DNA of 64,000 nt from Bacillota bacterium (GTDB lineage Bacteria; Bacillota; Sulfobacillia; JBFMBV01): contig JBFMBV010000007.1 in the NCBI GenBank assembly GCA_040755005.1, positions 1,181 to 65,180 of the forward strand, in the 5' to 3' direction. Within the stretch, counting starts at the first letter, position 1. Every line of letters begins with the position of its first letter. Below the pieces are notes generated by a model. That model had not been told where the DNA came from, did no database searches, and saw only the letters and a program-made list of their open reading frames with translations. Of this stretch, positions 1 to 64,000 are shown in pieces. The position numbers and the translations under genes are program-made.

Positions 1-448
1 CCGGGCGGGTGTAGTCCTCCTCGAAGCGGATGTCGCGGTTGGTGAGGATGCCGATGAGCTTGTGGGAGGAGTCCACGATGGGCACACCGGAGATGTGGTA
101 GCGCGCCATCATGTCCAGGGCTTCATTGACTAAGGCGTCTGGGCCCAGCCAGATGGGGTCGGAGATGACCCCGTGCTCGGACCGCTTGACTTTGTCGACT
201 TCAGCCGCCTGTATTTCCGGGGGCATGTTCTTGTGGATGACGCCGATGCCGCCCTCGCGGGCGATAGCTATGGCCATGCGCGCCTCGGTGACTGTGTCCA
301 TGCCGGCGCTGGCCAGGGGGATATTGAGCCGGATGTTGCGGGTGAAGTTGGTTGCGATGTCCACGTCGCGCGGTAAGACGTCCGATGGGCCGGGCACCAG
401 GAGCACGTCGTCAAAGGTGAGTCCTTCGCGGTCGAAGCGGCCGGTCAC
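1..448 (-). CDS. guaB: IMP dehydrogenase, 5' part (runs off the window start)
   Basis: Manual translation from GTG at 448 (RBS GGAAGGAGG): [68 protein letters not shown], followed by CBS-domain [20 protein letters not shown]. Not in the ORF track. Confidence 0.96.
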
Positions 449-485
449 GACGGCGTCCCTCCTTCCCTGGGGTGGGCTTTGCCAC

Positions 486-514
486 AGTATAGCAATGGGC
501 ATAATTGGTGTCAA
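486..514 (-). promoter_or_regulatory. SigA-type promoter for guaB
   Basis: Minus strand TTGACA-17 nt-TATACT with a TG extension, about 40 nt upstream of the guaB start. Confidence 0.75.
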
Positions 515-540
515 GCGGACTTGGACGGGACGGCCCGCAC

Positions 541-1059
541 TCAGTCACCCTTCAGGTAGCCGGCTGCCAGTCGGGCGTAGCCCTCGGCCCAGGCTACGCC
601 TCGTTCCACTTCCTCTTCGGCCAACTCCCGTACCACTTTGGCGGGGGTGCCAAGCGCCAACACCCTGGGGGGGATCTCCCTGCCCTGGGGCACCACGGCC
701 CCGGCGCCGATCACCGCCCCCTCGCCGATCTTAGCGCCGTTCAGGATGATCGCCCCCATGCCGATGAGGGCGCCGTCGCCGACGGTGCAGCCATGCAAGA
801 CCGCTCTGTGCCCCACCGTTACATGCTGCCCCACCGTCAACGGAGAGCCTGCGTCCACATGCAGGATGCAGCCGTCCTGGATGTTGCTGGCTTCGCCTAC
901 GGTGATGCTGTCGATATCCCCGCGGATGACGGCGGTGAACCACACGCTGGCTCGCGGGCCGAGGCTGACGTCGCCGATGAGGACGGCGGTGGGGGCGACG
1001 AAGGCACCCTCGTCGATCTGTGGGGATTTGCCCCGGTAGGGCCTCAACAGGGCAGCCAT
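541..1059 (-). CDS. Gamma carbonic anhydrase family protein (YrdA/CaiE-like hexapeptide repeat)
   Basis: [38 protein letters not shown], with the Zn-ligand histidines. Start at 1059 or 1065. Confidence 0.92.
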
Positions 1060-1140
1060 GTCCATCCCATCCTTTCGCGGTTCACTTCTGCCCGCAGGGC
1101 CGCCTTCCTGCCCCTCAGGGCAGTGCCCGTGTCGGCAAGA

Positions 1141-1178
1141 TTGACACGCCAAGACAGCTTAGTTTAAACTTACTCTAA
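1141..1178 (+). promoter_or_regulatory. SigA promoter overlapped by a Per-box-like operator
   Basis: TTGACA (1141-1146) with TAAACT (1165-1170). TTAAACTTACTCTAA (1164-1178) has 2 mismatches to TTANAATNATTNTAA and lies upstream of the PerR-like gene. Confidence 0.55.
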
Positions 1179-1192
1179 GGTGGCGCGAAGGG

Positions 1193-1618
1193 TTGAAGGC
1201 CATGACCGACCGGGAGCATCGCGAACTGCTGCACAGGCATGGGCTGAAAGCCACGCCTCAGCGTCTCGCTGTGCTCAAGGCGCTGTCTGAGACCGTAGCC
1301 CATCCTACCGCCGAAACGGTGCACAGGGCTGTGCAGCCGTTGAGGCCTGGCACAAGTCTGGCTACGGTCTACAACGTCCTGAACCTGCTGGCGCGGGAAG
1401 GGCTGATCATGGAACTGACCATGGCCGACGCGGCCAGCCGCTTTGACTACACGGTGCAGCCCCACGCCCATATCGTCTGTACCGGGTGCGGCCGGGTGGC
1501 CGATATCCAGGTACCGGTGCCAGCGGAGGCAGGCAGCCAGGCGGAGAGCGTCTCTGGTTTCAGGGTGGACAAGGTGCGGCTGGAGTTCCGCGGGCTCTGT
1601 CCAGACTGCCTCAGATGA
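1193..1618 (+). CDS. perR: Fur family transcriptional repressor, PerR-like
   Basis: TPQRLAVL, HPTAE, SLATVYNVL, RFD..HAHIVCTGC..D and C-terminal CPDC (PerR metal-ligand pattern). Confidence 0.85.
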   Translation: MKAMTDREHRELLHRHGLKATPQRLAVLKALSETVAHPTAETVHRAVQPLRPGTSLATVYNVLNLLAREGLIMELTMADAASRFDYTVQPHAHIVCTGCGRVADIQVPVPAEAGSQAESVSGFRVDKVRLEFRGLCPDCLR

Positions 1619-2918
1619 GCCAGACCCGGCCTACCCAGGCCGCCGCAACCTCCGTCCAGCTCGCGCCAAACAGGTCCCGACCGGAGGAGCCGTAAGCGAC
1701 AGCAGGTAAGATGAGCGTCCCGCCGCCCTCCCGTGGCAGCGCCGCCAGAAAGTCGGCGGTGGTCAGCAGGCCCGCGCTGCCAATAGAGCCCCCGAAAGCC
1801 CGCGACGGCACCGGGACAAGACGCACCCGCCCGCAGTCAAGCTCGGGCTGTAGGGCCAGGGCCAAGGCCCTGAGCCCCAACTCCGACGCTAGGACCGTGA
1901 CCCGCTCTCGGCGGGCAGCCCTGCGGATCCGCGCGATCTGTGCCATGTCCACGTCCCGCACGAACACAGCCCCGGAGGGCGCCTCCGGGGCTTTGCGCAC
2001 GCTCACTGACCGAAGGCCGGCGCCGGACCGTACCACCACTGACGGAGCGGTCCCTGCGGTGAGTAGGTCATAGGCCTCCAAGCGGCAGCGCGGCCGCACC
2101 CCACTCACCTCAAGCAGTTCGTCCCCGGCCCCGAGGCCTGCGGCTTCCGCCGGCGACCCCTTCACCACCCCGGCCAGCGTGGGCCGGAGATCCCGCACTT
2201 CCCCAGGCTCGGGCACCACCGGCAGTCCGTACGCGAGGGTCCAACCCTCGCAACGCCGCGTCAACTCGCTCAGAGTGCCGGGAGAGTGCCGCAGGTAAGC
2301 GGGGGCCAGGCTCGTGTACCCGGGCAGGAAGGCCCGGATGGACCTGGCGCCGTGGGAGGCAAGGAAGCCCACGGTCCCGGCGGCGTCGTCCCAACCGGTG
2401 ACATGGGGCATGGCCACGAGGCTGCCGTGGAAAGGTACGCCCTCCCCGGCCAGCATTGCCACGGCCTCCAGCGCCCGGTCAGGCGACTCGTCGCCGAGCA
2501 GGGAGCGCCGAACAGTCCTGTCGACTGTGTTGAGGGAAACTGTCAGCTCGATGGGCGCCAGGCGCGCCAGAGCCCGTACGGCGGCCTGGTCAAGCAGGGT
2601 CGCGTTGGTCGTAACCCGCAAGCTTGCGCCGGTCGCGCGCCGCACCGCCTGGAGAATCTCGAGCACCGCCGGGTGGCAGAATGGTTCGCCCTCATCCACG
2701 CGCGTGGCGGATTCGCCGATGGTGACTGCGCCACGTGTTGCTGCCAGGGGCGCCTCGCTGACGACGGTCACGGGGTCACGATGGCCCAGGCGGTAGGTCC
2801 GCAGCCCGGGGGGGTTCCACTTCAGGTTGCAGAAGGCGCAGCCCAAGTTACAGGCGGAAGTAAGCGGCAAGACCCCAGCCAGGTTGGCGGACCTAAGCTC
2901 AGCTGCGGGTGCTGTCAC
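1611..2918 (-). CDS. Radical SAM protein with PDZ-like and DUF512-like domains
   Basis: CNLGCAFC motif, GEPF, TTNATLL; PDZ-like GSPAEAAGLGAGDELL; C-terminal FGGSIGSAGLLT. Confidence 0.8.
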   Translation of the reverse strand: MTAPAAELRSANLAGVLPLTSACNLGCAFCNLKWNPPGLRTYRLGHRDPVTVVSEAPLAATRGAVTIGESATRVDEGEPFCHPAVLEILQAVRRATGASLRVTTNATLLDQAAVRALARLAPIELTVSLNTVDRTVRRSLLGDESPDRALEAVAMLAGEGVPFHGSLVAMPHVTGWDDAAGTVGFLASHGARSIRAFLPGYTSLAPAYLRHSPGTLSELTRRCEGWTLAYGLPVVPEPGEVRDLRPTLAGVVKGSPAEAAGLGAGDELLEVSGVRPRCRLEAYDLLTAGTAPSVVVRSGAGLRSVSVRKAPEAPSGAVFVRDVDMAQIARIRRAARRERVTVLASELGLRALALALQPELDCGRVRLVPVPSRAFGGSIGSAGLLTTADFLAALPREGGGTLILPAVAYGSSGRDLFGASWTEVAAAWVGRVWLI

Positions 2919-3423
2919 GGGCGATGGTCTCCCTGATGGTCCGACGACCGGTCAGGACCCGGACCGGAACCCCCCCGGCGAAGCACCCGGCGGGGACGTC
3001 CTTGTTGACCAGGGAGGCGGCGGACACTACGGCTCCTTGCCCCACCGTCACCCCGGCCAGAATCGTGCAGTTCGCGCCGATGACCGCGCCCTCCCCTATG
3101 ACCACTGGGCCTGTCCGCCATTCCACGCGTAGGAACTCGTGGGCCAGGATGATGCTGTTGAACCCGATGATGCAGTCGTCCTGCAGCGTGATGAGCTCCG
3201 GCCACATGATGTCGAACCCCGCCTTGAACCCTACCGAGACGTTGCGGCCGACCTTCATCCCAGTCAGCCTGAGCACGCGCGCCTTCCACTCTAGACTGGG
3301 CAGGAAGCGCTGCAGTTCGATCAGGAGGAAGTTCCTGACCACCCGCCAGGGCGGGATGATGCGCGGCCAGTGCCGCAGGGAGTTCGGCCCATGGACGGGA
3401 TGGCTCACCAGCCGGCGCCTCAT
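2899..3423 (-). CDS. Hexapeptide-repeat acyltransferase, YvoF-like
   Basis: HPVHGPNSL..VVRNFLLI..DIMWPELITL..IIGFNSIILAHEFL..GPVVIG closely follows B. subtilis YvoF as recalled. Confidence 0.8.
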   Translation of the reverse strand: MRRRLVSHPVHGPNSLRHWPRIIPPWRVVRNFLLIELQRFLPSLEWKARVLRLTGMKVGRNVSVGFKAGFDIMWPELITLQDDCIIGFNSIILAHEFLRVEWRTGPVVIGEGAVIGANCTILAGVTVGQGAVVSAASLVNKDVPAGCFAGGVPVRVLTGRRTIRETIARDSTRS

Positions 3424-4415
3424 GAGGCCCACCCTGTGAGCGGCAGGTTGGCGACGGCATTGAGGTGTAGGTCAGCCGTCTTCCCCGCCAGCCGTTTGTG
3501 GTGGCCGGCGGCCGCCACCATGGCCCCGTTGTCGGTACAGAGTTCCTTCGGGGGTATCAACACCGTCATGCCTTCCTGCCTGCATACCTCCCGCAGCTGA
3601 CTGCGGAGGGTGTCATTGGCTGCCACACCTCCTGCCAACGCCACCGTCCCGACCCGGCAGGCCTTCGCCGCCGCCACGGTCTTATCCACCAGGGCAGTGA
3701 CGACGGCCAGCTGGAACGAGGCGGCCAGGTGCGCATCACCGTACTGCCCCCGGCGCGTCAGGGTGGCGGTCTTGAGGCCGCTGAAGCTGAAGTCGAAGCT
3801 CCCCTCTTCCAGCCGGGCCACAGGCAGCACGAGGGCTGAGGGGTCGCCCTGGGCGGCCAACCGCTCGAGGGCCGGACCGCCGGGGTATGACAACCCAAAA
3901 GCCCGGGCCACCTTATCGAAAGCTTCTCCGGCCGCATCGTCCCGGGTCCTGCCCAGGCGGGCGTAGTCGCCGTGGCCCCTGACCAGGATGAGCTCCGAGT
4001 GCCCACCTGAGGCCACCAGGCACACCCAGGGGAACGCCGGAGGGCTGGGGCGCAGGAGGTTGGCGTAAATGTGAGCCTCGATGTGGTGCACGGCCACGAG
4101 CGGCTTGTTCAAGGCGTAGGCCAGTGCCTTGGCCGCGGCCACACCGACCAGCAGGGCGCCAACCAACCCGGGTGCGTGGGTCACCGCCACCGTGTCAACC
4201 TGCGCAAGGCCGAGGCTGGCCCTGCGCAGGGTCTCCGCCAACACGGGCAGGAGGTTGGTCAGGTGCCGCCTGGAGGCCAGTTCGGGAACGACGCCGCCGT
4301 ACGCCTGGTGCAACTCGACCTGGGATGAGATCAAGCTGGCCAGGATCGACTCCCCACCCTCCACTAGGGCTACCGACGTTTCATCGCAGCTGGTCTCGAG
4401 GCCCAGCGTCACCAA
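3420..4415 (-). CDS. tsaD: tRNA N6-adenosine threonylcarbamoyltransferase TsaD
   Basis: LGLETSCDET, YGGVVPELASRRH, HHIEAH, SGGHS, DDAAGEAFDK, CTDNGAMVA. Confidence 0.97.
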   Translation of the reverse strand: MVTLGLETSCDETSVALVEGGESILASLISSQVELHQAYGGVVPELASRRHLTNLLPVLAETLRRASLGLAQVDTVAVTHAPGLVGALLVGVAAAKALAYALNKPLVAVHHIEAHIYANLLRPSPPAFPWVCLVASGGHSELILVRGHGDYARLGRTRDDAAGEAFDKVARAFGLSYPGGPALERLAAQGDPSALVLPVARLEEGSFDFSFSGLKTATLTRRGQYGDAHLAASFQLAVVTALVDKTVAAAKACRVGTVALAGGVAANDTLRSQLREVCRQEGMTVLIPPKELCTDNGAMVAAAGHHKRLAGKTADLHLNAVANLPLTGWAS

Positions 4416-4875
4416 GGGAGACGCCCCCCTTCAGTTCATGCTTCCACATGATGAGCGCGTCCTCACCCGTGTCGCTGTAGTACCGGTGCCTGACCCCGGC
4501 CCTGACGAAGCCGTGGGCTTCATAGAGCTTCAGCGCCGCTGTGTTGCTTGGGCGGACCTCGAGGGTCATGCGGGTGGCCCCGCGGCTGGCGGCCTCGGCA
4601 GTGAGTCCTCCCAGGAGCAGGTTCCCGGCGCCACCTCGCCGGTGGCGGGGATCCACGGCGATGTTGGTCACGTGCGCTTCGTCGATGATTAACCACATGC
4701 CGCCGTAGCCCACCACGCGACTGTCACAGCAACAGACCAGGTAGACCGCGAACAGATTGGACTTGAGCTCACGCGCGAAGGCTTCCCTGGTCCAAGGGGT
4801 CGAGAAGCTCTCGGTCTCGATGGCCAGCACCTGGTCCAGGTCAGCCGGGGTCATCGCTCGCAGGTAGTATGCCAC
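4381..4875 (-). CDS. rimI: Ribosomal protein S18 alanine N-acetyltransferase
   Basis: IETESFSTPW, EAHVTNIAV, RRGGAG, LEVRPSN..A..LY, RYYSDTGEDALIMW. GTG start at 4875. Confidence 0.93.
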   Translation of the reverse strand: MAYYLRAMTPADLDQVLAIETESFSTPWTREAFARELKSNLFAVYLVCCCDSRVVGYGGMWLIIDEAHVTNIAVDPRHRRGGAGNLLLGGLTAEAASRGATRMTLEVRPSNTAALKLYEAHGFVRAGVRHRYYSDTGEDALIMWKHELKGGVSLGDAGPRDQLR

Positions 4876-4879
4876 GCTT

Positions 4880-5509
4880 CTAGCCTCTTTGGCAGCCAGC
4901 CCGGGCCTGAGCCAAGGGTTGTCGCAAGTACACAGGTTCCACTGACAAGGGGTCGGCGCCGCGGCCCGCCTTGAGCAGTTCCGCGCCAACTGCCGCCACG
5001 GCGGCAGCGCTGGACTGTGCTTCGCCAGCGAACAGGGTGGCAGGGGGCAGGGCCGTGAGCAGCCGGCTGAACTGCTCCCGGGACAGGACCTCGTCAGGAC
5101 CATGCCGCTTCCAGGCGCCGTCCCACCTGAAGCAAGCAGCGTAGACCTCGTCGCGCCTCCCGTCCAGGCTGGCACAGGCAGTCAGCCCCGGCGCCCCGGA
5201 CAGAGCTGTCGCCAAGGCCTCCAGAGTCGGAACGGCGGCTAGCTTCAGCCCCGCAGCAAAGGCTAGCGTCTTGGCGGTCATCACCCCGAGGCGCAGACCG
5301 GTGAAGCTCCCTGGCCCGATCGACACGGCGACCCCGTCCAGCTCCTTGAGCGCGAGCCCTGCCTGGGCCAGAGCGTAGCGGACCATGGGCATGAGCTGCA
5401 CCGAATGGAGGCGGGGGATGTGGAGGGATACCTGGCAAGCGGGTCGGTCCCCTGTCCACACGGCCACGCCGCAGACGGCCGTGGCCGTGTCCAAGGCGAG
5501 GAGCTTCAA
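4880..5509 (-). CDS. tsaB: t6A biosynthesis protein TsaB
   Basis: LALDTAT, HSVQLMP, GPGSFTGLRLG, VPTLEALA, DGRRDEVY, EPVYLR. TTG start overlaps the tsaE stop. Confidence 0.93.
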   Translation of the reverse strand: MKLLALDTATAVCGVAVWTGDRPACQVSLHIPRLHSVQLMPMVRYALAQAGLALKELDGVAVSIGPGSFTGLRLGVMTAKTLAFAAGLKLAAVPTLEALATALSGAPGLTACASLDGRRDEVYAACFRWDGAWKRHGPDEVLSREQFSRLLTALPPATLFAGEAQSSAAAVAAVGAELLKAGRGADPLSVEPVYLRQPLAQARAGCQRG

Positions 5510-5970
5510 GTTTCCACCCCCTCGACCAGGCTGCGCAAGGCAGCATCCGCACCCCTGAAAGTGAGCCGGCGCCTGCCGTCGTGGCCAGGCACCTGCTCCA
5601 GCTTGATCTCCAGGCGGCTGGGGAGCGGGAACGGGGCCTTGCCCGCCCACTCCACCAGGGTGAACCCATCGCCCTCCAGGTACTCCTCGAGTCCAAGCTC
5701 CAGAAAGTCATCTTCCCGGTCAAGGCGGTAGAAGTCCATGTGATAGACAGATCCGCGGGCCCCTGCGTACTCCTGGATCAGGGCGAAGGTGGGTGAGGTG
5801 ACCCTCCCCTCGATTCCCAACCCTGCTGCGATGCCCTGGGCCAGACTGGTCTTGCCTGCGCCTAAGGGGCCCTCTAGCAGGACCACGTCTCCCGGCCGGA
5901 GCCAGCTGGCGACGGCCAATCCGATCGCCCTGGTGTGCCCGGCACCCTGCGAGAGCACCTCCAACGTCAT
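5506..5970 (-). CDS. tsaE: t6A biosynthesis ATPase TsaE
   Basis: LLEGPLGAGKT, VTSPTFALIQEY, YHMDFYRL, LVEWA. Confidence 0.95.
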   Translation of the reverse strand: MTLEVLSQGAGHTRAIGLAVASWLRPGDVVLLEGPLGAGKTSLAQGIAAGLGIEGRVTSPTFALIQEYAGARGSVYHMDFYRLDREDDFLELGLEEYLEGDGFTLVEWAGKAPFPLPSRLEIKLEQVPGHDGRRRLTFRGADAALRSLVEGVET

Positions 5971-6548
5971 TCCCCCAGGTATCTTGCCCGCAGGGCCTTG
6001 AAGTCTTCCCACACGGGCCGCTTCTTGCTGCTGTCCCTCAACAGGGCGGCGGGGTGGAAGGTCGGCAGGTACAGCCGTCCGTCCCGCTCGAACCACTGGC
6101 CCCGGACGCGCGAGATCCGCGCCTCCGCATTCAGCAGAGCTTGGGTGGCCGCCGCGCCCAGACACACGACGATGCGGGGTTTGACCGCGGCGAACTGCCT
6201 GTCCAGCCAGGGCCTGCAGGCCGCCACCTCCTCGGGGAAGGGGATGCGGTTGGCAGGTGGCCGGCATTTTACGGCGTTCGTGATGTAGACCGACGCACGG
6301 CTGAAACCAGCCGCCTCCAAGATCCGGTCGAGGAGTTTGCCTGCAGCGCCGACGAAGGGCCTGCCCAGTTCGTCCTCGGTCCGCCCCGGCCCCTCTCCCA
6401 CCAGCACGATCGCGGCGTGGGGGTCGCCCTCGCCAAAGACCACACCTCTGCACCCTGCCCGCAGTCCACACCGCCTGCAGCCGGCGGCCTCCCGGGCCAA
6501 ATCCTCAAGGACCATGGGGGCTGGCGCCTCGTCGAACCTCTGCTGCAT
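5967..6548 (-). CDS. Family 4 uracil-DNA glycosylase (Fe-S)
   Basis: CRRCGL, VGEGPG..ED..GRPFVGAAGKLL, YITNAVKCRPP, TFHPAALLR. Confidence 0.93.
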   Translation of the reverse strand: MQQRFDEAPAPMVLEDLAREAAGCRRCGLRAGCRGVVFGEGDPHAAIVLVGEGPGRTEDELGRPFVGAAGKLLDRILEAAGFSRASVYITNAVKCRPPANRIPFPEEVAACRPWLDRQFAAVKPRIVVCLGAAATQALLNAEARISRVRGQWFERDGRLYLPTFHPAALLRDSSKKRPVWEDFKALRARYLGE

Positions 6549-7670
6549 TCAGCCCTCCAGGATCTCCACATTGGCCCTGGGAATGGTGACAACTTCGCCT
6601 CCGGGCAGCCTGGCCCTGAGGATACGGACCTTGGCTTCGGTTTCGATCACCTGGAGCTCTGGCGGCAGTTCCACGACCTGGGCCAGTGCCCCGAAGTAGG
6701 GCTCGCGGATGATACGGACGGTGGTGCCCGGCACCAATCCCTCGCTGGCGGCCAGCGTCTTAACTGCACCCTTGGCCATGTGCCCCGGCACGATGACCTC
6801 AGGCCGCATGACCCCGGCCCTGATCTGAGTGGCGCCGTTGACTGAGGCGAACTTCCCTTCCAGCTGCTTAAAGAGGCTGAAGGTCTTGTCGGCCATGTTC
6901 ATCTGTCCGAAGCCTTCAGTGACGATGATGGTGAGGGCAATGTCCTCCTGTCCAGTGATGGCGACGCCGATATCATAACCCAAGAGGTTGATCAGGTCTG
7001 TATCAATGATCCCACCGCCGACCAAGCCCTTTGCCCCTACCTCGATGGCGCGCTTGATAGCAGGGCCCGTGATGACGGAACCACCCACGACGATATCCCC
7101 TGCGTGCGCCGGGGTCAGGTGCCGGGCCTCCAGTGGCTCGTCGGCCGCCGATACGGCTACCCTAAGGGTCCCGCTGGTCTCGCCGCCGACGCCGAAGATT
7201 CCCTGGATGAATGCCCCTTCGGTCTCGACGACCACACCCTCACCGGCGATGACCTCGACGATGGTGCCGTGGACATAGGCTGACACATCCAGGGGTATGT
7301 CGGCTTCCCTGATGATGGCCTGACCGGTCACCGGAGACATGCTTTGGAGGGTCCCGGAAACGGGCGCGCGGCAGTAGACCTTCGACAGCCCGAACCAGGA
7401 GATGCTCTTGGCAATCACCTCGTCCTTGGCCACGGCTTCCCCCACCTTCTTGACGAGGTGCGGGGCCAGGTACTCTGCGGGCATCCCCATGATGTTGGCG
7501 ACGTTGATCGTGACAGGATTGCCCGGCAACTTGGTCCTGGCGACCACTGTGTCAGGAGCGACCTTGTCGCCGACCTTCACCAGGACGTCGCCGGGGATGG
7601 GCAGGCGCCTGACTCTGCGCACGACAATGTGCTCGGTCACTTTGAGACCGGGAGTGTATGCGTGGGCCAT
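6549..7670 (-). CDS. Uncharacterised protein with barrel-sandwich-hybrid repeats, a Rossmann-like middle and a C-terminal KOW-like motif (paralog 1)
   Basis: VLVKVGDKVAPDTVVA, LVKKVGEAVAKDEVIA..RAPVSG, TEGFG, NGATQIRAGVMRPE, GTTVRIIREPYFG. Paralogous to 10661..12010. Confidence 0.8.
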   Translation of the reverse strand: MAHAYTPGLKVTEHIVVRRVRRLPIPGDVLVKVGDKVAPDTVVARTKLPGNPVTINVANIMGMPAEYLAPHLVKKVGEAVAKDEVIAKSISWFGLSKVYCRAPVSGTLQSMSPVTGQAIIREADIPLDVSAYVHGTIVEVIAGEGVVVETEGAFIQGIFGVGGETSGTLRVAVSAADEPLEARHLTPAHAGDIVVGGSVITGPAIKRAIEVGAKGLVGGGIIDTDLINLLGYDIGVAITGQEDIALTIIVTEGFGQMNMADKTFSLFKQLEGKFASVNGATQIRAGVMRPEVIVPGHMAKGAVKTLAASEGLVPGTTVRIIREPYFGALAQVVELPPELQVIETEAKVRILRARLPGGEVVTIPRANVEILEG

Positions 7671-7683
7671 GTGCGCGCCTCCT

Positions 7684-9534
7684 CTACTGACGCCCCAGGT
7701 AGCGCTGTAAGGCCGCCTGGGGGTAGATATCAAGGGCCTTGATCCACTGCAGCAGCTTGGTGCGGCGAGTGGCCTCATCGCTGGGCAGCCTGAAAGGACG
7801 GCCGCGGCAATCGACGATGAGCCCGACCACTCCACCCTCAGCCTTCAGCCGCAGGCTCCGACCCCTGCCCGCGCCAGCATCCAGCAGTAGGGCTGGCCTC
7901 ACCTCAACCTCCGCAGTGGTGCCCTCAGGGATCGCGAAAGCGTGGATCTGACCGAAGTCAACCGTGAACTCAGCCGGTCCGTCGGGCAGGCTCACCTTGA
8001 CGGAGACCGCCCGCTCGCCGTCGCGCAACAGGCCGATGGGGGCGATGCACGTGCCCAGCTTGATGAGGCAGTCCCTGTCGAACACCTGGGCGGCCGCTTG
8101 GGCATGGACAGTCGACAGGACCCCAAGCTGAGGCATCATGAAAATGGAGTCCACGGCCAACCGTGTGACGCCTTCCGGCAGGAAGCTGTCGATTAGCATC
8201 AGGGCCGCCTGCGCGCGCCTGGGGGCGTGGGACAGGACCCCTCCTGACCCGACCAGCATGCCCAGCCCCCTCATGTCCACCAGGGAGACATCGGTGCCAG
8301 CGGAGTCGACGAGCCCTCCCTCGCCATACTCCTTCTGAATGCCCCTCAGGCCCACGGCCAGGCTCTTGTGGTGCTCAAACGCCAGCCGCATCGCTTCGCG
8401 CGCCAGCGCCTGCTCAACGATAAGCTCCTCGACGGTGTGGGGGATAGTGGTAGGCCTGATCATCTTATTGCGGATACGGTTCCTCAGGTCCGCCTCGTCA
8501 AGGGGGAATGGCAGCCAGCGGACGAGACTGGCCACACCTGCCTCCAACAGGACGTTGCAGATGGAGTAACTCATGCCGAGGTTGGCGCTGACCGTGCGGT
8601 TGAACTTCTCCTCGAACAGGGAGAACACATCGGTGGTGGCCCCGCCGATGTCGACGCCGATTATGCTCATGTCATTCTCTTTGCCCGTGGTTTCGATGAT
8701 CAGCCCTACGGCGCCTGGCGTGGGCATGATGGGGACGTCGGTCCAGCGCATCAGCTTGTCGTATCCGGGCGCCTGGGCCATGACATGTTCCATGAACAGA
8801 TTGTGGATTTCCTCCCGGGCCGGGCCTAGGACTTCCCGTTCCAGCACCGGCCTGAGGTTGTCCACGATGCGCAAGTCGGTCTTGGCGTCGAGGATATCTT
8901 TGATGTAGGTCCTGGCTGCAACGTTACCGGCATAGATGATGGGGAGCTTAAACCCGATGCCGAGCCGCGGCCTGGGCTCAGCCGCTGCGATCAGTTCGGC
9001 GATCTGGACCACATGGGACACAGTGCCCCCATCGATCCCCCCGGACAGGAGGATCATGTCCGGGCGCAGGTGGCGGATGCGCTCGATCTTCTGGTGGGGC
9101 TTACGGCCGTCGTCGATGGCGATAGCATCCATCACGATGGCGCCGGCGCCCAGCGCCGCCCGCTCGGCGCTCTGCGCCGTCATGATCTTGACCACGCCGG
9201 CGACCATCATCTGCAGGCCACCCCCCGCGCTGGAGGTGGACAGGTACAAGTCCACCCCACCCTCCTGCCCCTGGGGCGTGATGACGCCTCCCTCGGACAG
9301 GAACTTGCGGCCGGTGAGCTCCTCTACTTCACGGATGGCGTTCCTGGCGCCCATAGTCACGTCTTCGAACGGCTTCTCGACTGTCGTGGGCGCTTCACCG
9401 CGCACGACCAGCCTGTACGCGCCATCCACCTTGTCGATGAGGATGGCTTTGGTCGTCGTGCTGCCGCAGTCGGTCGCCAGGATGGACCTAATCTCCCGGT
9501 CCCCTTGGTTCTTGTGCTTCGTTCCCCCTGCCAA
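7684..9534 (-). CDS. Glutamate mutase L (GlmL/MutL)-like ASKHA ATPase (paralog 1)
   Basis: Actin-fold motifs ATDCGSTTTK, LSGGIDGG, MPTPGAV, VDIGGATTDVFS, RTVSANLGMSYS, VGSGGVLSHAP. Probable TTG start at 9534. Confidence 0.85.
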   Translation of the reverse strand: MAGGTKHKNQGDREIRSILATDCGSTTTKAILIDKVDGAYRLVVRGEAPTTVEKPFEDVTMGARNAIREVEELTGRKFLSEGGVITPQGQEGGVDLYLSTSSAGGGLQMMVAGVVKIMTAQSAERAALGAGAIVMDAIAIDDGRKPHQKIERIRHLRPDMILLSGGIDGGTVSHVVQIAELIAAAEPRPRLGIGFKLPIIYAGNVAARTYIKDILDAKTDLRIVDNLRPVLEREVLGPAREEIHNLFMEHVMAQAPGYDKLMRWTDVPIMPTPGAVGLIIETTGKENDMSIIGVDIGGATTDVFSLFEEKFNRTVSANLGMSYSICNVLLEAGVASLVRWLPFPLDEADLRNRIRNKMIRPTTIPHTVEELIVEQALAREAMRLAFEHHKSLAVGLRGIQKEYGEGGLVDSAGTDVSLVDMRGLGMLVGSGGVLSHAPRRAQAALMLIDSFLPEGVTRLAVDSIFMMPQLGVLSTVHAQAAAQVFDRDCLIKLGTCIAPIGLLRDGERAVSVKVSLPDGPAEFTVDFGQIHAFAIPEGTTAEVEVRPALLLDAGAGRGRSLRLKAEGGVVGLIVDCRGRPFRLPSDEATRRTKLLQWIKALDIYPQAALQRYLGRQ

Positions 9535-9583
9535 CGCGCAGCCCCCTTCCGCGTTACCTGGGCGTTCGCCCAATCCTAGCAGG

Positions 9584-9612
9584 TATTCGTCGGGGAGGAG
9601 CGCAAACCCTTC
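9584..9612 (-). promoter_or_regulatory. SigH-like promoter for the GlmL-like paralog 1 / tsa operon
   Basis: GAAGGGTTT-12 nt-GACGAATA on the minus strand. Confidence 0.45.
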
Positions 9613-9638
9613 CCGGCTGTGCCGGGAAGGGTTTGCGC
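9600..9638. terminator. Perfect 18-bp inverted repeat (probable terminator)
   Basis: GCGCAAACCCTTCCCGGC-TGT-GCCGGGAAGGGTTTGCGC, just downstream of the 9657..10022 stop. Confidence 0.6.
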
Positions 9639-9656
9639 AGTCCTGTTCAGTTCAAA

Positions 9657-10022
9657 CTACTTTGCCTGTTCCCTACGTTCCTGGAGGCGGCGCCGCCGCT
9701 CCTCGGCGGCTGCCTTGGCGCGATCCCGCTCTTCCTCGTTGGTCCGCTCCTGGGCTTCTTCGATGAAGGTGATGAGCACGTCTATGTTACGCCGGTCTTC
9801 CAGGAGCATGGCGAAGTCCTCGAGGTCCTGATAGGGAAGGAAGATCCCCGCTACAGGGTTGACGAAGTGCAGGAACTGGGATGCCAAGAACGCGAGGGGA
9901 CGGTTCGATTCCAGGAAGAAGATGGCGGCAGCCGTCAGCCCCCGCTTCGCCACTTGGTTGGCGATGAAACTGAAGAGCTCATTGCGGCGCACTTCCGAGA
10001 CTCTGGTGTCGATTGACCTCAC
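9657..10022 (-). CDS. Hypothetical protein with a charged coiled-coil C-terminus
   Basis: 121 aa ORF, FFLESNRPLAFLASQ motif, coding-like codon use. Confidence 0.7.
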   Translation of the reverse strand: MRSIDTRVSEVRRNELFSFIANQVAKRGLTAAAIFFLESNRPLAFLASQFLHFVNPVAGIFLPYQDLEDFAMLLEDRRNIDVLITFIEEAQERTNEEERDRAKAAAEERRRRLQERREQAK

Positions 10023-10194
10023 CCCGTCCGCGGGATTCGATTGAAGCGTGTTTCTACAACTGCGCGACCGTTTCCTGCCAGTAGCTTGGCTGGAACCACG
10101 TTCCGTATGCGCACTCAGCAGGAAATAGCCAGCGCTTGTGGAAATATGTCAGAATTGACACCGTTCAACACAGCCTGGACATTTTGGAGGGGGA

Positions 10195-10587
10195 ATGTCT
10201 GTGCGCAGACTGGTGGTGTGTGGCTTGATAGGCGCCTTGCTCCTGGCCGTCACCGGCTGCATGGCCACGGCAAACGCCGACGTCGTAGTGCGCGAGTATC
10301 TTGACCTGGTCATCAAGGACGACCTGGACAAGGCCTATGCCCTGCTGACCGCGGTGGCCAAGGCCGACTATCCCAAAGACAGATACCTGGCCGACATGGC
10401 AGCGACCGAGGCGGAGCTGGGCGCCCTGAGCTCCTACAAGGTCACCGGGCAGCGGATGCCTGGGTCGACTACAGCCTCGGTGACCGTGACGCTGACCTAC
10501 ACGAGAGACAACGCGACCAAGCAAGTCCCCTTCGTCTTCGGCTGCTTCAACGAGCGGGGCCAGTGGCGCATAGCCAACTACAAGTAG
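10195..10587 (+). CDS. Putative lipoprotein (NTF2-like/DUF4878-like)
   Basis: RBS GGAGGGGG; lipobox LLLAVTGC; YL..D..KAYALL and C-terminal ERGQWRI. Confidence 0.75.
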   Translation: MSVRRLVVCGLIGALLLAVTGCMATANADVVVREYLDLVIKDDLDKAYALLTAVAKADYPKDRYLADMAATEAELGALSSYKVTGQRMPGSTTASVTVTLTYTRDNATKQVPFVFGCFNERGQWRIANYK

Positions 10588-10605
10588 CGCCTGCCCTGCA
10601 CGCTT

Positions 10606-10636
10606 AGGGGGGGAGGGTCCATCGCCCTCCCCCCCT
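10606..10636. terminator. Hairpin between convergent genes
   Basis: AGGGGGGGAGGG...CCCTCCCCCCCT stem. Confidence 0.5.
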
Positions 10637-10660
10637 GTCTTCGTGGGAACCGGCCCTAGC

Positions 10661-12010
10661 TCAGAACACCTCCAGGTTTGCGCGGGGAACGACTGCCTGC
10701 GTCCCGCACTCCAGTTCGACCTCGGCCACGGGCACCTTGGCCTCAGTCTCGATGACCACGGGCTCGCGGGGGATGCCCACGATCTTGCCCAAGGCGCCGA
10801 AGTGCGGATCGCTGATGACGCGCACCATCTGGCCCAGCTTAAGGTCCTCCTCCACGGAGCGCTGGCTGACCAAGGCGCCCGCGTAGTCAGGATAGGCCAC
10901 GATGATCTCGGGGCGGATGGCCCCGGCCCTGATTTGGGTAGCCCCGTTAATCGAGCCGTCCTGCCCCTCCATGGCCTTGAGCAGGTCGAACACGCCCTGG
11001 CGCATGGCAAGGTGGCCGAACCCCTCCATCAACACCAGCGTCACGCTGGTGTCCTCTTGCCCGGTGATGCCGACGCCCAGTTTGACCCCCAGGGAGTGGA
11101 TGATGGCCAGATAGGAGGCGGTCGCGGCGATGATGCCCTTGACACCGACCCTGGCGGCCTTGGCCAGCGCCTCGTCGGCCACGTGGGCCCCGCCGACCAG
11201 GATGCAACCCGCGTGTTCTGCCGATATCCCGTCCTCGGTCAGGACGTCGCCTGGGCCGTCGACGACTACCCGCAAGGGCCCGTGAGTTTCCCGGCCAACA
11301 CCGAAGATGCCGGTGATACGGACGGCTGGCGCTTCTACCACCACTCCCCGGTGGGGCAACACCTCTGCGACCCGCCCGTGCATATAACCCTTAATTATGA
11401 CTTCCTTGAACGGCCTGGCAATGGTGACCAGCCCGGTCTGGGTGTTGACCTCAGCGATGATCCCGGAGATGGGCGCGCGTACGGCCTTAGTGAAAAAGGC
11501 AGCCTGCTCACCCTTCTTGGCAAAGATCTGCTCTTTCTTAACCTCATCCCCGACCTTGCGCAGCATGCACTTAGGCAGATCGGCCGGCTTGACCCCCAGT
11601 TCGAAGGCGGCATCCACCTTGACCGGCGGCTCTTCCTTGCCGAACTCCTCGCGGATGACCACCCGTCCCGATCGGGCCGAGATGTCCTCCACCACCCCAT
11701 CGGTGGGCGACTCCAGCTCCTTGCGCCCGTAGATGCCCCGCAGGGCTCTGGCATACACCTGCTTGTGGCCGACCCGGTCCCCGACCTTCACCGCCATGGC
11801 TTCGGGGAGGTCAGCGGGCTCGATGCCGAGCAGGCGTGCAGCCGGCACGACCCAGGGAATGCCGGGCCGCAGGCTGATCTTGGCTACCGGCGTGTCCGGG
11901 GCCACTAGGTCACCGTTGCCGACCAGCACATCGCCGGGGAGAGGCAGGCGCCTGACCTTCCTGACCAGTTCGATTGGCAGGCTACCGTCGGAACAGAGAG
12001 AAAACGCCAC
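10661..12010 (-). CDS. Uncharacterised barrel-sandwich-hybrid/KOW protein (paralog 2, one extra repeat)
   Basis: Repeats VLVGNGDLVAPD / AVKVGDRV..ESPTDG / LRKVGDEV..RAPISG; MEGFG; NGATQIRAGAIRPE; GQMVRVISDPHFG. Confidence 0.8.
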   Translation of the reverse strand: MAFSLCSDGSLPIELVRKVRRLPLPGDVLVGNGDLVAPDTPVAKISLRPGIPWVVPAARLLGIEPADLPEAMAVKVGDRVGHKQVYARALRGIYGRKELESPTDGVVEDISARSGRVVIREEFGKEEPPVKVDAAFELGVKPADLPKCMLRKVGDEVKKEQIFAKKGEQAAFFTKAVRAPISGIIAEVNTQTGLVTIARPFKEVIIKGYMHGRVAEVLPHRGVVVEAPAVRITGIFGVGRETHGPLRVVVDGPGDVLTEDGISAEHAGCILVGGAHVADEALAKAARVGVKGIIAATASYLAIIHSLGVKLGVGITGQEDTSVTLVLMEGFGHLAMRQGVFDLLKAMEGQDGSINGATQIRAGAIRPEIIVAYPDYAGALVSQRSVEEDLKLGQMVRVISDPHFGALGKIVGIPREPVVIETEAKVPVAEVELECGTQAVVPRANLEVF

Positions 12011-13895
12011 GCTTCTCGCCCCCCTTCTCCAGCTTGGCGGCGGCTTTCACAGGGCTCTTGGCCAGGTACTCCTCGAGTTTGTCCACGGGGTACAGTTCCA
12101 TGGTGCGGACCCACTCCATCAGCAGGGCCGAGCGCTGCTTGGGGTCGTCGGGCACGGCCAAGGGCCTGCCTCTGGTGTCGACCACGATGCCAACCAGCCC
12201 GCCGTGAACTTCGCGTTCCACCGGCTTGCCCTTGACTCCCCCAAGGTCGAAACCGGCGGCGGGTACAGCGACCACGTGGGCTTTCTCTCCCACCTTGAGC
12301 TCGTACCGCTTGAGCTCACCGAAGCCGACCTTCTCCTTCACTACCTTCCCATCGGGGAAAGTGATGGTCAGGTCAAGACAGGGCTGCTTAGGCCGCCCCC
12401 GCCCCAAGGGGGCGATGCACGTACCCAGACGCACGAGGCAGTCTTTATCGAACACCTCGGCGGCGATGTCGGGGTGAGTGGAAGCGAGCACGCCCAAATG
12501 TGGCATCATGAAGATGCTGTCAACCGCCAGCTGCGTGAACCCCTGGGGTTCAAAGGCGTCGATCAGCATCATCGCGGCCTGGGTCCGGCGGGGAGCATGG
12601 GACAGGACGCCGCCTGACCCCACCAGCATGTCCAGGCGCATCATGTCAATCAGTTCAACGCCCGTGACCCGCCACAGTTTGCCCTGGTTGGAAAAGCTGC
12701 CTACCAGGCTGGCATCCTGTTGCTCGATCTTCCTGGCCAGTTTCTTGTGGTGTTCGAAGGACAGGCGCAGGGCCTCCCTGGCCAACGCCTGCTCGAGGAT
12801 GAGCTTGTCCAAGGTCTGGGGGATGGTGGTGGGCCTGACCATCTTGTTGGATATCCAGTCCGACAACCCCTCCGAGTCGGTCTCGAACGGCACCCACCGG
12901 CGGATGTTCTCTTCCTTCGCTTCCTCCATCACGTTGCAGATGGAATAGCTCATGCCCAGGTTCGCACTGACCGTACGGGTGAAGTTGCCGTCAAAGTTGG
13001 AAAAGACATCGGTGGTGGCGCCGCCGATGTCCACGCCGATGATGTTAGCCGAGTATTTCTCCGCCATCAGTGAGATGATGCTGCCAACAGCGCCGGGGGT
13101 CGGCATGATGGTGCCATCCACCCACTGCATCAGCTCGCCGTACCCGGGCGCTTGCGCCATCACGTGGTTCATGAACAGATCATGGATCGCTTCCCGGGCC
13201 GGCCCGAGATTCTCCACATCGTGCCTAGGCCTGAGGTTCTCCACCAGGTGCACGTCGAGGTTCTCCCCGGCGATGCTCATGATCAGATCCTGGGCATCGA
13301 TATTCCCGGCATAAACCAAGGGGAGCTTGTAGGAGGCCCCGAAGCGCGGCTGGGGGTTGGCCTGGACGATGGTCTCGGCGATGGCCGCGATATACGCGAC
13401 CGACCCGCCGTCCACGCCGCCCGACATGAGGATGATGTCCGGCCGCAGTTCGGTGATGCGCGTGATCTGCTCCGACGTTGAGCGGCCGTCGTCCACGGCG
13501 ATCACGTCCAACACGACAGCGCCGGCGCCCAGGGCCGCCCTGTGGGCACTGATGGCGCTGATGGTCGAGACCAGGCCGGCGACCATCATCTGCAGGCCGC
13601 CCCCGGCGCTGGAAGTAGACACATAGTAGTCCACGCCCTTGCTCCCGGACAGGGGCCTAACCAACTTTCCGGACGCGTCCAAGATGGGGCGTTGGATTAG
13701 CTCCTCCACCCGCTTGACCGACTTGCGCACTCCGATCATCACATTATCCCACGGCGCCTCGACCGTAGTAGGCATCTCGCCGCGAGTAACCAACCGGTAT
13801 TCGTCCCCGCGCTTCTCGATGAGGATGGCCTTGGTCGTGGTGCTGCCGACGTCGGTGGCCAGAATGGACGTCGGAGCCCTGCTTGCCGCCATCAC
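11982..13895 (-). CDS. Glutamate mutase L (GlmL/MutL)-like ASKHA ATPase (paralog 2)
   Basis: ATDVGSTTTK, MSGGVDGG, MPTPGAV, VDIGGATTDVFS, GSGGVLSHAP; strong RBS AGGAGGGG. Confidence 0.85.
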   Translation of the reverse strand: MMAASRAPTSILATDVGSTTTKAILIEKRGDEYRLVTRGEMPTTVEAPWDNVMIGVRKSVKRVEELIQRPILDASGKLVRPLSGSKGVDYYVSTSSAGGGLQMMVAGLVSTISAISAHRAALGAGAVVLDVIAVDDGRSTSEQITRITELRPDIILMSGGVDGGSVAYIAAIAETIVQANPQPRFGASYKLPLVYAGNIDAQDLIMSIAGENLDVHLVENLRPRHDVENLGPAREAIHDLFMNHVMAQAPGYGELMQWVDGTIMPTPGAVGSIISLMAEKYSANIIGVDIGGATTDVFSNFDGNFTRTVSANLGMSYSICNVMEEAKEENIRRWVPFETDSEGLSDWISNKMVRPTTIPQTLDKLILEQALAREALRLSFEHHKKLARKIEQQDASLVGSFSNQGKLWRVTGVELIDMMRLDMLVGSGGVLSHAPRRTQAAMMLIDAFEPQGFTQLAVDSIFMMPHLGVLASTHPDIAAEVFDKDCLVRLGTCIAPLGRGRPKQPCLDLTITFPDGKVVKEKVGFGELKRYELKVGEKAHVVAVPAAGFDLGGVKGKPVEREVHGGLVGIVVDTRGRPLAVPDDPKQRSALLMEWVRTMELYPVDKLEEYLAKSPVKAAAKLEKGGEKRGVFSLFRR

Positions 13896-14028
13896 AAACC
13901 CCTCCTATGCTGTGTCCGTCCGGTGGCAGTCTCGCATGGTGGCATCGCTGAATGTGACAGTTTCCAGGGCAGAGGGCCCGCAGCCGTGAGTTGATGTTCA
14001 GTGCAATCCTGCCAGTTAGCTTCGCGGA

Positions 14029-14056
14029 AAGAGCCCACTCCGGAGAGTGGGCTCTT
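14029..14056 (-). terminator. Rho-independent terminator after the membrane-protein operon
   Basis: AAGAGCCCACTC-CGGA-GAGTGGGCTCTT perfect stem just after the stop at 14075. Confidence 0.75.
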
Positions 14057-14074
14057 GTGCCCGCGTAGCAGCGA

Positions 14075-14698
14075 TTACCTAAAGACCGTGTTGGGGAAGG
14101 TCTTCAGGAGGAAGAACGCGCGACCGTAGAAGGTAGCGGCACGAGATATCACCGTGCCACCGAAGCCTGCTCCTAGGGCCGCCATGATGGCGTACCTGCC
14201 GATGGTGGCAGCCACGTTCATCAACGGGTTCTCCCGCTTGATGGTGAAGAAGAAGTACGCGATCGAGCAGGTCAGGAAGATGAAGAACAGGATGTTATTA
14301 ACCGTGACGCCAGGCGTCTTCCCCTGGAACTTGATGAAGCTGTCGATGATCTGGCCGAGCATCGGGCGCGGGTCATAGGCGAAGCTGTACCCGATACCGT
14401 AGCCCACCCAGTACGACATGGGGATGCGGGCGATCCAGGCGATCTTGGGGAAGAACCTCGTGTAGATGAGGAGGCCGCCGACCACAGGAATAATGTAAAG
14501 CAGTTTCTGATCCTCGAGGATGTATTTCATGAGGATCATCTTCCCTGTGCCGTGCCAGCTCATGACCAAAATGTGCGCGGTGGATAGACCAAGCATCACG
14601 TGTTCCAGCAGCCTGAACACGGGGTTCTCCTTATAGAGATAGGAGAGAACGCCCAGCGTGACCAAGGTCGCAACCCAGGCCTGAATAGGTGTCAGCAC
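14075..14698 (-). CDS. Uncharacterised integral membrane protein (about 6 TM)
   Basis: Hydrophobic 207 aa; SYLYKENPVFRLLEH, YFFFT, GRYAIMAALGAGFG; RBS AGGAGGTGA. Confidence 0.8.
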   Translation of the reverse strand: MLTPIQAWVATLVTLGVLSYLYKENPVFRLLEHVMLGLSTAHILVMSWHGTGKMILMKYILEDQKLLYIIPVVGGLLIYTRFFPKIAWIARIPMSYWVGYGIGYSFAYDPRPMLGQIIDSFIKFQGKTPGVTVNNILFFIFLTCSIAYFFFTIKRENPLMNVAATIGRYAIMAALGAGFGGTVISRAATFYGRAFFLLKTFPNTVFR

Positions 14699-14748
14699 TC
14701 ACACTCACCTCCTTGCTTCAGAGTCGACAAGGTGGCCTTCCACCGTGG

Positions 14749-15588
14749 TTACTTCTTCTTGCTGAGCACGTAGCCGACATTGCCCAAGATGATGACGACA
14801 ATGATCAGCGCGTGGACAGCAGCCTGGGAATCCATGCCAGCCGTGCCGTCGCCGAGCCTGCCGACGAGCGACTCGTACTCAGCAGCGCCACTCATGCCCA
14901 CAACCAGGCCCTTATACTGGCCGGAACGGATGTAGGGCATCTTGCCGGGACCGCTGATGCCGGTGCAGACCACGACCATCGGCACGCCCTTCTCCTTGTC
15001 GGCATCGGGGCTTACCGTGGACAGATAGTCCGCATCTCCTGGACGCCCCGTGGTCAGATCGACCACCAGCTCCACATACGGACGGGTCAGCTGCGGCACA
15101 GCCTGGATGAGAGGCATCGTGGACAGCGGCCTGCCCATGATGTCCGAGTCGGACGCGGCAGCGACGATCCCCTGGGTCATGTTGCGGAGCACCGTGGCGG
15201 CCATGGGCTTCCAGCCCAGGTCGACCCAGTCGACCCCATACTCCTTGTTGAACTCCTTGGCGATTGCGCTCAGCCAAGCATTGTTCAGCATCGCGCCGGT
15301 CTCCCACATGGAGTAGAGGATGACCTTGTGCCCGCTCTTGAAGAGCTGCCTGGCGATGGCCTGGCCGGTCGGGGTCAGCTCAGGGGCGGATGACATGTCA
15401 TAGTCGCCGCCGAGCCACACCACGGAGTTCGGGGGCAGCTTCTCGATGTACTCGAAAGCCTGCCGCGTCTCCGCCGAAACCGAGACGGGCAACCCAATGG
15501 GCCTTAGCATCGGGACAGCGATCGCGGCAAATACCACCAGGTAGATGATCCGCGCATCGATTTTCTGCAGCTTCTCGAAGATGTTCAC
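14749..15588 (-). CDS. Uncharacterised membrane-anchored protein (N- and C-terminal TM, large soluble domain)
   Basis: PIGLPVSVS, SSAPEL, YGVDWVDLGW, SGQYKGLVVGMSGAAEYE, MDSQAAVH; RBS GGAGGAGGTG. Confidence 0.8.
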   Translation of the reverse strand: MNIFEKLQKIDARIIYLVVFAAIAVPMLRPIGLPVSVSAETRQAFEYIEKLPPNSVVWLGGDYDMSSAPELTPTGQAIARQLFKSGHKVILYSMWETGAMLNNAWLSAIAKEFNKEYGVDWVDLGWKPMAATVLRNMTQGIVAAASDSDIMGRPLSTMPLIQAVPQLTRPYVELVVDLTTGRPGDADYLSTVSPDADKEKGVPMVVVCTGISGPGKMPYIRSGQYKGLVVGMSGAAEYESLVGRLGDGTAGMDSQAAVHALIIVVIILGNVGYVLSKKK

Positions 15589-15642
15589 CTGCGTACACCT
15601 CCTCCCTTAAGAGGTCAGATACTTAGCTGGCGTCCGGTAGGC

Positions 15643-16275
15643 CTAATGCATGCTGCCACCGAGACCACCCAGGTGCGAACGCTCGAGGCCAAGCAACAGG
15701 CGAAGAGACACGGCAAACATGCCGATATAGCCGCCTAGGTCGATGGCGCGGAAAGCCGCGCTAGCGGGCACCCTCAACAGCCAGTTGCCGGCATTGGGAA
15801 TCTCGGACCAGATCATCTTGCCCAGGGCAACCCTGGTCAGCATGACCGTGATACCGCACAGCAGCAGCACGGTGGCTTCCTTGGTCCGAATGCGGAACGC
15901 ACGGTACGCAGCCGATGCGACATAGAAGATGAGTAGCGAGAAGATCGTGGAGTTGATCGGAGTCCAGATCGCATCGAAGATCCACTTGTAGGTTACGCCC
16001 TGATTGGTCGTCCTCCACCCAAGCAGTGTGTAGAAGACCAAACAGGCCAGCGCTACGACGCTGAAGATCCAACCTTCCTTGCGGCGCCTGATGTGGCCCA
16101 AGTGGATGCGGAAGATGTTGATCGCACCTACGAACATGGCGGCCACACCGGTAGTGGTGAACGCCAGGCTGAAGGTCTGCAGGAACTTAGTATCCCAGCC
16201 CCACTGGGTCATGCGGAACACCACGACCGTCAGCGCCGTAACGAAGGTGAGGAGAAGCGGCAACTCCTTGCGCAC
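15643..16275 (-). CDS. Uncharacterised integral membrane protein
   Basis: Multi-TM 210 aa; PINSTIFSLLIFYVASAAYRAFRIR, LRLLLGLERS. Confidence 0.8.
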   Translation of the reverse strand: MRKELPLLLTFVTALTVVVFRMTQWGWDTKFLQTFSLAFTTTGVAAMFVGAINIFRIHLGHIRRRKEGWIFSVVALACLVFYTLLGWRTTNQGVTYKWIFDAIWTPINSTIFSLLIFYVASAAYRAFRIRTKEATVLLLCGITVMLTRVALGKMIWSEIPNAGNWLLRVPASAAFRAIDLGGYIGMFAVSLRLLLGLERSHLGGLGGSMH

Positions 16276-16322
16276 AGGTACACCCCCTTTGCCCCTGGAT
16301 TGGAGCCATGGTAGTCATGGGG

Positions 16323-17135
16323 CTACCTCCTCAGGAAGTCGGCCAGGACGTTCTTGGCCTGGACGTTCTGAAGGATGGTGCCGACGAAGATGAGCACGAA
16401 GACCAGGATGCGGACCATGTCCTGCCCGATGACGGATCCGACCAGCACGGGCTCCCTGGAAACGTAGGCGCCCGCCGCGAAGATCTCCTCACCGATCAGC
16501 GTGTAGTCGCAGGCGGTGATGAACCACGGCAGCTGGAAGGTGGACAGGGTGCCGGCGATCTGGACGGCCCCGGCGTTGTGCGCGCCTTCCGCGAGCAGCA
16601 TGGCCTCGGCCATGAAGTGGCCAATCATGATATTGGCCGCGATCTTCTCGCGCTGGAAGATACCGAGGCAGGCAGCGGTGTAGGTGAACTGCCAACCCGA
16701 GAGGTAGCGCACATCGTCTGCGTTGAAGGCGTCGGGACGGCCAGCCTCAAGATACGACTGTTTGATGATCTCCTCGTTGACAGTCAACACCTGGTAGTCA
16801 TTGTTGGTGTTGATCAGCCGGGTGTCGTACTTGGCGCAGAGCTTCGCCACGTGGGCCAGGATCGCCCAGAACGCGAAAGTGGACGGGGTGCTCACGTAGC
16901 CAAGTCCAGAGGTGGTATGCACCGGGCGCCCCATTTCCGTGGCGCGGCCCACCGCCTCGTCAATGGCCTCGAGGCCGTTGATCTTGCGGATGGGGGGAAC
17001 GGGCATTCCAGCCTTGGCCCTGCTGATGAAGAAGTACACGAAGGCGAGTACGACCATGAGGAAGATGAACGGAACCATCTGACCCTTCACCCAGAACGTC
17101 TTCGGAGCCGCCGCAGCAGCCAGTTGAAACAACAT
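16323..17135 (-). CDS. DUF6754-like membrane-anchored protein
   Basis: IRKINGLEAIDEAVGRATEMGRPVH, AEAMLLAEG, GAVQIAGT..QLPWFITACDYTLIGEEIFAAGAY (family recognised from memory). Confidence 0.75.
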   Translation of the reverse strand: MLFQLAAAAAPKTFWVKGQMVPFIFLMVVLAFVYFFISRAKAGMPVPPIRKINGLEAIDEAVGRATEMGRPVHTTSGLGYVSTPSTFAFWAILAHVAKLCAKYDTRLINTNNDYQVLTVNEEIIKQSYLEAGRPDAFNADDVRYLSGWQFTYTAACLGIFQREKIAANIMIGHFMAEAMLLAEGAHNAGAVQIAGTLSTFQLPWFITACDYTLIGEEIFAAGAYVSREPVLVGSVIGQDMVRILVFVLIFVGTILQNVQAKNVLADFLRR

Positions 17136-17210
17136 CTATCTTTCACCTCCTTCCCCACTTGGGGGTTATAAGCAGCAGGCCCGAATCTGGGCCCCGCTTG
17201 CTTGGGCAGG

Positions 17211-17240
17211 ATATTCGCCCAAGGTGACTGTAATTCCTTC
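17211..17240 (-). promoter_or_regulatory. SigH-like promoter of the DUF6754 operon
   Basis: GAAGGAATT-13 nt-GCGAATAT on the minus strand, about 75 nt upstream of the ATG at 17135. Confidence 0.55.
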
Positions 17241-17299
17241 TTTCGACAGGCAATTTTTCGTGAGATAGCCAATCGCGTAACCACTCTGCACAGCTGCGC

Positions 17300-17788
17300 T
17301 TAGTGCCGGCGCCTCGGTGCCCGCGCCTCATTCGCCGGCAGCTTTGTCCCGGCCGGCCGCTCCAGCTTCCGAGCAACGATGGCCATGATCGCCTCCCGGT
17401 GACCTCCATAGTACAGGAACACGCCTTTCAGGATGCGGCCGCGCAGATCCTGCGGAAAGGCCAGCAGGACCCCGTCGGGGTAGGCCGTGTAGCCAATGAA
17501 GCGCGACCATTTCTTGTACTCCGGGGCGATGAAGTTCATCCAGGTCACCCCGGCCTCGCTCAGCTGGTAGCGGTTGGGGAACAGATAGGGCGCCAACGCC
17601 CCCATCAGCCCCACCGTAGCTGCGAGCGTGTAGGACCAGTGCCCATACAGCACCTGTACCACCGCCAGCAACGCAATCACGCCCACAATCACCGCCGCAG
17701 CCGTCACCGGCCTCTTTGTCAGCGGATGGTGGCTCCATTTCAGCAGAGGCCGGGTATCCTCGTCCGGCCTCGCCTCTGGTCGTGTCAC
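17300..17788 (-). CDS. Two-TM protein with a C-terminal soluble (YcxB/bacterial PH-like) domain
   Basis: LKWSHHP, two TM helices, PYLFPNRYQLSEAGV..KKWSRF..GVLL. GTG start overlaps the upstream stop. Confidence 0.65.
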   Translation of the reverse strand: MTRPEARPDEDTRPLLKWSHHPLTKRPVTAAAVIVGVIALLAVVQVLYGHWSYTLAATVGLMGALAPYLFPNRYQLSEAGVTWMNFIAPEYKKWSRFIGYTAYPDGVLLAFPQDLRGRILKGVFLYYGGHREAIMAIVARKLERPAGTKLPANEARAPRRRH

Positions 17789-18975
17789 CTCAAGTCCTCC
17801 CCCCGTGACCTCTGCTTGCGTCCAAATGCGGACAGGACTAGACCCATCAGCGGATAACGGTACTGAAGCCGCATGGCCCGTTGCGGGCACAGCTCGTGGC
17901 AGCACAAGCAGCCAATGCAGCGCCTAAGCTGTAGCTCCGGGCGGCCTCGCTGCATCGTCACGGCACTGACCGGGCAGTTCGCTACGCAGGCCGCACACCC
18001 GTTGCACCCCGGGCCAGGCACAGGGTCGCTCTTAATCAACCCCCACCCCAGCCGCATCAGCCAGGGCGGTATTCGGGCTATGGCGCTGTTCGGCAGCTTC
18101 AGCGGCCGGCAAACCGAGGCCAGGGGCACCCCAATCAACTCAATGCCCTCCAGCGAGACTGGCCCCAGACCACGCGCGGCTGCCCGCCGCAGGACAGGCA
18201 CGCGCCCCGGGTCCACGCCAGCCATGGCCGCAGCCACCGTGTCCAGGGCGATGCCGTCCCTGGACGCGACCAGGCAGCGTGTCCACACCGGCGCACCGGC
18301 CGAGGGCCCATCCCCTTCCATGGCCAGGACGGCGTCGAGGATGTTCAACCGGGGCCGCACGGCGAAATAGATATCGAGCAGGCAGTCGGCGAAGTCGTCC
18401 ACAACCGGGCACAGCCTGTGATACTCGCCCTTGCCCACTCCGGGCACGGTACCGAACATGTTCTTGACGGCCGCGCTCAACAGGGTCAGCGTATGGGTCT
18501 TCAGCTTGGGGAGGTTGATGATGGCCTGTGCCTCCACCGCCGCCCTGGCTAGATGCAGGACGCGCACCCTGGCCCCAGGCCTCCCTACCTCCACAGCCAC
18601 GGCCCTGTCGCCGTCGAAGTTGACCGGCTGCCCCCCAGCCCTGGCCAGGGCAGCATTCATCCCGCTGCCGCTGTACACGGCCCGGGCGCGGTTCGGGTTG
18701 GTCAGGCCTCCGCCGGGGCTGTCCCCACCGAGGGGAATGCCCCCGGCGGCGGCCACTGCGCGTGCAACAGCTTCGATCACGGCCGGGTGCGTCGTCACTG
18801 CAGTCTCCCACGGCCGGGAAGATAGCAGGTTAGGTTTGAGCAGCACGGTCTCCCCGGGCAGGACGATGTCCTGCAGCCCTCCGGTGAGTGCGATGCAATC
18901 CGCGACGGCGGAGGCGACTGCCTCCTGGTTGTAGTCGTTGCAGCGGACGATAGCGACGATCGGCTTGCCGCTCAA
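17785..18975 (-). CDS. DUF362 domain protein with C-terminal 2x[4Fe-4S] ferredoxin
   Basis: VLLKPNLL..VTTHP, INLPKLKTH..AVKNMFG, EGDGP; CNGCAACVANCP and CIGCLCCHELCP. TTG start with GGAGGT. Confidence 0.88.
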   Translation of the reverse strand: MSGKPIVAIVRCNDYNQEAVASAVADCIALTGGLQDIVLPGETVLLKPNLLSSRPWETAVTTHPAVIEAVARAVAAAGGIPLGGDSPGGGLTNPNRARAVYSGSGMNAALARAGGQPVNFDGDRAVAVEVGRPGARVRVLHLARAAVEAQAIINLPKLKTHTLTLLSAAVKNMFGTVPGVGKGEYHRLCPVVDDFADCLLDIYFAVRPRLNILDAVLAMEGDGPSAGAPVWTRCLVASRDGIALDTVAAAMAGVDPGRVPVLRRAAARGLGPVSLEGIELIGVPLASVCRPLKLPNSAIARIPPWLMRLGWGLIKSDPVPGPGCNGCAACVANCPVSAVTMQRGRPELQLRRCIGCLCCHELCPQRAMRLQYRYPLMGLVLSAFGRKQRSRGEDLR

Positions 18976-19061
18976 GCGGACCTCCATGTGTCGGGATGGC
19001 GGAGGTATTCGCCGCTGGCTGCGGCTGCTCCTCTTGGTACACACCCTCAGCATCCCTGCAG

Positions 19062-20543
19062 CTAGGCTTCGGTCTGTCCCAGCACCACGATGGTGCTCTC
19101 CCGCATGGCGCGCAGCGCCGGCCAGATCCCGAAAGCTAGGGAGACGCCCACCGTCCAGCTCAGGATGCGGGCGCCCACCCGCAACGTCTCCAGGGCGATT
19201 TGGCTGAAGGAGGCGGTGGTGAAAGCCAGCAGACCGACCCAGACCAGACGCATGCAGACAAACCCCGCCGTGGCGCCGACGAGCCCAAACACCAGGGCCT
19301 CGGTGAGCAAGAGGATGAACAGCTCGAGGCCGCTGGCGCCTATGGCCTTGAGCACGCCGAGTTCGCGGCGGCGTTGCAGCGCCAGGACGTGCATATTGCC
19401 CGCCAACAGCAGGCCGGCCACGAGCCAGCACAGGGCGACGATGTACCTGGTGGCGTCCCAGGCCGCCAAGGCTTGCCCGCGGCGGGTCAGCATGCCGCCG
19501 GCTGCCTCGGGTACGGTAATCACCGTCACGCCGGGCAGGGCCCGTTGCAGCTCGGCCGCCACCAGTTTGGACTGGAGCATGTCGTCCACGGTCACACCGA
19601 AGGCAGGGACAGCCTGCAGCGGCTCACCGTTGACTTCCTCAAACAGGGCGAGCCACGTGGAGGCGGGGACGAACACATCCTCGCCGCTCCAGTAGAACTG
19701 GATGACAGGCGCAGGCAACTCATCTGCTCCGCTCAAGCCCGGCACCCCGAACCCAGAGATAGGACGGTCTGCAGGCAGAAGCTCTGTGGGCGCCTGGTAG
19801 CGCCCCACGGCCAGCAACTCTAACTCGCTGACACGGCTGAAATCGAAGCTTGGGGCCCCCTGCCAGTACCCGGCCAGGGCAGGCAGTAAGAGGTCCAACT
19901 GGTCGCCGACCTTGGTCTCCGGCTGGGGAGCGTAGACGTTGACCAGGGCCACCCGCGACCCTGCGTCCGCGACAGTCAGGGACCGCCCGTAAGACCTCGT
20001 GCCGGTCACACCGGGGACCAGCGTAGCCAAGGCCTCGGCGCCACCGCCCTCAAGATGGCGGCCGATCAGGCGGACCGGCCTCAACCCGATGACCGCACCG
20101 GTCTCGTCATCTGCTACGACGCGCAAGGCGGGCCAGATCAACCGTGGGGTGACGGCAGCCACTCCAGGGACTGCAGCCGCCCGTGCCAGCAGCCCATCCA
20201 GGGGTAGGCCGAGGCGGCGCTCTTCCAGCCGGCGCAGCTGGCCCTCGACGATGATGTTGGGGTAGAAGAACGTCAGCTCAGGAGGGGCGGCCAAGGTAGG
20301 CCAGTCACACACGAGCGCGGGGTCAGAGTCTGCGTGGGTGAAGCGGAACTCACCCGGGAAGACGAAGATGTCCGCGCCGAAGAGGACACGGTAGCGAGCG
20401 TAGGCGCCCGTGGTGTAGCCTGTCGGCATGGCCGTCGCCCCCGTGAGGATTGCTGCCGCCAAAGCCATGGCCAGTATCGCCAGGAGGCTACGGTTCACGT
20501 TCAGGGTGACGTTACGCCAGGCCAAACGCAAGAGGATCGTCAT
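19062..20543 (-). CDS. ABC transporter permease, FtsX/MacB family
   Basis: LRLAWRNV..RSLLAIL; QRRRELGVLKAIGAS; LTEALVFG; WPALRAMR. Confidence 0.85.
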   Translation of the reverse strand: MTILLRLAWRNVTLNVNRSLLAILAMALAAAILTGATAMPTGYTTGAYARYRVLFGADIFVFPGEFRFTHADSDPALVCDWPTLAAPPELTFFYPNIIVEGQLRRLEERRLGLPLDGLLARAAAVPGVAAVTPRLIWPALRVVADDETGAVIGLRPVRLIGRHLEGGGAEALATLVPGVTGTRSYGRSLTVADAGSRVALVNVYAPQPETKVGDQLDLLLPALAGYWQGAPSFDFSRVSELELLAVGRYQAPTELLPADRPISGFGVPGLSGADELPAPVIQFYWSGEDVFVPASTWLALFEEVNGEPLQAVPAFGVTVDDMLQSKLVAAELQRALPGVTVITVPEAAGGMLTRRGQALAAWDATRYIVALCWLVAGLLLAGNMHVLALQRRRELGVLKAIGASGLELFILLLTEALVFGLVGATAGFVCMRLVWVGLLAFTTASFSQIALETLRVGARILSWTVGVSLAFGIWPALRAMRESTIVVLGQTEA

Positions 20544-20552
20544 GGCGCCCTC

Positions 20553-21722
20553 CTAGAACCCGCCGCAGCGGCCGCACTGCGCGCAGGAAGGGTTCGTGTC
20601 CAGGTACACCCGCCGGTTGTGCAGAAGCTGGTCGACAGTGGCGTCGCGGCAGAGGCGGCCGGGGATCTGGCCCGCCAGCATGCCGATGCCAACGGTGAAC
20701 ATGACCGCCAGGCTGACGGAGGCAGGGGTCAGCCGGTAGTCCCCGCCCACGGCTGAGGCGCGGAGCAGCGCTATCCCGGCTGCGCTGCCAGCCAGCCCTA
20801 GGGAGGCCCCGGCGACCGACGTCACTGCCGCTTCAAGCATCAGCACTGCCCGGGCCTCGTTGTGGCTGGCGCCCAGGGCCTTGAGGATGCCGAAACTGCG
20901 CTTGCGCTGGAGGAAACCCAGGAGCAGGATGTTGAGGGCGCCCAATCCGGACATGAGGAAGATCAACATCGCCAGCGGGACCCCACCGGCCAGGGCCGCC
21001 TTGGCCAGGTTGCCTGCCAGGTAGTGCCCATGGCCTGATGTATACATGAGTGTGGCATCGAGCCGCGTGTAGATCTGCTGGAGAGTGCGTTCAGGGATGC
21101 TGACCGCGCCGCCGCCGACGATAAGCAGGTTCGGCCCGCGGACGCCTGGCCTGAGCTTGGCATCCAGGGCACTGTACACCGGGGTCTCCAGCAGGCCGAA
21201 GCCCGTGGTGAACAGCGCTACCACCTGGTGCCTGACCGGCATTAGGTACCCGCCGGGCGGCGCCGGGATGAAAGTGGTGAACCGGTCCCCGACGGATAGC
21301 CCGGTCTGGCGGGCAAGGCTGAGGGGCAGCATGACCTGGCCCGGCTCGGCAGGCCATGCCCCCTCCGACAAGGGCAGCACCCCAGCGGCCATGCTCTCGG
21401 GAGCCAGGGCCACCGCACGGTGCATACCCGCACTAGTGTAGGCATCGAAGACGTAGCCGGCTTCGAACTTAGTGATAGCTCCCCAAATTCGCTGCAATGA
21501 CGCGATCTCAGCCGCGTCAAAGAAGCGGCTGGTGACGTACATCGCCTCGCCCGGTACGGCCACAGGCTGTGCCGTACCCGCCATGCGGCGTGAGGTGAGG
21601 TCGATGTGGGACTGGATGAGCAGGAAGACCGCCATGCCCGCGGCCAGGGACAGGGCGATGAGGGCGGAGGCCAGCCAACGGCGTCTCAGGTGCCGCCCGG
21701 CCAGGGCCAGGACCGGGCTCAC
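20553..21722 (-). CDS. ABC transporter permease, FtsX/MacB family, with a C-terminal CxxCxxC tail
   Basis: LAGRHLRRR; QRKRSFGILKALGAS; ends NPSCAQCGRCGGF. Confidence 0.85.
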   Translation of the reverse strand: MSPVLALAGRHLRRRWLASALIALSLAAGMAVFLLIQSHIDLTSRRMAGTAQPVAVPGEAMYVTSRFFDAAEIASLQRIWGAITKFEAGYVFDAYTSAGMHRAVALAPESMAAGVLPLSEGAWPAEPGQVMLPLSLARQTGLSVGDRFTTFIPAPPGGYLMPVRHQVVALFTTGFGLLETPVYSALDAKLRPGVRGPNLLIVGGGAVSIPERTLQQIYTRLDATLMYTSGHGHYLAGNLAKAALAGGVPLAMLIFLMSGLGALNILLLGFLQRKRSFGILKALGASHNEARAVLMLEAAVTSVAGASLGLAGSAAGIALLRASAVGGDYRLTPASVSLAVMFTVGIGMLAGQIPGRLCRDATVDQLLHNRRVYLDTNPSCAQCGRCGGF

Positions 21723-22411
21723 GTCGCTTTCACCTCGATGTCACCGATGACCCCGTCGGTCATCCGCACGACGCGGTGCGCGTAGTCGGCAAAGACGCCA
21801 TCGTGGGACACGACCACGAAGGTCTGACCGTTTTCCACGTTGAGTTTGCGGAAGAGGCGCCGGATCTCCTCGCTGTTCTTGGTGTCCAGGTTGCCTGTGG
21901 GTTCGTCCGCCAGCACCAGCGCAGGCTGGTTCGCCAAGGCCCTGGCGATGGCTACCCGCTGCTGCTCACCGCCGGACAGCTCATGGGGTGAGTGATTCGC
22001 CCGGTGCAGCATGCTCACAGTCCCCAGCAGCTCCTCGATGCGGGCGTTGATGACGGCCGGCCTGGCCCCTGCCAGGCGCATTGGCAGGGCGATGTTTTCC
22101 GCGGCGCTGAGGTCATTGAGCAGGTTGAAGAACTGAAAGACGAACCCCAGCTGCCGCCGGCGCAGGCGGGCCAGACCCGTCTCTCCCAGCTTGCTGTAGC
22201 GTTGTCCGTTGAGGACCACGTCGCCATGGGTCGGCTTGTCGAGTCCGCCCAGCAGGTTGAGCAGGGTGGTCTTGCCACAGCCTGACGGGCCCACAATGAC
22301 TACGAACTCACCGGGGATCACGTCGAGGCTGACATTATGCACGGCGAACACGCCGTCGCCGATGCCGAACCACTTGGTCAGGTTGATGCCCTTGAGCAGC
22401 GCATGGCTCAA
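21719..22411 (-). CDS. ABC transporter ATP-binding protein (LolD/MacB-like)
   Basis: [46 protein letters not shown]. Confidence 0.95.
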
Positions 22412-22547
22412 TCGCCGCACCTCCGTCAGCGTCCCCGGGCTGCGCGGCCCGGTTCACCCTTATTACGACAGAGCGTAAGGATTGGTTCCAGGACCGAAAG
22501 ACATGGGCGGTGCCGTGGCACCGCCCGCAGCTCGTTGCTTCCGGACG

Positions 22548-23411
22548 TCAGCGGCGGTCCAGGTGGCAGGCGATGTTCGCCTCCGCAACGACCACTGGCT
22601 CGAGCAGGGACTTGTCGCCCGTGAGCAGGCAGGTCACCCCGGGTCCGTGGCCCGCGATGTGCGAATCGCAATGGATCACCACGCCGATGGTGACGGCGCC
22701 CTGGCGGTAACTCCGGCCAAAGCTGGCCGAGTGGTCCCTGATGGCCACGACATCCCCCAGGCGCAGCTTGCCCAAGCCGTACTCGGCGATGGATGCTTCG
22801 TCCTGGGTGGTGATGTCGTAGTCGCCCCGCTCGGCGGAGGGGGCCCCCAGGCCTGAACCCATCACCACGGCCGGGACCACCGCCGTGACAGGCACCACCA
22901 GCTTCCGGCCGTCTTGTTGCGCAATCGCCTCGAGCAGGCCCGGATCCAGGTTCATCACCTTGATCTCCGGAAAGTCCAGCAACTCCAAGCCCTGGCCGTA
23001 CCCCTTGATCTGGATCTTGTCGCCAATGGCCAGCTTGTCCAGGTCCTCCGGGACAAAGTCGATGAGGACGTGTTCGATCCCGCCGTGCTTCCCTGTGACC
23101 ACCCCGCGGGCGCCTGTGGCCGCGCCGGACATGGCCGTAGCCGCGTTCCCGATGCAGGCCAGCAGGTTGTACCCGGCGTTGGCCAGTTCATCCTTGTGTT
23201 TTGTGCTGACCCCCGGTTCCACATGGTCCCCGGCCCAGCCGACGGCGCGGTCGCCCACCCTCACATTGTAGGTGATGCCCCCCGTGCCCGGGCCCGCCCG
23301 GGAGACCCCGTCATGGCCGGTGCGGTACGGGGCCCGGACTATGGGTGGCGCCACTTCACCCTGCACGGACACCATCACCAGCCTGTCGACGTTGGTCCTT
23401 AGCTTCCCCAC
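22548..23411 (-). CDS. DUF4438 family protein
   Basis: LRTNVDRLV..VQGEV, PGTGGITYNVRVGD, GDHVEPGVS, ACIGN, VTGKHGG, MGSGLG..GDYDI, GHGPGVT. Confidence 0.8.
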   Translation of the reverse strand: MGKLRTNVDRLVMVSVQGEVAPPIVRAPYRTGHDGVSRAGPGTGGITYNVRVGDRAVGWAGDHVEPGVSTKHKDELANAGYNLLACIGNAATAMSGAATGARGVVTGKHGGIEHVLIDFVPEDLDKLAIGDKIQIKGYGQGLELLDFPEIKVMNLDPGLLEAIAQQDGRKLVVPVTAVVPAVVMGSGLGAPSAERGDYDITTQDEASIAEYGLGKLRLGDVVAIRDHSASFGRSYRQGAVTIGVVIHCDSHIAGHGPGVTCLLTGDKSLLEPVVVAEANIACHLDRR

Positions 23412-23437
23412 TACCCCCACACCCTTCCCGTAGGCTC

Positions 23438-24271
23438 TCACATCCCGTAGTACGACGCCATCGCGATGCAGGTGCGGACAGCGTTGAACACCACCCGGTA
23501 GTCATCGGCGGAGTAAGCGACGCTGACATGTCCGGTCCGCACAGCCCCAGGGACGATGGCGGCCCCGTCCGCCATCACCGTGCGGTTGAAATCCAGCTCC
23601 GCGGTGATGGGGGACTGCAGCCGCCAGGGGCCAGGGCCCTTGCCCGCGATGCGGGCCGCAGCAGCCCGTTTGGCCGCCGCCTTGATCAGCGCCCGGGATG
23701 CCGTTGGGGACAGGCAGTTGGCGGCGGACCGGGTGATGGGGATCTTCACGGCCGCGGTCTCGATCTCGCCCAGCAGTTCCCGGGCCTCCTCACAGAGCAG
23801 GGTGTCGCCGGTCACCAGGACGACGGGCACGTTGTAGACGCCGGCCAGGGCTGCGTTCATCCCCACCTCCCCGACAGGGGCGCCGTTTAGCCTGAGTTCG
23901 CGGACGCTGCGCCCCGAGTAGGTATGATTGAGCACGCCGGGGAGGCCGGCGCGCGCGTGATAGCCGACGAAGCCGGCCATGGCGAAGGTATCATCGACTC
24001 CTTCCATCATGCTCCAAGGCTTGGCGCTCCCCGTGATCAGCCGGGCCCGCTGGTCCAGCTTGTCTGGGAAGAGGTTACGCATGTCGCCGTGGCTGTCGTT
24101 CACGGTGACTTCCTTGGCCCCGCCGGCGTAGAACCCCTCGATGGCCGCATTCACCTCAGCGGTCATCAGTTCCTTCGCCATGACGAGGAACTCGGCGCTG
24201 CTCCCGCCTGTCTGGTGGTCATGCACGACCCCGCTGACTCCCTCAAGGTCCGCCGATATATATACCTTCAC
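23438..24271 (-). CDS. dppA: M55 family D-aminopeptidase (DppA-like)
   Basis: KVYISADLEG, VNDSHG, GYHA, LNHTYS, GEVGMNA, VTGD. Confidence 0.9.
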   Translation of the reverse strand: MKVYISADLEGVSGVVHDHQTGGSSAEFLVMAKELMTAEVNAAIEGFYAGGAKEVTVNDSHGDMRNLFPDKLDQRARLITGSAKPWSMMEGVDDTFAMAGFVGYHARAGLPGVLNHTYSGRSVRELRLNGAPVGEVGMNAALAGVYNVPVVLVTGDTLLCEEARELLGEIETAAVKIPITRSAANCLSPTASRALIKAAAKRAAAARIAGKGPGPWRLQSPITAELDFNRTVMADGAAIVPGAVRTGHVSVAYSADDYRVVFNAVRTCIAMASYYGM

Positions 24272-25287
24272 TTCCAGTCCCTCCTCCGCTTTGCCTCGTC
24301 CAGCTGTATCTCTGCGGCGACGTCGCCGCACACCTCATTCCGGTTGTTCTTGACAGGCCCTGCAAACTCCGCCAGCAGCGGCTCCGCCTCCGCTAGGCTG
24401 ATAGCCTTGAGCTTCAGCAGGCTCCCCAGCACCGCTGGGGCGACCGCGCGGCTGGCGCCGTCCTCCACCTTCACCGCCATCCCCCAACCCCTGTCCGTCA
24501 CCGCCACCCCGTAGACGCCCTCATGCCCGGACTTGGCAACCAGCCGCCCGCCGGTGGCCTGCATGAGGCCGGTGCACAGCCTGCCCGTACCTGCCACCAA
24601 GAAAGGGTAGGAGGTCATCGCCCCGGCCACCCGGTCCAGGGCAGCAGCGCTGGCCCCCGCAGCGGCGGGCTGGGCCAGCAGCGCATAGGCCCGCGCCATC
24701 CCGCTCAAGGGTAGGGCGAACACCGGCACCCCGCAGCCGTCCACGCCGATGCCCACAGCGGACCGCTGCACTCCGCACAGGTCGGCTATCTGGGTCAGGT
24801 AGGCCTGCTGGAGCGGATGCTCAGGCCGCTCATACCCGTCGCGGGTCACGCCTAGGTGCTCGGCAAAGGCCAGCATCCCCGCATGCTTCCCAGAGCAGTT
24901 AGAATGGAGGGCCGTAGTGGGCTCCCCCGCCCTCACCATGGCCTGAGCGGTAGGCTTGTGCAGCGGCGGATGGGTCCCGCAGCACAGCGCCCTTTGATCC
25001 ACGCCCAGCCTGGCCAAGAGGGAGGCCACCGCGGCGATGTGTTCAGCCTGGCCGTTGTGGGAAGCCGACATGATCGCCAGGTCCATGTCGGTCAACCCCA
25101 AGCCTTCGGCGGCGCCCGCCCTGACCGCTGTGGCGGTCTGGAAGGGCTTGGCCGCTGACCGCCAGTAGGTGTAGTAGTGTGGGTCCCCCGCTGACCACAG
25201 CAGGCCGTCCGCATCAGCGACGGCCACATGCACGCGGTGTATGGCCTCGATGATGGTCCCCCGTCTAAGCAGCACCCGGACAGTCAA
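24268..25287 (-). CDS. Rhizobium-type (class 3) L-asparaginase family protein
   Basis: RSAAKPFQ, ASHNG, NCSGKHAGML, DGCGVP, KSGHEG, KVEDG. Confidence 0.88.
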   Translation of the reverse strand: MTVRVLLRRGTIIEAIHRVHVAVADADGLLWSAGDPHYYTYWRSAAKPFQTATAVRAGAAEGLGLTDMDLAIMSASHNGQAEHIAAVASLLARLGVDQRALCCGTHPPLHKPTAQAMVRAGEPTTALHSNCSGKHAGMLAFAEHLGVTRDGYERPEHPLQQAYLTQIADLCGVQRSAVGIGVDGCGVPVFALPLSGMARAYALLAQPAAAGASAAALDRVAGAMTSYPFLVAGTGRLCTGLMQATGGRLVAKSGHEGVYGVAVTDRGWGMAVKVEDGASRAVAPAVLGSLLKLKAISLAEAEPLLAEFAGPVKNNRNEVCGDVAAEIQLDEAKRRRDWK

Positions 25288-25293
25288 CTCAGC

Positions 25294-26352
25294 TCACTCC
25301 TCCCGGCTGGCACCTCTGTGTTGAGCCCACACCTGCAGTTCAGCGAGGGGCAGCCCGTAGCGGACATGTCCATCCCTGCCCGTCATGGTCTCTGCCCCGC
25401 ACAGGGCATTCAGCACCGCTTCCTCAGTGGCCTCGGCCGCAGCGCCGAAAGCCTCGGCGAGGTCCACGTCGTGGACCCGCTCCCTGCCGGGCGTCGCGAA
25501 GGCCAGGACGAAGTCGCCGCTACCGTGGGCCAACCCGGAACCGACCCTTGCCAGACCCACGACAGCCCGCCGTGCCACCCGGCCCAGCTGCCTGGCGTCG
25601 GCCCCCAGGTTTGTGGCCAGGACGACGATGACCGAACCGTCGCCCGGGCGAACGGCCCCCGGACCGCGCGGCGGGCTAAGTGGCACCAGCTCGCCGTCGA
25701 GCCGCAACTCCCCGGCCCGCCCGAAATTGGCCAGGACCAGGCAGCCAACCACAGCGTCGGAGCTCAGCCGGCGGGAGCTGGTGCCGATGCCCCCTTTGTA
25801 ACCGAAGGCGGACATCCCGGTCCCCGCCCCGACGTTCCCTTCGGCGGTCTCGTCTGAGGCCTGGGCGAGGGCTTGCTGCACATGGCGCGCCTTGACGTGG
25901 CGGCCCTGGATGTCGTTGAGGTAGCCGTCATTGCATTCGAGGACTACCGGGTTGACGGTCGGCAGGTCGATGCCGAGGCGCGGGTTGGCGGCGAGCATCC
26001 AGGTGACCAGGGCATCGGCCACCAGCCCCACATTGAGGGTGTTGGTGAGCAGGATGGGAGTCTCCAGCTCGCCGAGTTCGGCGATCTGAGCGAGACCGAT
26101 GGCCTTGCCGAAGCCGTTGATGACCTCGACGGCAGCGGTCACTTTGTCTGTGTAGGGGTTGCCGGGGTGGGGCAGGATGGCTGTGACGCCGGTTCGAACC
26201 GGACCGGACCCAGGGACAAGCGCCCCTTCCCCATGGATCAAGGTCGAATGGCCCACCCTGACACCGGGGACATCGGTGATGGCGTTGCGCGGGCCCGGAG
26301 GGAGCAGGCCGACGGCTACGCCGAGCTCGCGCAAGCGGCTGCGGCCGTTCAC
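25294..26352 (-). CDS. P1/S58 family aminopeptidase (DmpA-like)
   Basis: NAITDVPGVRVGH, RTGVTAILP, NGFGK..GL, ECNDGYLNDI, EGNVGAGTGM, KGGIGTSSR, GDGSVIVVLAT autocleavage site, HGSGD. Confidence 0.9.
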   Translation of the reverse strand: MNGRSRLRELGVAVGLLPPGPRNAITDVPGVRVGHSTLIHGEGALVPGSGPVRTGVTAILPHPGNPYTDKVTAAVEVINGFGKAIGLAQIAELGELETPILLTNTLNVGLVADALVTWMLAANPRLGIDLPTVNPVVLECNDGYLNDIQGRHVKARHVQQALAQASDETAEGNVGAGTGMSAFGYKGGIGTSSRRLSSDAVVGCLVLANFGRAGELRLDGELVPLSPPRGPGAVRPGDGSVIVVLATNLGADARQLGRVARRAVVGLARVGSGLAHGSGDFVLAFATPGRERVHDVDLAEAFGAAAEATEEAVLNALCGAETMTGRDGHVRYGLPLAELQVWAQHRGASREE

Positions 26353-27053
26353 CGGCACGCCTCGATCAAGGCCCGGAATAGCGGTAGGAACGTGCCCTCC
26401 CGCCACATGCACTCTGGGTGCCACTGCACGCCGACGCAAAACCTGTATTCCCCGGCCTCGACGGCCTCGATGACGCCGTCAGGAGCGGTTGCCGTGACGG
26501 CGAAGCCCGCGGGTGGCGTCTTCACCGCCTGATGGTGGAAGCTGTTGACACGGATGGATCCCGGCCCGAACAGTCCAGCCAGGCGGCTCCCCGGGGCGAG
26601 AGACACGGTATGGGTAGGATAGGCGCGTGGCGCCTCTTGCCGGTGCTTGATGGTCCGGGCAGGAAACTCCTCGGCCAGGTCCTGGTAGAGCGTGCCCCCT
26701 GTAGCCACGCAGATGGCCTGCGCCCCTCGGCAGATGCCCAGCATCGGGAGGCCGGTAGCCAGTCCCTGCCTGACCCAGCTGAGTTCGGCGGCATCCCTCG
26801 TCGGTGTGATCGTGCCTAAGCGGCGGTGGGGCTCGGCGCCGAACTGCGCTGGATCCACATCGTGCCCTCCGCTTAGGAGCAGCCCATCCATGGCGGCGAG
26901 GGCCGCGGCCCGCTGACCCTCGTCGGGTGGGTAAGGAAGCATCAGGGGCAGGCCCCCGGCCGCCAGGACGGAACGCACGTAGGCCTCGTCTAACCGATAA
27001 GACCGCGCCTGTTCGTCATAGGCAGGGGTCACCCCGATCACTGGACACCGCAT
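26349..27053 (-). CDS. Peptidase C26 / gamma-glutamyl-GABA hydrolase family
   Basis: LLLSGGHDVDP, GICRGAQ, VNSFHHQAV, GVQWHPE. Confidence 0.9.
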   Translation of the reverse strand: MRCPVIGVTPAYDEQARSYRLDEAYVRSVLAAGGLPLMLPYPPDEGQRAAALAAMDGLLLSGGHDVDPAQFGAEPHRRLGTITPTRDAAELSWVRQGLATGLPMLGICRGAQAICVATGGTLYQDLAEEFPARTIKHRQEAPRAYPTHTVSLAPGSRLAGLFGPGSIRVNSFHHQAVKTPPAGFAVTATAPDGVIEAVEAGEYRFCVGVQWHPECMWREGTFLPLFRALIEACR

Positions 27054-27056
27054 GGT

Positions 27057-28049
27057 TCACGCCCCTCCCCGGAAGGCATCGGCATAGGCAGGGAGCGCGG
27101 CGACGCCTCCGGTGTGCCAGAAGGCAACACGCTCGCCGGCCAGGCGCCCGGACCTCGCCAGGCCGATCAACCCCGCCATGGCCTTGCCCGTATAGACGGG
27201 ATCCAGCAAGGCCCCTTCCGTCCGCGCCGTCAGCCTGATCGCTTCGAGCGAGGCCTCAGTCACCGCTCCGTACTTCTCCCCCACGTAGCCGTCGAGTACA
27301 TCCACGTCGGCCTCGGCCAGGGTCATCGGGCAACCCGCCAAGGCAGCCCCCGCGCGGACCAGGCTGGCGATGGTGGGCCGGAGCCGTTCAGGGGCGCGGC
27401 TGACAGTCACGCCGGTCACCTTGATCCCGCTGCCGCTGGCCAGGGCCCCAAGCATCAGACCAGCCTGAGTGCCCCCTGAGCCCGTCGCGAAGATGAACCG
27501 GTCGAAGCTCAGCCCCAGGTCATTGGCCTGCGAGATGAACTCGTAGACGGCCAGGGCGTAGCCTACCGTGCCCAGGGGGCTGGAACCCCCGAGGGGGATG
27601 ACATAGGGCCTGCGCCCGGCGCTGCGCAAGCGCTCCGCAGTCTCCTCCAGCACAGCGACGGCGCCCTCGGCGTCGTCATGACCGCTGAAGACGACCTTGG
27701 CCCCGAGGATGCCGTCCAACAACAGATTCCCTGTCACCGCCGCCGGCCGTTCCCCATACAGCACCAGCACGGCCTCCAGCCCCAGCCTTGCGGCTACGGC
27801 CGCCGTGACGCGGCAATGGTTGGACTGCTGCCCGCCGACGGTCAGGAGCACATCGGCCCCTTGCTCCAGGGCCTGGGCCGCCAGGAACTCGAGTTTCCTG
27901 GCCTTGTTACCTCCGAGGCCGACACCGGTGTAGTCATCCCGCTTCAACCACAGGTCGACGCCGTCCAGGGCCTCCCCCAGACGGCGAGCCGGTTCCAGGG
28001 GGGTCGGCAACGCCGCCAGCCTTACCCTGGGCAAGTGCCCTGTCTGCAT
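27057..28049 (-). CDS. D-cysteine desulfhydrase / ACC deaminase family PLP enzyme
   Basis: PTPLE, LKRDD, GGNKARKLEF, QSNHCR, GSGGTQAG, LDPVYTGKAMAG, FWHTGG. Confidence 0.9.
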   Translation of the reverse strand: MQTGHLPRVRLAALPTPLEPARRLGEALDGVDLWLKRDDYTGVGLGGNKARKLEFLAAQALEQGADVLLTVGGQQSNHCRVTAAVAARLGLEAVLVLYGERPAAVTGNLLLDGILGAKVVFSGHDDAEGAVAVLEETAERLRSAGRRPYVIPLGGSSPLGTVGYALAVYEFISQANDLGLSFDRFIFATGSGGTQAGLMLGALASGSGIKVTGVTVSRAPERLRPTIASLVRAGAALAGCPMTLAEADVDVLDGYVGEKYGAVTEASLEAIRLTARTEGALLDPVYTGKAMAGLIGLARSGRLAGERVAFWHTGGVAALPAYADAFRGGA

Positions 28050-28077
28050 CTCCCGTCACCCCTCCCGCCTGCACACC

Positions 28078-28107
28078 AAAAAGGGACAGCCGATCCCGCT
28101 GCCCTGT
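28078..28107 (-). terminator. Putative terminator after ndoA
   Basis: Minus strand AGGGCAGC..GCTGTCCC stem followed by TTTTT. Confidence 0.55.
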
Positions 28108-28115
28108 GGGTTAGA

Positions 28116-28466
28116 TCAGAACTCGCGCAAGCCTATGCTGACGGACAGGGCGTCATTCACCCGGTCCAGCAATCCGGGGTCCAGGTGGGCGACCCGCTCG
28201 CGCAAGCGGCGCCTGTCGATGGTGCGGATCTGCTCCGCCAGGATGACGGAGTTCCTGCCCAGGCCGCTCTCCTCGCCACTCAACTCTACATGGGTAGGGA
28301 GCCGGGCCTTGTCAATCTGGCTGGTGATAGCCGCCACGATGGTAGTCGGGCTGTACTTGTTCCCCACGTCATTCTGGATGACGATGACCGGCCGGATCCC
28401 GCCCTGCTCTGACCCAATCACTGGACTAAGGTCGGCGTAGTAGATGTCGCCCCGTCTCAGGTTCAA
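28116..28466 (-). CDS. ndoA: MazF/PemK endoribonuclease toxin
   Basis: RRGDIYYADLSPVIGSEQGGIRPV..IQNDVGN..SPTTIVAAITS..LPTHV..EQIRTID. Confidence 0.96.
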   Translation of the reverse strand: MNLRRGDIYYADLSPVIGSEQGGIRPVIVIQNDVGNKYSPTTIVAAITSQIDKARLPTHVELSGEESGLGRNSVILAEQIRTIDRRRLRERVAHLDPGLLDRVNDALSVSIGLREF

Positions 28467-28467
28467 C

Positions 28468-28704
28468 TCAGCTCTCCTCGGCGCTCGCCTCCGCCCGCAT
28501 GGCTTCCTCGGCCAGGGCCAGGTTGATGGCGCCCATGGCTGTGTAGCCGGCCTTCAGCTGCGCGCGCATGCGCTGCCGCTGCCTGACCCTGAGGTACAGC
28601 CTGACCGCTTCGCGGATAGCCGCGTTCCGGTCGGGGCCCTGGCCGTCCAAAGCTTCGAGCATATCGGCAGGCAGGCTCACGACGATGCGCCGCTGACCGT
28701 TCAC
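28468..28704 (-). CDS. ndoAI: Ribbon-helix-helix antitoxin (EndoAI/MazE)
   Basis: RIVVSLP..LD..RNAAIREAVRLY..LKAGYTAMGAINLALAEE; located between alr and ndoA. Confidence 0.88.
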   Translation of the reverse strand: MNGQRRIVVSLPADMLEALDGQGPDRNAAIREAVRLYLRVRQRQRMRAQLKAGYTAMGAINLALAEEAMRAEASAEES

Positions 28705-29840
28705 TGAGCAGTCTCCTCCCGTTCCCCGGCGTAGATCCGGGGAACTCTGCCGCTAATGGCCGTCACCACTTCGTAGTTGATGGTGCCTGCGTGCCGGGCG
28801 AGAGCGTCCGCCGTGACGGTGGACCTGCCCTGGCTGCCAATGAGGGCTGCCTCGTCCCCGATGGCGTAGTCTCCGGGCCCTGCCTCACCGTCCCAGGCCA
28901 TGGTCTGGTCCATGCACACCCGTCCGACCACCCGCAGGCGCTTCCCCTTGACCACTACCTCCGCACCCGAGTAGCCCCTCCGGTAGCCGTCGGCGTAGCC
29001 GAGGGGCAAGGTCAGGACCGTGCCCTCGGCGGGCGCCGAAAACTCGCAGCCGTAGCTCACCGTCGTCCCAGCCGGCACCCGCTTGACGAAAGCCAGCTTG
29101 GCCTTCCAGGCCAAGGCCGGCCTCAGGCCCTCGTGCCATCCCGTCTCGGCGGAGGGGCGCAACCCGTACAGGCTGATCCCTGCCCGCACCATGTCCAGAT
29201 GGGTCTCGGGCAAATCCAGGATGGCCGCGCTGTTGGCGCAGTGGCGCCAGCGCCAGCCTATGTCTTCAGTCTGCCGCAAAAACCCCTGGAATAGACCGAA
29301 CTGCCGCCGGGCAGCAGTCTTGTCCGCAGCGTCCGCGGCGGCAAAGTGGGTGAAGACCCCTTCTAGGCTCAGGCCTTCGATGGCGGACAGCTCCCTGGCT
29401 AGGGCCACCCCCGCGGCCGTAGGCAGGATCCCGAGCCTGCCCATGCCGGTGTCGACCTTGATGTGAACACGAGCGCGGCGGCCCGCCGCCCGTCCAGCCT
29501 GCCCGAGGGCTGCGCCGGTGTGGAGGTCATAGACCGCCTGGATCAGATCGTGGGCGACCACCACCGGCGCCTGATCCGCAGGGGTGTGGCCGAGGATGAG
29601 GATGGGGGCCGTGAGACCTGCCTGCCTAAGCTCCAGCGCTTCCCCCAAGGTGGCGACGCCCAGCCAGTCAGCGCCCGCCGCCAGGGCAGCCCTGGCCACG
29701 GGCACAGCTCCATGGCCGTATGCGTTGGCCTTGACCACGGCCATGAAGGCTTCGGACCGGGCCAACCGCCGCAGGATCCCGACGTTGGCGCGGATGACCG
29801 AGAGGTCGACCTCCACCCAGACCGGACGTAACGAGGGCAC
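28701..29840 (-). CDS. alr: Alanine racemase
   Basis: AVVKANAYGHG, HIKVDTGMGRLG, FTHFA, ANSAA, VSYG, GYADG, GRVCMDQ. Confidence 0.97.
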   Translation of the reverse strand: MPSLRPVWVEVDLSVIRANVGILRRLARSEAFMAVVKANAYGHGAVPVARAALAAGADWLGVATLGEALELRQAGLTAPILILGHTPADQAPVVVAHDLIQAVYDLHTGAALGQAGRAAGRRARVHIKVDTGMGRLGILPTAAGVALARELSAIEGLSLEGVFTHFAAADAADKTAARRQFGLFQGFLRQTEDIGWRWRHCANSAAILDLPETHLDMVRAGISLYGLRPSAETGWHEGLRPALAWKAKLAFVKRVPAGTTVSYGCEFSAPAEGTVLTLPLGYADGYRRGYSGAEVVVKGKRLRVVGRVCMDQTMAWDGEAGPGDYAIGDEAALIGSQGRSTVTADALARHAGTINYEVVTAISGRVPRIYAGEREETAQ

Positions 29841-29858
29841 ACCGTCCCCTCCAGTGCC

Positions 29859-30884
29859 TCACCGCAACGAGTTTGCCACCTTGACCAAGTCAGCCTGGCT
29901 GGCCTCGCCAGCCAAGAGGAACTCGACGCCGCCGCGGCTCCAGTACAACAGCGTCAGGTGGCCCGCCGCCATGACCTGCGCGGTCACGCCCGCGATGCCC
30001 ACCGTGGGCAGACCGCCCAAGAGGGGTGCCTCCCTGGGTAGGCTCTCAGTGAGGGTGATGCTGGCTGTGCCGTTGCTATACTCCAGCAATACCGCCAATT
30101 CCTTCCCCTCGCCCAAGGTGGCGACAGAGCGGAGGGTGAACCCCTGGGGCAGCTCGGTCGGGACGACCAGGTTGAAGCGGGCGGCCCGGCGCGCTTCCTC
30201 CAGGGATGCTACCCGTTCGGCCAAGGGCGAAGGCACCAGGACTGCGCCCGGAGGTGGCGTGAAGGCGAAGTCTGCCTCGGTCAAGCCCCGGTTGATGACG
30301 AAGTCGTAAAAGGCGATGCCCAGTAGGGCCTTACCGCCGCGGTCGAAGGCCTCCAGCCGCACCGGCAGGCCGTGGCGGCGCTCCAGGAACACTACCTGCC
30401 GTGCGACGGAGCCCGCAGCGCGCAACCCCGTAAGCTCGATGACATCGCAGATGACGCCTGCCCAGCGTTGCCGCCCCAGGCTCCTCAGCTTAGCCTCGTC
30501 GGCGATCCGCCGCACCAGTCCGGACAAGAGGGCGACCTGGTCTTCTTCCTCCACGAAGATGCCACCGCCCCGCAGCATGTGGACCTCATTGTCGGCAGGG
30601 CTGTAGAACCAGGTCGTGCGGCCGTCGAATACGGTGAGCTGCCCCTTCATGGACGGCGGCGCCAGCACCTCGACGCGGTAGAACTGCGGGCGCCTGAACC
30701 TCTGACCCAGGGTCAGCTGTTCGACCCCGTCTTTGCTGTGCAGGGTCAGCTCGACCGTCGCTGTGTAGTCGTGGACCTGCGCGTAGGCCGTCCCGACCCT
30801 GTCCACGACGGCCCCGGGACGGCGGCAAGCGGTCGCCCCGAGGGCGACCCCTAGGCAGAGCACGAGCAAGGCGCGCTGGGACAA
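29859..30884 (-). CDS. LolA-fold lipoprotein, YdcC/SsdC-like
   Basis: Lipobox ALGATAC, FRRPQFYRVE, VFDGRTTWFY, FAFTPPPGA, VPTELPQGF; ydcC position upstream of alr. Confidence 0.75.
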   Translation of the reverse strand: MSQRALLVLCLGVALGATACRRPGAVVDRVGTAYAQVHDYTATVELTLHSKDGVEQLTLGQRFRRPQFYRVEVLAPPSMKGQLTVFDGRTTWFYSPADNEVHMLRGGGIFVEEEDQVALLSGLVRRIADEAKLRSLGRQRWAGVICDVIELTGLRAAGSVARQVVFLERRHGLPVRLEAFDRGGKALLGIAFYDFVINRGLTEADFAFTPPPGAVLVPSPLAERVASLEEARRAARFNLVVPTELPQGFTLRSVATLGEGKELAVLLEYSNGTASITLTESLPREAPLLGGLPTVGIAGVTAQVMAAGHLTLLYWSRGGVEFLLAGEASQADLVKVANSLR

Positions 30885-30918
30885 CGCTGTCGACCTCCCG
30901 TCGGGCTGTCCCCTGATT

Positions 30919-32397
30919 CTATGCGTACCCCGTCCCGGCAATGCTGGCCAGCGCTTGCGGCAGGGCCTGAGCGATGTCCCCGGCGGTGGCGCCCCAAGGC
31001 CGGATGGACCCGAGGACTTCTCCCGCCAACCCGTGGATGAACGCGCCCAGGGCCGCGGCCTCGGTGGAAGGCAGGAAGTTGAGGTAGGCTGCGACCACCC
31101 CTGACAGCACATCGCCCGAACCGGCCGTGGCCAGGACAGGGTGACCTGACAAGTTGACCATGGCCTTGCCGTCAGACCCGGAAGTCACGGTGCCTGCGCC
31201 TTTCAGCACCACCGTGCAGCCGTGCTTCCGGGCGAGGGTTCGCGCCGTCCCGATCCGATCAGCCTGGACAGCCTCGACGCTGAGGCCGCACAGGCGGGCC
31301 ATCTCTTTGGGATGGGGGGTGAGCACCCTGAGGCCTGCGCTGCCGCCCACACGCCCGCCGCCCGCCTCGGCCATAGCGTTGAGTGCGTCTGCATCAACCA
31401 CCACCGGACCTGGGTACTGCGCCAACACGCCCAGGCACAGGGCCTTCGCCTCGGGGGAGCTGCCCGCGCCCGGCCCCACCACTACGGTCCCGTCGGCCGC
31501 CGCCAGGCATGCCTCCAAGGTCCCATCGGTCTCGACGGCCATCAGCTCCGGCGGCAACATGACACGGCCCAGCACGCCCGCAGGGACAACCAGCCGCACC
31601 AGGCCTGCCCCGGCCCTGAGGGCGCCCAGGCCCGCTAACACCGGCGCCCCCGGCATGGAGCGGCTGCCACCGATGACGGTGACGAGTCCGCCGCGGCCTT
31701 TGTGCCAGTCAGCGGGACGCCGGGGCAGCCTAGGACGGGCCCACGCCAGATCAGCGAGTTCCAAGCGGTCAGGTTCATCCTGCTGGACAGCCTCCAGACC
31801 GATGTCGGCCACGCTGAGCCTGCCTGCCAGCTCCCTACCAGGATAGAGAAACAACCCGGGCTTCAGGGGAGAGAGCGCCACCGTCAGGGTGGCGCGCACC
31901 GCCTCCCCTGGCGCCTGCCCGGTATCGGCCTCCACCCCCGACGGCAAGTCGCAGGAGACCACGCCCTTGCCCGAGGAGTTGATCGCGGCCGCGGCCAAAG
32001 CGAGGTCCCCGCGCAAGGGGCCCTGGAGGCCGGTGCCCGCCAGGGCATCGACGATGACGGCGGCTCCCCTCACCGCTACAGCCAATCCGGTCAGGGGCTG
32101 GGGCTGTAGCTCGCACCGGAGCCGTGCCAGGTGCCAAGCCGCCGGGCTGCCCGGAGCAGGCTCCCCCTGGAGCAGCGCCGACACCGGATAGCCCCAGCTC
32201 TTCAGCCAGGCAGCCGCGACTAGCCCGTCACCGCCGTTGTTCCCCTTCCCGCAGGCCACGACCACTGCTCCGGCCCGGGCGCGGGCCAGATCCCGCACCT
32301 GTACGCCCAGGGCTCGGCCAGCCCGGGCCATGAGTTCCTCCGGCGCCCCGCACCTTCGCTCCAGCGCACGGGTGGTCTGCGTATCGGCGAGCCTCAT
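30919..32397 (-). CDS. nnr: Bifunctional NAD(P)H-hydrate epimerase/dehydratase
   Basis: GKGNNGGDG, VDALAGTG, DLPSG; HKGRGG, GAGLV, VVDADAL, LTPHPKE, LKGAGT, LATAGSGDVLSG. Confidence 0.93.
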   Translation of the reverse strand: MRLADTQTTRALERRCGAPEELMARAGRALGVQVRDLARARAGAVVVACGKGNNGGDGLVAAAWLKSWGYPVSALLQGEPAPGSPAAWHLARLRCELQPQPLTGLAVAVRGAAVIVDALAGTGLQGPLRGDLALAAAAINSSGKGVVSCDLPSGVEADTGQAPGEAVRATLTVALSPLKPGLFLYPGRELAGRLSVADIGLEAVQQDEPDRLELADLAWARPRLPRRPADWHKGRGGLVTVIGGSRSMPGAPVLAGLGALRAGAGLVRLVVPAGVLGRVMLPPELMAVETDGTLEACLAAADGTVVVGPGAGSSPEAKALCLGVLAQYPGPVVVDADALNAMAEAGGGRVGGSAGLRVLTPHPKEMARLCGLSVEAVQADRIGTARTLARKHGCTVVLKGAGTVTSGSDGKAMVNLSGHPVLATAGSGDVLSGVVAAYLNFLPSTEAAALGAFIHGLAGEVLGSIRPWGATAGDIAQALPQALASIAGTGYA

Positions 32398-32780
32398 GCC
32401 GGCCCTCCCCTGAACCCCAGGGCCACTGCCGCGGCCACGCCCCGGTCGTGGGTCAGGCTGACGGCCACCCCCGCAAGGCCCAAGCTGGCAGCGGCAGCGG
32501 CACACGCCCCGGACAGCCTGACCCGGGGCCGTTCCCCCGGCTGCCTGGTTACTTCGATATCGCGCCAGCTCACTCCGCTCAACCCCAACCCCAGGCTCTT
32601 CAGGACTGCTTCCTTAGCCGCGAACCGGGCCGCCAGCCTCGCCGCATCCCCTCGGCATTCGCGCAGTTCAGCGCCGGTGAACAGCCGCTGGGACAGCCGT
32701 CCCCCCCACCTGGCCAGGGCATGGCGGAAGCGCTCCAGCTCGACCACGTCCAGTCCAAGACAAGCCTCCAGATGGACCAC
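32394..32780 (-). CDS. acpS: Holo-[acyl-carrier-protein] synthase
   Basis: LGLDVVELERF, LFTGAE, LAARFAAKEA, VSLTHD. Confidence 0.93.
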   Translation of the reverse strand: MVHLEACLGLDVVELERFRHALARWGGRLSQRLFTGAELRECRGDAARLAARFAAKEAVLKSLGLGLSGVSWRDIEVTRQPGERPRVRLSGACAAAAASLGLAGVAVSLTHDRGVAAAVALGFRGGPA

Positions 32781-32919
32781 CCCCTCCCTAAGGCTTCGCC
32801 GGACCTGGAGGTTTCCCTACTCCCTAGCCTTTCCAGAGAAATCTCCTCCATAAGCAGGAAGTAGAGGAAAAATAGCTAATATCGCAAACGCTACTTCCCG
32901 TTGAAAGGAAAGTCGCAGG

Positions 32920-34239
32920 ATGCATCTGGGTGAACGTATCAGGCGTTGCCGGCTGAGACTGGGCATGACCCAGCGGCAGCTGGCAGGGGATGACTTCTCG
33001 CCTGCCTTCATCAGCCAGGTCGAGCGGGGCGTCATCACCCCTTCCATCACATCGTTGCGCGTGATAGCCAGCCGTCTGGGCAAGGCAGCCAGCTACTTCG
33101 TGGACGATGATCAAGATGAGCGCCGCAAGGAACTCGATTTGATCCTGGCCAAAGGCCGGATCGCCTTCGGCCGGGGGGAGGCCGCCAAAGCCACTTCCTG
33201 TTTCCGCAAGGTCCAGCGCCTGGCCGAGGAGGGCGGCGACCGCCTGCGTCTAGCCCAAGCCACCGTGTGCCTGGGCTGGCTCGCATTGCGCCAGGGTGAG
33301 CCACAGTCCTGCCTCGACCAGATCGGGACCGCCTGGCCTACGCTGGCCGACCACCGCGCGACATCCCTGATGGCCCTCGCCCTTTTTTGCCAGGCTGAGG
33401 CCTACGCCGCCCTGCAGAGCCATGGCCAAGCGGTGCAGGTGGGCGAAGAGTGCCTGCGCCTGCTGGGCAACATCGACGCCAGCGACATCCTGTTCGAGGT
33501 ACGGGCGAGGCATGCCGCCGCCCGCTCCTACCAGGCCCTGGGCGACACGGCCCAAGCTTTGAGGCATCACGCCCAAGCCGCAGAACTCGCGGGGCGTATC
33601 GGCGGCCTGCTGGCCCTCAGCGAGGCGTGCCTACAACAGAGCACCAAGTGCGAGATCGAGGGGGAGCTCGACCAGGCCTTGGTCTGGGTCGACCGCGGCC
33701 AGACCTTCCTGGACGCCCTGGAAGGCAGCCGTGTCGCCGCCGAGATCCAGCATGGCATGGCTACGGCCTTAGCCGATGCAGGACGCTGGCCGGAAGCCGA
33801 CGCCCGTTTCCGGGAGGCCCTCCGCCTGAGGCGGCGAGCCGACGACCAGGCCGGCGAAGTCCGTACGCTGCTCGCCTTCGCCGGCGCCGCCCTTAAGGCT
33901 GAGCAGCTCGACCTAGTAGAACCAGTGCTGAGGCAGGCGCTGGACCTCGTCACCGGCACAGCCATGCAGGCCGAACAGGGCGTGTGCCACTATCTGCTAG
34001 GCGCCCTCGCGCGGTTGACAGGCGACAGGCCCATGGCCCATGCTCAGCTGGAGCAAGCCCTCACCTTGCTCGAGCCCAGGCAAGGCATGGACCTGGCCCA
34101 GGTCTACTACGAACTGGGCGAACTGCTGGCTGGAGAGGACCAGGAGCGGTCTTTGCAGTGCCTCCAGAAAGCCGCTGCCCTGTTCCGCGAGAGTGTCGGC
34201 GGCGGCTTCCGCGAGGCCGCGGCTGCTCGTTTGCCCTAG
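32920..34239 (+). CDS. XRE-HTH + TPR transcriptional regulator (RRNPP-like, copy A)
   Basis: N-terminal LGERIRRCR..MTQRQLA..SPAFISQVERG..PS..L..IASRL, then TPR-like helical repeats. Confidence 0.88.
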   Translation: MHLGERIRRCRLRLGMTQRQLAGDDFSPAFISQVERGVITPSITSLRVIASRLGKAASYFVDDDQDERRKELDLILAKGRIAFGRGEAAKATSCFRKVQRLAEEGGDRLRLAQATVCLGWLALRQGEPQSCLDQIGTAWPTLADHRATSLMALALFCQAEAYAALQSHGQAVQVGEECLRLLGNIDASDILFEVRARHAAARSYQALGDTAQALRHHAQAAELAGRIGGLLALSEACLQQSTKCEIEGELDQALVWVDRGQTFLDALEGSRVAAEIQHGMATALADAGRWPEADARFREALRLRRRADDQAGEVRTLLAFAGAALKAEQLDLVEPVLRQALDLVTGTAMQAEQGVCHYLLGALARLTGDRPMAHAQLEQALTLLEPRQGMDLAQVYYELGELLAGEDQERSLQCLQKAAALFRESVGGGFREAAAARLP

Positions 34240-34284
34240 GCCTGCAGGTCCCCTGCCCCAGGATGGACGGTAGGAGGAATTGGT

Positions 34285-35658
34285 GTGAGCCTGGGTGCCA
34301 AGATACGCATGGCCCGCAAGGGGCTGCGCATGACCCAGAAGGCGCTGGCCGGCGATGATTTTTCCCCTGCCCTGGTCAGCCAGCTCGAGCGCGACCAGAT
34401 CACCCCGTCCCTCGCCTCCCTGCGCGTGATCGCCACGAGGCTGCGTCGGCCAGTCAGCTACTTCCTGGAAGAGGAGATCACCAACCGGGAGCTAGAGCTG
34501 GACCTGCTGATCAGCCTAAGCGGGGTCTACCTAGCCCGAAAGGAATATGCGGACTCCCTGAACACCCTGGACCGGGCCATCACCGGGGCCCAGGAGATCG
34601 GCGATGCCTGGCGGCTGCTGGCCGCCAAGAAGGCGGCCGCCCAGGTGTACTTCGCCTGCCATGAGTACGATCAATCCATCACGTTCTATCTGGAGTGCCG
34701 CCGGGCCTATGAGCAGTTGGACGCCTGGCACGAGGCGGCCAGCTGCGCCTTCTCCATCGGGGTGATCCACCAGTGCAGGTCCGACCCCAGGCAGGCTATC
34801 GCGGCCTACGAGGAAGCCCTGGTGCTGGTGGACCGGGCCCCGAACCCCGACACCATGCTCAGGCTGAGGATCCTGGGGAACCTGGGCGGGTGCCTGTGTC
34901 GGCTAGGCCAGTATGAGCGCGGCATCACCCTCCACGAAGAGGCCATGGCCCTCGCCAAGCGCGTCGACGACTTTCAGCGCATCGCCCAGAACTACTTGTG
35001 GATGGGCCTAGCCCACCGCGACCGCGGCGACCTGAGAAACGCCCTCGATTACACCCGCCGCAGCCTGGACATCTTCAACTCCTTGGACAGCATCCGCTAC
35101 GTAGCCGACACCCACACCAACCTAGGCATCATCCTGGCGGAGCAAGGGGACTGGGAGAAGGCCTATCCGCACCTGGTGGAGAGCCTCCGCCTGCAGCGGC
35201 AGGTGGAGAACCCCCGCGGCGAGTGCCACGCCTTGTCGGAGGTTGCCGCCTACTACCTGCTCCATGACCGGGTAGCCAAGGCTGAGGACCATGCCAGCCG
35301 CGCGCTGCATATCGCGGTGCAGATCGGGGACCAGTTTGAGATCGCCCGGTGCCGTCAGGTCCTGGGCGGGATCCGCAGCAAGCAGGGTCAGCACGAAGCT
35401 GCCGTCGAGGAGCTCACGCAAGGGCTCAGAGTGATCGAGGCCCTAGACGCGCCTGCCCGGACGGCCAGGTTCCACCACGACCTCGCGGAGGAATACACAC
35501 ATTTGGGCCGCCCGTCAGAGGCCAGGGCCCACTACGAGGCTGCGGTGGAGCTGTACAAACAAGCGGCCGTGAAAGGAGGAGGTTCAGGTGAGGAAGATCT
35601 GCGCCTGGTTGCTGGCGGCGGTCCTCTGCCTGGGGGTGCTTGTCCCAGCGGCGCTTAA
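34285..35658 (+). CDS. XRE-HTH + TPR transcriptional regulator (RRNPP/NprR-PlcR-like, copy B)
   Basis: Same HTH; TPRs with ILGNLGG, AQNYLWMG, THTNLGII; RBS AGGAGG. Confidence 0.9.
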   Translation: MSLGAKIRMARKGLRMTQKALAGDDFSPALVSQLERDQITPSLASLRVIATRLRRPVSYFLEEEITNRELELDLLISLSGVYLARKEYADSLNTLDRAITGAQEIGDAWRLLAAKKAAAQVYFACHEYDQSITFYLECRRAYEQLDAWHEAASCAFSIGVIHQCRSDPRQAIAAYEEALVLVDRAPNPDTMLRLRILGNLGGCLCRLGQYERGITLHEEAMALAKRVDDFQRIAQNYLWMGLAHRDRGDLRNALDYTRRSLDIFNSLDSIRYVADTHTNLGIILAEQGDWEKAYPHLVESLRLQRQVENPRGECHALSEVAAYYLLHDRVAKAEDHASRALHIAVQIGDQFEIARCRQVLGGIRSKQGQHEAAVEELTQGLRVIEALDAPARTARFHHDLAEEYTHLGRPSEARAHYEAAVELYKQAAVKGGGSGEEDLRLVAGGGPLPGGACPSGA

Positions 35659-35785
35659 GCCCGCAGTGGAGAGCGCCACCCTCGAGTCAGCCGGGACCGT
35701 GCTGGCCCAAATCACGATCTGCGGTCCTAACGAACCCATCGAACCCCCCGACGGCCCACTGCCCCCGCGCGGGAACGTAACTTAA
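35588..35785 (+). CDS. Small secreted propeptide, candidate RRNPP signalling-peptide precursor
   Basis: Strong RBS AAAGGAGGAGG; MRK + hydrophobic signal peptide; 65 aa; directly follows the TPR regulator and precedes a terminator. Confidence 0.75.
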   Translation: MRKICAWLLAAVLCLGVLVPAALKPAVESATLESAGTVLAQITICGPNEPIEPPDGPLPPRGNVT

Positions 35786-35799
35786 CTCCGCAGTACACA

Positions 35800-35828
35800 A
35801 GGCACGGCCCCGGGCCGTGCCTCTTGTT
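35800..35828 (+). terminator. Terminator after the propeptide gene
   Basis: AGGCACGGCC-CCG-GGCCGTGCCT followed by CTTGTT. Confidence 0.65.
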
Positions 35829-35896
35829 GCCACGGGTCGGTCGTCTGCCGTGGTATAATGCTCTCGAACGGCCGGAGCCCGAGAGGAGCAGCCTCA

Positions 35897-36709
35897 ATGA
35901 ACCCTAGCCGGCCCCAACTCCTCGTCCAGTGCTCCACCGGGGCGCTGCCCTCCATCTGCCTGGGCGAGCGCAGCACACCAGCCACCGTCGCCGCCGCCGT
36001 GCAGCTGCTCGCCTGGGACGCGGTGGAGCTGAAACTGGAGGGTGCGTGGTGGAGCCCGTCCGAGTTCGTGGAAGCAGCCCGCCGGCTGGTGGACGCGGGG
36101 GTCTCCGTGGCCACGGTGCATGCACCCAACCGCTTCGAACGGCTGTTGGGGTTCCCCGGCCGTACCGGCGAAGCCCTCGCCCTCCTGCAGGCCTGCCTGG
36201 CGACAGCCTCAACTGCGGGGGCGTCCACCCTGGTCCTGCATGGCTGGGACCTGCGCCTGCCGGGCTTCGACCCGGAACAGATGGTAGCCGGCATCAATGC
36301 CTGCGCTGAGGCGTCCGGCCAAGTGACGCTTAGCATTGAAGCCCTGCCCGGATTCACCCGCATGCTGCCCTTGATAGTGCAAGCCTGCCCTGCGGTTACC
36401 TGGACGGCCGACACGAAGTGGGCTACCGTGGACGGCGGTTGGGAGAAGCTGTTCGGACTCGCTGGCCGCATCGACAACGTCCATGTCCAGAGCAGGATCG
36501 AACCGGTTGGGGAAAACGGGGTCGTCCTCGGCCAGACGGAGGCAGGCTACTGTGATGTCCCTGCCACCCTGGCCCGCCTTGCCGCCAGCGGCTGTGGCGG
36601 CGCCATCACCTTTGAGCCAAACGGGGTGCGGCCGGGAGAGGCGGCGTCCGTGCACAGGGCCCTCAGAGCGCTGGCGAGCGCCCTGCATGCGCTGCCCCCG
36701 GCCCCCTGA
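35897..36709 (+). CDS. Sugar-phosphate isomerase/AP-endonuclease-2 TIM-barrel protein
   Basis: DAVEL, VATVHAP, LVLHG, LSIEAL, TADTKW, IDNVHV, ITFE; RBS AGGAG; upstream TG-TATAAT at 35851-35859. Confidence 0.7.
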   Translation: MNPSRPQLLVQCSTGALPSICLGERSTPATVAAAVQLLAWDAVELKLEGAWWSPSEFVEAARRLVDAGVSVATVHAPNRFERLLGFPGRTGEALALLQACLATASTAGASTLVLHGWDLRLPGFDPEQMVAGINACAEASGQVTLSIEALPGFTRMLPLIVQACPAVTWTADTKWATVDGGWEKLFGLAGRIDNVHVQSRIEPVGENGVVLGQTEAGYCDVPATLARLAASGCGGAITFEPNGVRPGEAASVHRALRALASALHALPPAP

Positions 36710-36751
36710 CCAGTGCGGGCCTCCGCCGCACCGACGGGAGGTACGACTAGC

Positions 36752-37528
36752 GTGACCGATGACCAGCTGTGCGAGATCCTGGCAAGCTTCGTCGCTGCCG
36801 ATCGAGGCAATGCGCTGTCCATCGACGGCACACGCATCTACGCCGCGCCAATCCTGGGAGTGGCCACAGCCGGCGATCCCCTGTTCGAACAGCTGCGGGA
36901 ACCCGCCGTGGTGGGCCCCCGCCACCTGCTCCCCTCCGACTGGCTGCCCGGCGCCCGTTCCGTGCTCAGCTACTTCTTGCCCTTCAGTCCAGCCATCCGC
37001 GAGAGCAACCGCTGCCCGGGCCTGCCTTCCCGTGCCTGGGCCCAGGCGCGGATCGACGGGGAGGCATTCAATGACGCCGCGCGCCTGCGCCTCACCGGCT
37101 TGATGCGGGAGCTGGGCGAAGACGCCCTGGCGCCGGGCCTGGATCCCAGACTGGCCGTGGTGGACCTGCGGTCCAACTGGAGCGAGCGGCATGTGGCCTA
37201 TGTTACGGGCCTGGGGACCTTTGGCCTGTCGCGCTCCCTCATCACGCGCCTGGGCGCGGCCGGGCGGCTGGGCAGCGTGGTCACCACCCTCCCCCTGCCA
37301 CCGACGCGGCGCCAATACTCAGGCCCGTTCGCCTACTGCCCGTCACTGAGCGGCGGCGCCTGTGAGGCCTGCGTTCAGCGCTGCCCTTCCGGCGCTGTCA
37401 CCCCGGCCGGGAAGGACGTGCCCACTTGCCGCAGGCATCTCCATGACGTGGTACGCCCCCAGTTCGCCCCAGCCTATGGCTGTGCCAAGTGTCAGACTGG
37501 TGTGCCATGTGAGGCGGGTGTCCCCTGA
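36752..37528 (+). CDS. QueG-like (epoxyqueuosine reductase family) Fe-S protein
   Basis: SNWSERHVAYVTGLGTFGL..LIT..G..GRLGSVVT; CEACVQRCP and CAKCQTGVPC. Confidence 0.75.
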   Translation: MTDDQLCEILASFVAADRGNALSIDGTRIYAAPILGVATAGDPLFEQLREPAVVGPRHLLPSDWLPGARSVLSYFLPFSPAIRESNRCPGLPSRAWAQARIDGEAFNDAARLRLTGLMRELGEDALAPGLDPRLAVVDLRSNWSERHVAYVTGLGTFGLSRSLITRLGAAGRLGSVVTTLPLPPTRRQYSGPFAYCPSLSGGACEACVQRCPSGAVTPAGKDVPTCRRHLHDVVRPQFAPAYGCAKCQTGVPCEAGVP

Positions 37529-37555
37529 CCACTCTGGCATTAGGAGGGTTGTATC

Positions 37556-38404
37556 CTGCCGAGTCCGGAAGACAGCGCTGACCACCGCCTGGGTCCCCTG
37601 CTGGGGAAGGGCCTGCGGGCCGAGACCTATGCCTGGGGGGACGACCGCGCACTGAAGCTGTATCTCGCCGGCTGGCCTGAACGGGCGGTCGCCAGGGAGT
37701 CCGCAGACACTGCCGCCGTCCATGCCCTCGGGCTGCCGGTCCCTGCCGTCTATGGGACGCTCGACGTAGACGGCAGGCATGGGATCATCTTCGCACGGGT
37801 TGACGGCCCGGACCTGGCCGACTGGGTCAAGCGGGGCCCGTGGCGGGCTGTCGCGGCAGGGCGCCTGATGGCCCGGCTGCATGCGGACATGCATGCGCTC
37901 CCCGTGCCTGAGGCCTCCTGCTACCATGACCTACTGGCCCGGCGCATCAACGGCGCCCGGGACCTGCCCGTGACGTTGCGCGAGGCCGTCCTCGAGCAGC
38001 TAGGGAGCCTCCCCAAGGGAAACTCCCTCTGTCACGGCGATTTCCATCCCCTGAACATACTGATGGGCCCGCTAGGTCCTGTCGTCATCGATTGGGATTC
38101 CCCCGCCCGGGGCAACCCCTTAGCAGATGTGGCCAGGACCCTGCTCATCCTGGAGGCGGTGGGCTGGCATACCAAGGGTCCCCAGGGGATGGCCCTGAAG
38201 GCGTTAGTCCGGGTCCTGCGCGCCGCATACCTGCGCGAATACCTGCGCCTAACCGGGGCTCAGGCCGGGCAGCTCCGGGCGTGGCGTGCCCCCATGGCCG
38301 CAGCCCGGCTAGGCGAGGGGATCGCTGTGGAGCACGGGTGGTTGCTGAGCCAGGTGCGCCGCTGCCTGTCTGGGAAGTGTGCGCGATGTCAGGCGACAGA
38401 CTGA
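37556..38404 (+). CDS. Aminoglycoside phosphotransferase (APH)-family kinase, probable CTG start
   Basis: In-frame upstream of the ATG at 37868: LGKGLRAETYAW..ALKLY..LPVPAVY..IIFARVDGP; catalytic CHGDFHPLNIL and VIDW. Confidence 0.8.
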   Translation: MPSPEDSADHRLGPLLGKGLRAETYAWGDDRALKLYLAGWPERAVARESADTAAVHALGLPVPAVYGTLDVDGRHGIIFARVDGPDLADWVKRGPWRAVAAGRLMARLHADMHALPVPEASCYHDLLARRINGARDLPVTLREAVLEQLGSLPKGNSLCHGDFHPLNILMGPLGPVVIDWDSPARGNPLADVARTLLILEAVGWHTKGPQGMALKALVRVLRAAYLREYLRLTGAQAGQLRAWRAPMAAARLGEGIAVEHGWLLSQVRRCLSGKCARCQATD

Positions 38405-38799
38405 AGGTCCTCTTCCTCTGCACGGCTAACTCCAGCCGGAGCCAGATGGCCGAAGGGCTCGCCCGGGCGCTGCGGGCCGCCGACGTGGAGGCGCATTCGG
38501 CGGGGAGCGACCCTGCCAGCGTCAATCCCTACGCCGTGCAGGCCATGGCTGAGGCGGGCATCGACATCTCGGGTCAGCGGGCCAAGCACGTCCACGAGTT
38601 CCTGGGCCAGCCCTTCGACCTGGTGGTGACGCTGTGCGACTCCGCCAGGGAGGCCTGCCCCGTCTTCCCGGGGGCCAAGGCCATCATCCACCGGGGCTTC
38701 CCCGACCCGGCGGCCGCCCAGGGGTCGCCTGAGGAGGTCCTCGCGGAGTTCCGCCGCGTCAGGGACATGCTGCGGGAGTTCATCCTGCAGCTGCCCTAG
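38386..38799 (+). CDS. arsC: Arsenate reductase / LMW protein-tyrosine phosphatase family
   Basis: LFLCTANSSRSQMAEG, SAG, TLCDSAREACP, FPDP, FRRVRD. Confidence 0.85.
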   Translation: MSGDRLKVLFLCTANSSRSQMAEGLARALRAADVEAHSAGSDPASVNPYAVQAMAEAGIDISGQRAKHVHEFLGQPFDLVVTLCDSAREACPVFPGAKAIIHRGFPDPAAAQGSPEEVLAEFRRVRDMLREFILQLP

Positions 38800-38873
38800 C
38801 CAAAGACGCCGGCGGCTAGGGCGGTTCCTGGCCTGGACAGCGTTCACCGAGTAGCCACGGACGTACCATCGAA

Positions 38874-38902
38874 GCAGGCCAGGCTGACAAAGCCTGGCCT
38901 GC
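38874..38902. terminator. Hairpin between convergent arsC and glmS
   Basis: GCAGGCCAGGCT-GACAA-AGCCTGGCCTGC. Confidence 0.65.
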
Positions 38903-38921
38903 CTGTGTGGTTCGGCGAACC

Positions 38922-40745
38922 CTACTCCACCGTCACGCTCTTCGCGAGGTTGCGCGGCTGATCCACATCGCAGCCCCGGCCGGTACCCGCCAGATAGGCC
39001 AGCAGCTGCATGGGCACCGCTGCGGCGACAGGCGCCAGCAGAGGGTGGACCCTCGGCAGCAGCAGGATCTCATCCACGTGCTTGGCGAGGTCGCCGGCGC
39101 CTTCCATCCCTACCCCCAGCACATAGGCGTCCCTGGCTTTGACCTCGGTGATGTTGGACACCATCTTGTCGAGCAGGTCGGACTGGGTGGCCAGGGCCAC
39201 CACCGGTACGTCCTTCACCACCAGCGCCAGGGTCCCGTGCTTCAGCTCGCCCGCGGCATAGGCCTCGGCGTGGATATAGGAGATCTCCTTCAGCTTCAGC
39301 TGGGCTTCCTGGGCCACCGCGTAGTCCAGGCCGCGCCCGATGAAGAAGACATCATCATGGCCCGCGCACCTGGCGGCGAAGCGCCTAATCGCTGTGTCAT
39401 CGGCCAGGATCGTCTCGATGGCTTCCGGCAGCTGCAGCAGCTCCCCGGCCAGCTGGGCTTCGTGCGCCTCGGGCAGCGTCCCCCTGGCCCGGCCGAGGCC
39501 GAGGGCGAGGAGGAACAAGGCCACCAGCTGCGTAGTATAGGCTTTGGTCGAGGCGACGGCGATCTCCGGGCCGGCCCAAGTGTACAGCACCCGTTCGGCC
39601 TCCCGGGCCACGCTGGAGTCCACCACATTGGTGATAGCCAACGTGCCCGCCCCGCGCCGGGCGGCCTCGTGCATGGCGGCCCGGGTGTCCGCCGTCTCCC
39701 CCGACTGGCTGATGGCCAGCACCCAGTCGCCTTGGCCGACGATGGGGTCGCGGTAGCGGAACTCCGAGGCCAGGTCCACCTCGACAGGGAGCCGGGCCAG
39801 ACGTTCGATGAGGTACTTGCCGACAAGGCCAGCGTGGTACGCGGTGCCGCAGGCGACGATGCGCAGCCGGGACAGGGACTGGGCCTCGGCGGGGGTGAAC
39901 CCGGCTTCGCCGAGGTCGACCCGCCCGTCCGTCACCCTGCCTTTGAGCGTATCGCGGATGGCCCTGGGTTGGTCGAAGATCTCCTTGAGCATGTAGTGGG
40001 GATACCCGCCCTTACGGGCCTGGACGAGGTCCCACTTGACGTCATAGACCCGCTTGGCCACCGGGTTCCCATCGCCGTCGAAGACTTGGACGGCCTCGGG
40101 GGTCAGGACGGCGGTTTCCCCGTCCTCCAGGATGTACACCTGCCTGGTGTGCTCCAGCAGCGCGGGGATGTCCGAGGCGAGGAAGTTCTCGCCCTGGCCG
40201 AGTCCGACGATGAGCGGGCTGTCCTTGCGGACGGCCACGATCTTGCCCGGCGCACTCCTGTCCAGGATGGCCAGGGCGTAACTACCGTGCAGTTTGGCCA
40301 CTACGCGCTGGATCGCCGCCAGGGGGTCGGCATCGCCCGCCTCCTCCAACAGGTGGGCGATGACTTCTGTGTCGGTCTGGGACATGAACCTGTGACCGGC
40401 CTTCACCAATCCCTCCCTCAGGGGGAGAAAGTTCTCGATGATGCCGTTGTGGATGACCGCGTACCGGCCGCTGCAGTCGCCCTGGGGGTGGGCGTTCTCA
40501 TCGGACGGCCGCCCGTGGGTGGCCCATCTGGTGTGGCCGATGCCCGCGTGCCCTGGGAGCTGGGCCCCGGCCACGCGGCCGATCAGGCCCGACAGCTTCC
40601 CCACGCACTTGACGGTGCTGATGGTCCCATTATGGGCCAACGCCACGCCCGCCGAATCGTACCCGCGGTACTCCAGCATCTTCAAGCCATCAAGCAGGAT
40701 GGGCAGGGCTTGGCGTGGCCCTGTATAGCCGACAATGCCGCACAA
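38922..40745 (-). CDS. glmS: Glutamine-fructose-6-phosphate transaminase (isomerizing)
   Basis: MCGIVG, EYRGYDSAG, GHTRWATHG, SQSGETAD, ELKHG, PRNLAKSVTVE. Confidence 0.98.
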   Translation of the reverse strand: MCGIVGYTGPRQALPILLDGLKMLEYRGYDSAGVALAHNGTISTVKCVGKLSGLIGRVAGAQLPGHAGIGHTRWATHGRPSDENAHPQGDCSGRYAVIHNGIIENFLPLREGLVKAGHRFMSQTDTEVIAHLLEEAGDADPLAAIQRVVAKLHGSYALAILDRSAPGKIVAVRKDSPLIVGLGQGENFLASDIPALLEHTRQVYILEDGETAVLTPEAVQVFDGDGNPVAKRVYDVKWDLVQARKGGYPHYMLKEIFDQPRAIRDTLKGRVTDGRVDLGEAGFTPAEAQSLSRLRIVACGTAYHAGLVGKYLIERLARLPVEVDLASEFRYRDPIVGQGDWVLAISQSGETADTRAAMHEAARRGAGTLAITNVVDSSVAREAERVLYTWAGPEIAVASTKAYTTQLVALFLLALGLGRARGTLPEAHEAQLAGELLQLPEAIETILADDTAIRRFAARCAGHDDVFFIGRGLDYAVAQEAQLKLKEISYIHAEAYAAGELKHGTLALVVKDVPVVALATQSDLLDKMVSNITEVKARDAYVLGVGMEGAGDLAKHVDEILLLPRVHPLLAPVAAAVPMQLLAYLAGTGRGCDVDQPRNLAKSVTVE

Positions 40746-40779
40746 GGTGCAGCCCTCCTGTCATATGCACGTTGTCTGC

Positions 40780-40922
40780 CACCAGTCCCGGCTGTTGTCC
40801 CCGGCGTTGCCGCCGATCTTTGCCCGGGACCTGACGGAGTGGCCGCCGCGGGGTATCCGCCGAAGAGCTCGATGCACCCCGTCCTCGTCGACCCCACGTA
40901 GCCGGTGGGGTCCAGGCGCTAA
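40780..40922 (-). ncRNA. glmS glucosamine-6-phosphate-activated ribozyme
   Basis: Minus strand AGCGCCTGGAC-CCCAC..GTGGG-GTCGACGAGGACGGGGTGCATCGAG..TCGGCGGATACCCCG in the glmS leader, matching the conserved core. Confidence 0.92.
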
Positions 40923-40973
40923 CCGTCCCTAGCTCTGTCCAGGACCTCCTCTCAGCCCGCTCGCCAGCCCGGT

Positions 40974-42305
40974 TTAAGCCAGCTCGCGCTCGATCACAGC
41001 CGCCAACTCGCCAGCGATTTCGCGCACCACCTCCTCTGCGGCCCCCTCCACCATCACCCGCACCAAGGGTTCCGTCCCCGACGGACGGACCAACACGCGG
41101 CCCTCGGCGCCCAGCCGCGCCTCCTGCCTGGCGATGGCCGCCAGCAGTGCCTGGTTGCGCGGCAAATCGCCCTTGCGGGCGGCTGTGACGTTCACGAGCA
41201 CCTGGGGATAGGGCACAAGCACTGCCAGCTCCGACAAGCGCTTGCCGGTGCGCAGCATCGCCCCCAGCAGCAGGAGCGCGGTCACCAGGCCGTCGCCGGT
41301 GGTGTTGTGGGCGAGGGAGATGATATGCCCAGACTGCTCCCCGCCCAGCATTAGGCCCTTAGCCCGCATGGCGTCCAGCACATACCTGTCCCCGACCCTG
41401 GTGGAGACGACGCCGATGCCGGCGTCCTGGAGCAGCTTGGTCAGAGCGAGGTTGCTCATGACCGTGATGGCCAGGCTGTCGCCGACCAGGCGGCCGGTGC
41501 CCTTGAACTCCAGGGCGAGGATGGCCATGATCTGGTCGCCGTCGAGGATGCGGCCGCGTTCGTCGACGGCGATGAGCCTGTCTCCGTCGCCATCGAAGGC
41601 GAACCCCGCGACAGCCCCCTCGGCCAGCACCCGGCGGGCCAGATCCCCGGGGGAAGTCGACCCGCACCCGCGGTTGATGTTGACGCCATCGGGAGTGCAG
41701 TGAATCGACGTCACCCGGGCTCCCAGCCTGGCCAGAACCGCCGGCGCGATCACGCTGGCGGAGCCGTTGGCCCCATCGACGACCACAGGCACCCCGGCCA
41801 GGGCCCCCTGGGGTAGCAGCGTCACCGCATAGTCGAGGTAGCGCTGCACGGCCCCCTCATCCCGGCGCACGGCGCCGACGGCGGCCCCCTCGGGCCGGGC
41901 GGTCCCGCCGCCGACGGTCACTGACCGCTCGAGGGCATCCTCCACCTCATCGGGCAGCTTGAAACCATCCCTGGCGATGAACTTGATGCCGTTGTCCTCA
42001 AAGGGGTTATGGGAAGCCGAGAGCATGGCCCCCGCGCCCGCGCCGTCCCTGCGGACAAGATGCGCCAGGGCAGGCGTCGTGACTACCCCGGCGAGCACCA
42101 CCTCGGCCCCGGCCGAGCAGGCCCCGGCGGCCAAGGCGCCCTCCAACATCGTGCCGGAGCGGCGGGGGTCCCTGCCAATGAGCAGCGGGGCCCTTCCACG
42201 GACCAGCGTCTGCGCAGCTGCCCGCCCAAGCCCTATGGCCAGCTCAGGGGTAAGCTCCGCATTGGCACGGCCTCGCACTCCATCTGTCCCAAACAGCCTG
42301 GGCAT
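40974..42305 (-). CDS. glmM: Phosphoglucosamine mutase
   Basis: LFGTDGVRG, SASHNP, FDGDGDR, GGEQSGH, RPSGTEP. Confidence 0.97.
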   Translation of the reverse strand: MPRLFGTDGVRGRANAELTPELAIGLGRAAAQTLVRGRAPLLIGRDPRRSGTMLEGALAAGACSAGAEVVLAGVVTTPALAHLVRRDGAGAGAMLSASHNPFEDNGIKFIARDGFKLPDEVEDALERSVTVGGGTARPEGAAVGAVRRDEGAVQRYLDYAVTLLPQGALAGVPVVVDGANGSASVIAPAVLARLGARVTSIHCTPDGVNINRGCGSTSPGDLARRVLAEGAVAGFAFDGDGDRLIAVDERGRILDGDQIMAILALEFKGTGRLVGDSLAITVMSNLALTKLLQDAGIGVVSTRVGDRYVLDAMRAKGLMLGGEQSGHIISLAHNTTGDGLVTALLLLGAMLRTGKRLSELAVLVPYPQVLVNVTAARKGDLPRNQALLAAIARQEARLGAEGRVLVRPSGTEPLVRVMVEGAAEEVVREIAGELAAVIERELA

Positions 42306-42341
42306 AAGTCCTCCCGGATTGCACAGCGTAGCCGTGCAGTA

Positions 42342-43541
42342 TCATATGCGTTTGAGGATGACAGTGACGGCGGACGGGGTAACGACTGGCACCTGGACCC
42401 CTTCGGGGACCCGGACAAAGACCTCCAGGGTGAACTGGCCGGAGCTGCCTTGGTTCACGGCCACATAGGCGAAGACCTGCTCCGTGGTAAGGCCCCACAC
42501 AAGGTCCCGGGGACCCCACACAGTGACGTCCACAGCGGCGGGGATGACTTGGGCGGTGTGGCCCTCGGGCACCCCTTCCACGTAGACCCGCATGTTGTTG
42601 AAGGTCTTGGTCAAGCCGGGCAGGGTGATGGGCACCGTCGCAGTCAGCCGGTCGGGTTCGATTGACAGCGCGCCCTCGGGCCGGCCCAAGGTGAAGGTCT
42701 GGGTCACGTTGGTCCTGGCCCCGGTGATGTCGATGGTCCCTGCGGACAACTCCGTTATCTGTGCGAGCACCGCGAGGGGACCGCGCACGCGCACAGCGTG
42801 GGGGTTGAGGATCGGGTCACCCGCGTAGAACCCAGGCTCCGGCGCGCCCCTCACTGCCACTGTCACGGGCACCAACTTGGATGGGGGCAAAGCCACCACC
42901 GGGACCGATACGTCGACGGTCGCTGGCCTGATGGTGATACCCGCCACCTCCTGGCCCCTGGCGTCCACGGCCCGGAGGGCCACAGCGCGGGTGACCAGTC
43001 CCTGCGCCCCGCTGATATCCAGCTCAGCAACGCACCTGTCCACGATCTGCGCCCGGGTGCGAGGTCCCTCGACCACCACGTCGGTGGGGCGGACCTGAGC
43101 GGCGGTGGCTGCGAAATCTTCCCCCAGCCTGCCGCGGACGAGGACTTCCACGCTGACCTGGGCATCCATCAGGACATCCAAGGTGACCGTGACCTGGGGC
43201 GGAGACACCTCGACGAACTGAACCCCCTTCGGCACTGACACATGTAGGGGGTACTTGGCCCGGCCCGCACCCGCCCCGCTGAGGTCGACGGACGCCTTCA
43301 GATCCTTGGCAGACAGCCCGCCTACGGCGCGGGCAGCCCCCCGGATGCCTATGGACACAACCTGCGGCTCCTGAGCAAGGACCACGAGCCCGGCGGGGAT
43401 GTTGGCGATCTGTACCGGCACGTCGGCCACCTGCATGGTCGCTCCGGCAGTCTGGTCCGTGAAGACCTGGTACCACAGGATCACTGCCAGCAGCAGCGAC
43501 AGGAGCTTGAGGGTGGCGTCCCTTTCCAGTAGTCTATCCAC
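42342..43541 (-). CDS. cdaR: YbbR-repeat regulator of diadenylate cyclase
   Basis: KLLSLLLAVILW anchor and four YbbR-like repeats; between cdaA and glmM. Confidence 0.9.
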   Translation of the reverse strand: MDRLLERDATLKLLSLLLAVILWYQVFTDQTAGATMQVADVPVQIANIPAGLVVLAQEPQVVSIGIRGAARAVGGLSAKDLKASVDLSGAGAGRAKYPLHVSVPKGVQFVEVSPPQVTVTLDVLMDAQVSVEVLVRGRLGEDFAATAAQVRPTDVVVEGPRTRAQIVDRCVAELDISGAQGLVTRAVALRAVDARGQEVAGITIRPATVDVSVPVVALPPSKLVPVTVAVRGAPEPGFYAGDPILNPHAVRVRGPLAVLAQITELSAGTIDITGARTNVTQTFTLGRPEGALSIEPDRLTATVPITLPGLTKTFNNMRVYVEGVPEGHTAQVIPAAVDVTVWGPRDLVWGLTTEQVFAYVAVNQGSSGQFTLEVFVRVPEGVQVPVVTPSAVTVILKRI

Positions 43542-44346
43542 TCATCCTGCCCCCCGGTTGCAGCGGTCCAGGGCGGAGACGCCACAGCGCAGTCAACATC
43601 TCCTGCAGCGTGCGCTCGTCCAGGTGCCGGATGAGTTTGCCGGCATTGGCCAGGGAGATGACCCCAGTCTCCTCGCTGACGGTCAGGGCCAAGGCATCCG
43701 ATTGCTCGGTGATGCCGATGGCCGCCCGGTGACGGGTACCCAGTTCCTTGGACAGGTCGGGGTTCTCGGTGAGGGGGAGGACGCAGCCGGCGGCCAGGAC
43801 GCGATTGCCCCGGACGATGACGGCCCCATCGTGGAGTGGCGTCTTGGGAATGAAGATGTTCACTAGGAACTCTGAGGATAGCAGGCCATCTAGTTTGGTG
43901 CCGGTGTCCAGCACCTCGCCGAGACGGGTCTCGCGCTCGAGTACGATGAGGGCCCCAATCCGGTTGCGGGTGAGCACTTGGACGGCCTTGATGATCTCGC
44001 CGACGAGCCGCTGGAACTCGGCCTCCCCCAACACCGGTGGGGGCGAGCGGAACAGCCGTCCCCGGCCGAGCTGCTCCAGGGCGCGCCTGAGCTCAGGCTG
44101 GAAGACGACGGGGAGCGCGACGATGAGCGCCACCTGGGCCTGGGCCAGCAGCCAGTTGACCGTGTACAGCCTGAGCCAGCGGCTGAGGGTGCTCACCGCC
44201 AGCAGGACGATGACGCCCTTGAGCAACTGCACCGCCCGGGTGCCGCGGATGAGGACAAAGAGCCTGTACAATACATAACTGACGACGGCTATGTCCACGG
44301 CCGCCGCGATGACGTCGAGCAGGCCCAAATTGGTCAGGTAGGGCAT
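43534..44346 (-). CDS. cdaA: Diadenylate cyclase
   Basis: GTRAVQLLKG, FQPELRRALE, PLHDGA, GTRHRAA, VSEETG. Confidence 0.96.
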   Translation of the reverse strand: MPYLTNLGLLDVIAAAVDIAVVSYVLYRLFVLIRGTRAVQLLKGVIVLLAVSTLSRWLRLYTVNWLLAQAQVALIVALPVVFQPELRRALEQLGRGRLFRSPPPVLGEAEFQRLVGEIIKAVQVLTRNRIGALIVLERETRLGEVLDTGTKLDGLLSSEFLVNIFIPKTPLHDGAVIVRGNRVLAAGCVLPLTENPDLSKELGTRHRAAIGITEQSDALALTVSEETGVISLANAGKLIRHLDERTLQEMLTALWRLRPGPLQPGGRMSG

Positions 44347-44454
44347 AGCTGACCCAAGCCTCCGCCGAGTTCGTCCATGCAGCTACTGTGTCTTCGTCGC
44401 GGGCGCCGCAATGACCTGCCGTGATTATGTTTACCGATTGGGCCGCAGTCGCGG

Positions 44455-45369
44455 CTAACTGACAATTCCTGCGCCCCAGTCTGCTACCTCTACTATGCGC
44501 CAGTCTGCCCCGGTGCCGCACCCGGCGAGCCGGGCGACGGCTTCGTCGCCCGCAGTCCCCGGGTCGGAGCCGGGTGGGACGAACGCCAGCAGGGACGGGC
44601 CACTGCCGCTCACGACCGCCGGCAAGCCCGCGTCCCTCAGCGCTGCCAGCGCCTGGGCCAGCCCTGGGACCAATCGCAGCCGGGTCGCCTGGTGGAGGGC
44701 ATCCTCGGTGGCCAGGGTGAGCAGGTCCCAATCCCCCGCCCGCAGGCAAGTGAGCAGCAGGGCCGTCCGGGACAGGTTATGCACTGCGTCGGCCAGGGAG
44801 ACCCTCCCCGCCAGTGCGCTACGGGCGGCCTCAGTGGAGACCGGGGCGCTGGGGATGACCAGGAGCGCCCTCAGCCCGGGCGGGTAGGGGGCGCTACGCG
44901 CCACCGGCCCCCCGGCGGTCGTAACCGCCACTGTAAGCCCGCCATACAGCGCCGCGGCAAGGTTGTCGGGATGGCCCTCCAGGCAGGTGCCCATCCCCAA
45001 GAGGGTAGCGGTGTCAAAGGGGCAGCCCGCCAGATGGTTCCCGGCCACCAACCCCACAGCGATCGCGGCGCTGCTGGAGCCAAGCCCCCGGCCGGGCGGG
45101 ATGCTGACTGCGGAGGCCAAGGATAGACCTTGCGCCGGGGCCCCTGCCCGCTCCAGCACCCTCCGCAGCGCGCGGACGGTCAGGTTGTCGTCCCCCACGG
45201 AAGTGACCTGTCCGGCGAACGGCCCGGTCAGGGACAGGCTGAGCGTGTCGCCCCCCGGGGTGACCGTCACAGTGTTGTGCAGGCTCAGGGCCAGGCCCAG
45301 GCAGTCGAAACCCGGGCCCAGGTTGGCCGAGGTCGCCGGGGCGCGCACGGTGAACGACGGGCCGCTCAT
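44455..45369 (-). CDS. thrB: Homoserine kinase
   Basis: PATSANLGPGFD, PPGRGLGSSSA, EGHPDN, SGSGPS. Confidence 0.95.
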   Translation of the reverse strand: MSGPSFTVRAPATSANLGPGFDCLGLALSLHNTVTVTPGGDTLSLSLTGPFAGQVTSVGDDNLTVRALRRVLERAGAPAQGLSLASAVSIPPGRGLGSSSAAIAVGLVAGNHLAGCPFDTATLLGMGTCLEGHPDNLAAALYGGLTVAVTTAGGPVARSAPYPPGLRALLVIPSAPVSTEAARSALAGRVSLADAVHNLSRTALLLTCLRAGDWDLLTLATEDALHQATRLRLVPGLAQALAALRDAGLPAVVSGSGPSLLAFVPPGSDPGTAGDEAVARLAGCGTGADWRIVEVADWGAGIVS

Positions 45370-46421
45370 GCCAGGCCCGCCGCCCGCGCCACGGAACCGA
45401 TGTCTGCCTCCACTTGCTCCACCTGCCCGGTGGCCCCGAAGGCCGCCTCAGGGTCTTTGAGGCCATGGCCGGTAAGGACGCATACGACCTGCCGGGCCCC
45501 GGCCAGGCGGCCTGCGCGACTGGCCTTGAGCAACCCTGCCACACTGGCGGCGGAGGCCGGCTCAGCGAAGACCCCTTCCTCCCTGGCCAGCAGGATCCAG
45601 GCCTGACGGATCTCCTCATCGGTGACGGAGTCGATCAACCCGCCGGATTCGTCCCGGGCGGCCAGCGCCCCCTCCCGGCTGGCCGGAGCGCCGATGCGGA
45701 TGGCCGTGGCGAAGGTCTCGGGCTTGAGAACCGGGGCGCCGGTCACCAGCGGGGCAGCGCCCGCCGCCTGGAACCCGAGCATCCGGGGAAGCGAGGCTGC
45801 CCGCCCTGCGGCGTGGTACTGCTTGAACCCGGCCCAGTAGGCCGTGATGTTGCCGGCATTGCCCACTGGCAGGCATAGGCAGTCCGGGGCGCAGCCGAGG
45901 TCGTCGACGACCTCGAAGGCCGCCGTCTTCTGGCCCTCAAGCCGGAACGGGTTGACCGAGTTCACCAGCGTGACCCCATGGCCCTCCGCCAGCTCGCGCA
46001 CGATGGTGAGGGCTTGGTCGAAGCTGCCCCGGACGGCGACGGCCTTCGCCCCGCAGACCATCGCCTGCGCAAGCTTGCCCATGGCGATGTGGCCGGCCGG
46101 TACCACCACCAGGCACTTGAGCCCGAAGCGGGCCGCATAGGCCGCCGCTGAGGCCGCCGTGTTGCCGGTGGAAGCGCAAGCCACCGCCCGGCTGCCGGAT
46201 TCCAGCGCCTTGGCGATGGCCAACACCATCCCCCGGTCTTTGAAGGACCCGGTGGGGTTAGCCCCTTCCCACTTCAACCAGACCTTGATGCCCCCTCCAA
46301 CAGCACGGGCCACTGCCGGCGCCGGCAGAAGGGGCGTTTCGCCCTCACCCAGGCTGATGCGGGGAGTCTGACCGGTGAGGGGTAAGCAGTCGGCGTGTAC
46401 TGCCAGGACACCACGGCGCAC
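45366..46421 (-). CDS. thrC: Threonine synthase
   Basis: EGANPTGSFKDRG, CASTGNT, NSVNP.RLEGQKT, PVGNAGN, LTGHGLKD. GTG at 46421 has RBS GGAGGT (alternative ATG at 46439). Confidence 0.95.
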   Translation of the reverse strand: MRRGVLAVHADCLPLTGQTPRISLGEGETPLLPAPAVARAVGGGIKVWLKWEGANPTGSFKDRGMVLAIAKALESGSRAVACASTGNTAASAAAYAARFGLKCLVVVPAGHIAMGKLAQAMVCGAKAVAVRGSFDQALTIVRELAEGHGVTLVNSVNPFRLEGQKTAAFEVVDDLGCAPDCLCLPVGNAGNITAYWAGFKQYHAAGRAASLPRMLGFQAAGAAPLVTGAPVLKPETFATAIRIGAPASREGALAARDESGGLIDSVTDEEIRQAWILLAREEGVFAEPASAASVAGLLKASRAGRLAGARQVVCVLTGHGLKDPEAAFGATGQVEQVEADIGSVARAAGLA

Positions 46422-46449
46422 GTCGGACACCTCCGGCATAGTGGCTCAC

Positions 46450-46478
46450 ATTCTACCACCATCCAGCTGGACGGTCAA
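46450..46478 (-). promoter_or_regulatory. SigA promoter for thrCB
   Basis: TTGACC-17 nt-TAGAAT with a TG extension on the minus strand. Confidence 0.65.
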
Positions 46479-46501
46479 ACCGAGTGGCGTGGCTACGGGT
46501 T

Positions 46502-46885
46502 CTACGGGACCACCGTGGCGGCGACGACTCTGAGGCCGCTGACAATGGCATCGGAAAAGAACCCGTTCTGGAAGGCGACGAACAGCTCGATCACCACGGG
46601 GTCACGGTCACTGAGGCCCAGCTTGCGATAGACCAGCGGGAAGATCACCGCGCCGGTCACGCAGGCCGCAACGAGCTGGCCGAAATCCAGGCCTGCCAGG
46701 CTAAGGCCGCCGGTCTCCGTCGCCCTGCGGGCCAGCACCCCAAGGACCACCGCCGCGTACAAGACGGCCGTCCACGCGGCATCGCGCCTGGCTTCCGCCG
46801 CCAGCGTCCCCCTCCCCCACGCCAACGACACCTGCGTTGGCCTGCGCAGGGTGAAGTACGCGCGAACCGTTCTAATGGCGCTCAT
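46502..46885 (-). CDS. Hypothetical membrane protein
   Basis: 127 aa with hydrophobic helices; RBS AAGGAGG; LFVAFQNGFF motif. Confidence 0.65.
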   Translation of the reverse strand: MSAIRTVRAYFTLRRPTQVSLAWGRGTLAAEARRDAAWTAVLYAAVVLGVLARRATETGGLSLAGLDFGQLVAACVTGAVIFPLVYRKLGLSDRDPVVIELFVAFQNGFFSDAIVSGLRVVAATVVP

Positions 46886-46944
46886 GCCCTCATCCTCCTT
46901 CGGGCCCGCCTATAGTGTATGAGCTGGCCCGGCCGGCGATGTGC

Positions 46945-47322
46945 CTATGTCACCCCGGCCGGCTTGGGCGGGACCTGGTCCCTCATGGCGCAGCCGTCCA
47001 AGCGGTTGCACCACGGGCACAGGTGCCCCAGCTTCGGGCGGAACTCGCGGTCGGCACGGATCTCGGCGGCCGCCCGCTTGACCGCGTCGAGGGCCCGCCC
47101 CACGTCTGCGGCGGCGCCAGGCTTCGCGGAAGAAGCGTTCAGCCGCCTCAAGGCTGCGGCCCTCCGGAGGCAGCCGGTGCAGCAGGGCCAAGGCGTCATG
47201 CACGCAGTTGCCCATGTACATGGGCAGGCTGGGCGGTTCCGGGACATGGTCGATGTATGTGAGCTTGTACCTTAACGGGCATTGGCGGTAGGCCTTGAGC
47301 TTGGAAGCGCTCAGGGTGATAC
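46945..47322 (-). pseudogene. Internally deleted, frameshifted PD-(D/E)XK (RecB/Cas4/AddB-like) nuclease remnant
   Basis: N-part ITLSASKLKAYRQCPLRYKL..MGNCVHDAL in one frame; C-part EFRPKLGHLCPWCNRLDGC in another; catalytic core absent. Confidence 0.7.
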
Positions 47323-47324
47323 CC

Positions 47325-47443
47325 TGACGCCGCCTCGCGCGCCGCCCAGACCGCCACCCGCTTGCCGGCTTGGCGCAGCCGGCCGACGGCATCGCGGAAA
47401 TCCCGGTCGCCGCTGACAATGATCACCCAGTCAAGGTCATGCA
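47325..47443 (-). pseudogene. NYN/LabA ribonuclease domain C-terminal fragment
   Basis: DWVIIVSGDRDFRDAVGRLRQAGKRVAVW matches the NYN SGDxDF motif; N-terminal half missing. Confidence 0.6.
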
Positions 47444-47494
47444 GTGGGAACCCTGCCCCTCGGCCCACTGGCTAGGGCTATCCTAGCCTCCCCC

Positions 47495-48952
47495 CTATCT
47501 GTCTTTGCTTGGTTCGGGGATCTCCACTTCAATCCCGGCCAGCCGCCGGGCGTAGGCGGCGTACTCCTCCCATGGCGTCAGGGCCCGCAGCACAAGCCGG
47601 GCCCCGTCAGGGCTGCCGCCCCCGTGCATGCAGCCGGGGACCCCAGCCCCGATGGTCAGCCACTCGGCCAGGCGCGCCGCCCGGGCACGGGGCTCGGCGG
47701 GCACGGCGGCCTTCACGTACTTGGCGACCTTGCCCCCCAGCTCCGGAGCGGTGAGGTCGCGACAGGAGGGGAGGCAGCCGGTCTCGACGATACCCCCGCC
47801 GATCTCCTGGCAGAGACGCTTAGTCTCGTAGGGCAGCGTACCGACCAGGATCTTGTTGGTGTGCGCCAGCAGGGCGTCGGACAGCCAGACGCCGCTGGGG
47901 TGGGCCCTGCCCATGGCGATGGCGCCGATGCCCAGCCCGTAAGTGGTCTCGTTGTGCTGTACCATCTGCACCAGCTTGTCCTGGAAGGTGCGCTGGGACA
48001 ACCCGTTGGCGCGGGCCATCAACAACGCGGCCCCGATCATCACGTCCCCTTGGCCGGCCACACATGCCCCGATACAGGCCCGGTAGGTCGCCGTGAAGTA
48101 GCTGATGACCTTCCCCGTAGCGCCGTGTTCCCCGCACAGGAAGACCCGCTCGTTGGGAACGTAGACGTCATCGAAGATGAGGTAGGCCTGGGTGATGCCT
48201 GTGTCCGGGACGTCGAACCCATCCTCCAGTTCCCTGCAGTCGCTGGGGCGCCTGGTCTCGATAATGGTAAGCCCGTCGGCGTCCCGGGGGATGACGAAGG
48301 CCACCGCGTAAGCGCGGTCGGCCTCCTTATAGGCCGCGCCCGGCAGGACAAAGATCTCGTGGCTGGCGGCTACCCCGCAGATCATGGCCTTGGCCCCGCG
48401 GACGATGATCCCGCCCGTACGCTCCCCAGCGATGTGCACGTTCATATCCGGGTCGTCCTGCAGGGACGGGGGTTTGGAGCGGTCCCCCTTGGGATCGGTG
48501 AGGGCGCCAGCCACCATCAGCCCGCGCGCCTCCGCGTACAGGGCCCATGCCTTCAGACGCTCGTGGTAGCCGGTGCCCGCCTGGGCATCCAGCTCGTGGG
48601 TGACCGCCCACAGGGTGTTGAGGGCGTTCCACCCAACGCAGGCGCCGCCCGTGCAGGTGCCAGTCAGCCGGTACATCGTCCGCTTCAGCCGGGCATTGGC
48701 GATCACGTCAGCCTGGGTCGCCATCAGCGTGTTGAACCGATGGCAGACGCCACCGCTCAAGTGCGAGGTCGCGGTGAAGAGGCTGGCATTGGCGGGGTCA
48801 TGGGCCGCATCGTAAACCCGGGCGTGGCTCTCCACAGTTCGCCGGGTGGCGGGATGGGTCGTGACGTCCTCGAGCAGTGCGCCGAACTTGTACAGGTTGG
48901 GCCGCAGCGCACGCAGGGAAGCAAGATAGTCGTCGCGCGTCCTCAGTGCCAT
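47495..48952 (-). CDS. 4-hydroxybutyryl-CoA dehydratase / 4-HPA 3-hydroxylase family flavoprotein
   Basis: DYLASLR, TGTCTGGACVG, GALTDPKGDRS, IIVRGAKA, IFDDVYVPNERVF, MHGGGSP. Confidence 0.85.
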   Translation of the reverse strand: MALRTRDDYLASLRALRPNLYKFGALLEDVTTHPATRRTVESHARVYDAAHDPANASLFTATSHLSGGVCHRFNTLMATQADVIANARLKRTMYRLTGTCTGGACVGWNALNTLWAVTHELDAQAGTGYHERLKAWALYAEARGLMVAGALTDPKGDRSKPPSLQDDPDMNVHIAGERTGGIIVRGAKAMICGVAASHEIFVLPGAAYKEADRAYAVAFVIPRDADGLTIIETRRPSDCRELEDGFDVPDTGITQAYLIFDDVYVPNERVFLCGEHGATGKVISYFTATYRACIGACVAGQGDVMIGAALLMARANGLSQRTFQDKLVQMVQHNETTYGLGIGAIAMGRAHPSGVWLSDALLAHTNKILVGTLPYETKRLCQEIGGGIVETGCLPSCRDLTAPELGGKVAKYVKAAVPAEPRARAARLAEWLTIGAGVPGCMHGGGSPDGARLVLRALTPWEEYAAYARRLAGIEVEIPEPSKDR

Positions 48953-49067
48953 GGGGGGACCTCCTCGCAACGCAGTTGGGTGCGGGGCAAGGAGCAATTC
49001 GGCCCGCCGCGGGCGGTTACCTGCTCACAGCGGGCCGGCCAGCTCTTGAGGAGGATGGCGTCGGCGG

Positions 49068-50063
49068 TCAGTCGTCGTCCAGCGTGCGTTCGGGCGACAG
49101 CAGTTTCGCAACGGTCAGGAATCGGTACCCCTGGCCTCTGAGCCTGGGGATGATCCGGGCCAGCGCCGGGGCCGTCTGCTGGGTCGGGTGACAGAGGATC
49201 ATCCCGCCGGGGACGGCGTTGGCCGTGATCTTGGCCACCATCTTGTCTACCCCCGGCAGGCTCCAGTCGACTGTGTCCAGGCTGCGGGGAGACTGGGTCC
49301 AAAGGACGGTGCCGAGCCCCAGCTCATGGGCTGCTGCGACCACGTCCAGGTTCACATCGCCGGCGGGCGGCGTGAACCAGGTCTCTGTCACCCCGGTGGC
49401 CTTGTGGATCTGCTCGCTCGTCCGGCGGATGCTCTCCCGGCGCGCGTCAGGCTGCTGCTTAGTCATGATCGGGTGATTGTAGGCGTGGTTGCCCAGTTCA
49501 TGACCGTGGTCCCGGATGGCACGGGCGAGATCAGGGAAGCGCGCCACCCAATAGCCGTCCAGGAAGAAGGTTGCCTTGACGTTCTCCTCGCGCAGCAGCT
49601 CCAGCAGGCCTGGTAGATACTCGTTACCCCACGCCACGTTGATCAGCAACGTCACCGCCTTGCGGGCGGGGTTACCCCGGTAGATCGGCCTAGGCCCGAA
49701 GCTGGAGCGGGTGACGGCCGCCCGGACCTGGAGGAGCGCAGGCTCGAGCTTGGTGCCTGGCCTGGCCTTAAGTAGCGCTTCCTGAGTGGCGGCGACATCG
49801 AGGGCTATCCCGTTGAGGTCAGGGACCACGCCCTCACCCACCCGTTCACGCACGGCGTCGATCGGAGCCCTCGCTAAGTCCTGGGCCAGCTTGGCCAAGA
49901 TGGGGTCAAGGGCCGGACGGTCCAAGCCCCCAACGGGCAAGAGGCCGAGCATCACTCCAGCGGCCACCCTGGGGGCGGGCAGCTTCGACTGATCCAGATC
50001 TAGTTCGCACGCAGGCGCCGACAACAGCAGGACGAAGACAGCGACGATACTGAGTGTACGCAA
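49068..50063 (-). CDS. Polysaccharide deacetylase, YlxY-like
   Basis: PIYRGNP..VTLLINVAWGNEY, ATFFLDG, HELGNHAYNHP, WFTPPAG, DTVDW, ILCHPT. Confidence 0.88.
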   Translation of the reverse strand: MRTLSIVAVFVLLLSAPACELDLDQSKLPAPRVAAGVMLGLLPVGGLDRPALDPILAKLAQDLARAPIDAVRERVGEGVVPDLNGIALDVAATQEALLKARPGTKLEPALLQVRAAVTRSSFGPRPIYRGNPARKAVTLLINVAWGNEYLPGLLELLREENVKATFFLDGYWVARFPDLARAIRDHGHELGNHAYNHPIMTKQQPDARRESIRRTSEQIHKATGVTETWFTPPAGDVNLDVVAAAHELGLGTVLWTQSPRSLDTVDWSLPGVDKMVAKITANAVPGGMILCHPTQQTAPALARIIPRLRGQGYRFLTVAKLLSPERTLDDD

Positions 50064-50176
50064 GAGCGAGCAGCCCTCCTCTTACAGGTAGGACTGCCCA
50101 GGTGGCTGCGAGGCTATGCCGCGGTAGCTGGCTGCGCAGCAGACCGCCCGCTGCAACCAGTTGCTGGGCGCCCCTC

Positions 50177-53100
50177 TCATGCAGTGGCCCATTCCGCGGA
50201 CAGTAGCGCCGCCTGCTCCAGCACCGTCGCCGTCGCCTTCTCTTGCTTGTCCGGCGGGTAGCCATACTTGCGCAGGATGCGCTTCACTAGCACGCGCAAC
50301 TGGGCGCGGACGTTCTCCCGTAGGGTCCAGTCGATCGTCACGTTCCTCCGTACCGTCTCGACCAGCTCGCGTGCGATCGTGCGGAGCGTGTCGTCGCCTA
50401 GTACCTTCACTGCGCTGTCGTTGGTCTCCAGGGCGTCGTAGAACGCCAACTCGTCTTCGGTGAGCCCCAACACCTCGCCGCGCGCCCGGGCCTCGCGCAT
50501 CTCCCTCGCCAGCGCGATCAGCTCCTCGATCACCTGCGCTGCCTCGATGGCCCGGTTCTGGTAGCGACGGATGGTCTGCTCCAGCATCTCGGCGAACGAT
50601 CTGGCCTGCACTACGTTCTTGCGGCGAAGGGTCGCCAGCTCTCCCTTGAGCAGCTTCTGCAGGAGTTCCACGGCCAGGTTCCGCTGCGGCATCCCGCGCA
50701 CGTCGGCCATAAACTCCTCCGACAGGATGGAGATGTCGGGCTTGTGCAGCCCCGCAGCGGCGAAGATGTCCAGGACCCCTTCCGGGGCGACGGCCCGGGA
50801 GATGATCTGGCGTACCGCGTGGTCCAACTCCGCCTCGGGGCGCGTCTCACCCGGCGCGCGCTTGGCGAGCACCGCCTGCACGGCCTGAAAGAACGCCACG
50901 TCGTCGCGGATGCGCAACGCCTCCGTGTGAGGCACGGCCAGCGCGAAGGCCTGCGAAAGCTCGCGCACCGCTTGGAGGCAACGGTCCTTGCCGTTCCCCT
51001 GTGAAAGGATGTGCTCCTGCGCCGCGGTCAGAAGCGCGAGGCGCTCGGCCGACGCGCCGGTCGCCCACTTCGCCCAGTCAAGGCCCTCCGTGGCGCCGGT
51101 CGGCGTGGTAATCGGCCCGAACAGGCCGCGGCAGACCTCGTGCTTTTCCAGCATCAGCGCCACCGCTTCCTCCTGGTCGAGCGCGGTGCGGCCAGTGCCG
51201 CCGCTTTCGGTGTAGGTGGCCAGCGCGGCCTTGAGCTCCTGCGCGAGACCCAGGTAGTCTACTACCAGGCCGCCGGGCTTGTCCTTGAACACGCGGTTGA
51301 CGCGCGCGATGGCCTGCATCAGCCCGTGCCCGCGCATGGGTTTGTCTACGTACATGGTGTGCAGGCTCGGCGCGTCAAAGCCCGTGAGCCACATGTCGCG
51401 CACCAGCACCAGGTTGAGCGGGTCGGCGGGACTGCGGAAGCGTTTGGCCAGCTTCTCGCGCCGAGGCTTGTTGCGGATGTGCGGTTGCCAGTCCGCGAGG
51501 TCGGAGGCCGAGCCAGTCATCACCACCTTCACCGCCCCCTGCGCGTCGTCTTCAGCAGCCCATGTCGGCCGCAGCTTCACCAACTCGCGATACAACTCCA
51601 CGCAGATGCGCCGACTCATGCAGACGACCATCGCCTTGCCGTCGATGGCCTCGAGCCGCTTCTCGAAGTGCTCCACGATGTCCCGCGCCACCAGTGCCAG
51701 CCGTTTCTCGGCGCCAACCACGGCCTCCAGCTGCGCCCACCTGGTCTTGAGCTTCTCCTTGCGCTCGACCTCCTCACCCTCGGTCGCTTCCTCGAAGTCG
51801 GGGTCGATCTTCGGCCGCTCGGCCTCGTCGAGCGCCAGCTTGGCAAGCCGGCTTTCGTAGTAGATCGGTACTGTCGCGCCGTCTTGGACAGAGCGCTGGA
51901 TGTCGTAGACGCTGATGTAGTCCCCGAACACCTGGCGCGTGTTGGCGTCGGCCAGTTCGATGGGCGTGCCGGTGAAGCCGATAAAAGAGGCGTGCGGCAG
52001 CGCGTCGCGCATGTGACCGGCGAAGCCGTCGGCGAAGTCGTACTGGCTGCGGTGCGCCTCATCGGCGATTACCACAATGTTGCGCCGATCTGAGAGCTTG
52101 GGGTGCCGGTCGCCTTTCTCTTCGGGGAAAAACTTGTGGATCGTGGTGAACACCACGCCGCCCCCCACCACCGAGAGCAGTTCGCGGAGGTGCGCGCGGC
52201 TCTCGGCCTGCACGGGGGGCTGGCGGAGCAGCTCCTGGCAGCGCGAGAACGTGCCGAAAAGCTGGTCGTCGAGGTCGATGCGGTCGGTGAGCACGACCAG
52301 CGTGGGGTTCGCCATCGCCGGCTCGCGGATGATGCGGCCCGCGTAGAACGCCATGGTCAGGCTCTTGCCTGAGCCCTGCGTGTGCCACACCACGCCCACG
52401 CGCCGGTCACCGGGCTTGCCGCCGGGTTTGTGCCCCGCCTCGTAGCGCCCGGCCTCGGCAACGCGGTCAACCCGGGCCAGCTCCGCCGCGCGGAGGGTCT
52501 CGCGCACCGCCACGTGAACCGCGTGGAATTGGTGGTAGCCGGCCATCTTCTTGTCGAGCTGGCCGCTGCCGTCGTCCTCGAAAACGATGAAATCGCGCAC
52601 CAAGTCGAGGAAGCGCCGCTTCTCAAATAGCCCCTCGATGACGACCTGTAACTGCGGCACCGTTTCGGGCGCGAGCATCTCGCCGCCGACGGTGCGCCAC
52701 GGCTTGAACCACTCCCGGCCGGCAGTGAGCGTCCCGACGCGGGCCTCGACGCCGTCGGAGACGACCAGCACCGCGTTCGGCGCAAACAGCGACGGAATCT
52801 CGGCCTTGTAGGTCTGAAGCTGCTGGAAGGCCGTCCAGATGGTCGCGTCTTCGTCCGCCGCGTTCTTGAGCTCGATCACCGCCAGCGGCAGGCCGTTGAC
52901 GAACAGCACCACGTCCGGGCGACGGCTGTGCTTGTTTTCGACCACCGCGAACTGGTTGACGGCGAGCCAATCGTTGTTGCCGGGATCGTCGAAGTCAAGC
53001 ACCTGCGCCTGCGCGCCGCGGATCGCACCGTCCGCCGCGCGATATTCCATGGTTACGCCGTCCACGAGGATAAGATGGAGCGCCCGGTTGCGCTGGATCA

Positions 53101-53350
53101 GGTCCGCCCCTTCGGGCCGCGTGAGCTTGCGGAAGGCGTCGTCCAGCGCTTCGGCCGGAAGGTGCGGGTTGAGGCGGGCGAGCGCATCTCGCAGGCGCTG
53201 GGTAAGCACCACCTCGCCGTAGTCGCGCCGCTCGGCCAAGAGCTGATCCGGCGCGATCTCCGGACCGTGCGCGATGCGCCAGCCCATGGCCTCCAGCCAG
53301 GCCAGCGCGGCTTGCTCGACGACGGATTCGGTGACCCCACGTTCGGTCAT
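50177..53350 (-). CDS. hsdR: Type I restriction endonuclease subunit R
   Basis: [59 protein letters not shown]. Confidence 0.96.
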
Positions 53351-55029
53351 GGTTTCCCCTTGCGGGACTTTGCCTCGGACGCGCTGAGGCCCGTCGCTCC
53401 CGTACCCTTCTTGTTCTTCGGTTTGCTCGCAGTTCCCGCGGATTCGCTCACAGGTGCGAACGCGACTTTGAAGCCCAACTCCTGTAGTAGCTTCGTATGC
53501 TGCATGAGGTTCAACTGACTGAAGAAAGGCAACGCATCCGCCTCCGTGCCGCTCTTCGTGATTACTGCATATACGACCTCCCACTCGCCTGGAGTGGGGC
53601 GAGTAGAATCATCGGGAATCACGCTCTGCCACGTCGCAGTCAGCTTTGCCCGTAAGTTGTTTCGTACGCTTCCGTCACCAAGAAACACTCGTGCCCCAAC
53701 GGTTCCTTGCGAGAAGAGATGACTTAGGGTTGAGGACCGCGACTTCCGTTTCACATGCACAAAACGATTACGGCGTCCGAGCAGGTCGCAGAACTCGATT
53801 TCTGTGGCCGCATCCAGTGGCTTGAATAACTCGCCATCCAAACAGAAATAGTCGCTCACGTGCGCCTCAGCTACACGTCCGTTGTAGTCGCCTTCCTTCT
53901 CCTCTGGACGTGCCGCCGGTAGTGTGCCAAACACAGGGACGTTCCGCACAAACTGCTTGACGGTCTGTGCAAAGCTGGTCTCCACCTGAAACCACTTGCC
54001 TTCAACCAGCACGTGCAGGCTGCCGTCCGTCTCGGTTTCCCAGACGATGCAAGAGAAAAGCGACCACTTATCCTGAAACTGTCCGGACTCGCTATGTCGC
54101 AACGAGACGCGATAGGACTTGATCTTTTCAATCGTCAGGGCAGTGACGTCATCGTTGGCAAGCTGGCTCAGATAGTCGTCGATGTCCAGGTCGTTGTACT
54201 CGTGCCTGCGCGTTCCGGTGATCTGAAAGCAATCGACGTTCTGCCAATCCAGCGGCTCCGGTGCGGCAAGATGGAGCCTCTCGGTCTGCTTGTTGCGAAT
54301 GGCTTCTATGAGTCTGTCGTTAAGCTTGTCCAACAGTCCTTGGTCTCGCACTTCCTGCAGGTTATCGATCCAAGCAAAGTTCGTCTTGTACGTGCTCTCT
54401 TGCGACTTTGCGAGAAGTTGCCTGCACTTATCTTCGAGATCGCGCGCTCTGATTGGAAGGTTTATCGTGACGGCATCGGCGCCAGTCACGCGCTTGGCGA
54501 AGCCCTGATCGGTCGGTTCGCCAGTGATCGCGCGGAGCATGTCCCTAGAAATATCGAGGCCAAACGGCGTCAGGTCTGCGCTTCGGCTTGCCTGCTTTCT
54601 CGTGGACATCGCGAACTCTTCGTAGGTTCGGATGTCCATGCTTCGGAGCTGCTTGTGATCGATCGTGTTTAGTGCCACCTTTAGTCCGAACCCAAGTTCG
54701 TAGCAAGCGGGCTTGAGGAGGTTGCGGCCGTAGCCGAAGGTGATCGCAAAGAGCCGCGCGGCAGCCCTAACGAATAGGACCGCTGCAACCGTGGTCCCCT
54801 TGATGTCCTTCGGACAATGTTCGAGGGCATCGTCGATGAACGAAATCCAAGCGGGCGTTCGACTCCGGGGCATTGCGTGCCAGAACTCACCTGTGAATCC
54901 CGCGTCGTTCTTGAGCTTGACGAGGCTTAAATTCTCAGGGTCTTGAAGCCCCGCCTCGCAGGATTTCACGGAGTCCTTGAGAAGCAGGATCGTGAGCTTG
55001 CGCGTCTTCTCTTTCGCCTCTCTTGCCAT
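53347..55029 (-). CDS. TIGR04141/DUF6119-like sporadically distributed protein (putative nuclease)
   Basis: [52 protein letters not shown]; lower GC; coupled to hsdS and hsdR. Confidence 0.75.
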
Positions 55030-56258
55030 CAGACAGCCCTCGCGATGAACTTCTCGGCATCCCTCACCCGCAACTTCCCAGAGATGAGTTTGGGGAGCAG
55101 CGCATCGCGCAGGGCGGCGAGGGTGCGGGATTCGCGGCGGCACTCAAGTAGCCGGTCTGCCAGAGGGCAGGCAAGTCGCTCGAAGGCGGCATTGATCGCT
55201 GCGGTGGGCATGACGATGGCCATTCCTAGGATGGCGCTTGGCTGCGCTCGCTGGTGGCTCTTCGATGTTCCAGTAACAAGCCCTTCGATGTCCTGCCGAA
55301 AGATAGGCGATCGCATGCCGCAGTACGCGTATGTCCGCCCATACCGTGAACGAGGCGCGAGAACAAGGAACTCCGTAGAGCACACAGCGCGATCACCCGG
55401 CTGGATGTCAACGAGCCATACGCGTTCGATCTCCGGATTGAGCTTGGAGAGCAAGACGACTCTTAGCGGAACTCGGAACTTCAGACTCTTTATGCTCGCG
55501 CCGTGCTCCAACGTCGGCCATTGGCCGTCGTCGAATGCGGGAATGCTGAAGTGTCGAAATACCGCGTCCGGAGAGTCAAGGGGATTCTCGCTGTCGCGCA
55601 AATGCTCGACCACATCGCCGAGCTTCCCCACCTCCCATCCCTCCGGGATCTCGCCGAGTTCGGAGTCGACGAGGCGTGCGGGGAAGAGGTCGGCGAGGGG
55701 CTTGGGGAGGCCGGGGTTACGGCCTTCGGCCTTAGCGCGGACGGGGGCGAAGTCCACGAACCACGACTTGAACAGCGCCCGCGCCATCTCCTCCAGCGTC
55801 TCGCTCATCCGCCGGTTCAACTCGATCTTGTCGTCCAGCGTTCCGAGGATGTGGGCGATGGCGCGCTGTTCCGCTGGCGGGGGAACGAGGACCGGCAGGT
55901 TGTAGAACGCTTCGCGGCTTGTGGAAGGAATCGCCGAGCCGCTGTCCATCCCGTTGATGTCTTGGGTCAGTAGTTCGTAGTAGGCCCAGCGAGCATCGAT
56001 CTCGCTCTTTGGCTCCAGGTAGAAGGCGGTGTCGATCACGAAAAAGGGTGCGGGAGAGTAATGAACGCCCCGATAGGCACCCTTCCGGCCAATGATGACG
56101 CTGGGGTGACAGCATAGTGCTTCGTCATACCAGCCTACGGGGCCATTTGTTCCAAAGACGCGAAACCGACCCTTGCTCTCCGCATAACCTCGCAGCGCCC
56201 GGCCGTACTCAAGGGTTGCGAGGTCTCCCCACGTCAGCTCACGCCACTCACCCGCCAT
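55029..56258 (-). CDS. hsdS: Type I restriction specificity subunit S
   Basis: Two TRDs with conserved PPPAEQRAIAHILGTLDDKIELN, ELGEIPEGW, LAALRDALLPKLISG. Confidence 0.95.
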   Translation of the reverse strand: MAGEWRELTWGDLATLEYGRALRGYAESKGRFRVFGTNGPVGWYDEALCCHPSVIIGRKGAYRGVHYSPAPFFVIDTAFYLEPKSEIDARWAYYELLTQDINGMDSGSAIPSTSREAFYNLPVLVPPPAEQRAIAHILGTLDDKIELNRRMSETLEEMARALFKSWFVDFAPVRAKAEGRNPGLPKPLADLFPARLVDSELGEIPEGWEVGKLGDVVEHLRDSENPLDSPDAVFRHFSIPAFDDGQWPTLEHGASIKSLKFRVPLRVVLLSKLNPEIERVWLVDIQPGDRAVCSTEFLVLAPRSRYGRTYAYCGMRSPIFRQDIEGLVTGTSKSHQRAQPSAILGMAIVMPTAAINAAFERLACPLADRLLECRRESRTLAALRDALLPKLISGKLRVRDAEKFIARAV

Positions 56259-56298
56259 ACCCAAGCTCCTTCGGGTTGGCGGCCTCGGCCCATTGCTT
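56248..56298 (-). repeat. Degenerate copy of the hsdM 3' tail (copy 3), supplying the hsdS RBS/start
   Basis: Reads KQWAEAANPKELGYGG*, compared with hsd[23 protein letters not shown]. Confidence 0.75.
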
Positions 56299-56318
56299 GG
56301 CAGTATTCTCGATGCCCC

Positions 56319-56663
56319 TCACGCCTTCCCCTCCAGTCGCAGCAGGAGTTGCCCGATGCGGGGCCTGAGCGCCATGGCGTCTCGGCTGGCGGCTTCCCAG
56401 ACAATCCCGGTATCGATGTCGAAGTATCCGTGCACCAGCACGTTGCGCATCCCAATGATCTTGGGCCATTCGATCTCCGGCGCCAGCGCACGCACCTCCT
56501 CGGGCAGCCCCCAGGCTGCCTCTCCGATGATTTGAAGGTTGCGGACGAACCAGCCTTGCAACAACTCGTCCTGCTCGAAGGCGGCCTTGCCGCGGTGAAG
56601 ATGGCGCTCGATGGCTGCGATGGCCTCGAGCATGTCACGCAACCGTTCCTTGGGGTCCCTCAT
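56319..56663 (-). CDS. HEPN (DUF86/HepT) ribonuclease toxin
   Basis: IIGEAA, IEWPKIIGMRNVLVHGY (R-x4-H-x-Y). Confidence 0.9.
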   Translation of the reverse strand: MRDPKERLRDMLEAIAAIERHLHRGKAAFEQDELLQGWFVRNLQIIGEAAWGLPEEVRALAPEIEWPKIIGMRNVLVHGYFDIDTGIVWEAASRDAMALRPRIGQLLLRLEGKA

Positions 56664-56950
56664 AACGGCACGGCACCCTGGAGCACTCGGTCGCGGATGC
56701 GCGCCTTGAGCCCTCGCTCGGTCATGACGTCTACGGGACGGCCAAGCAGACGCTCCAACTCGTACTGAAGACCTCCCAGGTCGAAGAGGCTGCGTCCCGG
56801 CTCCATCTCAACCAAGAAATCAACATCGCTCCGGGCGTCGGCTTCCCCGCGCGCGACGGAACCGAAGACCCGCGGGTTGCGCGCGCCGTAGGTTGCGCAA
56901 AGACCCAGGATTTCCTCGCGCTTCTCTTTCAACCGTTCGTCAATAGCCAT
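56660..56950 (-). CDS. Minimal nucleotidyltransferase (MNT/MntA) antitoxin
   Basis: VFGSVARGEA..SDVDFLV, SLFDL, LLGRPVDV. Confidence 0.9.
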   Translation of the reverse strand: MAIDERLKEKREEILGLCATYGARNPRVFGSVARGEADARSDVDFLVEMEPGRSLFDLGGLQYELERLLGRPVDVMTERGLKARIRDRVLQGAVPL

Positions 56951-57001
56951 ACCCCAGCTCCTTTAGGTTGGCGGCGATGGCGGCGTCGAGCCCGCGGCCT
57001 C
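56940..57001 (-). repeat. Degenerate copy of the hsdM 3' tail (copy 2), supplying the MNT RBS/start
   Basis: GAGGCCGCGGGCTCGACGCCGCCATCGCCGCCAACCTAAAGGAGCTGGGGTATGG = (EAA)LDAAIAANLKELGYGY*. Confidence 0.8.
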
Positions 57002-57113
57002 AGTAGATGTGTCTTTGGACACCGTCAATGCGACTTGCACGCGCGCAGACGGGAAGTGCGCGCGCGGTCTTATTTTAAGACCGCGGTCAAACGCAGTAAG
57101 ACTGCGGCTATAT

Positions 57114-58804
57114 TTATAAACGCGGGCCATACCATGCCCCTTTTCGCGTGCCGTGCAACACGATCTTCCCTTCCCGTGTGAACCTGGCCAGGAGTCGCCC
57201 CGCCTGACGGATGCCAAGTTGGCAAAGTTCGGCGGCCTCCGTCCGGGTAATTCGACCGTGTCTTTGCACGAATTGCAGGAGCATCTGCTCCTGCTGCAGC
57301 GGCTCGAAGCCGCGCTGGCGCACGTAGGCGGCCGGCTGCCCCAGGCGGCGATAGGTGGCGGCGGAGAGGTGCCAGGTTCGGCCCTTGCGCTCGCCACGCG
57401 GTTCGACGAGGCCGAGTTCGACCAACCGGTTCAGCATCGCACGTGCCTCGGCATCCGGCTTCTGGGTGAGGCGGGTGGCTTCTTCCGTCGTCAGCCGCCG
57501 ATCGTGCCAGAGCGCGTTCAGGATCAGGAGATCATCCAAGCCGAGGTGGCGCCCGGCTCGGGATTCCTCGGCGAGGAGACGAACGAACTCCAGATTGGCC
57601 TCCCCGCCGGGCAGAACCAGGACGACGCCGGCCTCGTTACTGCGGTCGTAGGAGGGTGCGGGCCGGCCGTTGCGGAGCTGCTCGTAGAAGATCGTGTCGA
57701 TGCCGCGCGCAGTGCGTTCGACGATCCCGGCGCGCTTGAAGGCGTCGGCCAGAAGAGGGTTGCGCGGGCGGGGTGCGGTGACGAAGAGATTGTCCAGCCG
57801 CACGCCTTCGGGAAAGCTGCCCGGGTTGGAGATCTCGAGGCGATCGGCGTGCCATTGGATATGGACGGCACCGAGGCGGGTGTAATCGCGATGGATCAGC
57901 GCGTTGGCCAGGGCCTCGCGGAACGCCGGCGGCGGATGGTCCGGCACGGCTACCCGCAGGAGCCCCACCAGGACCTCCTGTTCGCGGTTGCGGGCGGCAA
58001 AGCGTTGCTCGCACTCCTCCATGACGCGCAAGAGCGGCCAGCGGAAGAACTCGTTGACTTCTACCCTTTGCCCGGCCAGCACCTGAAAAGCGACCTCGTG
58101 CGTAGGCAGAAGTCGCCGGAGCGCGTGCTCCTTGCCGAAGAGAAGCAGGCCCAGGACCCGGACGCTCCGGACCTGGCCGTTGGCTTCCACGGCACCCAGC
58201 GCCTTGGCCAATTCCAGGTCCGGCAGGGTGAGCAATGAGGAATCGCCGCTACGGCGTTCGCGGATGCTGCGGCGGAATCGTTCGAACTCCAGAGGATCTA
58301 GGTCTTCCCATGTGGCATCCGGGAGGACTAACGCGGAGTAATCCTCGGCGCCACGGTCGGCCTGCCGGGCCTGCATTTCGTGGAAAACATCGGCAGGCAG
58401 CAGGGCTTGCCGTCGCCGCCGAGCGCCCGTCGCAGGTACTTGCCGGCCGTCGTGCCCACGGGGGCGGACATCGGCGGAACTTCGATCGCGATAACCTCCC
58501 TCCCCTGCAAGGGGACCAAGGCAATACGCGGGATCAACGACGGTCGGGTGCGATTGGCAATGAGGGCGGCAAGCCGCGGCGAATCGGTCCGGCCGGATTC
58601 ATGTCGTGGACGCGCGCCAGTCACACGGCCGTCGTCTTCCACGCCGACCAGCAGCCAGGCCGGTGAATTCGACGAACGATTCACCAGGCAAGCGATGGCC
58701 TCGACCAACTCGTCGTCCGACAGGGGCTTTTGTTCTTCCCCCTTGAACTCGACGTCGACCGATTCACCTACATCGATCAGGCCCTGAAGCCGCTCAGGCA
58801 TCAT
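57114..58804 (-). pseudogene. AlbA_2/Schlafen-like + HATPase_c_4 + HTH protein split by a frameshift near 58385
   Basis: N-ORF GESVDVEFK..LLVGVEDDG; C-ORF FREALANALIHRDY, LEISNPG, PRNPLLA, VERTARGI, tandem HTHs. Junction ATG TTTT CCACGAAATG needs one more T. Confidence 0.75.
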
Positions 58805-60417
58805 GGCTGCGTCTCCCAGAAGCCAAGTTCCTTCAGATTGGCTTCGATCGCGGCATCGAGCTTCGCGGCCTCGGCCTGCTGCTCGCGCAGCGCAGCGGTG
58901 AGCCGCTTCATCTTCTCCGCGAAGGGTTCACCGTCGTCCTCCTGGGCCTCGGCGCCGACGTAGCGGCCGGGCGTGAGCACATGACCGTGTTTGCGCACTT
59001 CCTCCAGCGTGGTGCTCTTGCAGAAGCCGGGAATGTCCTCATAGGTGGTTCGGCCGTCCACGGCCTCGGGGGGGACGTCCTTCTCGCCACGCCAGAGGTG
59101 ATAAGTGCCGGCGATGCGAGCGATGTCCGCATCGGTGAGTTCGCGATGCGTGCGGTCCACCATGCGGCCCATCTTGCGGGCGTCGATGAAGAGCACCTGC
59201 CCGCGCCGGTCGCGGAACTTCCCGTTCTTCCTGTCCCGCCCCAGAAACCACAGGCACGCCGGGATCTGTGTCGAGTAGAAGAGCTGCCCCGGCAACGCGA
59301 CCATGCAGTCCACGAGGTCAGCCTCGATCAGCTTCTTGCGAATCTCGCCCTCTCCCGACTGATTGGACGACATCGAGCCGTTGGCGAGCACGAATCCGGC
59401 CACGCCCGCGGGCGCGAGGTGGTGCACGATGTGCTGCACCCAGGCGAAGTTGGCGTTGCCGGTCGGCGGTACTCCGTACTGCCAGCGCTTGTCGCCGCGC
59501 AAGCGCTCGCCGCCCCAATCGGAGACGTTGAACGGGGGGTTGGCGAGGATGAAGTCGGCCCTGAGATCGGGGTGGCGGTCGTTGTGGAAGGTGTCGCCGT
59601 GAGCGATCTGGCCATCGATGCCGCGGATGGCAAGATTCATCTTGGCGAGCCGCCAGGTGGTGTAGTTCGACTCCTGGCCGTAGATGGAGATGTCCGCCTG
59701 CGCCTTGCCGCCGTTGCCGTTCCCGTTGGCATGCGCGCGGACAAACTCTACCGACTGCACGAACATGCCCGAGGATCCACAGCAGGGGTCGTACACGCGG
59801 CCGCGGTAAGGCTCCAGCATCTCGACCAGCAGCTTGACGACGCAACGCGGCGTGTAGAACTCGCCGCCCTTCTTGCCCTCAGCGTTGGCGAACTGCGAGA
59901 GGAAGTACTCGTATACGCGGCCGAGCACGTCCTTGGCGCGGCTCGCCTCGTCTCCGACCTTGATGTTGCTGACCAGGTCGATCAACTGGCCGAGGCGCAT
60001 CCTGTCGAGCGTGGGTCGGGCGTAGTCTTTAGGCAGTACGCCCTTGAGGGCCGGGTTGTCGCGCTCGATGCCAGCCATGGCGTCGTCGACGAGTTGGCCG
60101 ATGGTGTTCTGGCGGGCCTGGGCCTTGAGGTGCTGCCAGCGCGCGTCGGGTGGAACCCAGAAGATGGACAGTGCGCGGTACTCATCCGGATCCTCGGGGT
60201 CGGCGCCCTGGCTTTCCTCCGTGATGAGCTTCGCGTGCTGCTCCTCGAAGGCATCGGAGATGTACTTGAGGAAGACCAGGCCGAGGACTACGTGCTTGTA
60301 CTCGGCGGCGTCCATCGAACCGCGTAGGGCGTCGGCCATTTGCCACAGCTGGGACTCGTATCCGACGGTGGCGCCGTTCGTTTCTGGTGCCCTGGTGTGG
60401 TTCTTCCGCTTGGCCAT
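58801..60417 (-). CDS. hsdM: Type I N6-adenine DNA methyltransferase subunit M
   Basis: [42 protein letters not shown]. Confidence 0.97.
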
Positions 60418-60709
60418 GTTCCACCTCGCAGGTTCGTCTCCGGACTGTGGTCGCGCCTACCGAGTCCGTTCGAGCCGCAGGTTAGGCCATCGCGGCGCGC
60501 TTGCCCGACCCTGGCAGGATTCGGTATCGCACCGAGAGAACCCTGCTGGCGGCGGAAGCCGCCCGGCCGTAGGGCGCGGAAAAGCGAGTCGGCCATCACC
60601 TAGCGCAAGGAGTGCCAGGCCTGGGGCGATCTGCGGTGGCATTAACATCATCGGGTAACTCTCCCCGCGGATGTTGAGATCATGATCGGGATGCTGATTG
60701 GCCGTGGTC

Positions 60710-62374
60710 TTACCCCAGCAGGGCTCTGACCTCGTCCCCCGACGTGCACCGCAGCGCCTCAGCGGCCAGCCGCCTGCACTCGGGCATCGTGTAGCGCCCC
60801 AGGCTGTCCCTTACCCGGGCTAGGGCCGCGGGCCCGGCGCTGAGCGAAGTCACCCCGAGCCCTACCAGCAGCGGTGCGGCCGGTGCATGCCCGGCCAGTT
60901 CCCCGCAGGCGCCGCAGGGCTTGCGGGCAGCAGCAGCTGCGTCGCAGGTGCCGCCGATGAGCGCCAGCACCGCCGGGTGGAGCGCATCGGCCAAGCTGGC
61001 CACGGCCGGGTTGGTGCGGTCAGCGGCCAGGGTATACCCGGCCAGGTCGTTGGTGCCCAAGCTGAAGAAATCGACTCCGGGCGCAAGCTGCCCTGCGAGG
61101 ATAGCGGCCGAGGGGAGCTCCACCATGATGCCCTGCCGGGCCTCCCGCCAGCCGCTCCCCCGCTGGGACAGGGCAGCGCACGCACGGCTGTAAGCTGCCT
61201 TCAGTTGCCCGACCTGAGGCAGGTCGTGGACCATCGGGTACATGAGGCTAAGGTTCCCGTGGGCAGACGCCCGCAATAAGGCTCGTAGCTGGGTGTCGAG
61301 CAGCTCGCTGCGCGCCAGCAGCAACCTCGCCCCCCTGACACCCAGGAATGGGTTGGCCTCGGGCGCCAAGCCCAGGCCAGGCAAGGGCTTGTCCCCCCCG
61401 ATGTCCAGGAGCCTGGCGATCACCGGCCGCCCCTCCATCCGCTCCAGCAGGCGCCGGTAGGTCAGGTACTGCTCCTCCTCGCCTGGGGGTACCTCCCTGC
61501 CCAGGAACAGGAACTCGGTACGCAAGAGCCCGATGCCACAAGCGCCCGCCCTGAGGGCTGCGGTCACCTCGGCCGCCCCTCCGACATTGGCCAGCAAGGG
61601 CACTTCCAGTCCGTCCCGGGTCCTGGCGGGGCCGGCGCCACAAGGGCCCTCGCGGCCCGCCCATGCGCGGGCCCGTGCCCTGAGGGTGCGCTCGATACCC
61701 CCCTCCGGGCCGATGACCACCAGGCCCTCTTCGCCGTCCACAGCGACCTCACACCCCTCGACTCCGGACGGGAACGGACCTGTCCCGACGACCGCAGGCA
61801 TCCCCAGGGCGCGCGCGATGATGGCGGTGTGAGACGTGGGCCCCCCTTTGGCTGTCACCACCGCCTGAACTTGGCCCGGATCCATGTCGAAGGTGTCCAG
61901 GGGAGTGAGTTCCTCAGCGAACACGACCACCGGACCTTGGCCGGCCAGCGCAGTGGCCAGGGTATGGCCTACCCCGGCCAGCTCCCGGGTCAACTGCGCC
62001 GCCACCTGGCGCACATCGGTGGCGCGTGCGCGCAGGTACTCATCCTTGAGGGCCTCCAGCTTGCCGGCATACTCCTCCCCCGCCGCTATCACGGCAGCAG
62101 TCAGCGCCATGCCCGAGCCGGTCAGCGTCCGCACCCGCTTGGCGAAGGCAGGGTCCGCGGCCAAGGTTCGCTGGGCGGCGAAGATGGCTGCCGCCTGTGC
62201 GCCTGCCGACGCCCCTGCGGAGGCTGCAGCGCGTTCCAGCCTGTCGCGGACTCTGGCTACGGCCTCCTCCAAGTCACGGGCAGGCTCACCCCCTGCGGCC
62301 TCACGGCCCCCGAACAGAAAGGCCCGCCCGGTGACCACACCGGGCGAAGCCCCTTCCCCCCTGAGTATGTACAT
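60710..62374 (-). CDS. ptsI: PTS enzyme I (PEP-protein phosphotransferase)
   Basis: GGPTSHTAIIAR, GIGLLRTEFL, DIGGDK, EANPFLGVRG, MVELP, SLGTNDL, CGELAG. Confidence 0.95.
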   Translation of the reverse strand: MYILRGEGASPGVVTGRAFLFGGREAAGGEPARDLEEAVARVRDRLERAAASAGASAGAQAAAIFAAQRTLAADPAFAKRVRTLTGSGMALTAAVIAAGEEYAGKLEALKDEYLRARATDVRQVAAQLTRELAGVGHTLATALAGQGPVVVFAEELTPLDTFDMDPGQVQAVVTAKGGPTSHTAIIARALGMPAVVGTGPFPSGVEGCEVAVDGEEGLVVIGPEGGIERTLRARARAWAGREGPCGAGPARTRDGLEVPLLANVGGAAEVTAALRAGACGIGLLRTEFLFLGREVPPGEEEQYLTYRRLLERMEGRPVIARLLDIGGDKPLPGLGLAPEANPFLGVRGARLLLARSELLDTQLRALLRASAHGNLSLMYPMVHDLPQVGQLKAAYSRACAALSQRGSGWREARQGIMVELPSAAILAGQLAPGVDFFSLGTNDLAGYTLAADRTNPAVASLADALHPAVLALIGGTCDAAAAARKPCGACGELAGHAPAAPLLVGLGVTSLSAGPAALARVRDSLGRYTMPECRRLAAEALRCTSGDEVRALLG

Positions 62375-62377
62375 GGC

Positions 62378-62638
62378 TCAGTCCTCCAACGCCGCGATGA
62401 GTGCCGCCAGGGCCTCCACCGCTGCCAGCTCATCCTGGCCCTCGGCGACCACCCGCACGATCTCCCCTACGACAGCCCCGAGGCCCATGAGCTCCATGGG
62501 GCTCCGAGCATCAGCACGCTCGCCGCCCTTCTCCAAGAAGAGGTCGCAGGCGTAAGCCGAGGCCAGCTGGACCAACTGGGCGGCCTGTCTTAGGTGCAGG
62601 CCGTGGGCATTGCGGATCATAGCTTCGCGCGTCACCAT
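62378..62638 (-). CDS. ptsH: HPr family phosphocarrier protein
   Basis: NAHGLHLRQA (His15), ADARSPMELMGLG (Ser46), EGQDE. Confidence 0.85.
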   Translation of the reverse strand: MVTREAMIRNAHGLHLRQAAQLVQLASAYACDLFLEKGGERADARSPMELMGLGAVVGEIVRVVAEGQDELAAVEALAALIAALED

Positions 62639-62661
62639 CGGGGCTCCCTCCTGGTGTACCT

Positions 62662-62690
62662 GATTCGCCCCCCCGCCAAGCGCTTCCTCC
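62662..62690 (-). promoter_or_regulatory. SigH-like promoter for ptsHI
   Basis: GGAGGAAG..GGCGAATC on the minus strand upstream of the RBS. Confidence 0.4.
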
Positions 62691-62794
62691 CAACAGGGGT
62701 TATGGCCTAACGGCGGGAGGGAATCTTCTGCGCACGGAGAAGGTGTGACCTGACCCAGCGCCGCTGGCAGACAGGGTCGAGGAGGGGTATCAGA

Positions 62795-63052
62795 GTGAAG
62801 ACTCAGAAGGAACCGTACCTGGCGTTGCTTCTATCGTTCATCGTCCCCGGCGTGGGCCAGTTCTACAACGGGGACATGAACAAGGGTTTCATCATGCTCG
62901 GCACGGCCGTGGCCTGCATGATCCTGAACTTCACGATCATCGGTCTGATCCTAGGGATTCCCGGTGGGTTCGCGGTCTGGGTCTGGGGCATGTATGACGC
63001 CTACAAGGGCGCCCAGAAGGTTAACGCGGAACTGGACGGCGCAGGCGCCTAG
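62795..63052 (+). CDS. Small TM2-like membrane protein
   Basis: KEPYLALLLSFIVPGVGQFYNG..KG..WVWGMYDAY; RBS GGAGGGG. Confidence 0.8.
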   Translation: MKTQKEPYLALLLSFIVPGVGQFYNGDMNKGFIMLGTAVACMILNFTIIGLILGIPGGFAVWVWGMYDAYKGAQKVNAELDGAGA

Positions 63053-63130
63053 CTCCCCAAGGAGTTGATTGATGCGTTGAGCGGGACCGGCACAAGCCGG
63101 CCCCGCTTCGCTATCTCCTAGAGGTATGGC

Positions 63131-64000
63131 TCACACCACCGGCGTGGGCGGCAGACGGCCTTCCAACACTGCCAGCAAGTTGTCCACGGCTAACATGGCC
63201 ATGGCCGTCCTGGCCTCCACCGTGGCGCTGGCGATATGTGGCGCCAGAACTGCGTTCTCCAGGGCGAGCAGCCCGGGATGGACCTCCGGTTCCCGCTCAT
63301 AGACGTCCAACCCTGCGCCGGCCAGTCTGCCACTGGCAAGCGCCTCCACCAGGGCGGCCTCATCCACGACCGGCCCCCTGGCCGTGTTGATCAGGTAAGC
63401 CCCTGTCTTCATCCTGCTGAGGCGTTCGGCGTTGAGCAGGTGATGGGTGGAGGGCAGGTAGGGTACATGCAGGGAGACGAAGTCCGCCGTGTGCAGGAGC
63501 TCGTCCAGGCACACCGCGCGGGCGTCAGTCTGGCCCGGGGCGCCGGCCCCATCCGCCGGGTCGTGGTAGATCACACGCATGTCAAACCCGGTAGCCCGCT
63601 TGGCCAGGGCCCGCCCGATGCGCCCGTAGCCGATCAGCCCCAGGGTCTTCCCGTAAACGTCAGTCCCCAGGAGCATGGCGGGGCCCCAGCCCTTGAACTC
63701 ACCCCTCCGCAGCAGGCGTTCCCCTTCCCCGAGGCGGCGGGCGCAGGCCATCAGCAAGGTCCAGGCGAAGTCGGCGGTGGCCTCGGTCAGTACCCCGGGG
63801 GTGTTGGTCACGGTGATGCCCCTGGCCTTGGCGGCCTTAACGTCGATGTTGTTGAACCCGACAGCGTAGTTGGCGATGACCTTGAGCCCCGGCGCCCCGT
63901 CCAGCAAGTCCGCGTCAATGGTGTCGGTGAGCAAGGAGACGAGTCCCACAGCCCCTGCGATGCCCTGGCGAAGCTCAGCCGGCGAGAGGACGCGGTCGTC
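63131..64000 (-). CDS. D-glycerate dehydrogenase / glyoxylate reductase (5' end outside the window)
   Basis: YAVGFNNID, NTPGVLT, LGLIGYGRIG, LINTARG, GLDVYEREP, PHIASA. Confidence 0.93.
   Translation of the reverse strand, partial: DDRVLSPAELRQGIAGAVGLVSLLTDTIDADLLDGAPGLKVIANYAVGFNNIDVKAAKARGITVTNTPGVLTEATADFAWTLLMACARRLGEGERLLRRGEFKGWGPAMLLGTDVYGKTLGLIGYGRIGRALAKRATGFDMRVIYHDPADGAGAPGQTDARAVCLDELLHTADFVSLHVPYLPSTHHLLNAERLSRMKTGAYLINTARGPVVDEAALVEALASGRLAGAGLDVYEREPEVHPGLLALENAVLAPHIASATVEARTAMAMLAVDNLLAVLEGRLPPTPVV

Follow-up and report, generated by a model that had tools for sequence, protein, structure and literature searches.

Degenerate copies of the hsdM 3' end beside genes inserted in a type I restriction-modification operon

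Defence and toxin-antitoxin genes inside type I restriction-modification (R-M) operons are already known, and a locus of a Bacillota bacterium in which the end of hsdM is found three times raises the question of how such genes enter and how the operon keeps working once they have. The locus lies in the window, by which we mean the whole stretch of DNA analysed (64,000 nucleotides, GCA_040755005.1 JBFMBV010000007.1:1181-65180). An earlier note on this DNA had taken the hsdM tail for a recombination anchor and portable translation signal, which lets cargo genes stack up like integron cassettes without an integrase.

The operon and its three hsdM tails

The operon runs on the minus strand in the order hsdM, AlbA_2/HATPase_c_4, relic 2, MNT-HepT, relic 3, hsdS, DUF6119 and hsdR. 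The relics are copies 2 and 3 of the hsdM tail, and the positions that the earlier note gave for the three copies are correct.

58801..60417, minus strand: hsdM, type I methylase subunit, 538 aa (Pfam N6_Mtase 3.4e-106, HsdM_N 2.5e-28)
58801..58875, minus strand: copy 1, the active hsdM 3' tail (from sequence and alignment with the relics)
57114..58804, minus strand: cargo 1, AlbA_2 (Schlafen) + HATPase_c_4 + wHTH (Pfam SLFN_AlbA_2 3.6e-13, HATPase_c_4 1.9e-17, HTH_24)
57002..57113, minus strand: AT-richer, hairpin-rich spacer 3' of AlbA_2, stopping exactly at the start of relic 2
56940..57001, minus strand: relic 2 (copy 2), probable 5'-truncated end of a displaced canonical hsdM, LDAAIAANLKELGYGY and stop, with Shine-Dalgarno (SD) AAGGAG and the MNT ATG
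56660..56950, minus strand: cargo 2a, MNT (minimal nucleotidyltransferase, antitoxin-type), 96 aa (Pfam NTP_transf_2 2.7e-13; PADLOC candidate PDC-S09 8.4e-39)
56319..56663, minus strand: cargo 2b, HepT-like HEPN RNase (toxin-type), 114 aa, overlapping the MNT stop (Pfam HepT-like 1.1e-24)
56248..56298, minus strand: relic 3 (copy 3), more decayed hsdM end, ..AEAANPKELGYGG and stop, with SD AAGGAG, the hsdS ATG and the former overlap of stop and start by 11 nt
55029..56264, minus strand: hsdS, 411 aa, starting MAGEW like canonical direct junctions (Pfam Methylase_S 1.2e-13)
53347..55032, minus strand: DUF6119 gene between hsdS and hsdR, ATGA overlap at each end (Pfam DUF6119 3e-154)
50177..53350, minus strand: hsdR, 1057 aa from the ATG at 53350 (Pfam HSDR_N 9.2e-48, SWI2_SNF2 1.4e-76, T1R_D3-like, T1RH-like_C 1.5e-130)

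The HsdM, HsdS and HsdR domain sets all lie within this one operon, which is predicted from its genes to be a type I R-M system with methylation and restriction activity. Besides its hsdM, no other strong type I hsdM is present in the 1.89-Mb genome, and the C-terminal end of this one is non-canonical for its family. As previously described, the true tail overlaps the AlbA_2 start in an ATGA (58804/58801), and further ATGA overlaps are present at hsdS/DUF6119 and DUF6119/hsdR. The AlbA_2 gene is read in the window as two ORFs (58804-58328 and 58376-57114), and contigs from four public runs have one additional base after 58383, which by frame arithmetic merges them into a single 563-codon frame. 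The spacer that follows folds as RNA at -52.3 kcal/mol (z = -3.2; equal stability in 0 of 200 shuffles), no second copy of it was found in the genome, and all hsdM-tail matches begin at 57001 or later, none inside it. MNT and HepT are small adjoining genes, nucleotidyltransferase first and HEPN second, overlapping at 56663/56660; by this architecture they fit a HEPN/MNT toxin-antitoxin pair with predicted toxicity and neutralisation. A HepT match directly follows MNT in 56 of 80 related loci.

The usual hsdM end in the family is LDAAIAANLKELGYGG and stop, the K-E codons being the Shine-Dalgarno AAGGAG, while the canonical hsdS ATG lies within the Y-G codons of N-L-K-E-L-G-Y-G-G and overlaps the hsdM stop by 11 nt. 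Because both AAG GAG and the hsdS ATG lie in the hsdM end, hsdS translation needs sequence inside hsdM. An overlap of exactly 11 nt was present in 23 of the 60 loci with a recognised hsdS (22 with an ATG start); here hsdM ends ..LGYGG or ..LGYGE and hsdS starts MAGEW or similar. Coupling of translation through overlapping stop and start codons is textbook knowledge for operons, and the hsdM/hsdS junction resembles it; what goes beyond it here is that the coupling sequence gets copied and travels with cargo insertion.

Copy 2 reads LDAAIAANLKELGYGY and stop once a 1-nt deletion is allowed for, and the MNT ATG (56950) is inside it, within GGGTATGGC. Relic 3 reads ..AEAA, then about 24 nt lost, then NPKELGYGG and stop, with the hsdS ATG (56264) inside. 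Both have AAGGAG, a 7-nt spacer and ATG, which bears out the previous reading of the KELGY codons as ribosome-binding site and start of the next gene (MNT, hsdS).

Copy 3 is short and its core AAGGAG..ATG resembles any ribosome-binding site, which could suggest a chance likeness, convergence of Shine-Dalgarno sequences or an assembly chimera formed at a repeat. The likeness of the copies, however, reaches past the SD (GCCGCCAAC upstream, CTNGGGT in the spacer). Copies 2 and 3 are identical in 27 of 30 nt, and a second match with at most three mismatches occurred in 0 of 100 dinucleotide shuffles of the window, so the similarity is significant against the shuffled controls on which the earlier note had made its idea depend. 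Against a 22-residue hsdM-tail profile copy 2 scored 33.3 bits, while the maximum was 10.4 bits in three control classes (about 1.7 million residues, opposite strand and upstream regions). Copy 3 aligns by position and by sequence with a longer, better kept relic after HepT in loci L095 and L097, relative to which it has an internal deletion of about 24 nt; L095, L097 and L094 all carry this scar, and relic 2, less decayed than relic 3, is 92% identical over 63 nt to the hsdM-MNT junction of L095. A 3189-nt contig from another run covers 56244-58891 unbroken with 70 differences, which argues against an assembly artefact. Chance, convergence or chimerism can hardly be credited.

Tail copies in related loci

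The pattern is neither chance nor local. Scores of 11 bits or more with the tail profile came from 10 of 80 hsdM-related loci, always on the same strand and downstream of hsdM, and nowhere in the three control classes; the survey of type I loci that had been proposed thus found tail duplications around variable cargo elsewhere. Shorter relics stand immediately before hsdS in L006, L037, L046, L062 and L082, and six of the seven loci having cargo and a MAGEW/MAAEW-type hsdS carry a relic (the exception is L048). Of the metagenome MNT loci 75 could be evaluated, and 38 of these have an hsdM tail or relic at the MNT ATG, 34 in exact register. In 13 MNT loci with a tail a full-length hsdM precedes MNT, so the predecessor state expected for the window layout exists. 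Stacks with a tail ahead of every block, as in the window, occur also in L094, L122, L040 (ORF6N, relic, ORF6N) and L026 (Fic, relic, ORF6N), in agreement with the stacking that the earlier note described. Cargo starts exactly at the hsdS-type ATG of the tail for DUF1016/YhcG (L006, L046, L064), Fic (L047, L048) and MNT (34 loci), and the cargo families at related loci are MNT-HepT, NTase_sub_bind, Fic, Ymh, DUF3644, AlbA_2, GmrSD-like and Abi. The family is present across many phyla at 65-87% identity. A relic is not obligatory, since there is none in 19-20 of 29 loci with a gap above 100 nt (mostly the NTase_sub_bind + MNT::HsdS layout), and one of at least 9 bits follows HepT in only 5 of 59 MNT loci.

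Identity of 14 relics to the canonical consensus was 0.92 in the SD, 0.79 at -14..-22, then 0.60 and 0.47, and 0.29 at -67..-90, i.e. the Shine-Dalgarno hexamer is the best preserved stretch and decay proceeds from the 5' side. MNT also keeps its relic where there is no intact hsdM (L106, L134, L139, L145, L148). Judging by this conservation, the relics are best read as supplying the translation start to the downstream gene, and the idea of the tail as a portable start signal is upheld. Relics could also have a function of their own besides SD and ATG, for example as an mRNA element tuning HsdS, MNT and HepT levels, or as a C-terminal extension fused to cargo, whereby the relic restores stop/start coupling. 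In L006, L037, L046 and L047 the cargo ORF indeed traverses the relic and stops at the old hsdM stop, 10 nt beyond the hsdS ATG, so that the 11-nt overlap is recreated, and in the L095 and L097 relics about 24 codons are still recognisable although MNT and HepT have diverged. In the window, however, both relics are out of frame with the cargo before them, conservation declines steadily upstream of the SD, and no sigma-70-like promoter was found in the spacer, which makes such a function very unlikely.

Allelic origin and formation of the relics

The tail copies had been attributed to other hsdM alleles, and both window relics are closer to foreign tails: copy 2 matches the window's hsdM tail in 31 of 42 nt and the L004 tail in 40 of 42, and copy 3 matches the window's hsdM tail in 21 of 33 nt and the canonical tails of L064, L006 and L004 in 29 of 33. 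They are among nine of 15 cases in which the relic is nearer to other alleles; in the remaining six it is nearest to the resident hsdM tail (L010 59/60, L064 50/54, L074 61/66, L059, L078, L006). Relics that match the resident tail are best read as products of in-place duplication, and those that match other alleles as what is left of a displaced older hsdM. Duplications flanking cargo measure 92 nt at 97% in L010, 53 nt in L064, 58 nt in L074 and 1517 nt in L059, where two hsdM copies, 98% identical, flank the cargo and the 3' end of the downstream copy is out of frame. We count L059 in favour of our explanation, as an intermediate state of scar formation.

The most probable explanation (about 70%) is that relics are scars, the 5'-truncated 3' ends of earlier hsdM copies, made by insertions or recombinations at the hsdM/hsdS overlap and kept for the translation start. 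Because hsdS translation depends on sequence within hsdM, a gene inserted between them would persist only if a second tail copy fronts the downstream gene. The upstream copy would remain the end of a functional hsdM, while the downstream one would turn non-coding, its SD and ATG under selection and the remainder decaying from the 5' side. In the window an old event would have inserted MNT-HepT downstream of hsdM, with relic 3 as its trace in front of hsdS; MNT would then start at what was once the hsdS-type ATG. Later a different hsdM allele would have arrived with AlbA_2 and the structured spacer, and would have cut the hsdM formerly preceding MNT down to relic 2. We infer that in these events related type I loci recombined with each other, by in-place duplication (single-crossover integration or unequal crossing-over, for example) or by a displacement of the resident hsdM and a subsequent deletion. 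Observed directly are the relics and the alleles they match, their return in other loci and the way conservation centres on the SD. Near-identical pairs of empty and filled sites were not found, the closest hsdM pairs having about 90% DNA identity.

It is also possible, if doubtful, that the tails are working recombination sites of an integrase-free, integron-like shuttle, the tail serving as ribosome-binding site as well. RecA-type recombination would excise circles of tail and cargo, or move linear pieces with hsdM and relic as homology arms, and excised units would re-insert at any hsdM tail and stack up. The recurring stacks, the cargo families starting precisely at the tail's ATG and the spread over many phyla all speak for it, and the duplications in L010, L064, L074 and L059 are the expected product of circle integration by single crossover. 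Two tail copies of one locus are alike (40/42 in L120, 38/42 in L095, against about 28/42 between loci), which fits gene conversion; this could point to recombination that still goes on between the copies, which would make them more than a passive scar. Excision between tails, as the earlier note had proposed, was not borne out: contigs of four runs, which drop rare variants, contain no same-strain tail-to-tail joint, and one contig spans the array. A single joint from hsdM to relic 3 did occur, in 1 contig at depth 3.8; its hsdM side diverges at 8 of 63 letters, and it resembles a direct hsdM-hsdS junction of another organism. Nor does the tail look like a specially conserved anchor, its synonymous-site conservation being 0.51 versus 0.56 for hsdM overall. 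A fixed recombination site is unsupported, as relic 5' ends vary from about 20 nt up to a whole hsdM copy (1.5 kb), and the window copies, which share 27 of 30 nt at best and have no long identical run, are at present a poor substrate for homologous recombination. The common cargo and relic boundary of L064 and L006 fit a single event inherited with the locus, and clustering of insertion points in the 11-nt overlap is explained by selection alone. Of the integron-like scheme, stacking and the portable start signal stood, while excision and the special anchor found no support.

Integrons likewise line up promoterless cargo in one direction, a repeated element marking each cassette boundary, and here too the newest cargo probably adjoins the platform gene, relic 2 being the less decayed. 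Unlike in integrons, none of the eight operon proteins has an integrase or recombinase domain, there are no fixed attC-like boundaries, and the repeat is the end of a coding gene supplying a ribosome-binding site. That the hsdM tail is a working element of a recombinase-free cassette system common to type I R-M loci across phyla is improbable. If it were, homologous recombination at tails and relics would capture, stack, convert and occasionally pop out defence cargo, each cassette would come with its own ribosome-binding site and start codon, the relic series would give the order of acquisition, and tail profiles would locate unknown defence-gene boundaries.

Comparison with known arrays and significance

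For scars, the preferred explanation, a close parallel is offered by orphan cdiA-CT/cdiI and rhs-CT/rhsI modules. In the model stated for these, recombination brings a new module into a conserved gene and displaces the old 3' end downstream; repetition gives a tandem array in the same orientation, and the displaced pieces keep homology to the upstream gene and could support later recombination (PMC4927057). In the window too the downstream modules all point the same way, and in front of each lies a piece with homology to the 3' part of hsdM. What is displaced in the cdiA-CT/rhs arrays is the main protein's variable toxin domain with its immunity gene, whereas here it is a short non-coding hsdM stub (about 20-70 nt) and the cargo are separate ORFs of unrelated families. 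The stub is likely kept for the translation start, unlike the immunity in cdiA/rhs.

Passages of the R-M literature describe genes embedded in type I operons (TgvAB of Vibrio cholerae VPI-2, PrrC of prrI, the Campylobacter rlo genes) and HEPN/MNT, Fic/DOC, Ymh and DUF3644 proteins in R-M neighbourhoods (PMC3710099, PMC11411939). As in the window, these are defence- or toxin-type genes in the same orientation inside the hsdM-hsdS-hsdR operon, and the families of cargo seen at the present loci match those reported to be linked to R-M systems. In those passages gene content is described, not the route of arrival (PMC3710099, PMC11411939), and among the titles, abstract beginnings and passages returned by a full-text literature search neither duplicated or displaced hsdM 3' ends nor an hsdM tail as start signal of the next gene was found. 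Neither the arrival route of embedded genes nor the means by which the operon keeps working was described in the literature searched.

The rule would be that the hsdS start signal is inside hsdM and each surviving insertion brings a copy of it. The order of insertions may then be read from the decay state of relics at each locus, and cargo boundaries can be marked by the tail profile, with relics in 10 of 80 loci and zero control matches at the same score. Recombination between related R-M loci offers a testable route for the spread of embedded defence genes, and MNT-HepT modules outside R-M loci can retain a piece of hsdM as leader, a pointer to their origin. The same scars, a short copy of the hsdM end after each inserted defence block, recur in many unrelated bacteria.

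Copies of the hsdM tail in the window

The three copies of the hsdM 3' tail claimed by the earlier note are real and lie where it placed them. Copy 1 is the end of the working hsdM, while copies 2 and 3 are 5'-truncated leftovers of hsdM 3' ends (relics 2 and 3), situated before MNT and before hsdS. Together with the cargo, i.e. the genes between hsdM and hsdS, they belong to a single tightly packed operon with ATGA stop/start overlaps at the hsdM/AlbA_2, hsdS/DUF6119 and DUF6119/hsdR junctions.

Operon layout in the window
60417-58801, minus: hsdM, operon member
58804-57114, minus: AlbA_2 + HATPase_c_4 + wHTH gene, two ORFs in the window
57113-57002, minus: hairpin-rich spacer of 112 nt after AlbA_2
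57001-56940, minus: tail copy 2 (relic 2), contains the MNT ATG
56950-56660, minus: MNT, cargo
56663-56319, minus: HepT, cargo
56298-56248, minus: tail copy 3 (relic 3), contains the hsdS ATG
56264-55029, minus: hsdS, operon member
55032-53347, minus: DUF6119 gene (Pfam 3e-154), between hsdS and hsdR
53350-50177, minus: hsdR, operon member

Once a 1-nt deletion is allowed for, copy 2 reads LDAAIAANLKELGYGY and stop, with the MNT ATG inside it; copy 3 ends in AEAANPKELGYGG and stop and encloses the hsdS ATG. The two share 27 of 30 nt, and the similarity stands out against shuffled controls, as none of 100 window shuffles gave a second match within 3 mismatches. The working hsdM ends differently (..LGFWETQP and stop) and overlaps AlbA_2, whereas relics 2 and 3 match the canonical end of the family. 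The best DNA match of relic 2 is the hsdM-MNT junction of the metagenomic locus L095 (92% over 63 nt), and all DNA matches to this relic begin sharply at window position 57001. Relic 3 has an aligned counterpart at the corresponding position, immediately behind the HepT stop, in L095, L097, L094 and L120; about 24 codons are kept in L095 and L097, and both the window relic and its L094 counterpart show an internal loss of about 24 nt. Judged by these alignments, relic 3 is an old scar common to distant relatives and relic 2 a younger one, which fits the entry of new cargo beside hsdM. Borrowing of the HsdM C-terminal helix by cargo proteins was rejected in two cases: the window relics are out of frame with the cargo, and in L003 the long ORF that ends in the relic is an alternative frame over a real Fic gene.

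A frameshift in a stretch of four T on the minus strand (window 58328-58390) divides the AlbA_2/HATPase_c_4 gene. After 58383, contigs of all four public sequencing runs compared with the window have an additional base, and by frame arithmetic this yields one continuous AlbA_2/HATPase_c_4 frame of 563 codons; the frameshift reflects either strain variation or an error in the window's assembly. The spacer that follows (57002-57113) is AT-richer, contains three hairpins (z = -3.2) and is unique, with no copies elsewhere in the genome. No promoter-like site was found in 56150-57250, nor was any close DNA relative of the AlbA_2 gene plus spacer present among all fetched loci. Contigs vary by one inserted base at 57003/57004, on the very border of relic 2. 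The DUF6119 gene represents a second kind of embedded cargo, without a visible relic and without a PADLOC match; the window MNT matches PADLOC candidate PDC-S09.

Recurrence of relics and cargo in related type I loci

A scan with the HsdM protein, one genome per species, identified 80 loci; they span many phyla, with identities of 65-87%. Genes of this hsdM family usually end in KLDAAIAANLKELGYGG and stop. Among the 60 loci in which the search pattern recognised hsdS, it starts exactly 11 nt before the hsdM end (ATGGCGGGTGA) in 23, with ATG in 22, and typically begins MAGEW at these junctions. The K-E codons of the tail form AAGGAG, 7 nt ahead of the hsdS ATG, and given the 11-nt overlap the start signal of hsdS therefore sits within hsdM.

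A 22-residue tail profile built without the window was scored on all stop-to-stop fragments, downstream and upstream of hsdM and on both strands, in the 80 loci whose hsdM end is complete (the window and 79 related ones; L071 runs off its contig). Scores of at least 11 bits were obtained in 10 loci, all downstream and on the hsdM strand (L059 46.6, L010 42.9, L003 41.7, L074 40.5, L064 38.1, L040 37.8, L026 37.6, window 33.3, L078 17.1 and L034 11.1 bits), while the maxima of three control classes of about 0.56-0.59 million residues each were 10.4, 10.1 and 5.9 bits. A downstream match of 10.1 bits in L004 lies inside a long ORF and was taken as noise. Further short relics were read in the 90 nt before hsdS in L006, L037 (Thermus tenuipuniceus), L046 and perhaps L047, and also in the truncated contigs L062 and L082. 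The tail relics are real and general for this hsdM family. Where cargo is combined with a MAGEW/MAAEW-type hsdS, six of seven loci have a relic (L048 has none); among the 29 loci with a gap above 100 nt it is absent in 19-20. Most of these relic-less loci show a different, apparently old layout, in which hsdM overlaps a HEPN-like NTase_sub_bind gene and HsdS carries a fused MNT domain. An N-terminal MNT/Polbeta domain was seen in HsdS of L009, L017, L032 and L041, three of which also have a DUF559 endonuclease-like domain between the recognition domains. In L041 (12874-13518) a 53-75-nt piece of the hsdM interior, from about 240-311 nt before the stop, occurs three times downstream, within the hsdS that also carries the MNT and DUF559 domains, and a DDE transposase adjoins.

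Pfam assignments of 103 ORFs downstream of hsdM include many NTase_sub_bind genes and the following families.

Cargo families downstream of hsdM (Pfam)
Fic/DOC: L003, L007, L026, L034, L047, L048
DUF1016/YhcG nuclease: L006, L045, L046, L064
AlbA_2 and/or HATPase_c_4: L011, L013, L027, L078
ORF6N: L026, L040 (twice), L082
MNT+HepT: L052
Single cases: Ymh, L037; HigB + M78 peptidase, L020; AAA_21, L023; Abi_2, L047

A link of these families to R-M operons has been reported (PMC3710099), and for genes embedded in type I clusters defence against phage has been demonstrated (TgvAB, PMC11411939). For some cargo genes the start codon coincides with the ATG expected for hsdS; this applies to DUF1016 in L006, L046 and L064, to Fic in L047 and L048, to ORF6N in L026 and to MNT in the window. 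Elsewhere the break falls just ahead of this ATG (Fic in L003, L034 and L037; AlbA_2 in the window, where hsdM ends in ..LGF plus a few residues and AlbA_2 departs before the hsdS-type ATG). L064 and L006 have the same cargo and the same relic boundary, which indicates a scar made once and then inherited. In four loci the cargo ORF continues across the relic and terminates at the former hsdM stop codon, which lies 10 nt beyond the hsdS ATG, so that the ancestral 11-nt overlap with hsdS is re-used.

Cargo ORFs reading through a relic
L006:5318-6541, DUF1016
L037:11682-12563, Ymh
L046:4278-5372, DUF1016
L047:3736-4647, Abi_2

Decay, allelic origin and recombination

Identity to the consensus of 22 canonical junctions was determined by position relative to the ATG.

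Identity to the canonical consensus, relics (n=14) and intact tails (n=22)
-1 to -7 (spacer): 0.74 and 0.79
-8 to -13 (Shine-Dalgarno): 0.92 and 0.77
-14 to -22: 0.79 and 0.84
-23 to -40: 0.60 and 0.71
-41 to -66: 0.47 and 0.76
-67 to -90: 0.29 and 0.73

According to this profile relics are 5'-truncated and decaying, with the ribosome-binding site kept. The Shine-Dalgarno region is their best-kept part (0.92), which agrees with the proposal that the tail would act as a portable translation signal.

Each relic was compared in the same register with all 78 hsdM tails. The tail of the own locus was closest for six of 15 relics (L010 59/60, L064 50/54, L074 61/66, L059 61/66, L078 41/57, L006 29/33), and these look like in-place duplications flanking an insert. 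When each hsdM was aligned by blastn to the DNA downstream of it, the duplicated stretch measured 92 nt (97%) in L010, 53 nt in L064 and 58 nt in L074, and L059 proved to hold an entire second hsdM (1517 nt at 98%, 3' end out of frame). Between the two L059 copies (7628-15575) lie an MNT-like gene and an ORF of 328 aa; the downstream copy runs out of frame into an NTase_sub_bind gene, and the arrangement may represent an early stage of relic formation. For the other nine relics (L003, L026, L040, L034, L037, L046, L047 and window copies 2 and 3) tails of other loci were closer: 59/60 versus 48/60 for the own tail in L003, 52/57 versus 44/57 in L026, 55/66 versus 36/66 in L040, 40/42 versus 31/42 for window copy 2 and 29/33 versus 21/33 for copy 3. 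The values for the window bear out the different-allele origin which the first reading of the sequence had inferred. Simple in-place divergence of such relics is ruled out by the L003 alignment: one of 60 positions separates the relic from the L064 and L006 tails, compared with 12 between it and the working tail of its own locus, about seven of these synonymous by alignment reading. The working hsdM end and the relic therefore come from different alleles. A second type I hsdM as allele source was not found in the 1.89-Mb genome, where the window's hsdM is the only strong one (of two N6_Mtase matches, the second scores only 21.9 bits), nor was a close hsdM found in 40 genomes of the same class (best 74% identical). 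Near-identical hsdM pairs with and without cargo were absent among the loci, the best pairs having about 90% identical DNA, and sliding-window identity to 12 relatives gave no clear mosaic breakpoint in the window hsdM.

We consider it fairly probable (about 0.7) that the relics are a series of insertion/displacement scars whose retention is due to the start signal they provide for the gene that follows. Recombination between related type I loci is the most likely source of these scars. Less probably, the tail itself may be a recombination site. Flanking duplications are the expected product of a single crossover by a tail-carrying circle, and stacks recur among loci. Moreover, the tail at MNT and the tail after HepT agree at 40/42 positions in L120 and 38/42 in L095, compared with about 28/42 between different loci, a likeness that could stem from gene conversion or from recent, independent duplications; the L097 pair agrees at only 25/42. 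However, the fraction of identical residues with the same codon in 76 hsdM genes is 0.51 in the last window and 0.56 overall, i.e. the tail is no specially conserved DNA stretch, the varying relic lengths speak against a fixed site, and the tail copies of the window offer poor homology for each other. Excision between tails, also suggested earlier, was not borne out: no same-strain tail-to-tail joint was seen in assembled contigs of four public runs from two studies, a source which rare excision events could escape, and in a related strain the array is present and continuous (3189-nt contig, 56244-58891, 70 differences). Two candidate joints, 55865->58823 (side 27) and 56280->58946 (side 38, depth 3.8), each occur in a single contig with a divergent hsdM part and were attributed to other organisms. 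Contigs of one run (X1) break exactly at relic 2 (56948-56977); their depth is 28 towards MNT-HepT and 65 towards AlbA_2, a possible sign that the AlbA_2 block has a different neighbour in part of the sampled community. In contigs of all four runs the first hsdS target-recognition region (window 55871-56244) is replaced by unlike sequence (joint 55871->56244), so in related strains relic 3 is followed by another specificity domain.

In its logic the closest analogue is the displaced 'orphan' 3' ends behind cdiA and rhs (PMC4927057); what sets the hsdM case apart is a stub that is non-coding and cargo made up of independent genes. The integron likeness drawn in the earlier note fails on two counts: none of the eight operon proteins of the window has a recombinase domain, and there is no defined site. 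Genes embedded in type I operons are already known; a description of hsdM-tail scars was not found in searches of full texts outside subscription journals.

The MNT-HepT block and its hsdM leader

Relic 2 would be the remnant of an hsdM that once stood directly ahead of MNT. A metagenome scan with the window MNT gave 80 loci, in 75 of which the sequence extends 70 nt or more ahead of the MNT start. An hsdM tail is present at this start in 38 of the 75, in exact register in 34, off by one base in one and offset in three (L094 -22, L106 -20, L148 -2), and is absent in the other 37; the best opposite-strand control reached 7.2 bits. Automatic sorting placed 13 of the 38 after a full-length hsdM, 12 as cut by the contig start and 13 as relic or broken. 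Manual sorting moved L094 and L122 from cut to relic, having an hsdM tail 600-775 nt further upstream with cargo between, and classed L102, L104, L109 and L117, with less than 300 nt upstream, as undetermined, resulting in 13 full-length, 14 undetermined and 11 relic or broken cases. Many other MNT loci have hsdS directly after HepT, and a relic of at least 9 bits follows HepT in five of 59 evaluable loci (L095, L097, L098, L099, L120).

Among the 11 relic or broken cases, L094 and L122 have the layout of the window (hsdM, cargo, relic, MNT-HepT), L097-L099 have a degraded hsdM, and only the hsdM tail is present in L106, L145 and L148. In the remaining three the first ~56 hsdM residues and the tail remain ahead of MNT-HepT.

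MNT-HepT with hsdM scraps as leader
L128:343-930
L134:5746-6288
L139:5785-6288

No hsdS match was found in 12 kb in L134 and L139. The MNT-HepT pairs of L128, L134 and L139 are toxin-antitoxin modules that retain scraps of hsdM as their leader.

Follow-up and report, generated by a model that had tools for sequence, protein, structure and literature searches.

The cargo array separating hsdM from hsdS in the type I restriction-modification (RM) operon described here is punctuated by two degenerate copies of the 3′ end of hsdM, each of which includes AAGGAG and the start codon of the gene that follows. Both copies point to non-resident hsdM alleles, and orphan relics of the same kind are present in about one sixth of the related type I loci surveyed. 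The two copies, numbered 2 and 3 after the intact tail of hsdM, are probably scars of the recombination that placed the cassettes at an overlapping, translationally coupled hsdM-hsdS junction. The window referred to below is the whole stretch of DNA that was analysed (64,000 nucleotides).

An hsdM-hsdS array with copies of the hsdM tail

HsdM, HsdS and HsdR are encoded in a single same-strand cluster and were all recognized by Pfam matches (Table 1), the membership of HsdR being based on its HSDR_N, SF2 ATPase and C-terminal domains. Between hsdM and hsdS lie, in this order, the AlbA_2 ATPase gene, a first relic, the MNT-HepT pair and a second relic.

Table 1. Features of the type I RM locus, listed from hsdM to hsdR (positions in the window)
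Feature	Position	Strand	Remarks
hsdM	58801..60417	-	538 aa; N6_Mtase E=3e-106, HsdM_N E=2.5e-28 (Pfam)
Intact hsdM tail (final 75 nt)	58801-58875	-	
Cargo 1, AlbA_2 (Schlafen-like) + HATPase_c_4 + winged-HTH gene	57114..58804	-	
Lower-GC structured spacer, cargo 1 to copy 2	57004..57113	-	GC 0.58 in 57000-57299
Copy 2, relic ascribed to the hsdM 3′ end of another allele	56938-57003	-	precedes MNT
Cargo 2a, MNT nucleotidyltransferase (antitoxin-type)	56660..56950	-	96 aa; NTP_transf_2 E=2.7e-13
Cargo 2b, HepT-like HEPN RNase (toxin-type)	56319..56663	-	114 aa; HepT-like E=1.1e-24
Copy 3, short hsdM-tail relic (...AANPKELGYGG and stop)	56240-56282	-	precedes hsdS; includes AAGGAG and hsdS ATG
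hsdS	55029..56258	-	409 aa, starts MAGEW; Methylase_S E=1.2e-13 (Pfam)
Cargo 3, DUF6119 gene, hsdS-hsdR gap	53347..55032	-	DUF6119 E=3e-154 (Pfam)
hsdR	50177..53350	-	HSDR_N, SWI2_SNF2, T1R_D3-like, T1RH-like_C (Pfam)

The first cargo gene, with Pfam matches to SLFN_AlbA_2 (E=3.6e-13), HATPase_c_4 (E=1.9e-17) and HTH_24, is split in the window into two ORFs (58804..58328 and 58376..57114), whose frames are joined by an extra A after 58383 in contigs of four public runs. The N-terminal part of its product matches the PADLOC model PDC-S50 at no better than E=8e-6, and the spacer behind it has a stable predicted fold (56990-57125; -32.4 kcal/mol, z=-3.64, with 0 of 200 shuffles equally stable). 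The second unit is made up of two small neighbouring genes, NTP_transf_2 and HepT-like, whose stop and start overlap by 4 nt (56660-56663), the arrangement of an MNT-HepT (type VII) toxin-antitoxin pair, as which they are predicted, and its MNT protein matches PADLOC PDC-S09 (E=8e-39). A third cargo gene, that of the DUF6119 protein, shows ATGA overlaps at either end and a GC content of 0.55-0.57, as compared to 0.64-0.70 in its surroundings, and no tail relic is associated with it. Neither HepT nor the DUF6119 protein matched a PADLOC model at E<=1e-5. All three cargo units (AlbA_2, MNT-HepT and DUF6119) are on the minus strand and have hsd genes on either side, as embedded genes do, and they may be regarded as predicted embedded defence candidates.

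The leading direct-repeat family in the region 56100-59000 (56254-56283, 56946-56975 with 90% and 58816-58845 with 67% identity), together with the profile matches given below, bears out the claim of the sequence-only reading that the hsdM tail is present three times on the minus strand, copies 2 and 3 spanning about 40-70 bases of the hsdM end. Copy 2 reads EAA, a 1-nt deletion and LDAAIAANLKELGYGY with its stop, the deletion being the cause of its frameshift, and was recovered by nhmmer with E=1.5e-12 (profile columns 26-92) and at the protein level by hmmsearch with E=7e-7. Aligned with the true tail, it has 40 of 50 identical bases, one 1-nt gap and a Smith-Waterman score of 48, against 25 for the best unrelated match among 1278 window tiles. 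Nine of the 12 substitutions between them fall at third codon positions (P=0.004), in keeping with the earlier statement that the copies differ mostly at synonymous sites.

Copy 3 is 90% identical to copy 2 over 30 nt (E=5e-5 within the window) and near-identical to the intact hsdM-hsdS junction of a related locus, L106. Compared with the true tail alone it scores 25, the background level, and it is the profile match (nhmmer E=2e-6, columns 56-98) that supports it instead; a degenerate extension reaches approximately 56305. Since the 5′ part of copy 3 can be aligned in two ways, with an internal deletion or with small indels, the gap ('--') drawn in it earlier is one of two readings of a copy that is itself real.

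Tail relics in related type I loci

A DNA profile derived from 37 hsdM-hsdS junctions of other organisms was kept fixed for two independent collections of related loci, one from genomes and one from metagenomes (n=79 each), with a threshold of E<0.01. Orphan tail relics were detected in 26 of these 158 loci (12 in the genome set and 14 in the metagenome set), which provides the tail duplications flanking variable cargo that the sequence-only reading had proposed to look for; as the similarity is also significant, the refuting outcome named there did not occur. All of them lie on the same strand as hsdM and downstream of it. None of the 84 loci with directly adjoining hsdM and hsdS had a relic, compared with 21 of the 53 loci having cargo and then hsdS; in the other 32 cargo-bearing loci a relic was undetected at E<0.01, so the relic is not obligatory. 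At least eight cargo families are involved, some of them recurrent (YhcG in eight loci and Fic in four), so that the loci are not independent and the separate insertions must be fewer than 26. The cargo belongs to known families of embedded defence candidates, several of which correspond to PADLOC models, as YhcG does to PDC-S02, ORF6N to PDC-S05, Fic to SoFic (a named system) and MNT to PDC-S09. Relic length varies from ~36 to >300 nt, and the relics do not share a fixed core site. The window, L055, L112 and L143 each have an array containing at least two relics, and in the three stacked arrays seen, the longer relic is the one nearer hsdM.

The 3′ end of a relic consists of AAGGAG, ~7 nt and the ATG of the next gene, and in the contexts listed nearly every relic leads to GGNTATGG where the following ORF begins, be it hsdS or a cargo gene. 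The relics without this end are the first of L112, the second of L041 and the first piece of a split relic in L143. The final ~45 nt of the relics are conserved like those of intact tails, whereas decay affects the 5′ part. In profile columns 56-85, relics agree with the consensus at 0.72-0.77 identity and intact tails at 0.72-0.73, against 0.19-0.50 and 0.64-0.72, respectively, in columns 1-55 (absent columns counted as mismatches). Overlapping hsdM/hsdS stop and start codons, typically in the form ATGGCGGGTGA, are present in 84 of the 158 relatives. From their position and conservation, the relics would provide a Shine-Dalgarno sequence and a start codon to the next gene. This agrees with the portable translation signal suggested earlier for the window, where AAGGAG and ATG do precede MNT and hsdS as had been described, and where the true tail overlaps the start of the AlbA_2 gene (ATGA).

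A chance or compositional resemblance in GC-rich DNA, without common origin, might be suspected from a tail rich in GCC and GCG codons and from the background score of copy 3 against the true tail alone. This is scarcely credible in view of the profile E-values of both copies, the precise position of the relics at gene starts in nearly all contexts, and the opposite strand, where ~1.4 Mb and 0.77 Mb of sequence gave no match with E<0.01 (best E=0.17 and 0.034, respectively).

Allele origin and formation of the joints

When 159 tails are ordered by their match to copies 2 and 3, that of the window itself comes 63rd and 90th, respectively, which upholds the earlier suggestion of different hsdM alleles and indicates that both copies derive from alleles other than the resident one, so that they would be recombination scars kept as translation starts. 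The own tail ranked first in 4 of 29 relics (L025, L089, L141 and L165). Exact runs of 30-62 nt between own tail and relic were found in L025, L079, L089, L164, L165 and L167, and these exact repeats are fresh events elsewhere; in L025, a 690-nt AT-rich insert is flanked by repeats with 93 of 98 identical positions.

Comparisons between loci point to recombination at the tails. L119 has the hsdM-AlbA_2 junction of the window and a copy-2-type relic ending in ATGGCWATTGAC, a motif that follows a tail relic only in these two among 159 sequences (158 loci and the window). Its relic is fused straight to hsdS, and the difference between L119 and the window is therefore exactly MNT-HepT plus copy 3, in register, a comparison that concerns one pair with ~72% DNA identity and a 12-nt motif. 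L049 and L052 have in common hsdM, the leader and a relic (38 nt, 92%) and differ in the body of their cargo (Fic vs Hypoth_Ymh), which suggests cargo replacement between conserved flanks. A sister-strain contig retains the entire array and diverges from 15 nt after the hsdS ATG. L067 carries an MNT-HepT pair (74% and 73% identical to that of the window) directly behind an intact hsdM, with the MNT ATG within the hsdM tail. The proposal that the tail acts as a recombination anchor thus finds support in L119 and in L049/L052, but not in the conservation of the tail, whose mean pairwise DNA identity (0.57-0.64 over the final ~100 nt) is below that of the complete gene (0.69). A role as preferred homology arm would therefore rest on position, not on identity.

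The proposed pathway starts from the final codons of hsdM, which would be needed for HsdM-HsdS binding, the same bases holding the RBS and start codon of the next gene. As the end of hsdM would be doubly needed, an insertion would survive only if this segment flanked the cargo at either end. Of the two copies, the upstream one would remain the functional end of hsdM, and the downstream one would lose its coding role and decay from its 5′ side, except for the final ~45 nt, which would be retained for their part in starting translation of the gene that follows. The array of the window would have been assembled in at least two events and, with both relics coming from non-resident alleles, the joints would have been made between different type I loci. 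The likely route is general recombination assisted by homology, within the tail or close to it, and not a dedicated integrase.

The relics could also be the remains of whole second hsdM genes from tandem or fused type I systems, most of the downstream hsdM having been deleted and only the piece with the next start having been protected. Two full tandem hsdM genes with cargo between them do occur in L074, L108 has, downstream of its hsdM and at the contig end, an hsdM piece that measures at least 327 nt (residues 400-516), and relics of 140-210 nt are present in L109, L164, L165, L167 and L170. However, the lengths are skewed short, with most relics below 110 nt even though long fragments are the easiest to detect, and tblastn gave one fragment >210 nt besides L074 in the 158 loci. 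Moreover, the four relics best matched by their own tail, and the exact own-tail runs of 41-58 nt in L025, L079 and L165, look like local duplication, which makes this origin quite improbable. A transposon insertion with target-site duplication was rejected, as the duplications are not short or of fixed length (~36 to >200 nt); no transposase gene was found among the 8 locus proteins and 13 flanking ORFs, and the best inverted repeats in 56100-59000 (14-24 nt, 71-88% complementarity) do not flank any cargo gene.

An active cassette system without integrase, in which tail-plus-gene modules are excised as circles and re-inserted at any hsdM tail, integron-like at the present day, would fit the modular arrays with two or more relics, the exact repeats of six loci, which are capable of recombination, and the presence or absence of the MNT-HepT unit in register with the repeats. 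To these may be added a remnant-like stretch with MNT-HepT upstream of hsdM in L118 (weak, E=0.031) and a low-depth contig of run X2 that passes from an hsdM allele through 37 unlike letters into copy 2. On the other hand, the three copies of the window have exact matches of only 9-12 nt, so that tail-tail excision today, as envisaged by the sequence-only reading, should be inefficient, and no excision product with window-identical flanks appears among the contig joints listed, contigs being blind to rare variants. The variable length of the relics, without a fixed core, and the divergence of hsdM plus Fic in L018 and L049 as a single block (74% over 2790 nt) also speak against such a system, which we regard as unlikely. 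Past recombination at the tails, the preferred reading, might still be extended to a broader and rather tentative one. Type I RM operons would then be recombinase-free cassette platforms and the hsdM 3′ end a universal 5′ adaptor (homology arm plus translation start), by which loci of distant phyla exchange, accumulate and lose unrelated defence and toxin-antitoxin genes. The order of acquisition would be recorded in how far each relic has decayed, and a search for relics would be a means of flagging new embedded defence genes.

Comparison with known systems

Embedding in type I RM operons is already well documented. The term 'guilt by embedding' has been used for defence genes that lie within loci of type I RM, BREX, DISARM and Hma (Payne et al. 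2024, bioRxiv 10.1101/2024.01.29.577857), with examples such as PrrC in EcoprrI, DarTG2 in a type I system of EPEC (PMC12255303) and TgvAB in V. cholerae VPI-2 (PMC11411939). The window resembles these loci in its same-strand cargo between hsd genes and in cargo families matching PADLOC models. The accessible text of the three sources contains no sequence signature, mechanism or hsdM-tail relic; that of Payne et al. (2024) has no occurrence of the word 'recombination' and leaves the route of entry open, its discussion offering the idea of a 'genomic sink'; what embedding signifies, the authors write, 'remains to be explored'.

With the tail relic, the insertion event has a tangible and frequent mark in the sequence, which would account for the survival of both hsdM function and downstream-gene translation and indicates that different hsdM alleles are joined in many insertions. 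The relic hints at the way in which defence genes become embedded without breaking the operon. Orphan hsdM 3′ ends located at gene starts would be a simple marker for the limits of cassettes, the number and order of events and new embedded genes, and, if tail-mediated exchange is active, defence genes would have a route of mobility without mobile-element machinery.

The hsdM/hsdS overlap is also known from EcoKI, where translation of both genes is coupled (Roberts et al. 2012, PMC3510504) and where removal of ~43 C-terminal residues of HsdM abolished binding to the M1S1 complex (Kennaway et al. 2009, PMC2647291). The EcoKI studies concern intact junctions, whereas the window has duplicated junctions with cargo between them.

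Campbell-type (single-crossover) integration and homology-facilitated illegitimate recombination both leave direct repeats flanking the inserted DNA, and no description of either at hsd loci was found in the literature searched. Swapping of target-recognition domains in hsdS likewise involves recombination between conserved segments, and the first domain (55871-56244) is replaced, from 15 nt after the hsdS ATG, in contigs from four public runs, of which the run X1 contig is near-identical to the window over the array. In such systems and in phase-variable type I loci it is the domains of hsdS that are shuffled, in many cases by means of a dedicated recombinase and inverted repeats, whereas the window has whole unrelated genes between direct repeats of hsdM sequence.

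Integron cassettes are similar in forming promoterless, same-strand gene arrays in which each gene comes with a repeated boundary element. The integron-like stacking proposed earlier nevertheless holds as an analogy only. Integrons rely on the IntI integrase, attI and attC, and no integrase gene was found within about 7 kb of the array, nor any recombinase family among the 8 locus proteins and 13 flanking ORFs (42.3-63.9 kb). The DNA folds of the three copies (z = +0.94, -2.24 and -0.32), two of them not beyond shuffled controls and the third modest, are unlike attC-type sites as judged by fold and not by an attC model. The repeat of the window is, by comparison, a piece of coding sequence 5′ of each gene, variable in length and apparently doubling as RBS and start codon.

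The operon and its hsdM tail copies

The genes of the array are all on the minus strand and make up one type I RM operon, into which three units are inserted. Neighbouring genes overlap through ATGA at four junctions (hsdM/AlbA_2, MNT/HepT, hsdS/DUF6119 and DUF6119/hsdR), and the only two intergenic stretches of the operon both contain tail copies. One flank contains PtsI and HPr and the opposite flank a polysaccharide deacetylase and HpaB, all housekeeping genes. No recombinase families were found among the 21 proteins scanned in the operon and its flanks, and a simple scan of 56150-58950 gave no promoter-like sites, with terminator-like sites at chance level only. The genome has one hsdM, and the nearest genomes for comparison are related to it at the level of class only.

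Genes and tail copies of the operon (window positions)
Feature	Position	Strand	Remark
hsdM	60417-58801	-	
True tail (intact hsdM 3' end)	58801-58875	-	
AlbA_2/HATPase_c_4/wHTH gene	58804-57114	-	inserted unit
Copy 2 (tail relic)	56938-57003		before MNT
MNT	56950-56660	-	inserted unit with HepT
HepT	56663-56319	-	inserted unit with MNT
Copy 3 (tail relic)	56240-56282		before hsdS
hsdS	56258-55029	-	
DUF6119 gene	55032-53347	-	inserted unit
hsdR	about 53350-50177	-	

The sequence-only reading had proposed that the hsdM tail occurs three times in this array, and a direct-repeat search returned the three copies as its first family (56254-56283; 56946-56975, 90%; 58816-58845, 67%). Alignment of the true tail (78 nt) with copy 2 gave 40/50 identities and one 1-nt gap, with a score of 48 against 25 for the best unrelated among 1278 window tiles, a match that blastn-short missed and that required Smith-Waterman and profile searches. 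Copies 2 and 3 agree at 90% across 30 nt (E=5e-5), while copy 3 against the true tail alone scores at background level. An independent test came from a DNA profile built on the direct hsdM-hsdS overlaps of 37 loci from other organisms; its E-values were 1.5e-12 for copy 2 and 2e-6 for copy 3. The three copies are thus confirmed, and the survey of 158 loci described below generalises them. Between the tail and copy 2, codon positions 1/2/3 differ 0/3/9 times (P=0.004 for at least 9 of 12 at the third), which indicates that both diverged while still coding.

The DUF6119 gene, placed between hsdS and hsdR with an ATGA overlap at each end, has a GC content of 0.55-0.57, as compared to 0.64-0.70 in its surroundings; it has no PADLOC match, and no hsd-tail relic is found at this third insertion. 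The spacer 3' of the AlbA_2 gene (56990-57125) is lower in GC and folds into three hairpins (z=-3.64, 0/200 shuffles as stable). Its possible roles include those of a terminator, processing site or small repeat element.

Tail relics and cargo in related type I loci

With the window hsdM protein as query, species-representative genomes yielded 80 loci (65-87% identity, spread over many phyla) and metagenome contigs another 80, 79 being usable in each set. Orphan tail copies, or relics, were detected with a fixed profile at E<0.01 in 12/79 and 14/79 loci respectively, all of them downstream of hsdM and on its strand. No opposite-strand relics appeared at this threshold (best E=0.17 and E=0.034 in the two sets), and upstream same-strand matches comprised two weak ones (L019, E=0.021; L118, E=0.031). 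Five strong upstream matches were rejected as relics, being true tails with long C-terminal extensions (L035, L047, L053) or artefacts of stop-codon placement (L130, L025). At the protein level, a profile score of at least 12 in the first set gave 11 downstream same-strand matches, none on the opposite strand and one upstream (the L025 artefact). Two weaker cases may be added, L093 (protein level, E=5.5e-4) and L061 (E=0.04).

When loci were classed by where the open hsdS frame begins, relics were present in 0/84 loci with hsdM directly abutting hsdS and in 21/53 with cargo followed by hsdS, as well as in 4/9 with no hsdS seen, 1/11 with too short a downstream flank and 0/1 for the odd locus L130; these loci are not independent events, as several have cargo families in common, probably through a common ancestral insertion. 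Relics are tied to cargo. In L118 (3196-3840), an MNT-HepT pair preceded by a degenerate stretch resembling the tail (E=0.031) is found upstream of intact hsdM-hsdS genes, so that a module of relic plus MNT-HepT may be present beyond the hsdM-hsdS gap as well.

Cargo genes, taken as those that separate a relic from hsdM or from another relic, belong to Fic/SoFic (L018, L041, L049, L112), YhcG/DUF1016 (L021, L061, L079, L104, L109, L141, L143, L164), RhuM (L104, L167, L175), ORF6N (L041, L055, L097, L125, L170), HEPN/MNT pairs (L125, L165), AlbA_2 or HATPase_c_4 types (L119, L093), a 23S_rRNA_IVP-like gene (L089), Hypoth_Ymh (L052) and small family-less ORFs (L025, L103, L122). Several of these families fit the PADLOC models PDC-S02, PDC-S05, PDC-S09 and SoFic. 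Such genes embedded in type I loci are already known (Payne et al. 2024; PMC11411939; PMC12255303), and for the origin of the embedding the discussion of Payne et al. 2024 gives only the idea of a 'genomic sink'. A literature search by title and abstract found no description of hsdM 3' duplications around embedded genes.

The 3' ends of the relics run, in nearly all printed contexts, into AAGGAG(N7)ATGG, whose ATG opens the ORF that follows, either hsdS, with the typical start ATGGCGGGTGAGTGG, or another cargo gene; this end is absent from two pieces, the first relic of L112 and the first piece of a split relic in L143. Over profile columns 56-85, relics keep a consensus identity of 0.72-0.77 (intact tails, 0.72-0.73), whereas over columns 1-55 they fall to 0.19-0.50 against 0.64-0.72, absent columns being counted as mismatches. 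These data support the proposal of the tail as a portable translation signal, which would supply AAGGAG and ATG to the start of the next ORF. In EcoKI, hsdM and hsdS overlap and their translation is coupled (PMC3510504), and an HsdM lacking about 43 C-terminal residues showed no binding to the M1S1 complex (PMC2647291).

Relic lengths range from about 36 nt up to 140-210 nt (L109, L164, L165, L167 and L170), and in all three in-line arrays with two relics (window, L055, L112) the longer one is nearer hsdM. Larger hsdM pieces were also seen: L108 (8183-8509) has an hsdM fragment of 327 nt or more at its contig end, and L074 (11894-13915) a complete second hsdM, separated from the first, upstream one by an MNT-domain gene and a family-less ORF. 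The L143 array (11515-12984) reads hsdM, a 72-aa ORF, a weak short relic (E=0.27), YhcG, a relic split by about 80 nt, and hsdS. The YhcG ORF starts there at the ATG of the weak relic, and in L021, L061, L079 and L109 at an ATG inside the intact hsdM tail (ATGGC...).

Allele origin of the relics and probable recombination at the tails

The own tail of the locus is the best of 159 matches for 4/29 relics (L025, L089, L141, L165) and among the top three for 6/29, and ranks 50th-143rd for many others, the window copies being 63rd and 90th of 159. These ranks indicate two relic classes. The first are apparently near-identical local duplications; exact runs between own tail and relic reach 58 nt in L025, 41 in L079, 30 in L089, 51 in L164, 50 in L165 and 62 in L167. 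Relics of the second class, which includes the window, are heterologous, with the upstream hsdM end and the relic coming from different alleles. The suggestion that the window copies derive from different hsdM alleles is thus supported by both their ranks and the third-position differences. Copy 3 and the hsdS start are almost identical to the intact junction of L106.

In L025 (11536-12378), two hsdM-end copies identical at 93/98 positions enclose an AT-rich insert of 690 nt, whose 146-aa ORF belongs to no known family; the second copy has TAG for a Gln codon. This insertion looks like a very recent event. The window hsdM ending ...GGGAGACGCAGCCATGATG (58801-58830) matches the 3' end of the L049 Fic gene (12788-12805) at 17/18 nt, but with E=0.25 this 18-nt match is not significant, and the WETQP* ending as a scar of a deleted Fic gene is not established.

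Recombination at the tails was addressed by comparing loci. An uninterrupted hsdM-AlbA_2 block is common to L119 and the window (1734 nt, 72% identical); both the ATGA overlap and the unusual ending LG(F/L)W(R)ETQ are part of it. The AlbA_2 gene of L119 is truncated, and a relic ending ...GGTATGGCAATTGAC is fused straight to hsdS (MAIDW...); in a scan of 158 loci and the window (159 sequences), ATGGCWATTGAC follows a tail relic only in window copy 2 and L119. What separates the two loci is thus precisely one repeat period (MNT-HepT and copy 3), the outcome expected from either its gain or its loss by recombination between aligned tail copies. L049 and L052 agree in hsdM, in the leader, over the opening ~55 cargo codons and in the relic (92% across 38 nt), with unlike cargo bodies, Fic vs Hypoth_Ymh. 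The carrier of the short L052 relic, Thermus tenuipuniceus, is in culture. L018 and L041 are 82% identical in hsdM, 65% in Fic and 91% in the relic. In L067, the same MNT-HepT pair (74% and 73%) lies directly behind an intact hsdM, with the ATG of MNT inside GGGTATGG of the hsdM tail. The idea of the tail as a recombination anchor is thus favoured by comparative evidence from loci, but the tail does not stand out as conserved within hsdM DNA: pairwise identity averages 0.57-0.64 over the final ~100 nt of the gene, against 0.69 for its whole length and as much as 0.83 for the catalytic motifs, the last 45 columns being poorly aligned because the reference, the window, has an atypical hsdM end. 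The tail as the most conserved part of hsdM DNA was accordingly rejected.

Public-run contigs and the comparison with integrons

Public sequencing runs were compared as Logan contigs, which are blind to rare variants, and among the joints listed in them there was no hsdM-MNT or hsdM-hsdS excision product with window-identical flanks. A joint 59147->56992 in run X5 was rejected as such a product, since the hsdM found there is another allele, 85% identical, whose tail resembles copy 2. Run X1 has a 3189-nt contig that matches 58891-56244 at about 97%, and hence has the same array, and that then shows a different sequence until 55871, corresponding to another first recognition domain of hsdS. A close relative therefore has the same array and another DNA specificity. 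The joint replacing 55871-56244 is present in all four runs compared, with array continuity traced in X1 only, and adds to the comparative evidence for recombination at the tails.

The AlbA_2/HATPase_c_4 gene is split in the window into two overlapping ORFs (58328-58390), whose frames are joined by one extra A after 58383 in contigs of four runs; the frameshift reflects either variation between strains or misassembly at a short T run. Of the differences listed between the window and the X1/X2 contigs, 33 fall together in MNT-HepT (56353-56786), a rate of about 7.6% as compared to about 1.2% for the AlbA_2 portion; this cluster looks like a recombination patch with its ends inside genes, not at tails.

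Efficient RecA recombination takes roughly 20-30 nt or more of identity. The window copies have only 9, 12 and 10 nt of exact identity with one another, and excision in this strain should consequently be rare. The sequence-only reading had likened the array to an integron without an integrase; unlike integron attC sites, the window copies do not fold in an attC-like manner (z = +0.94, -2.24 and -0.32), and integron-like excision, which would be no more than an analogy, is unlikely to be active at this locus.
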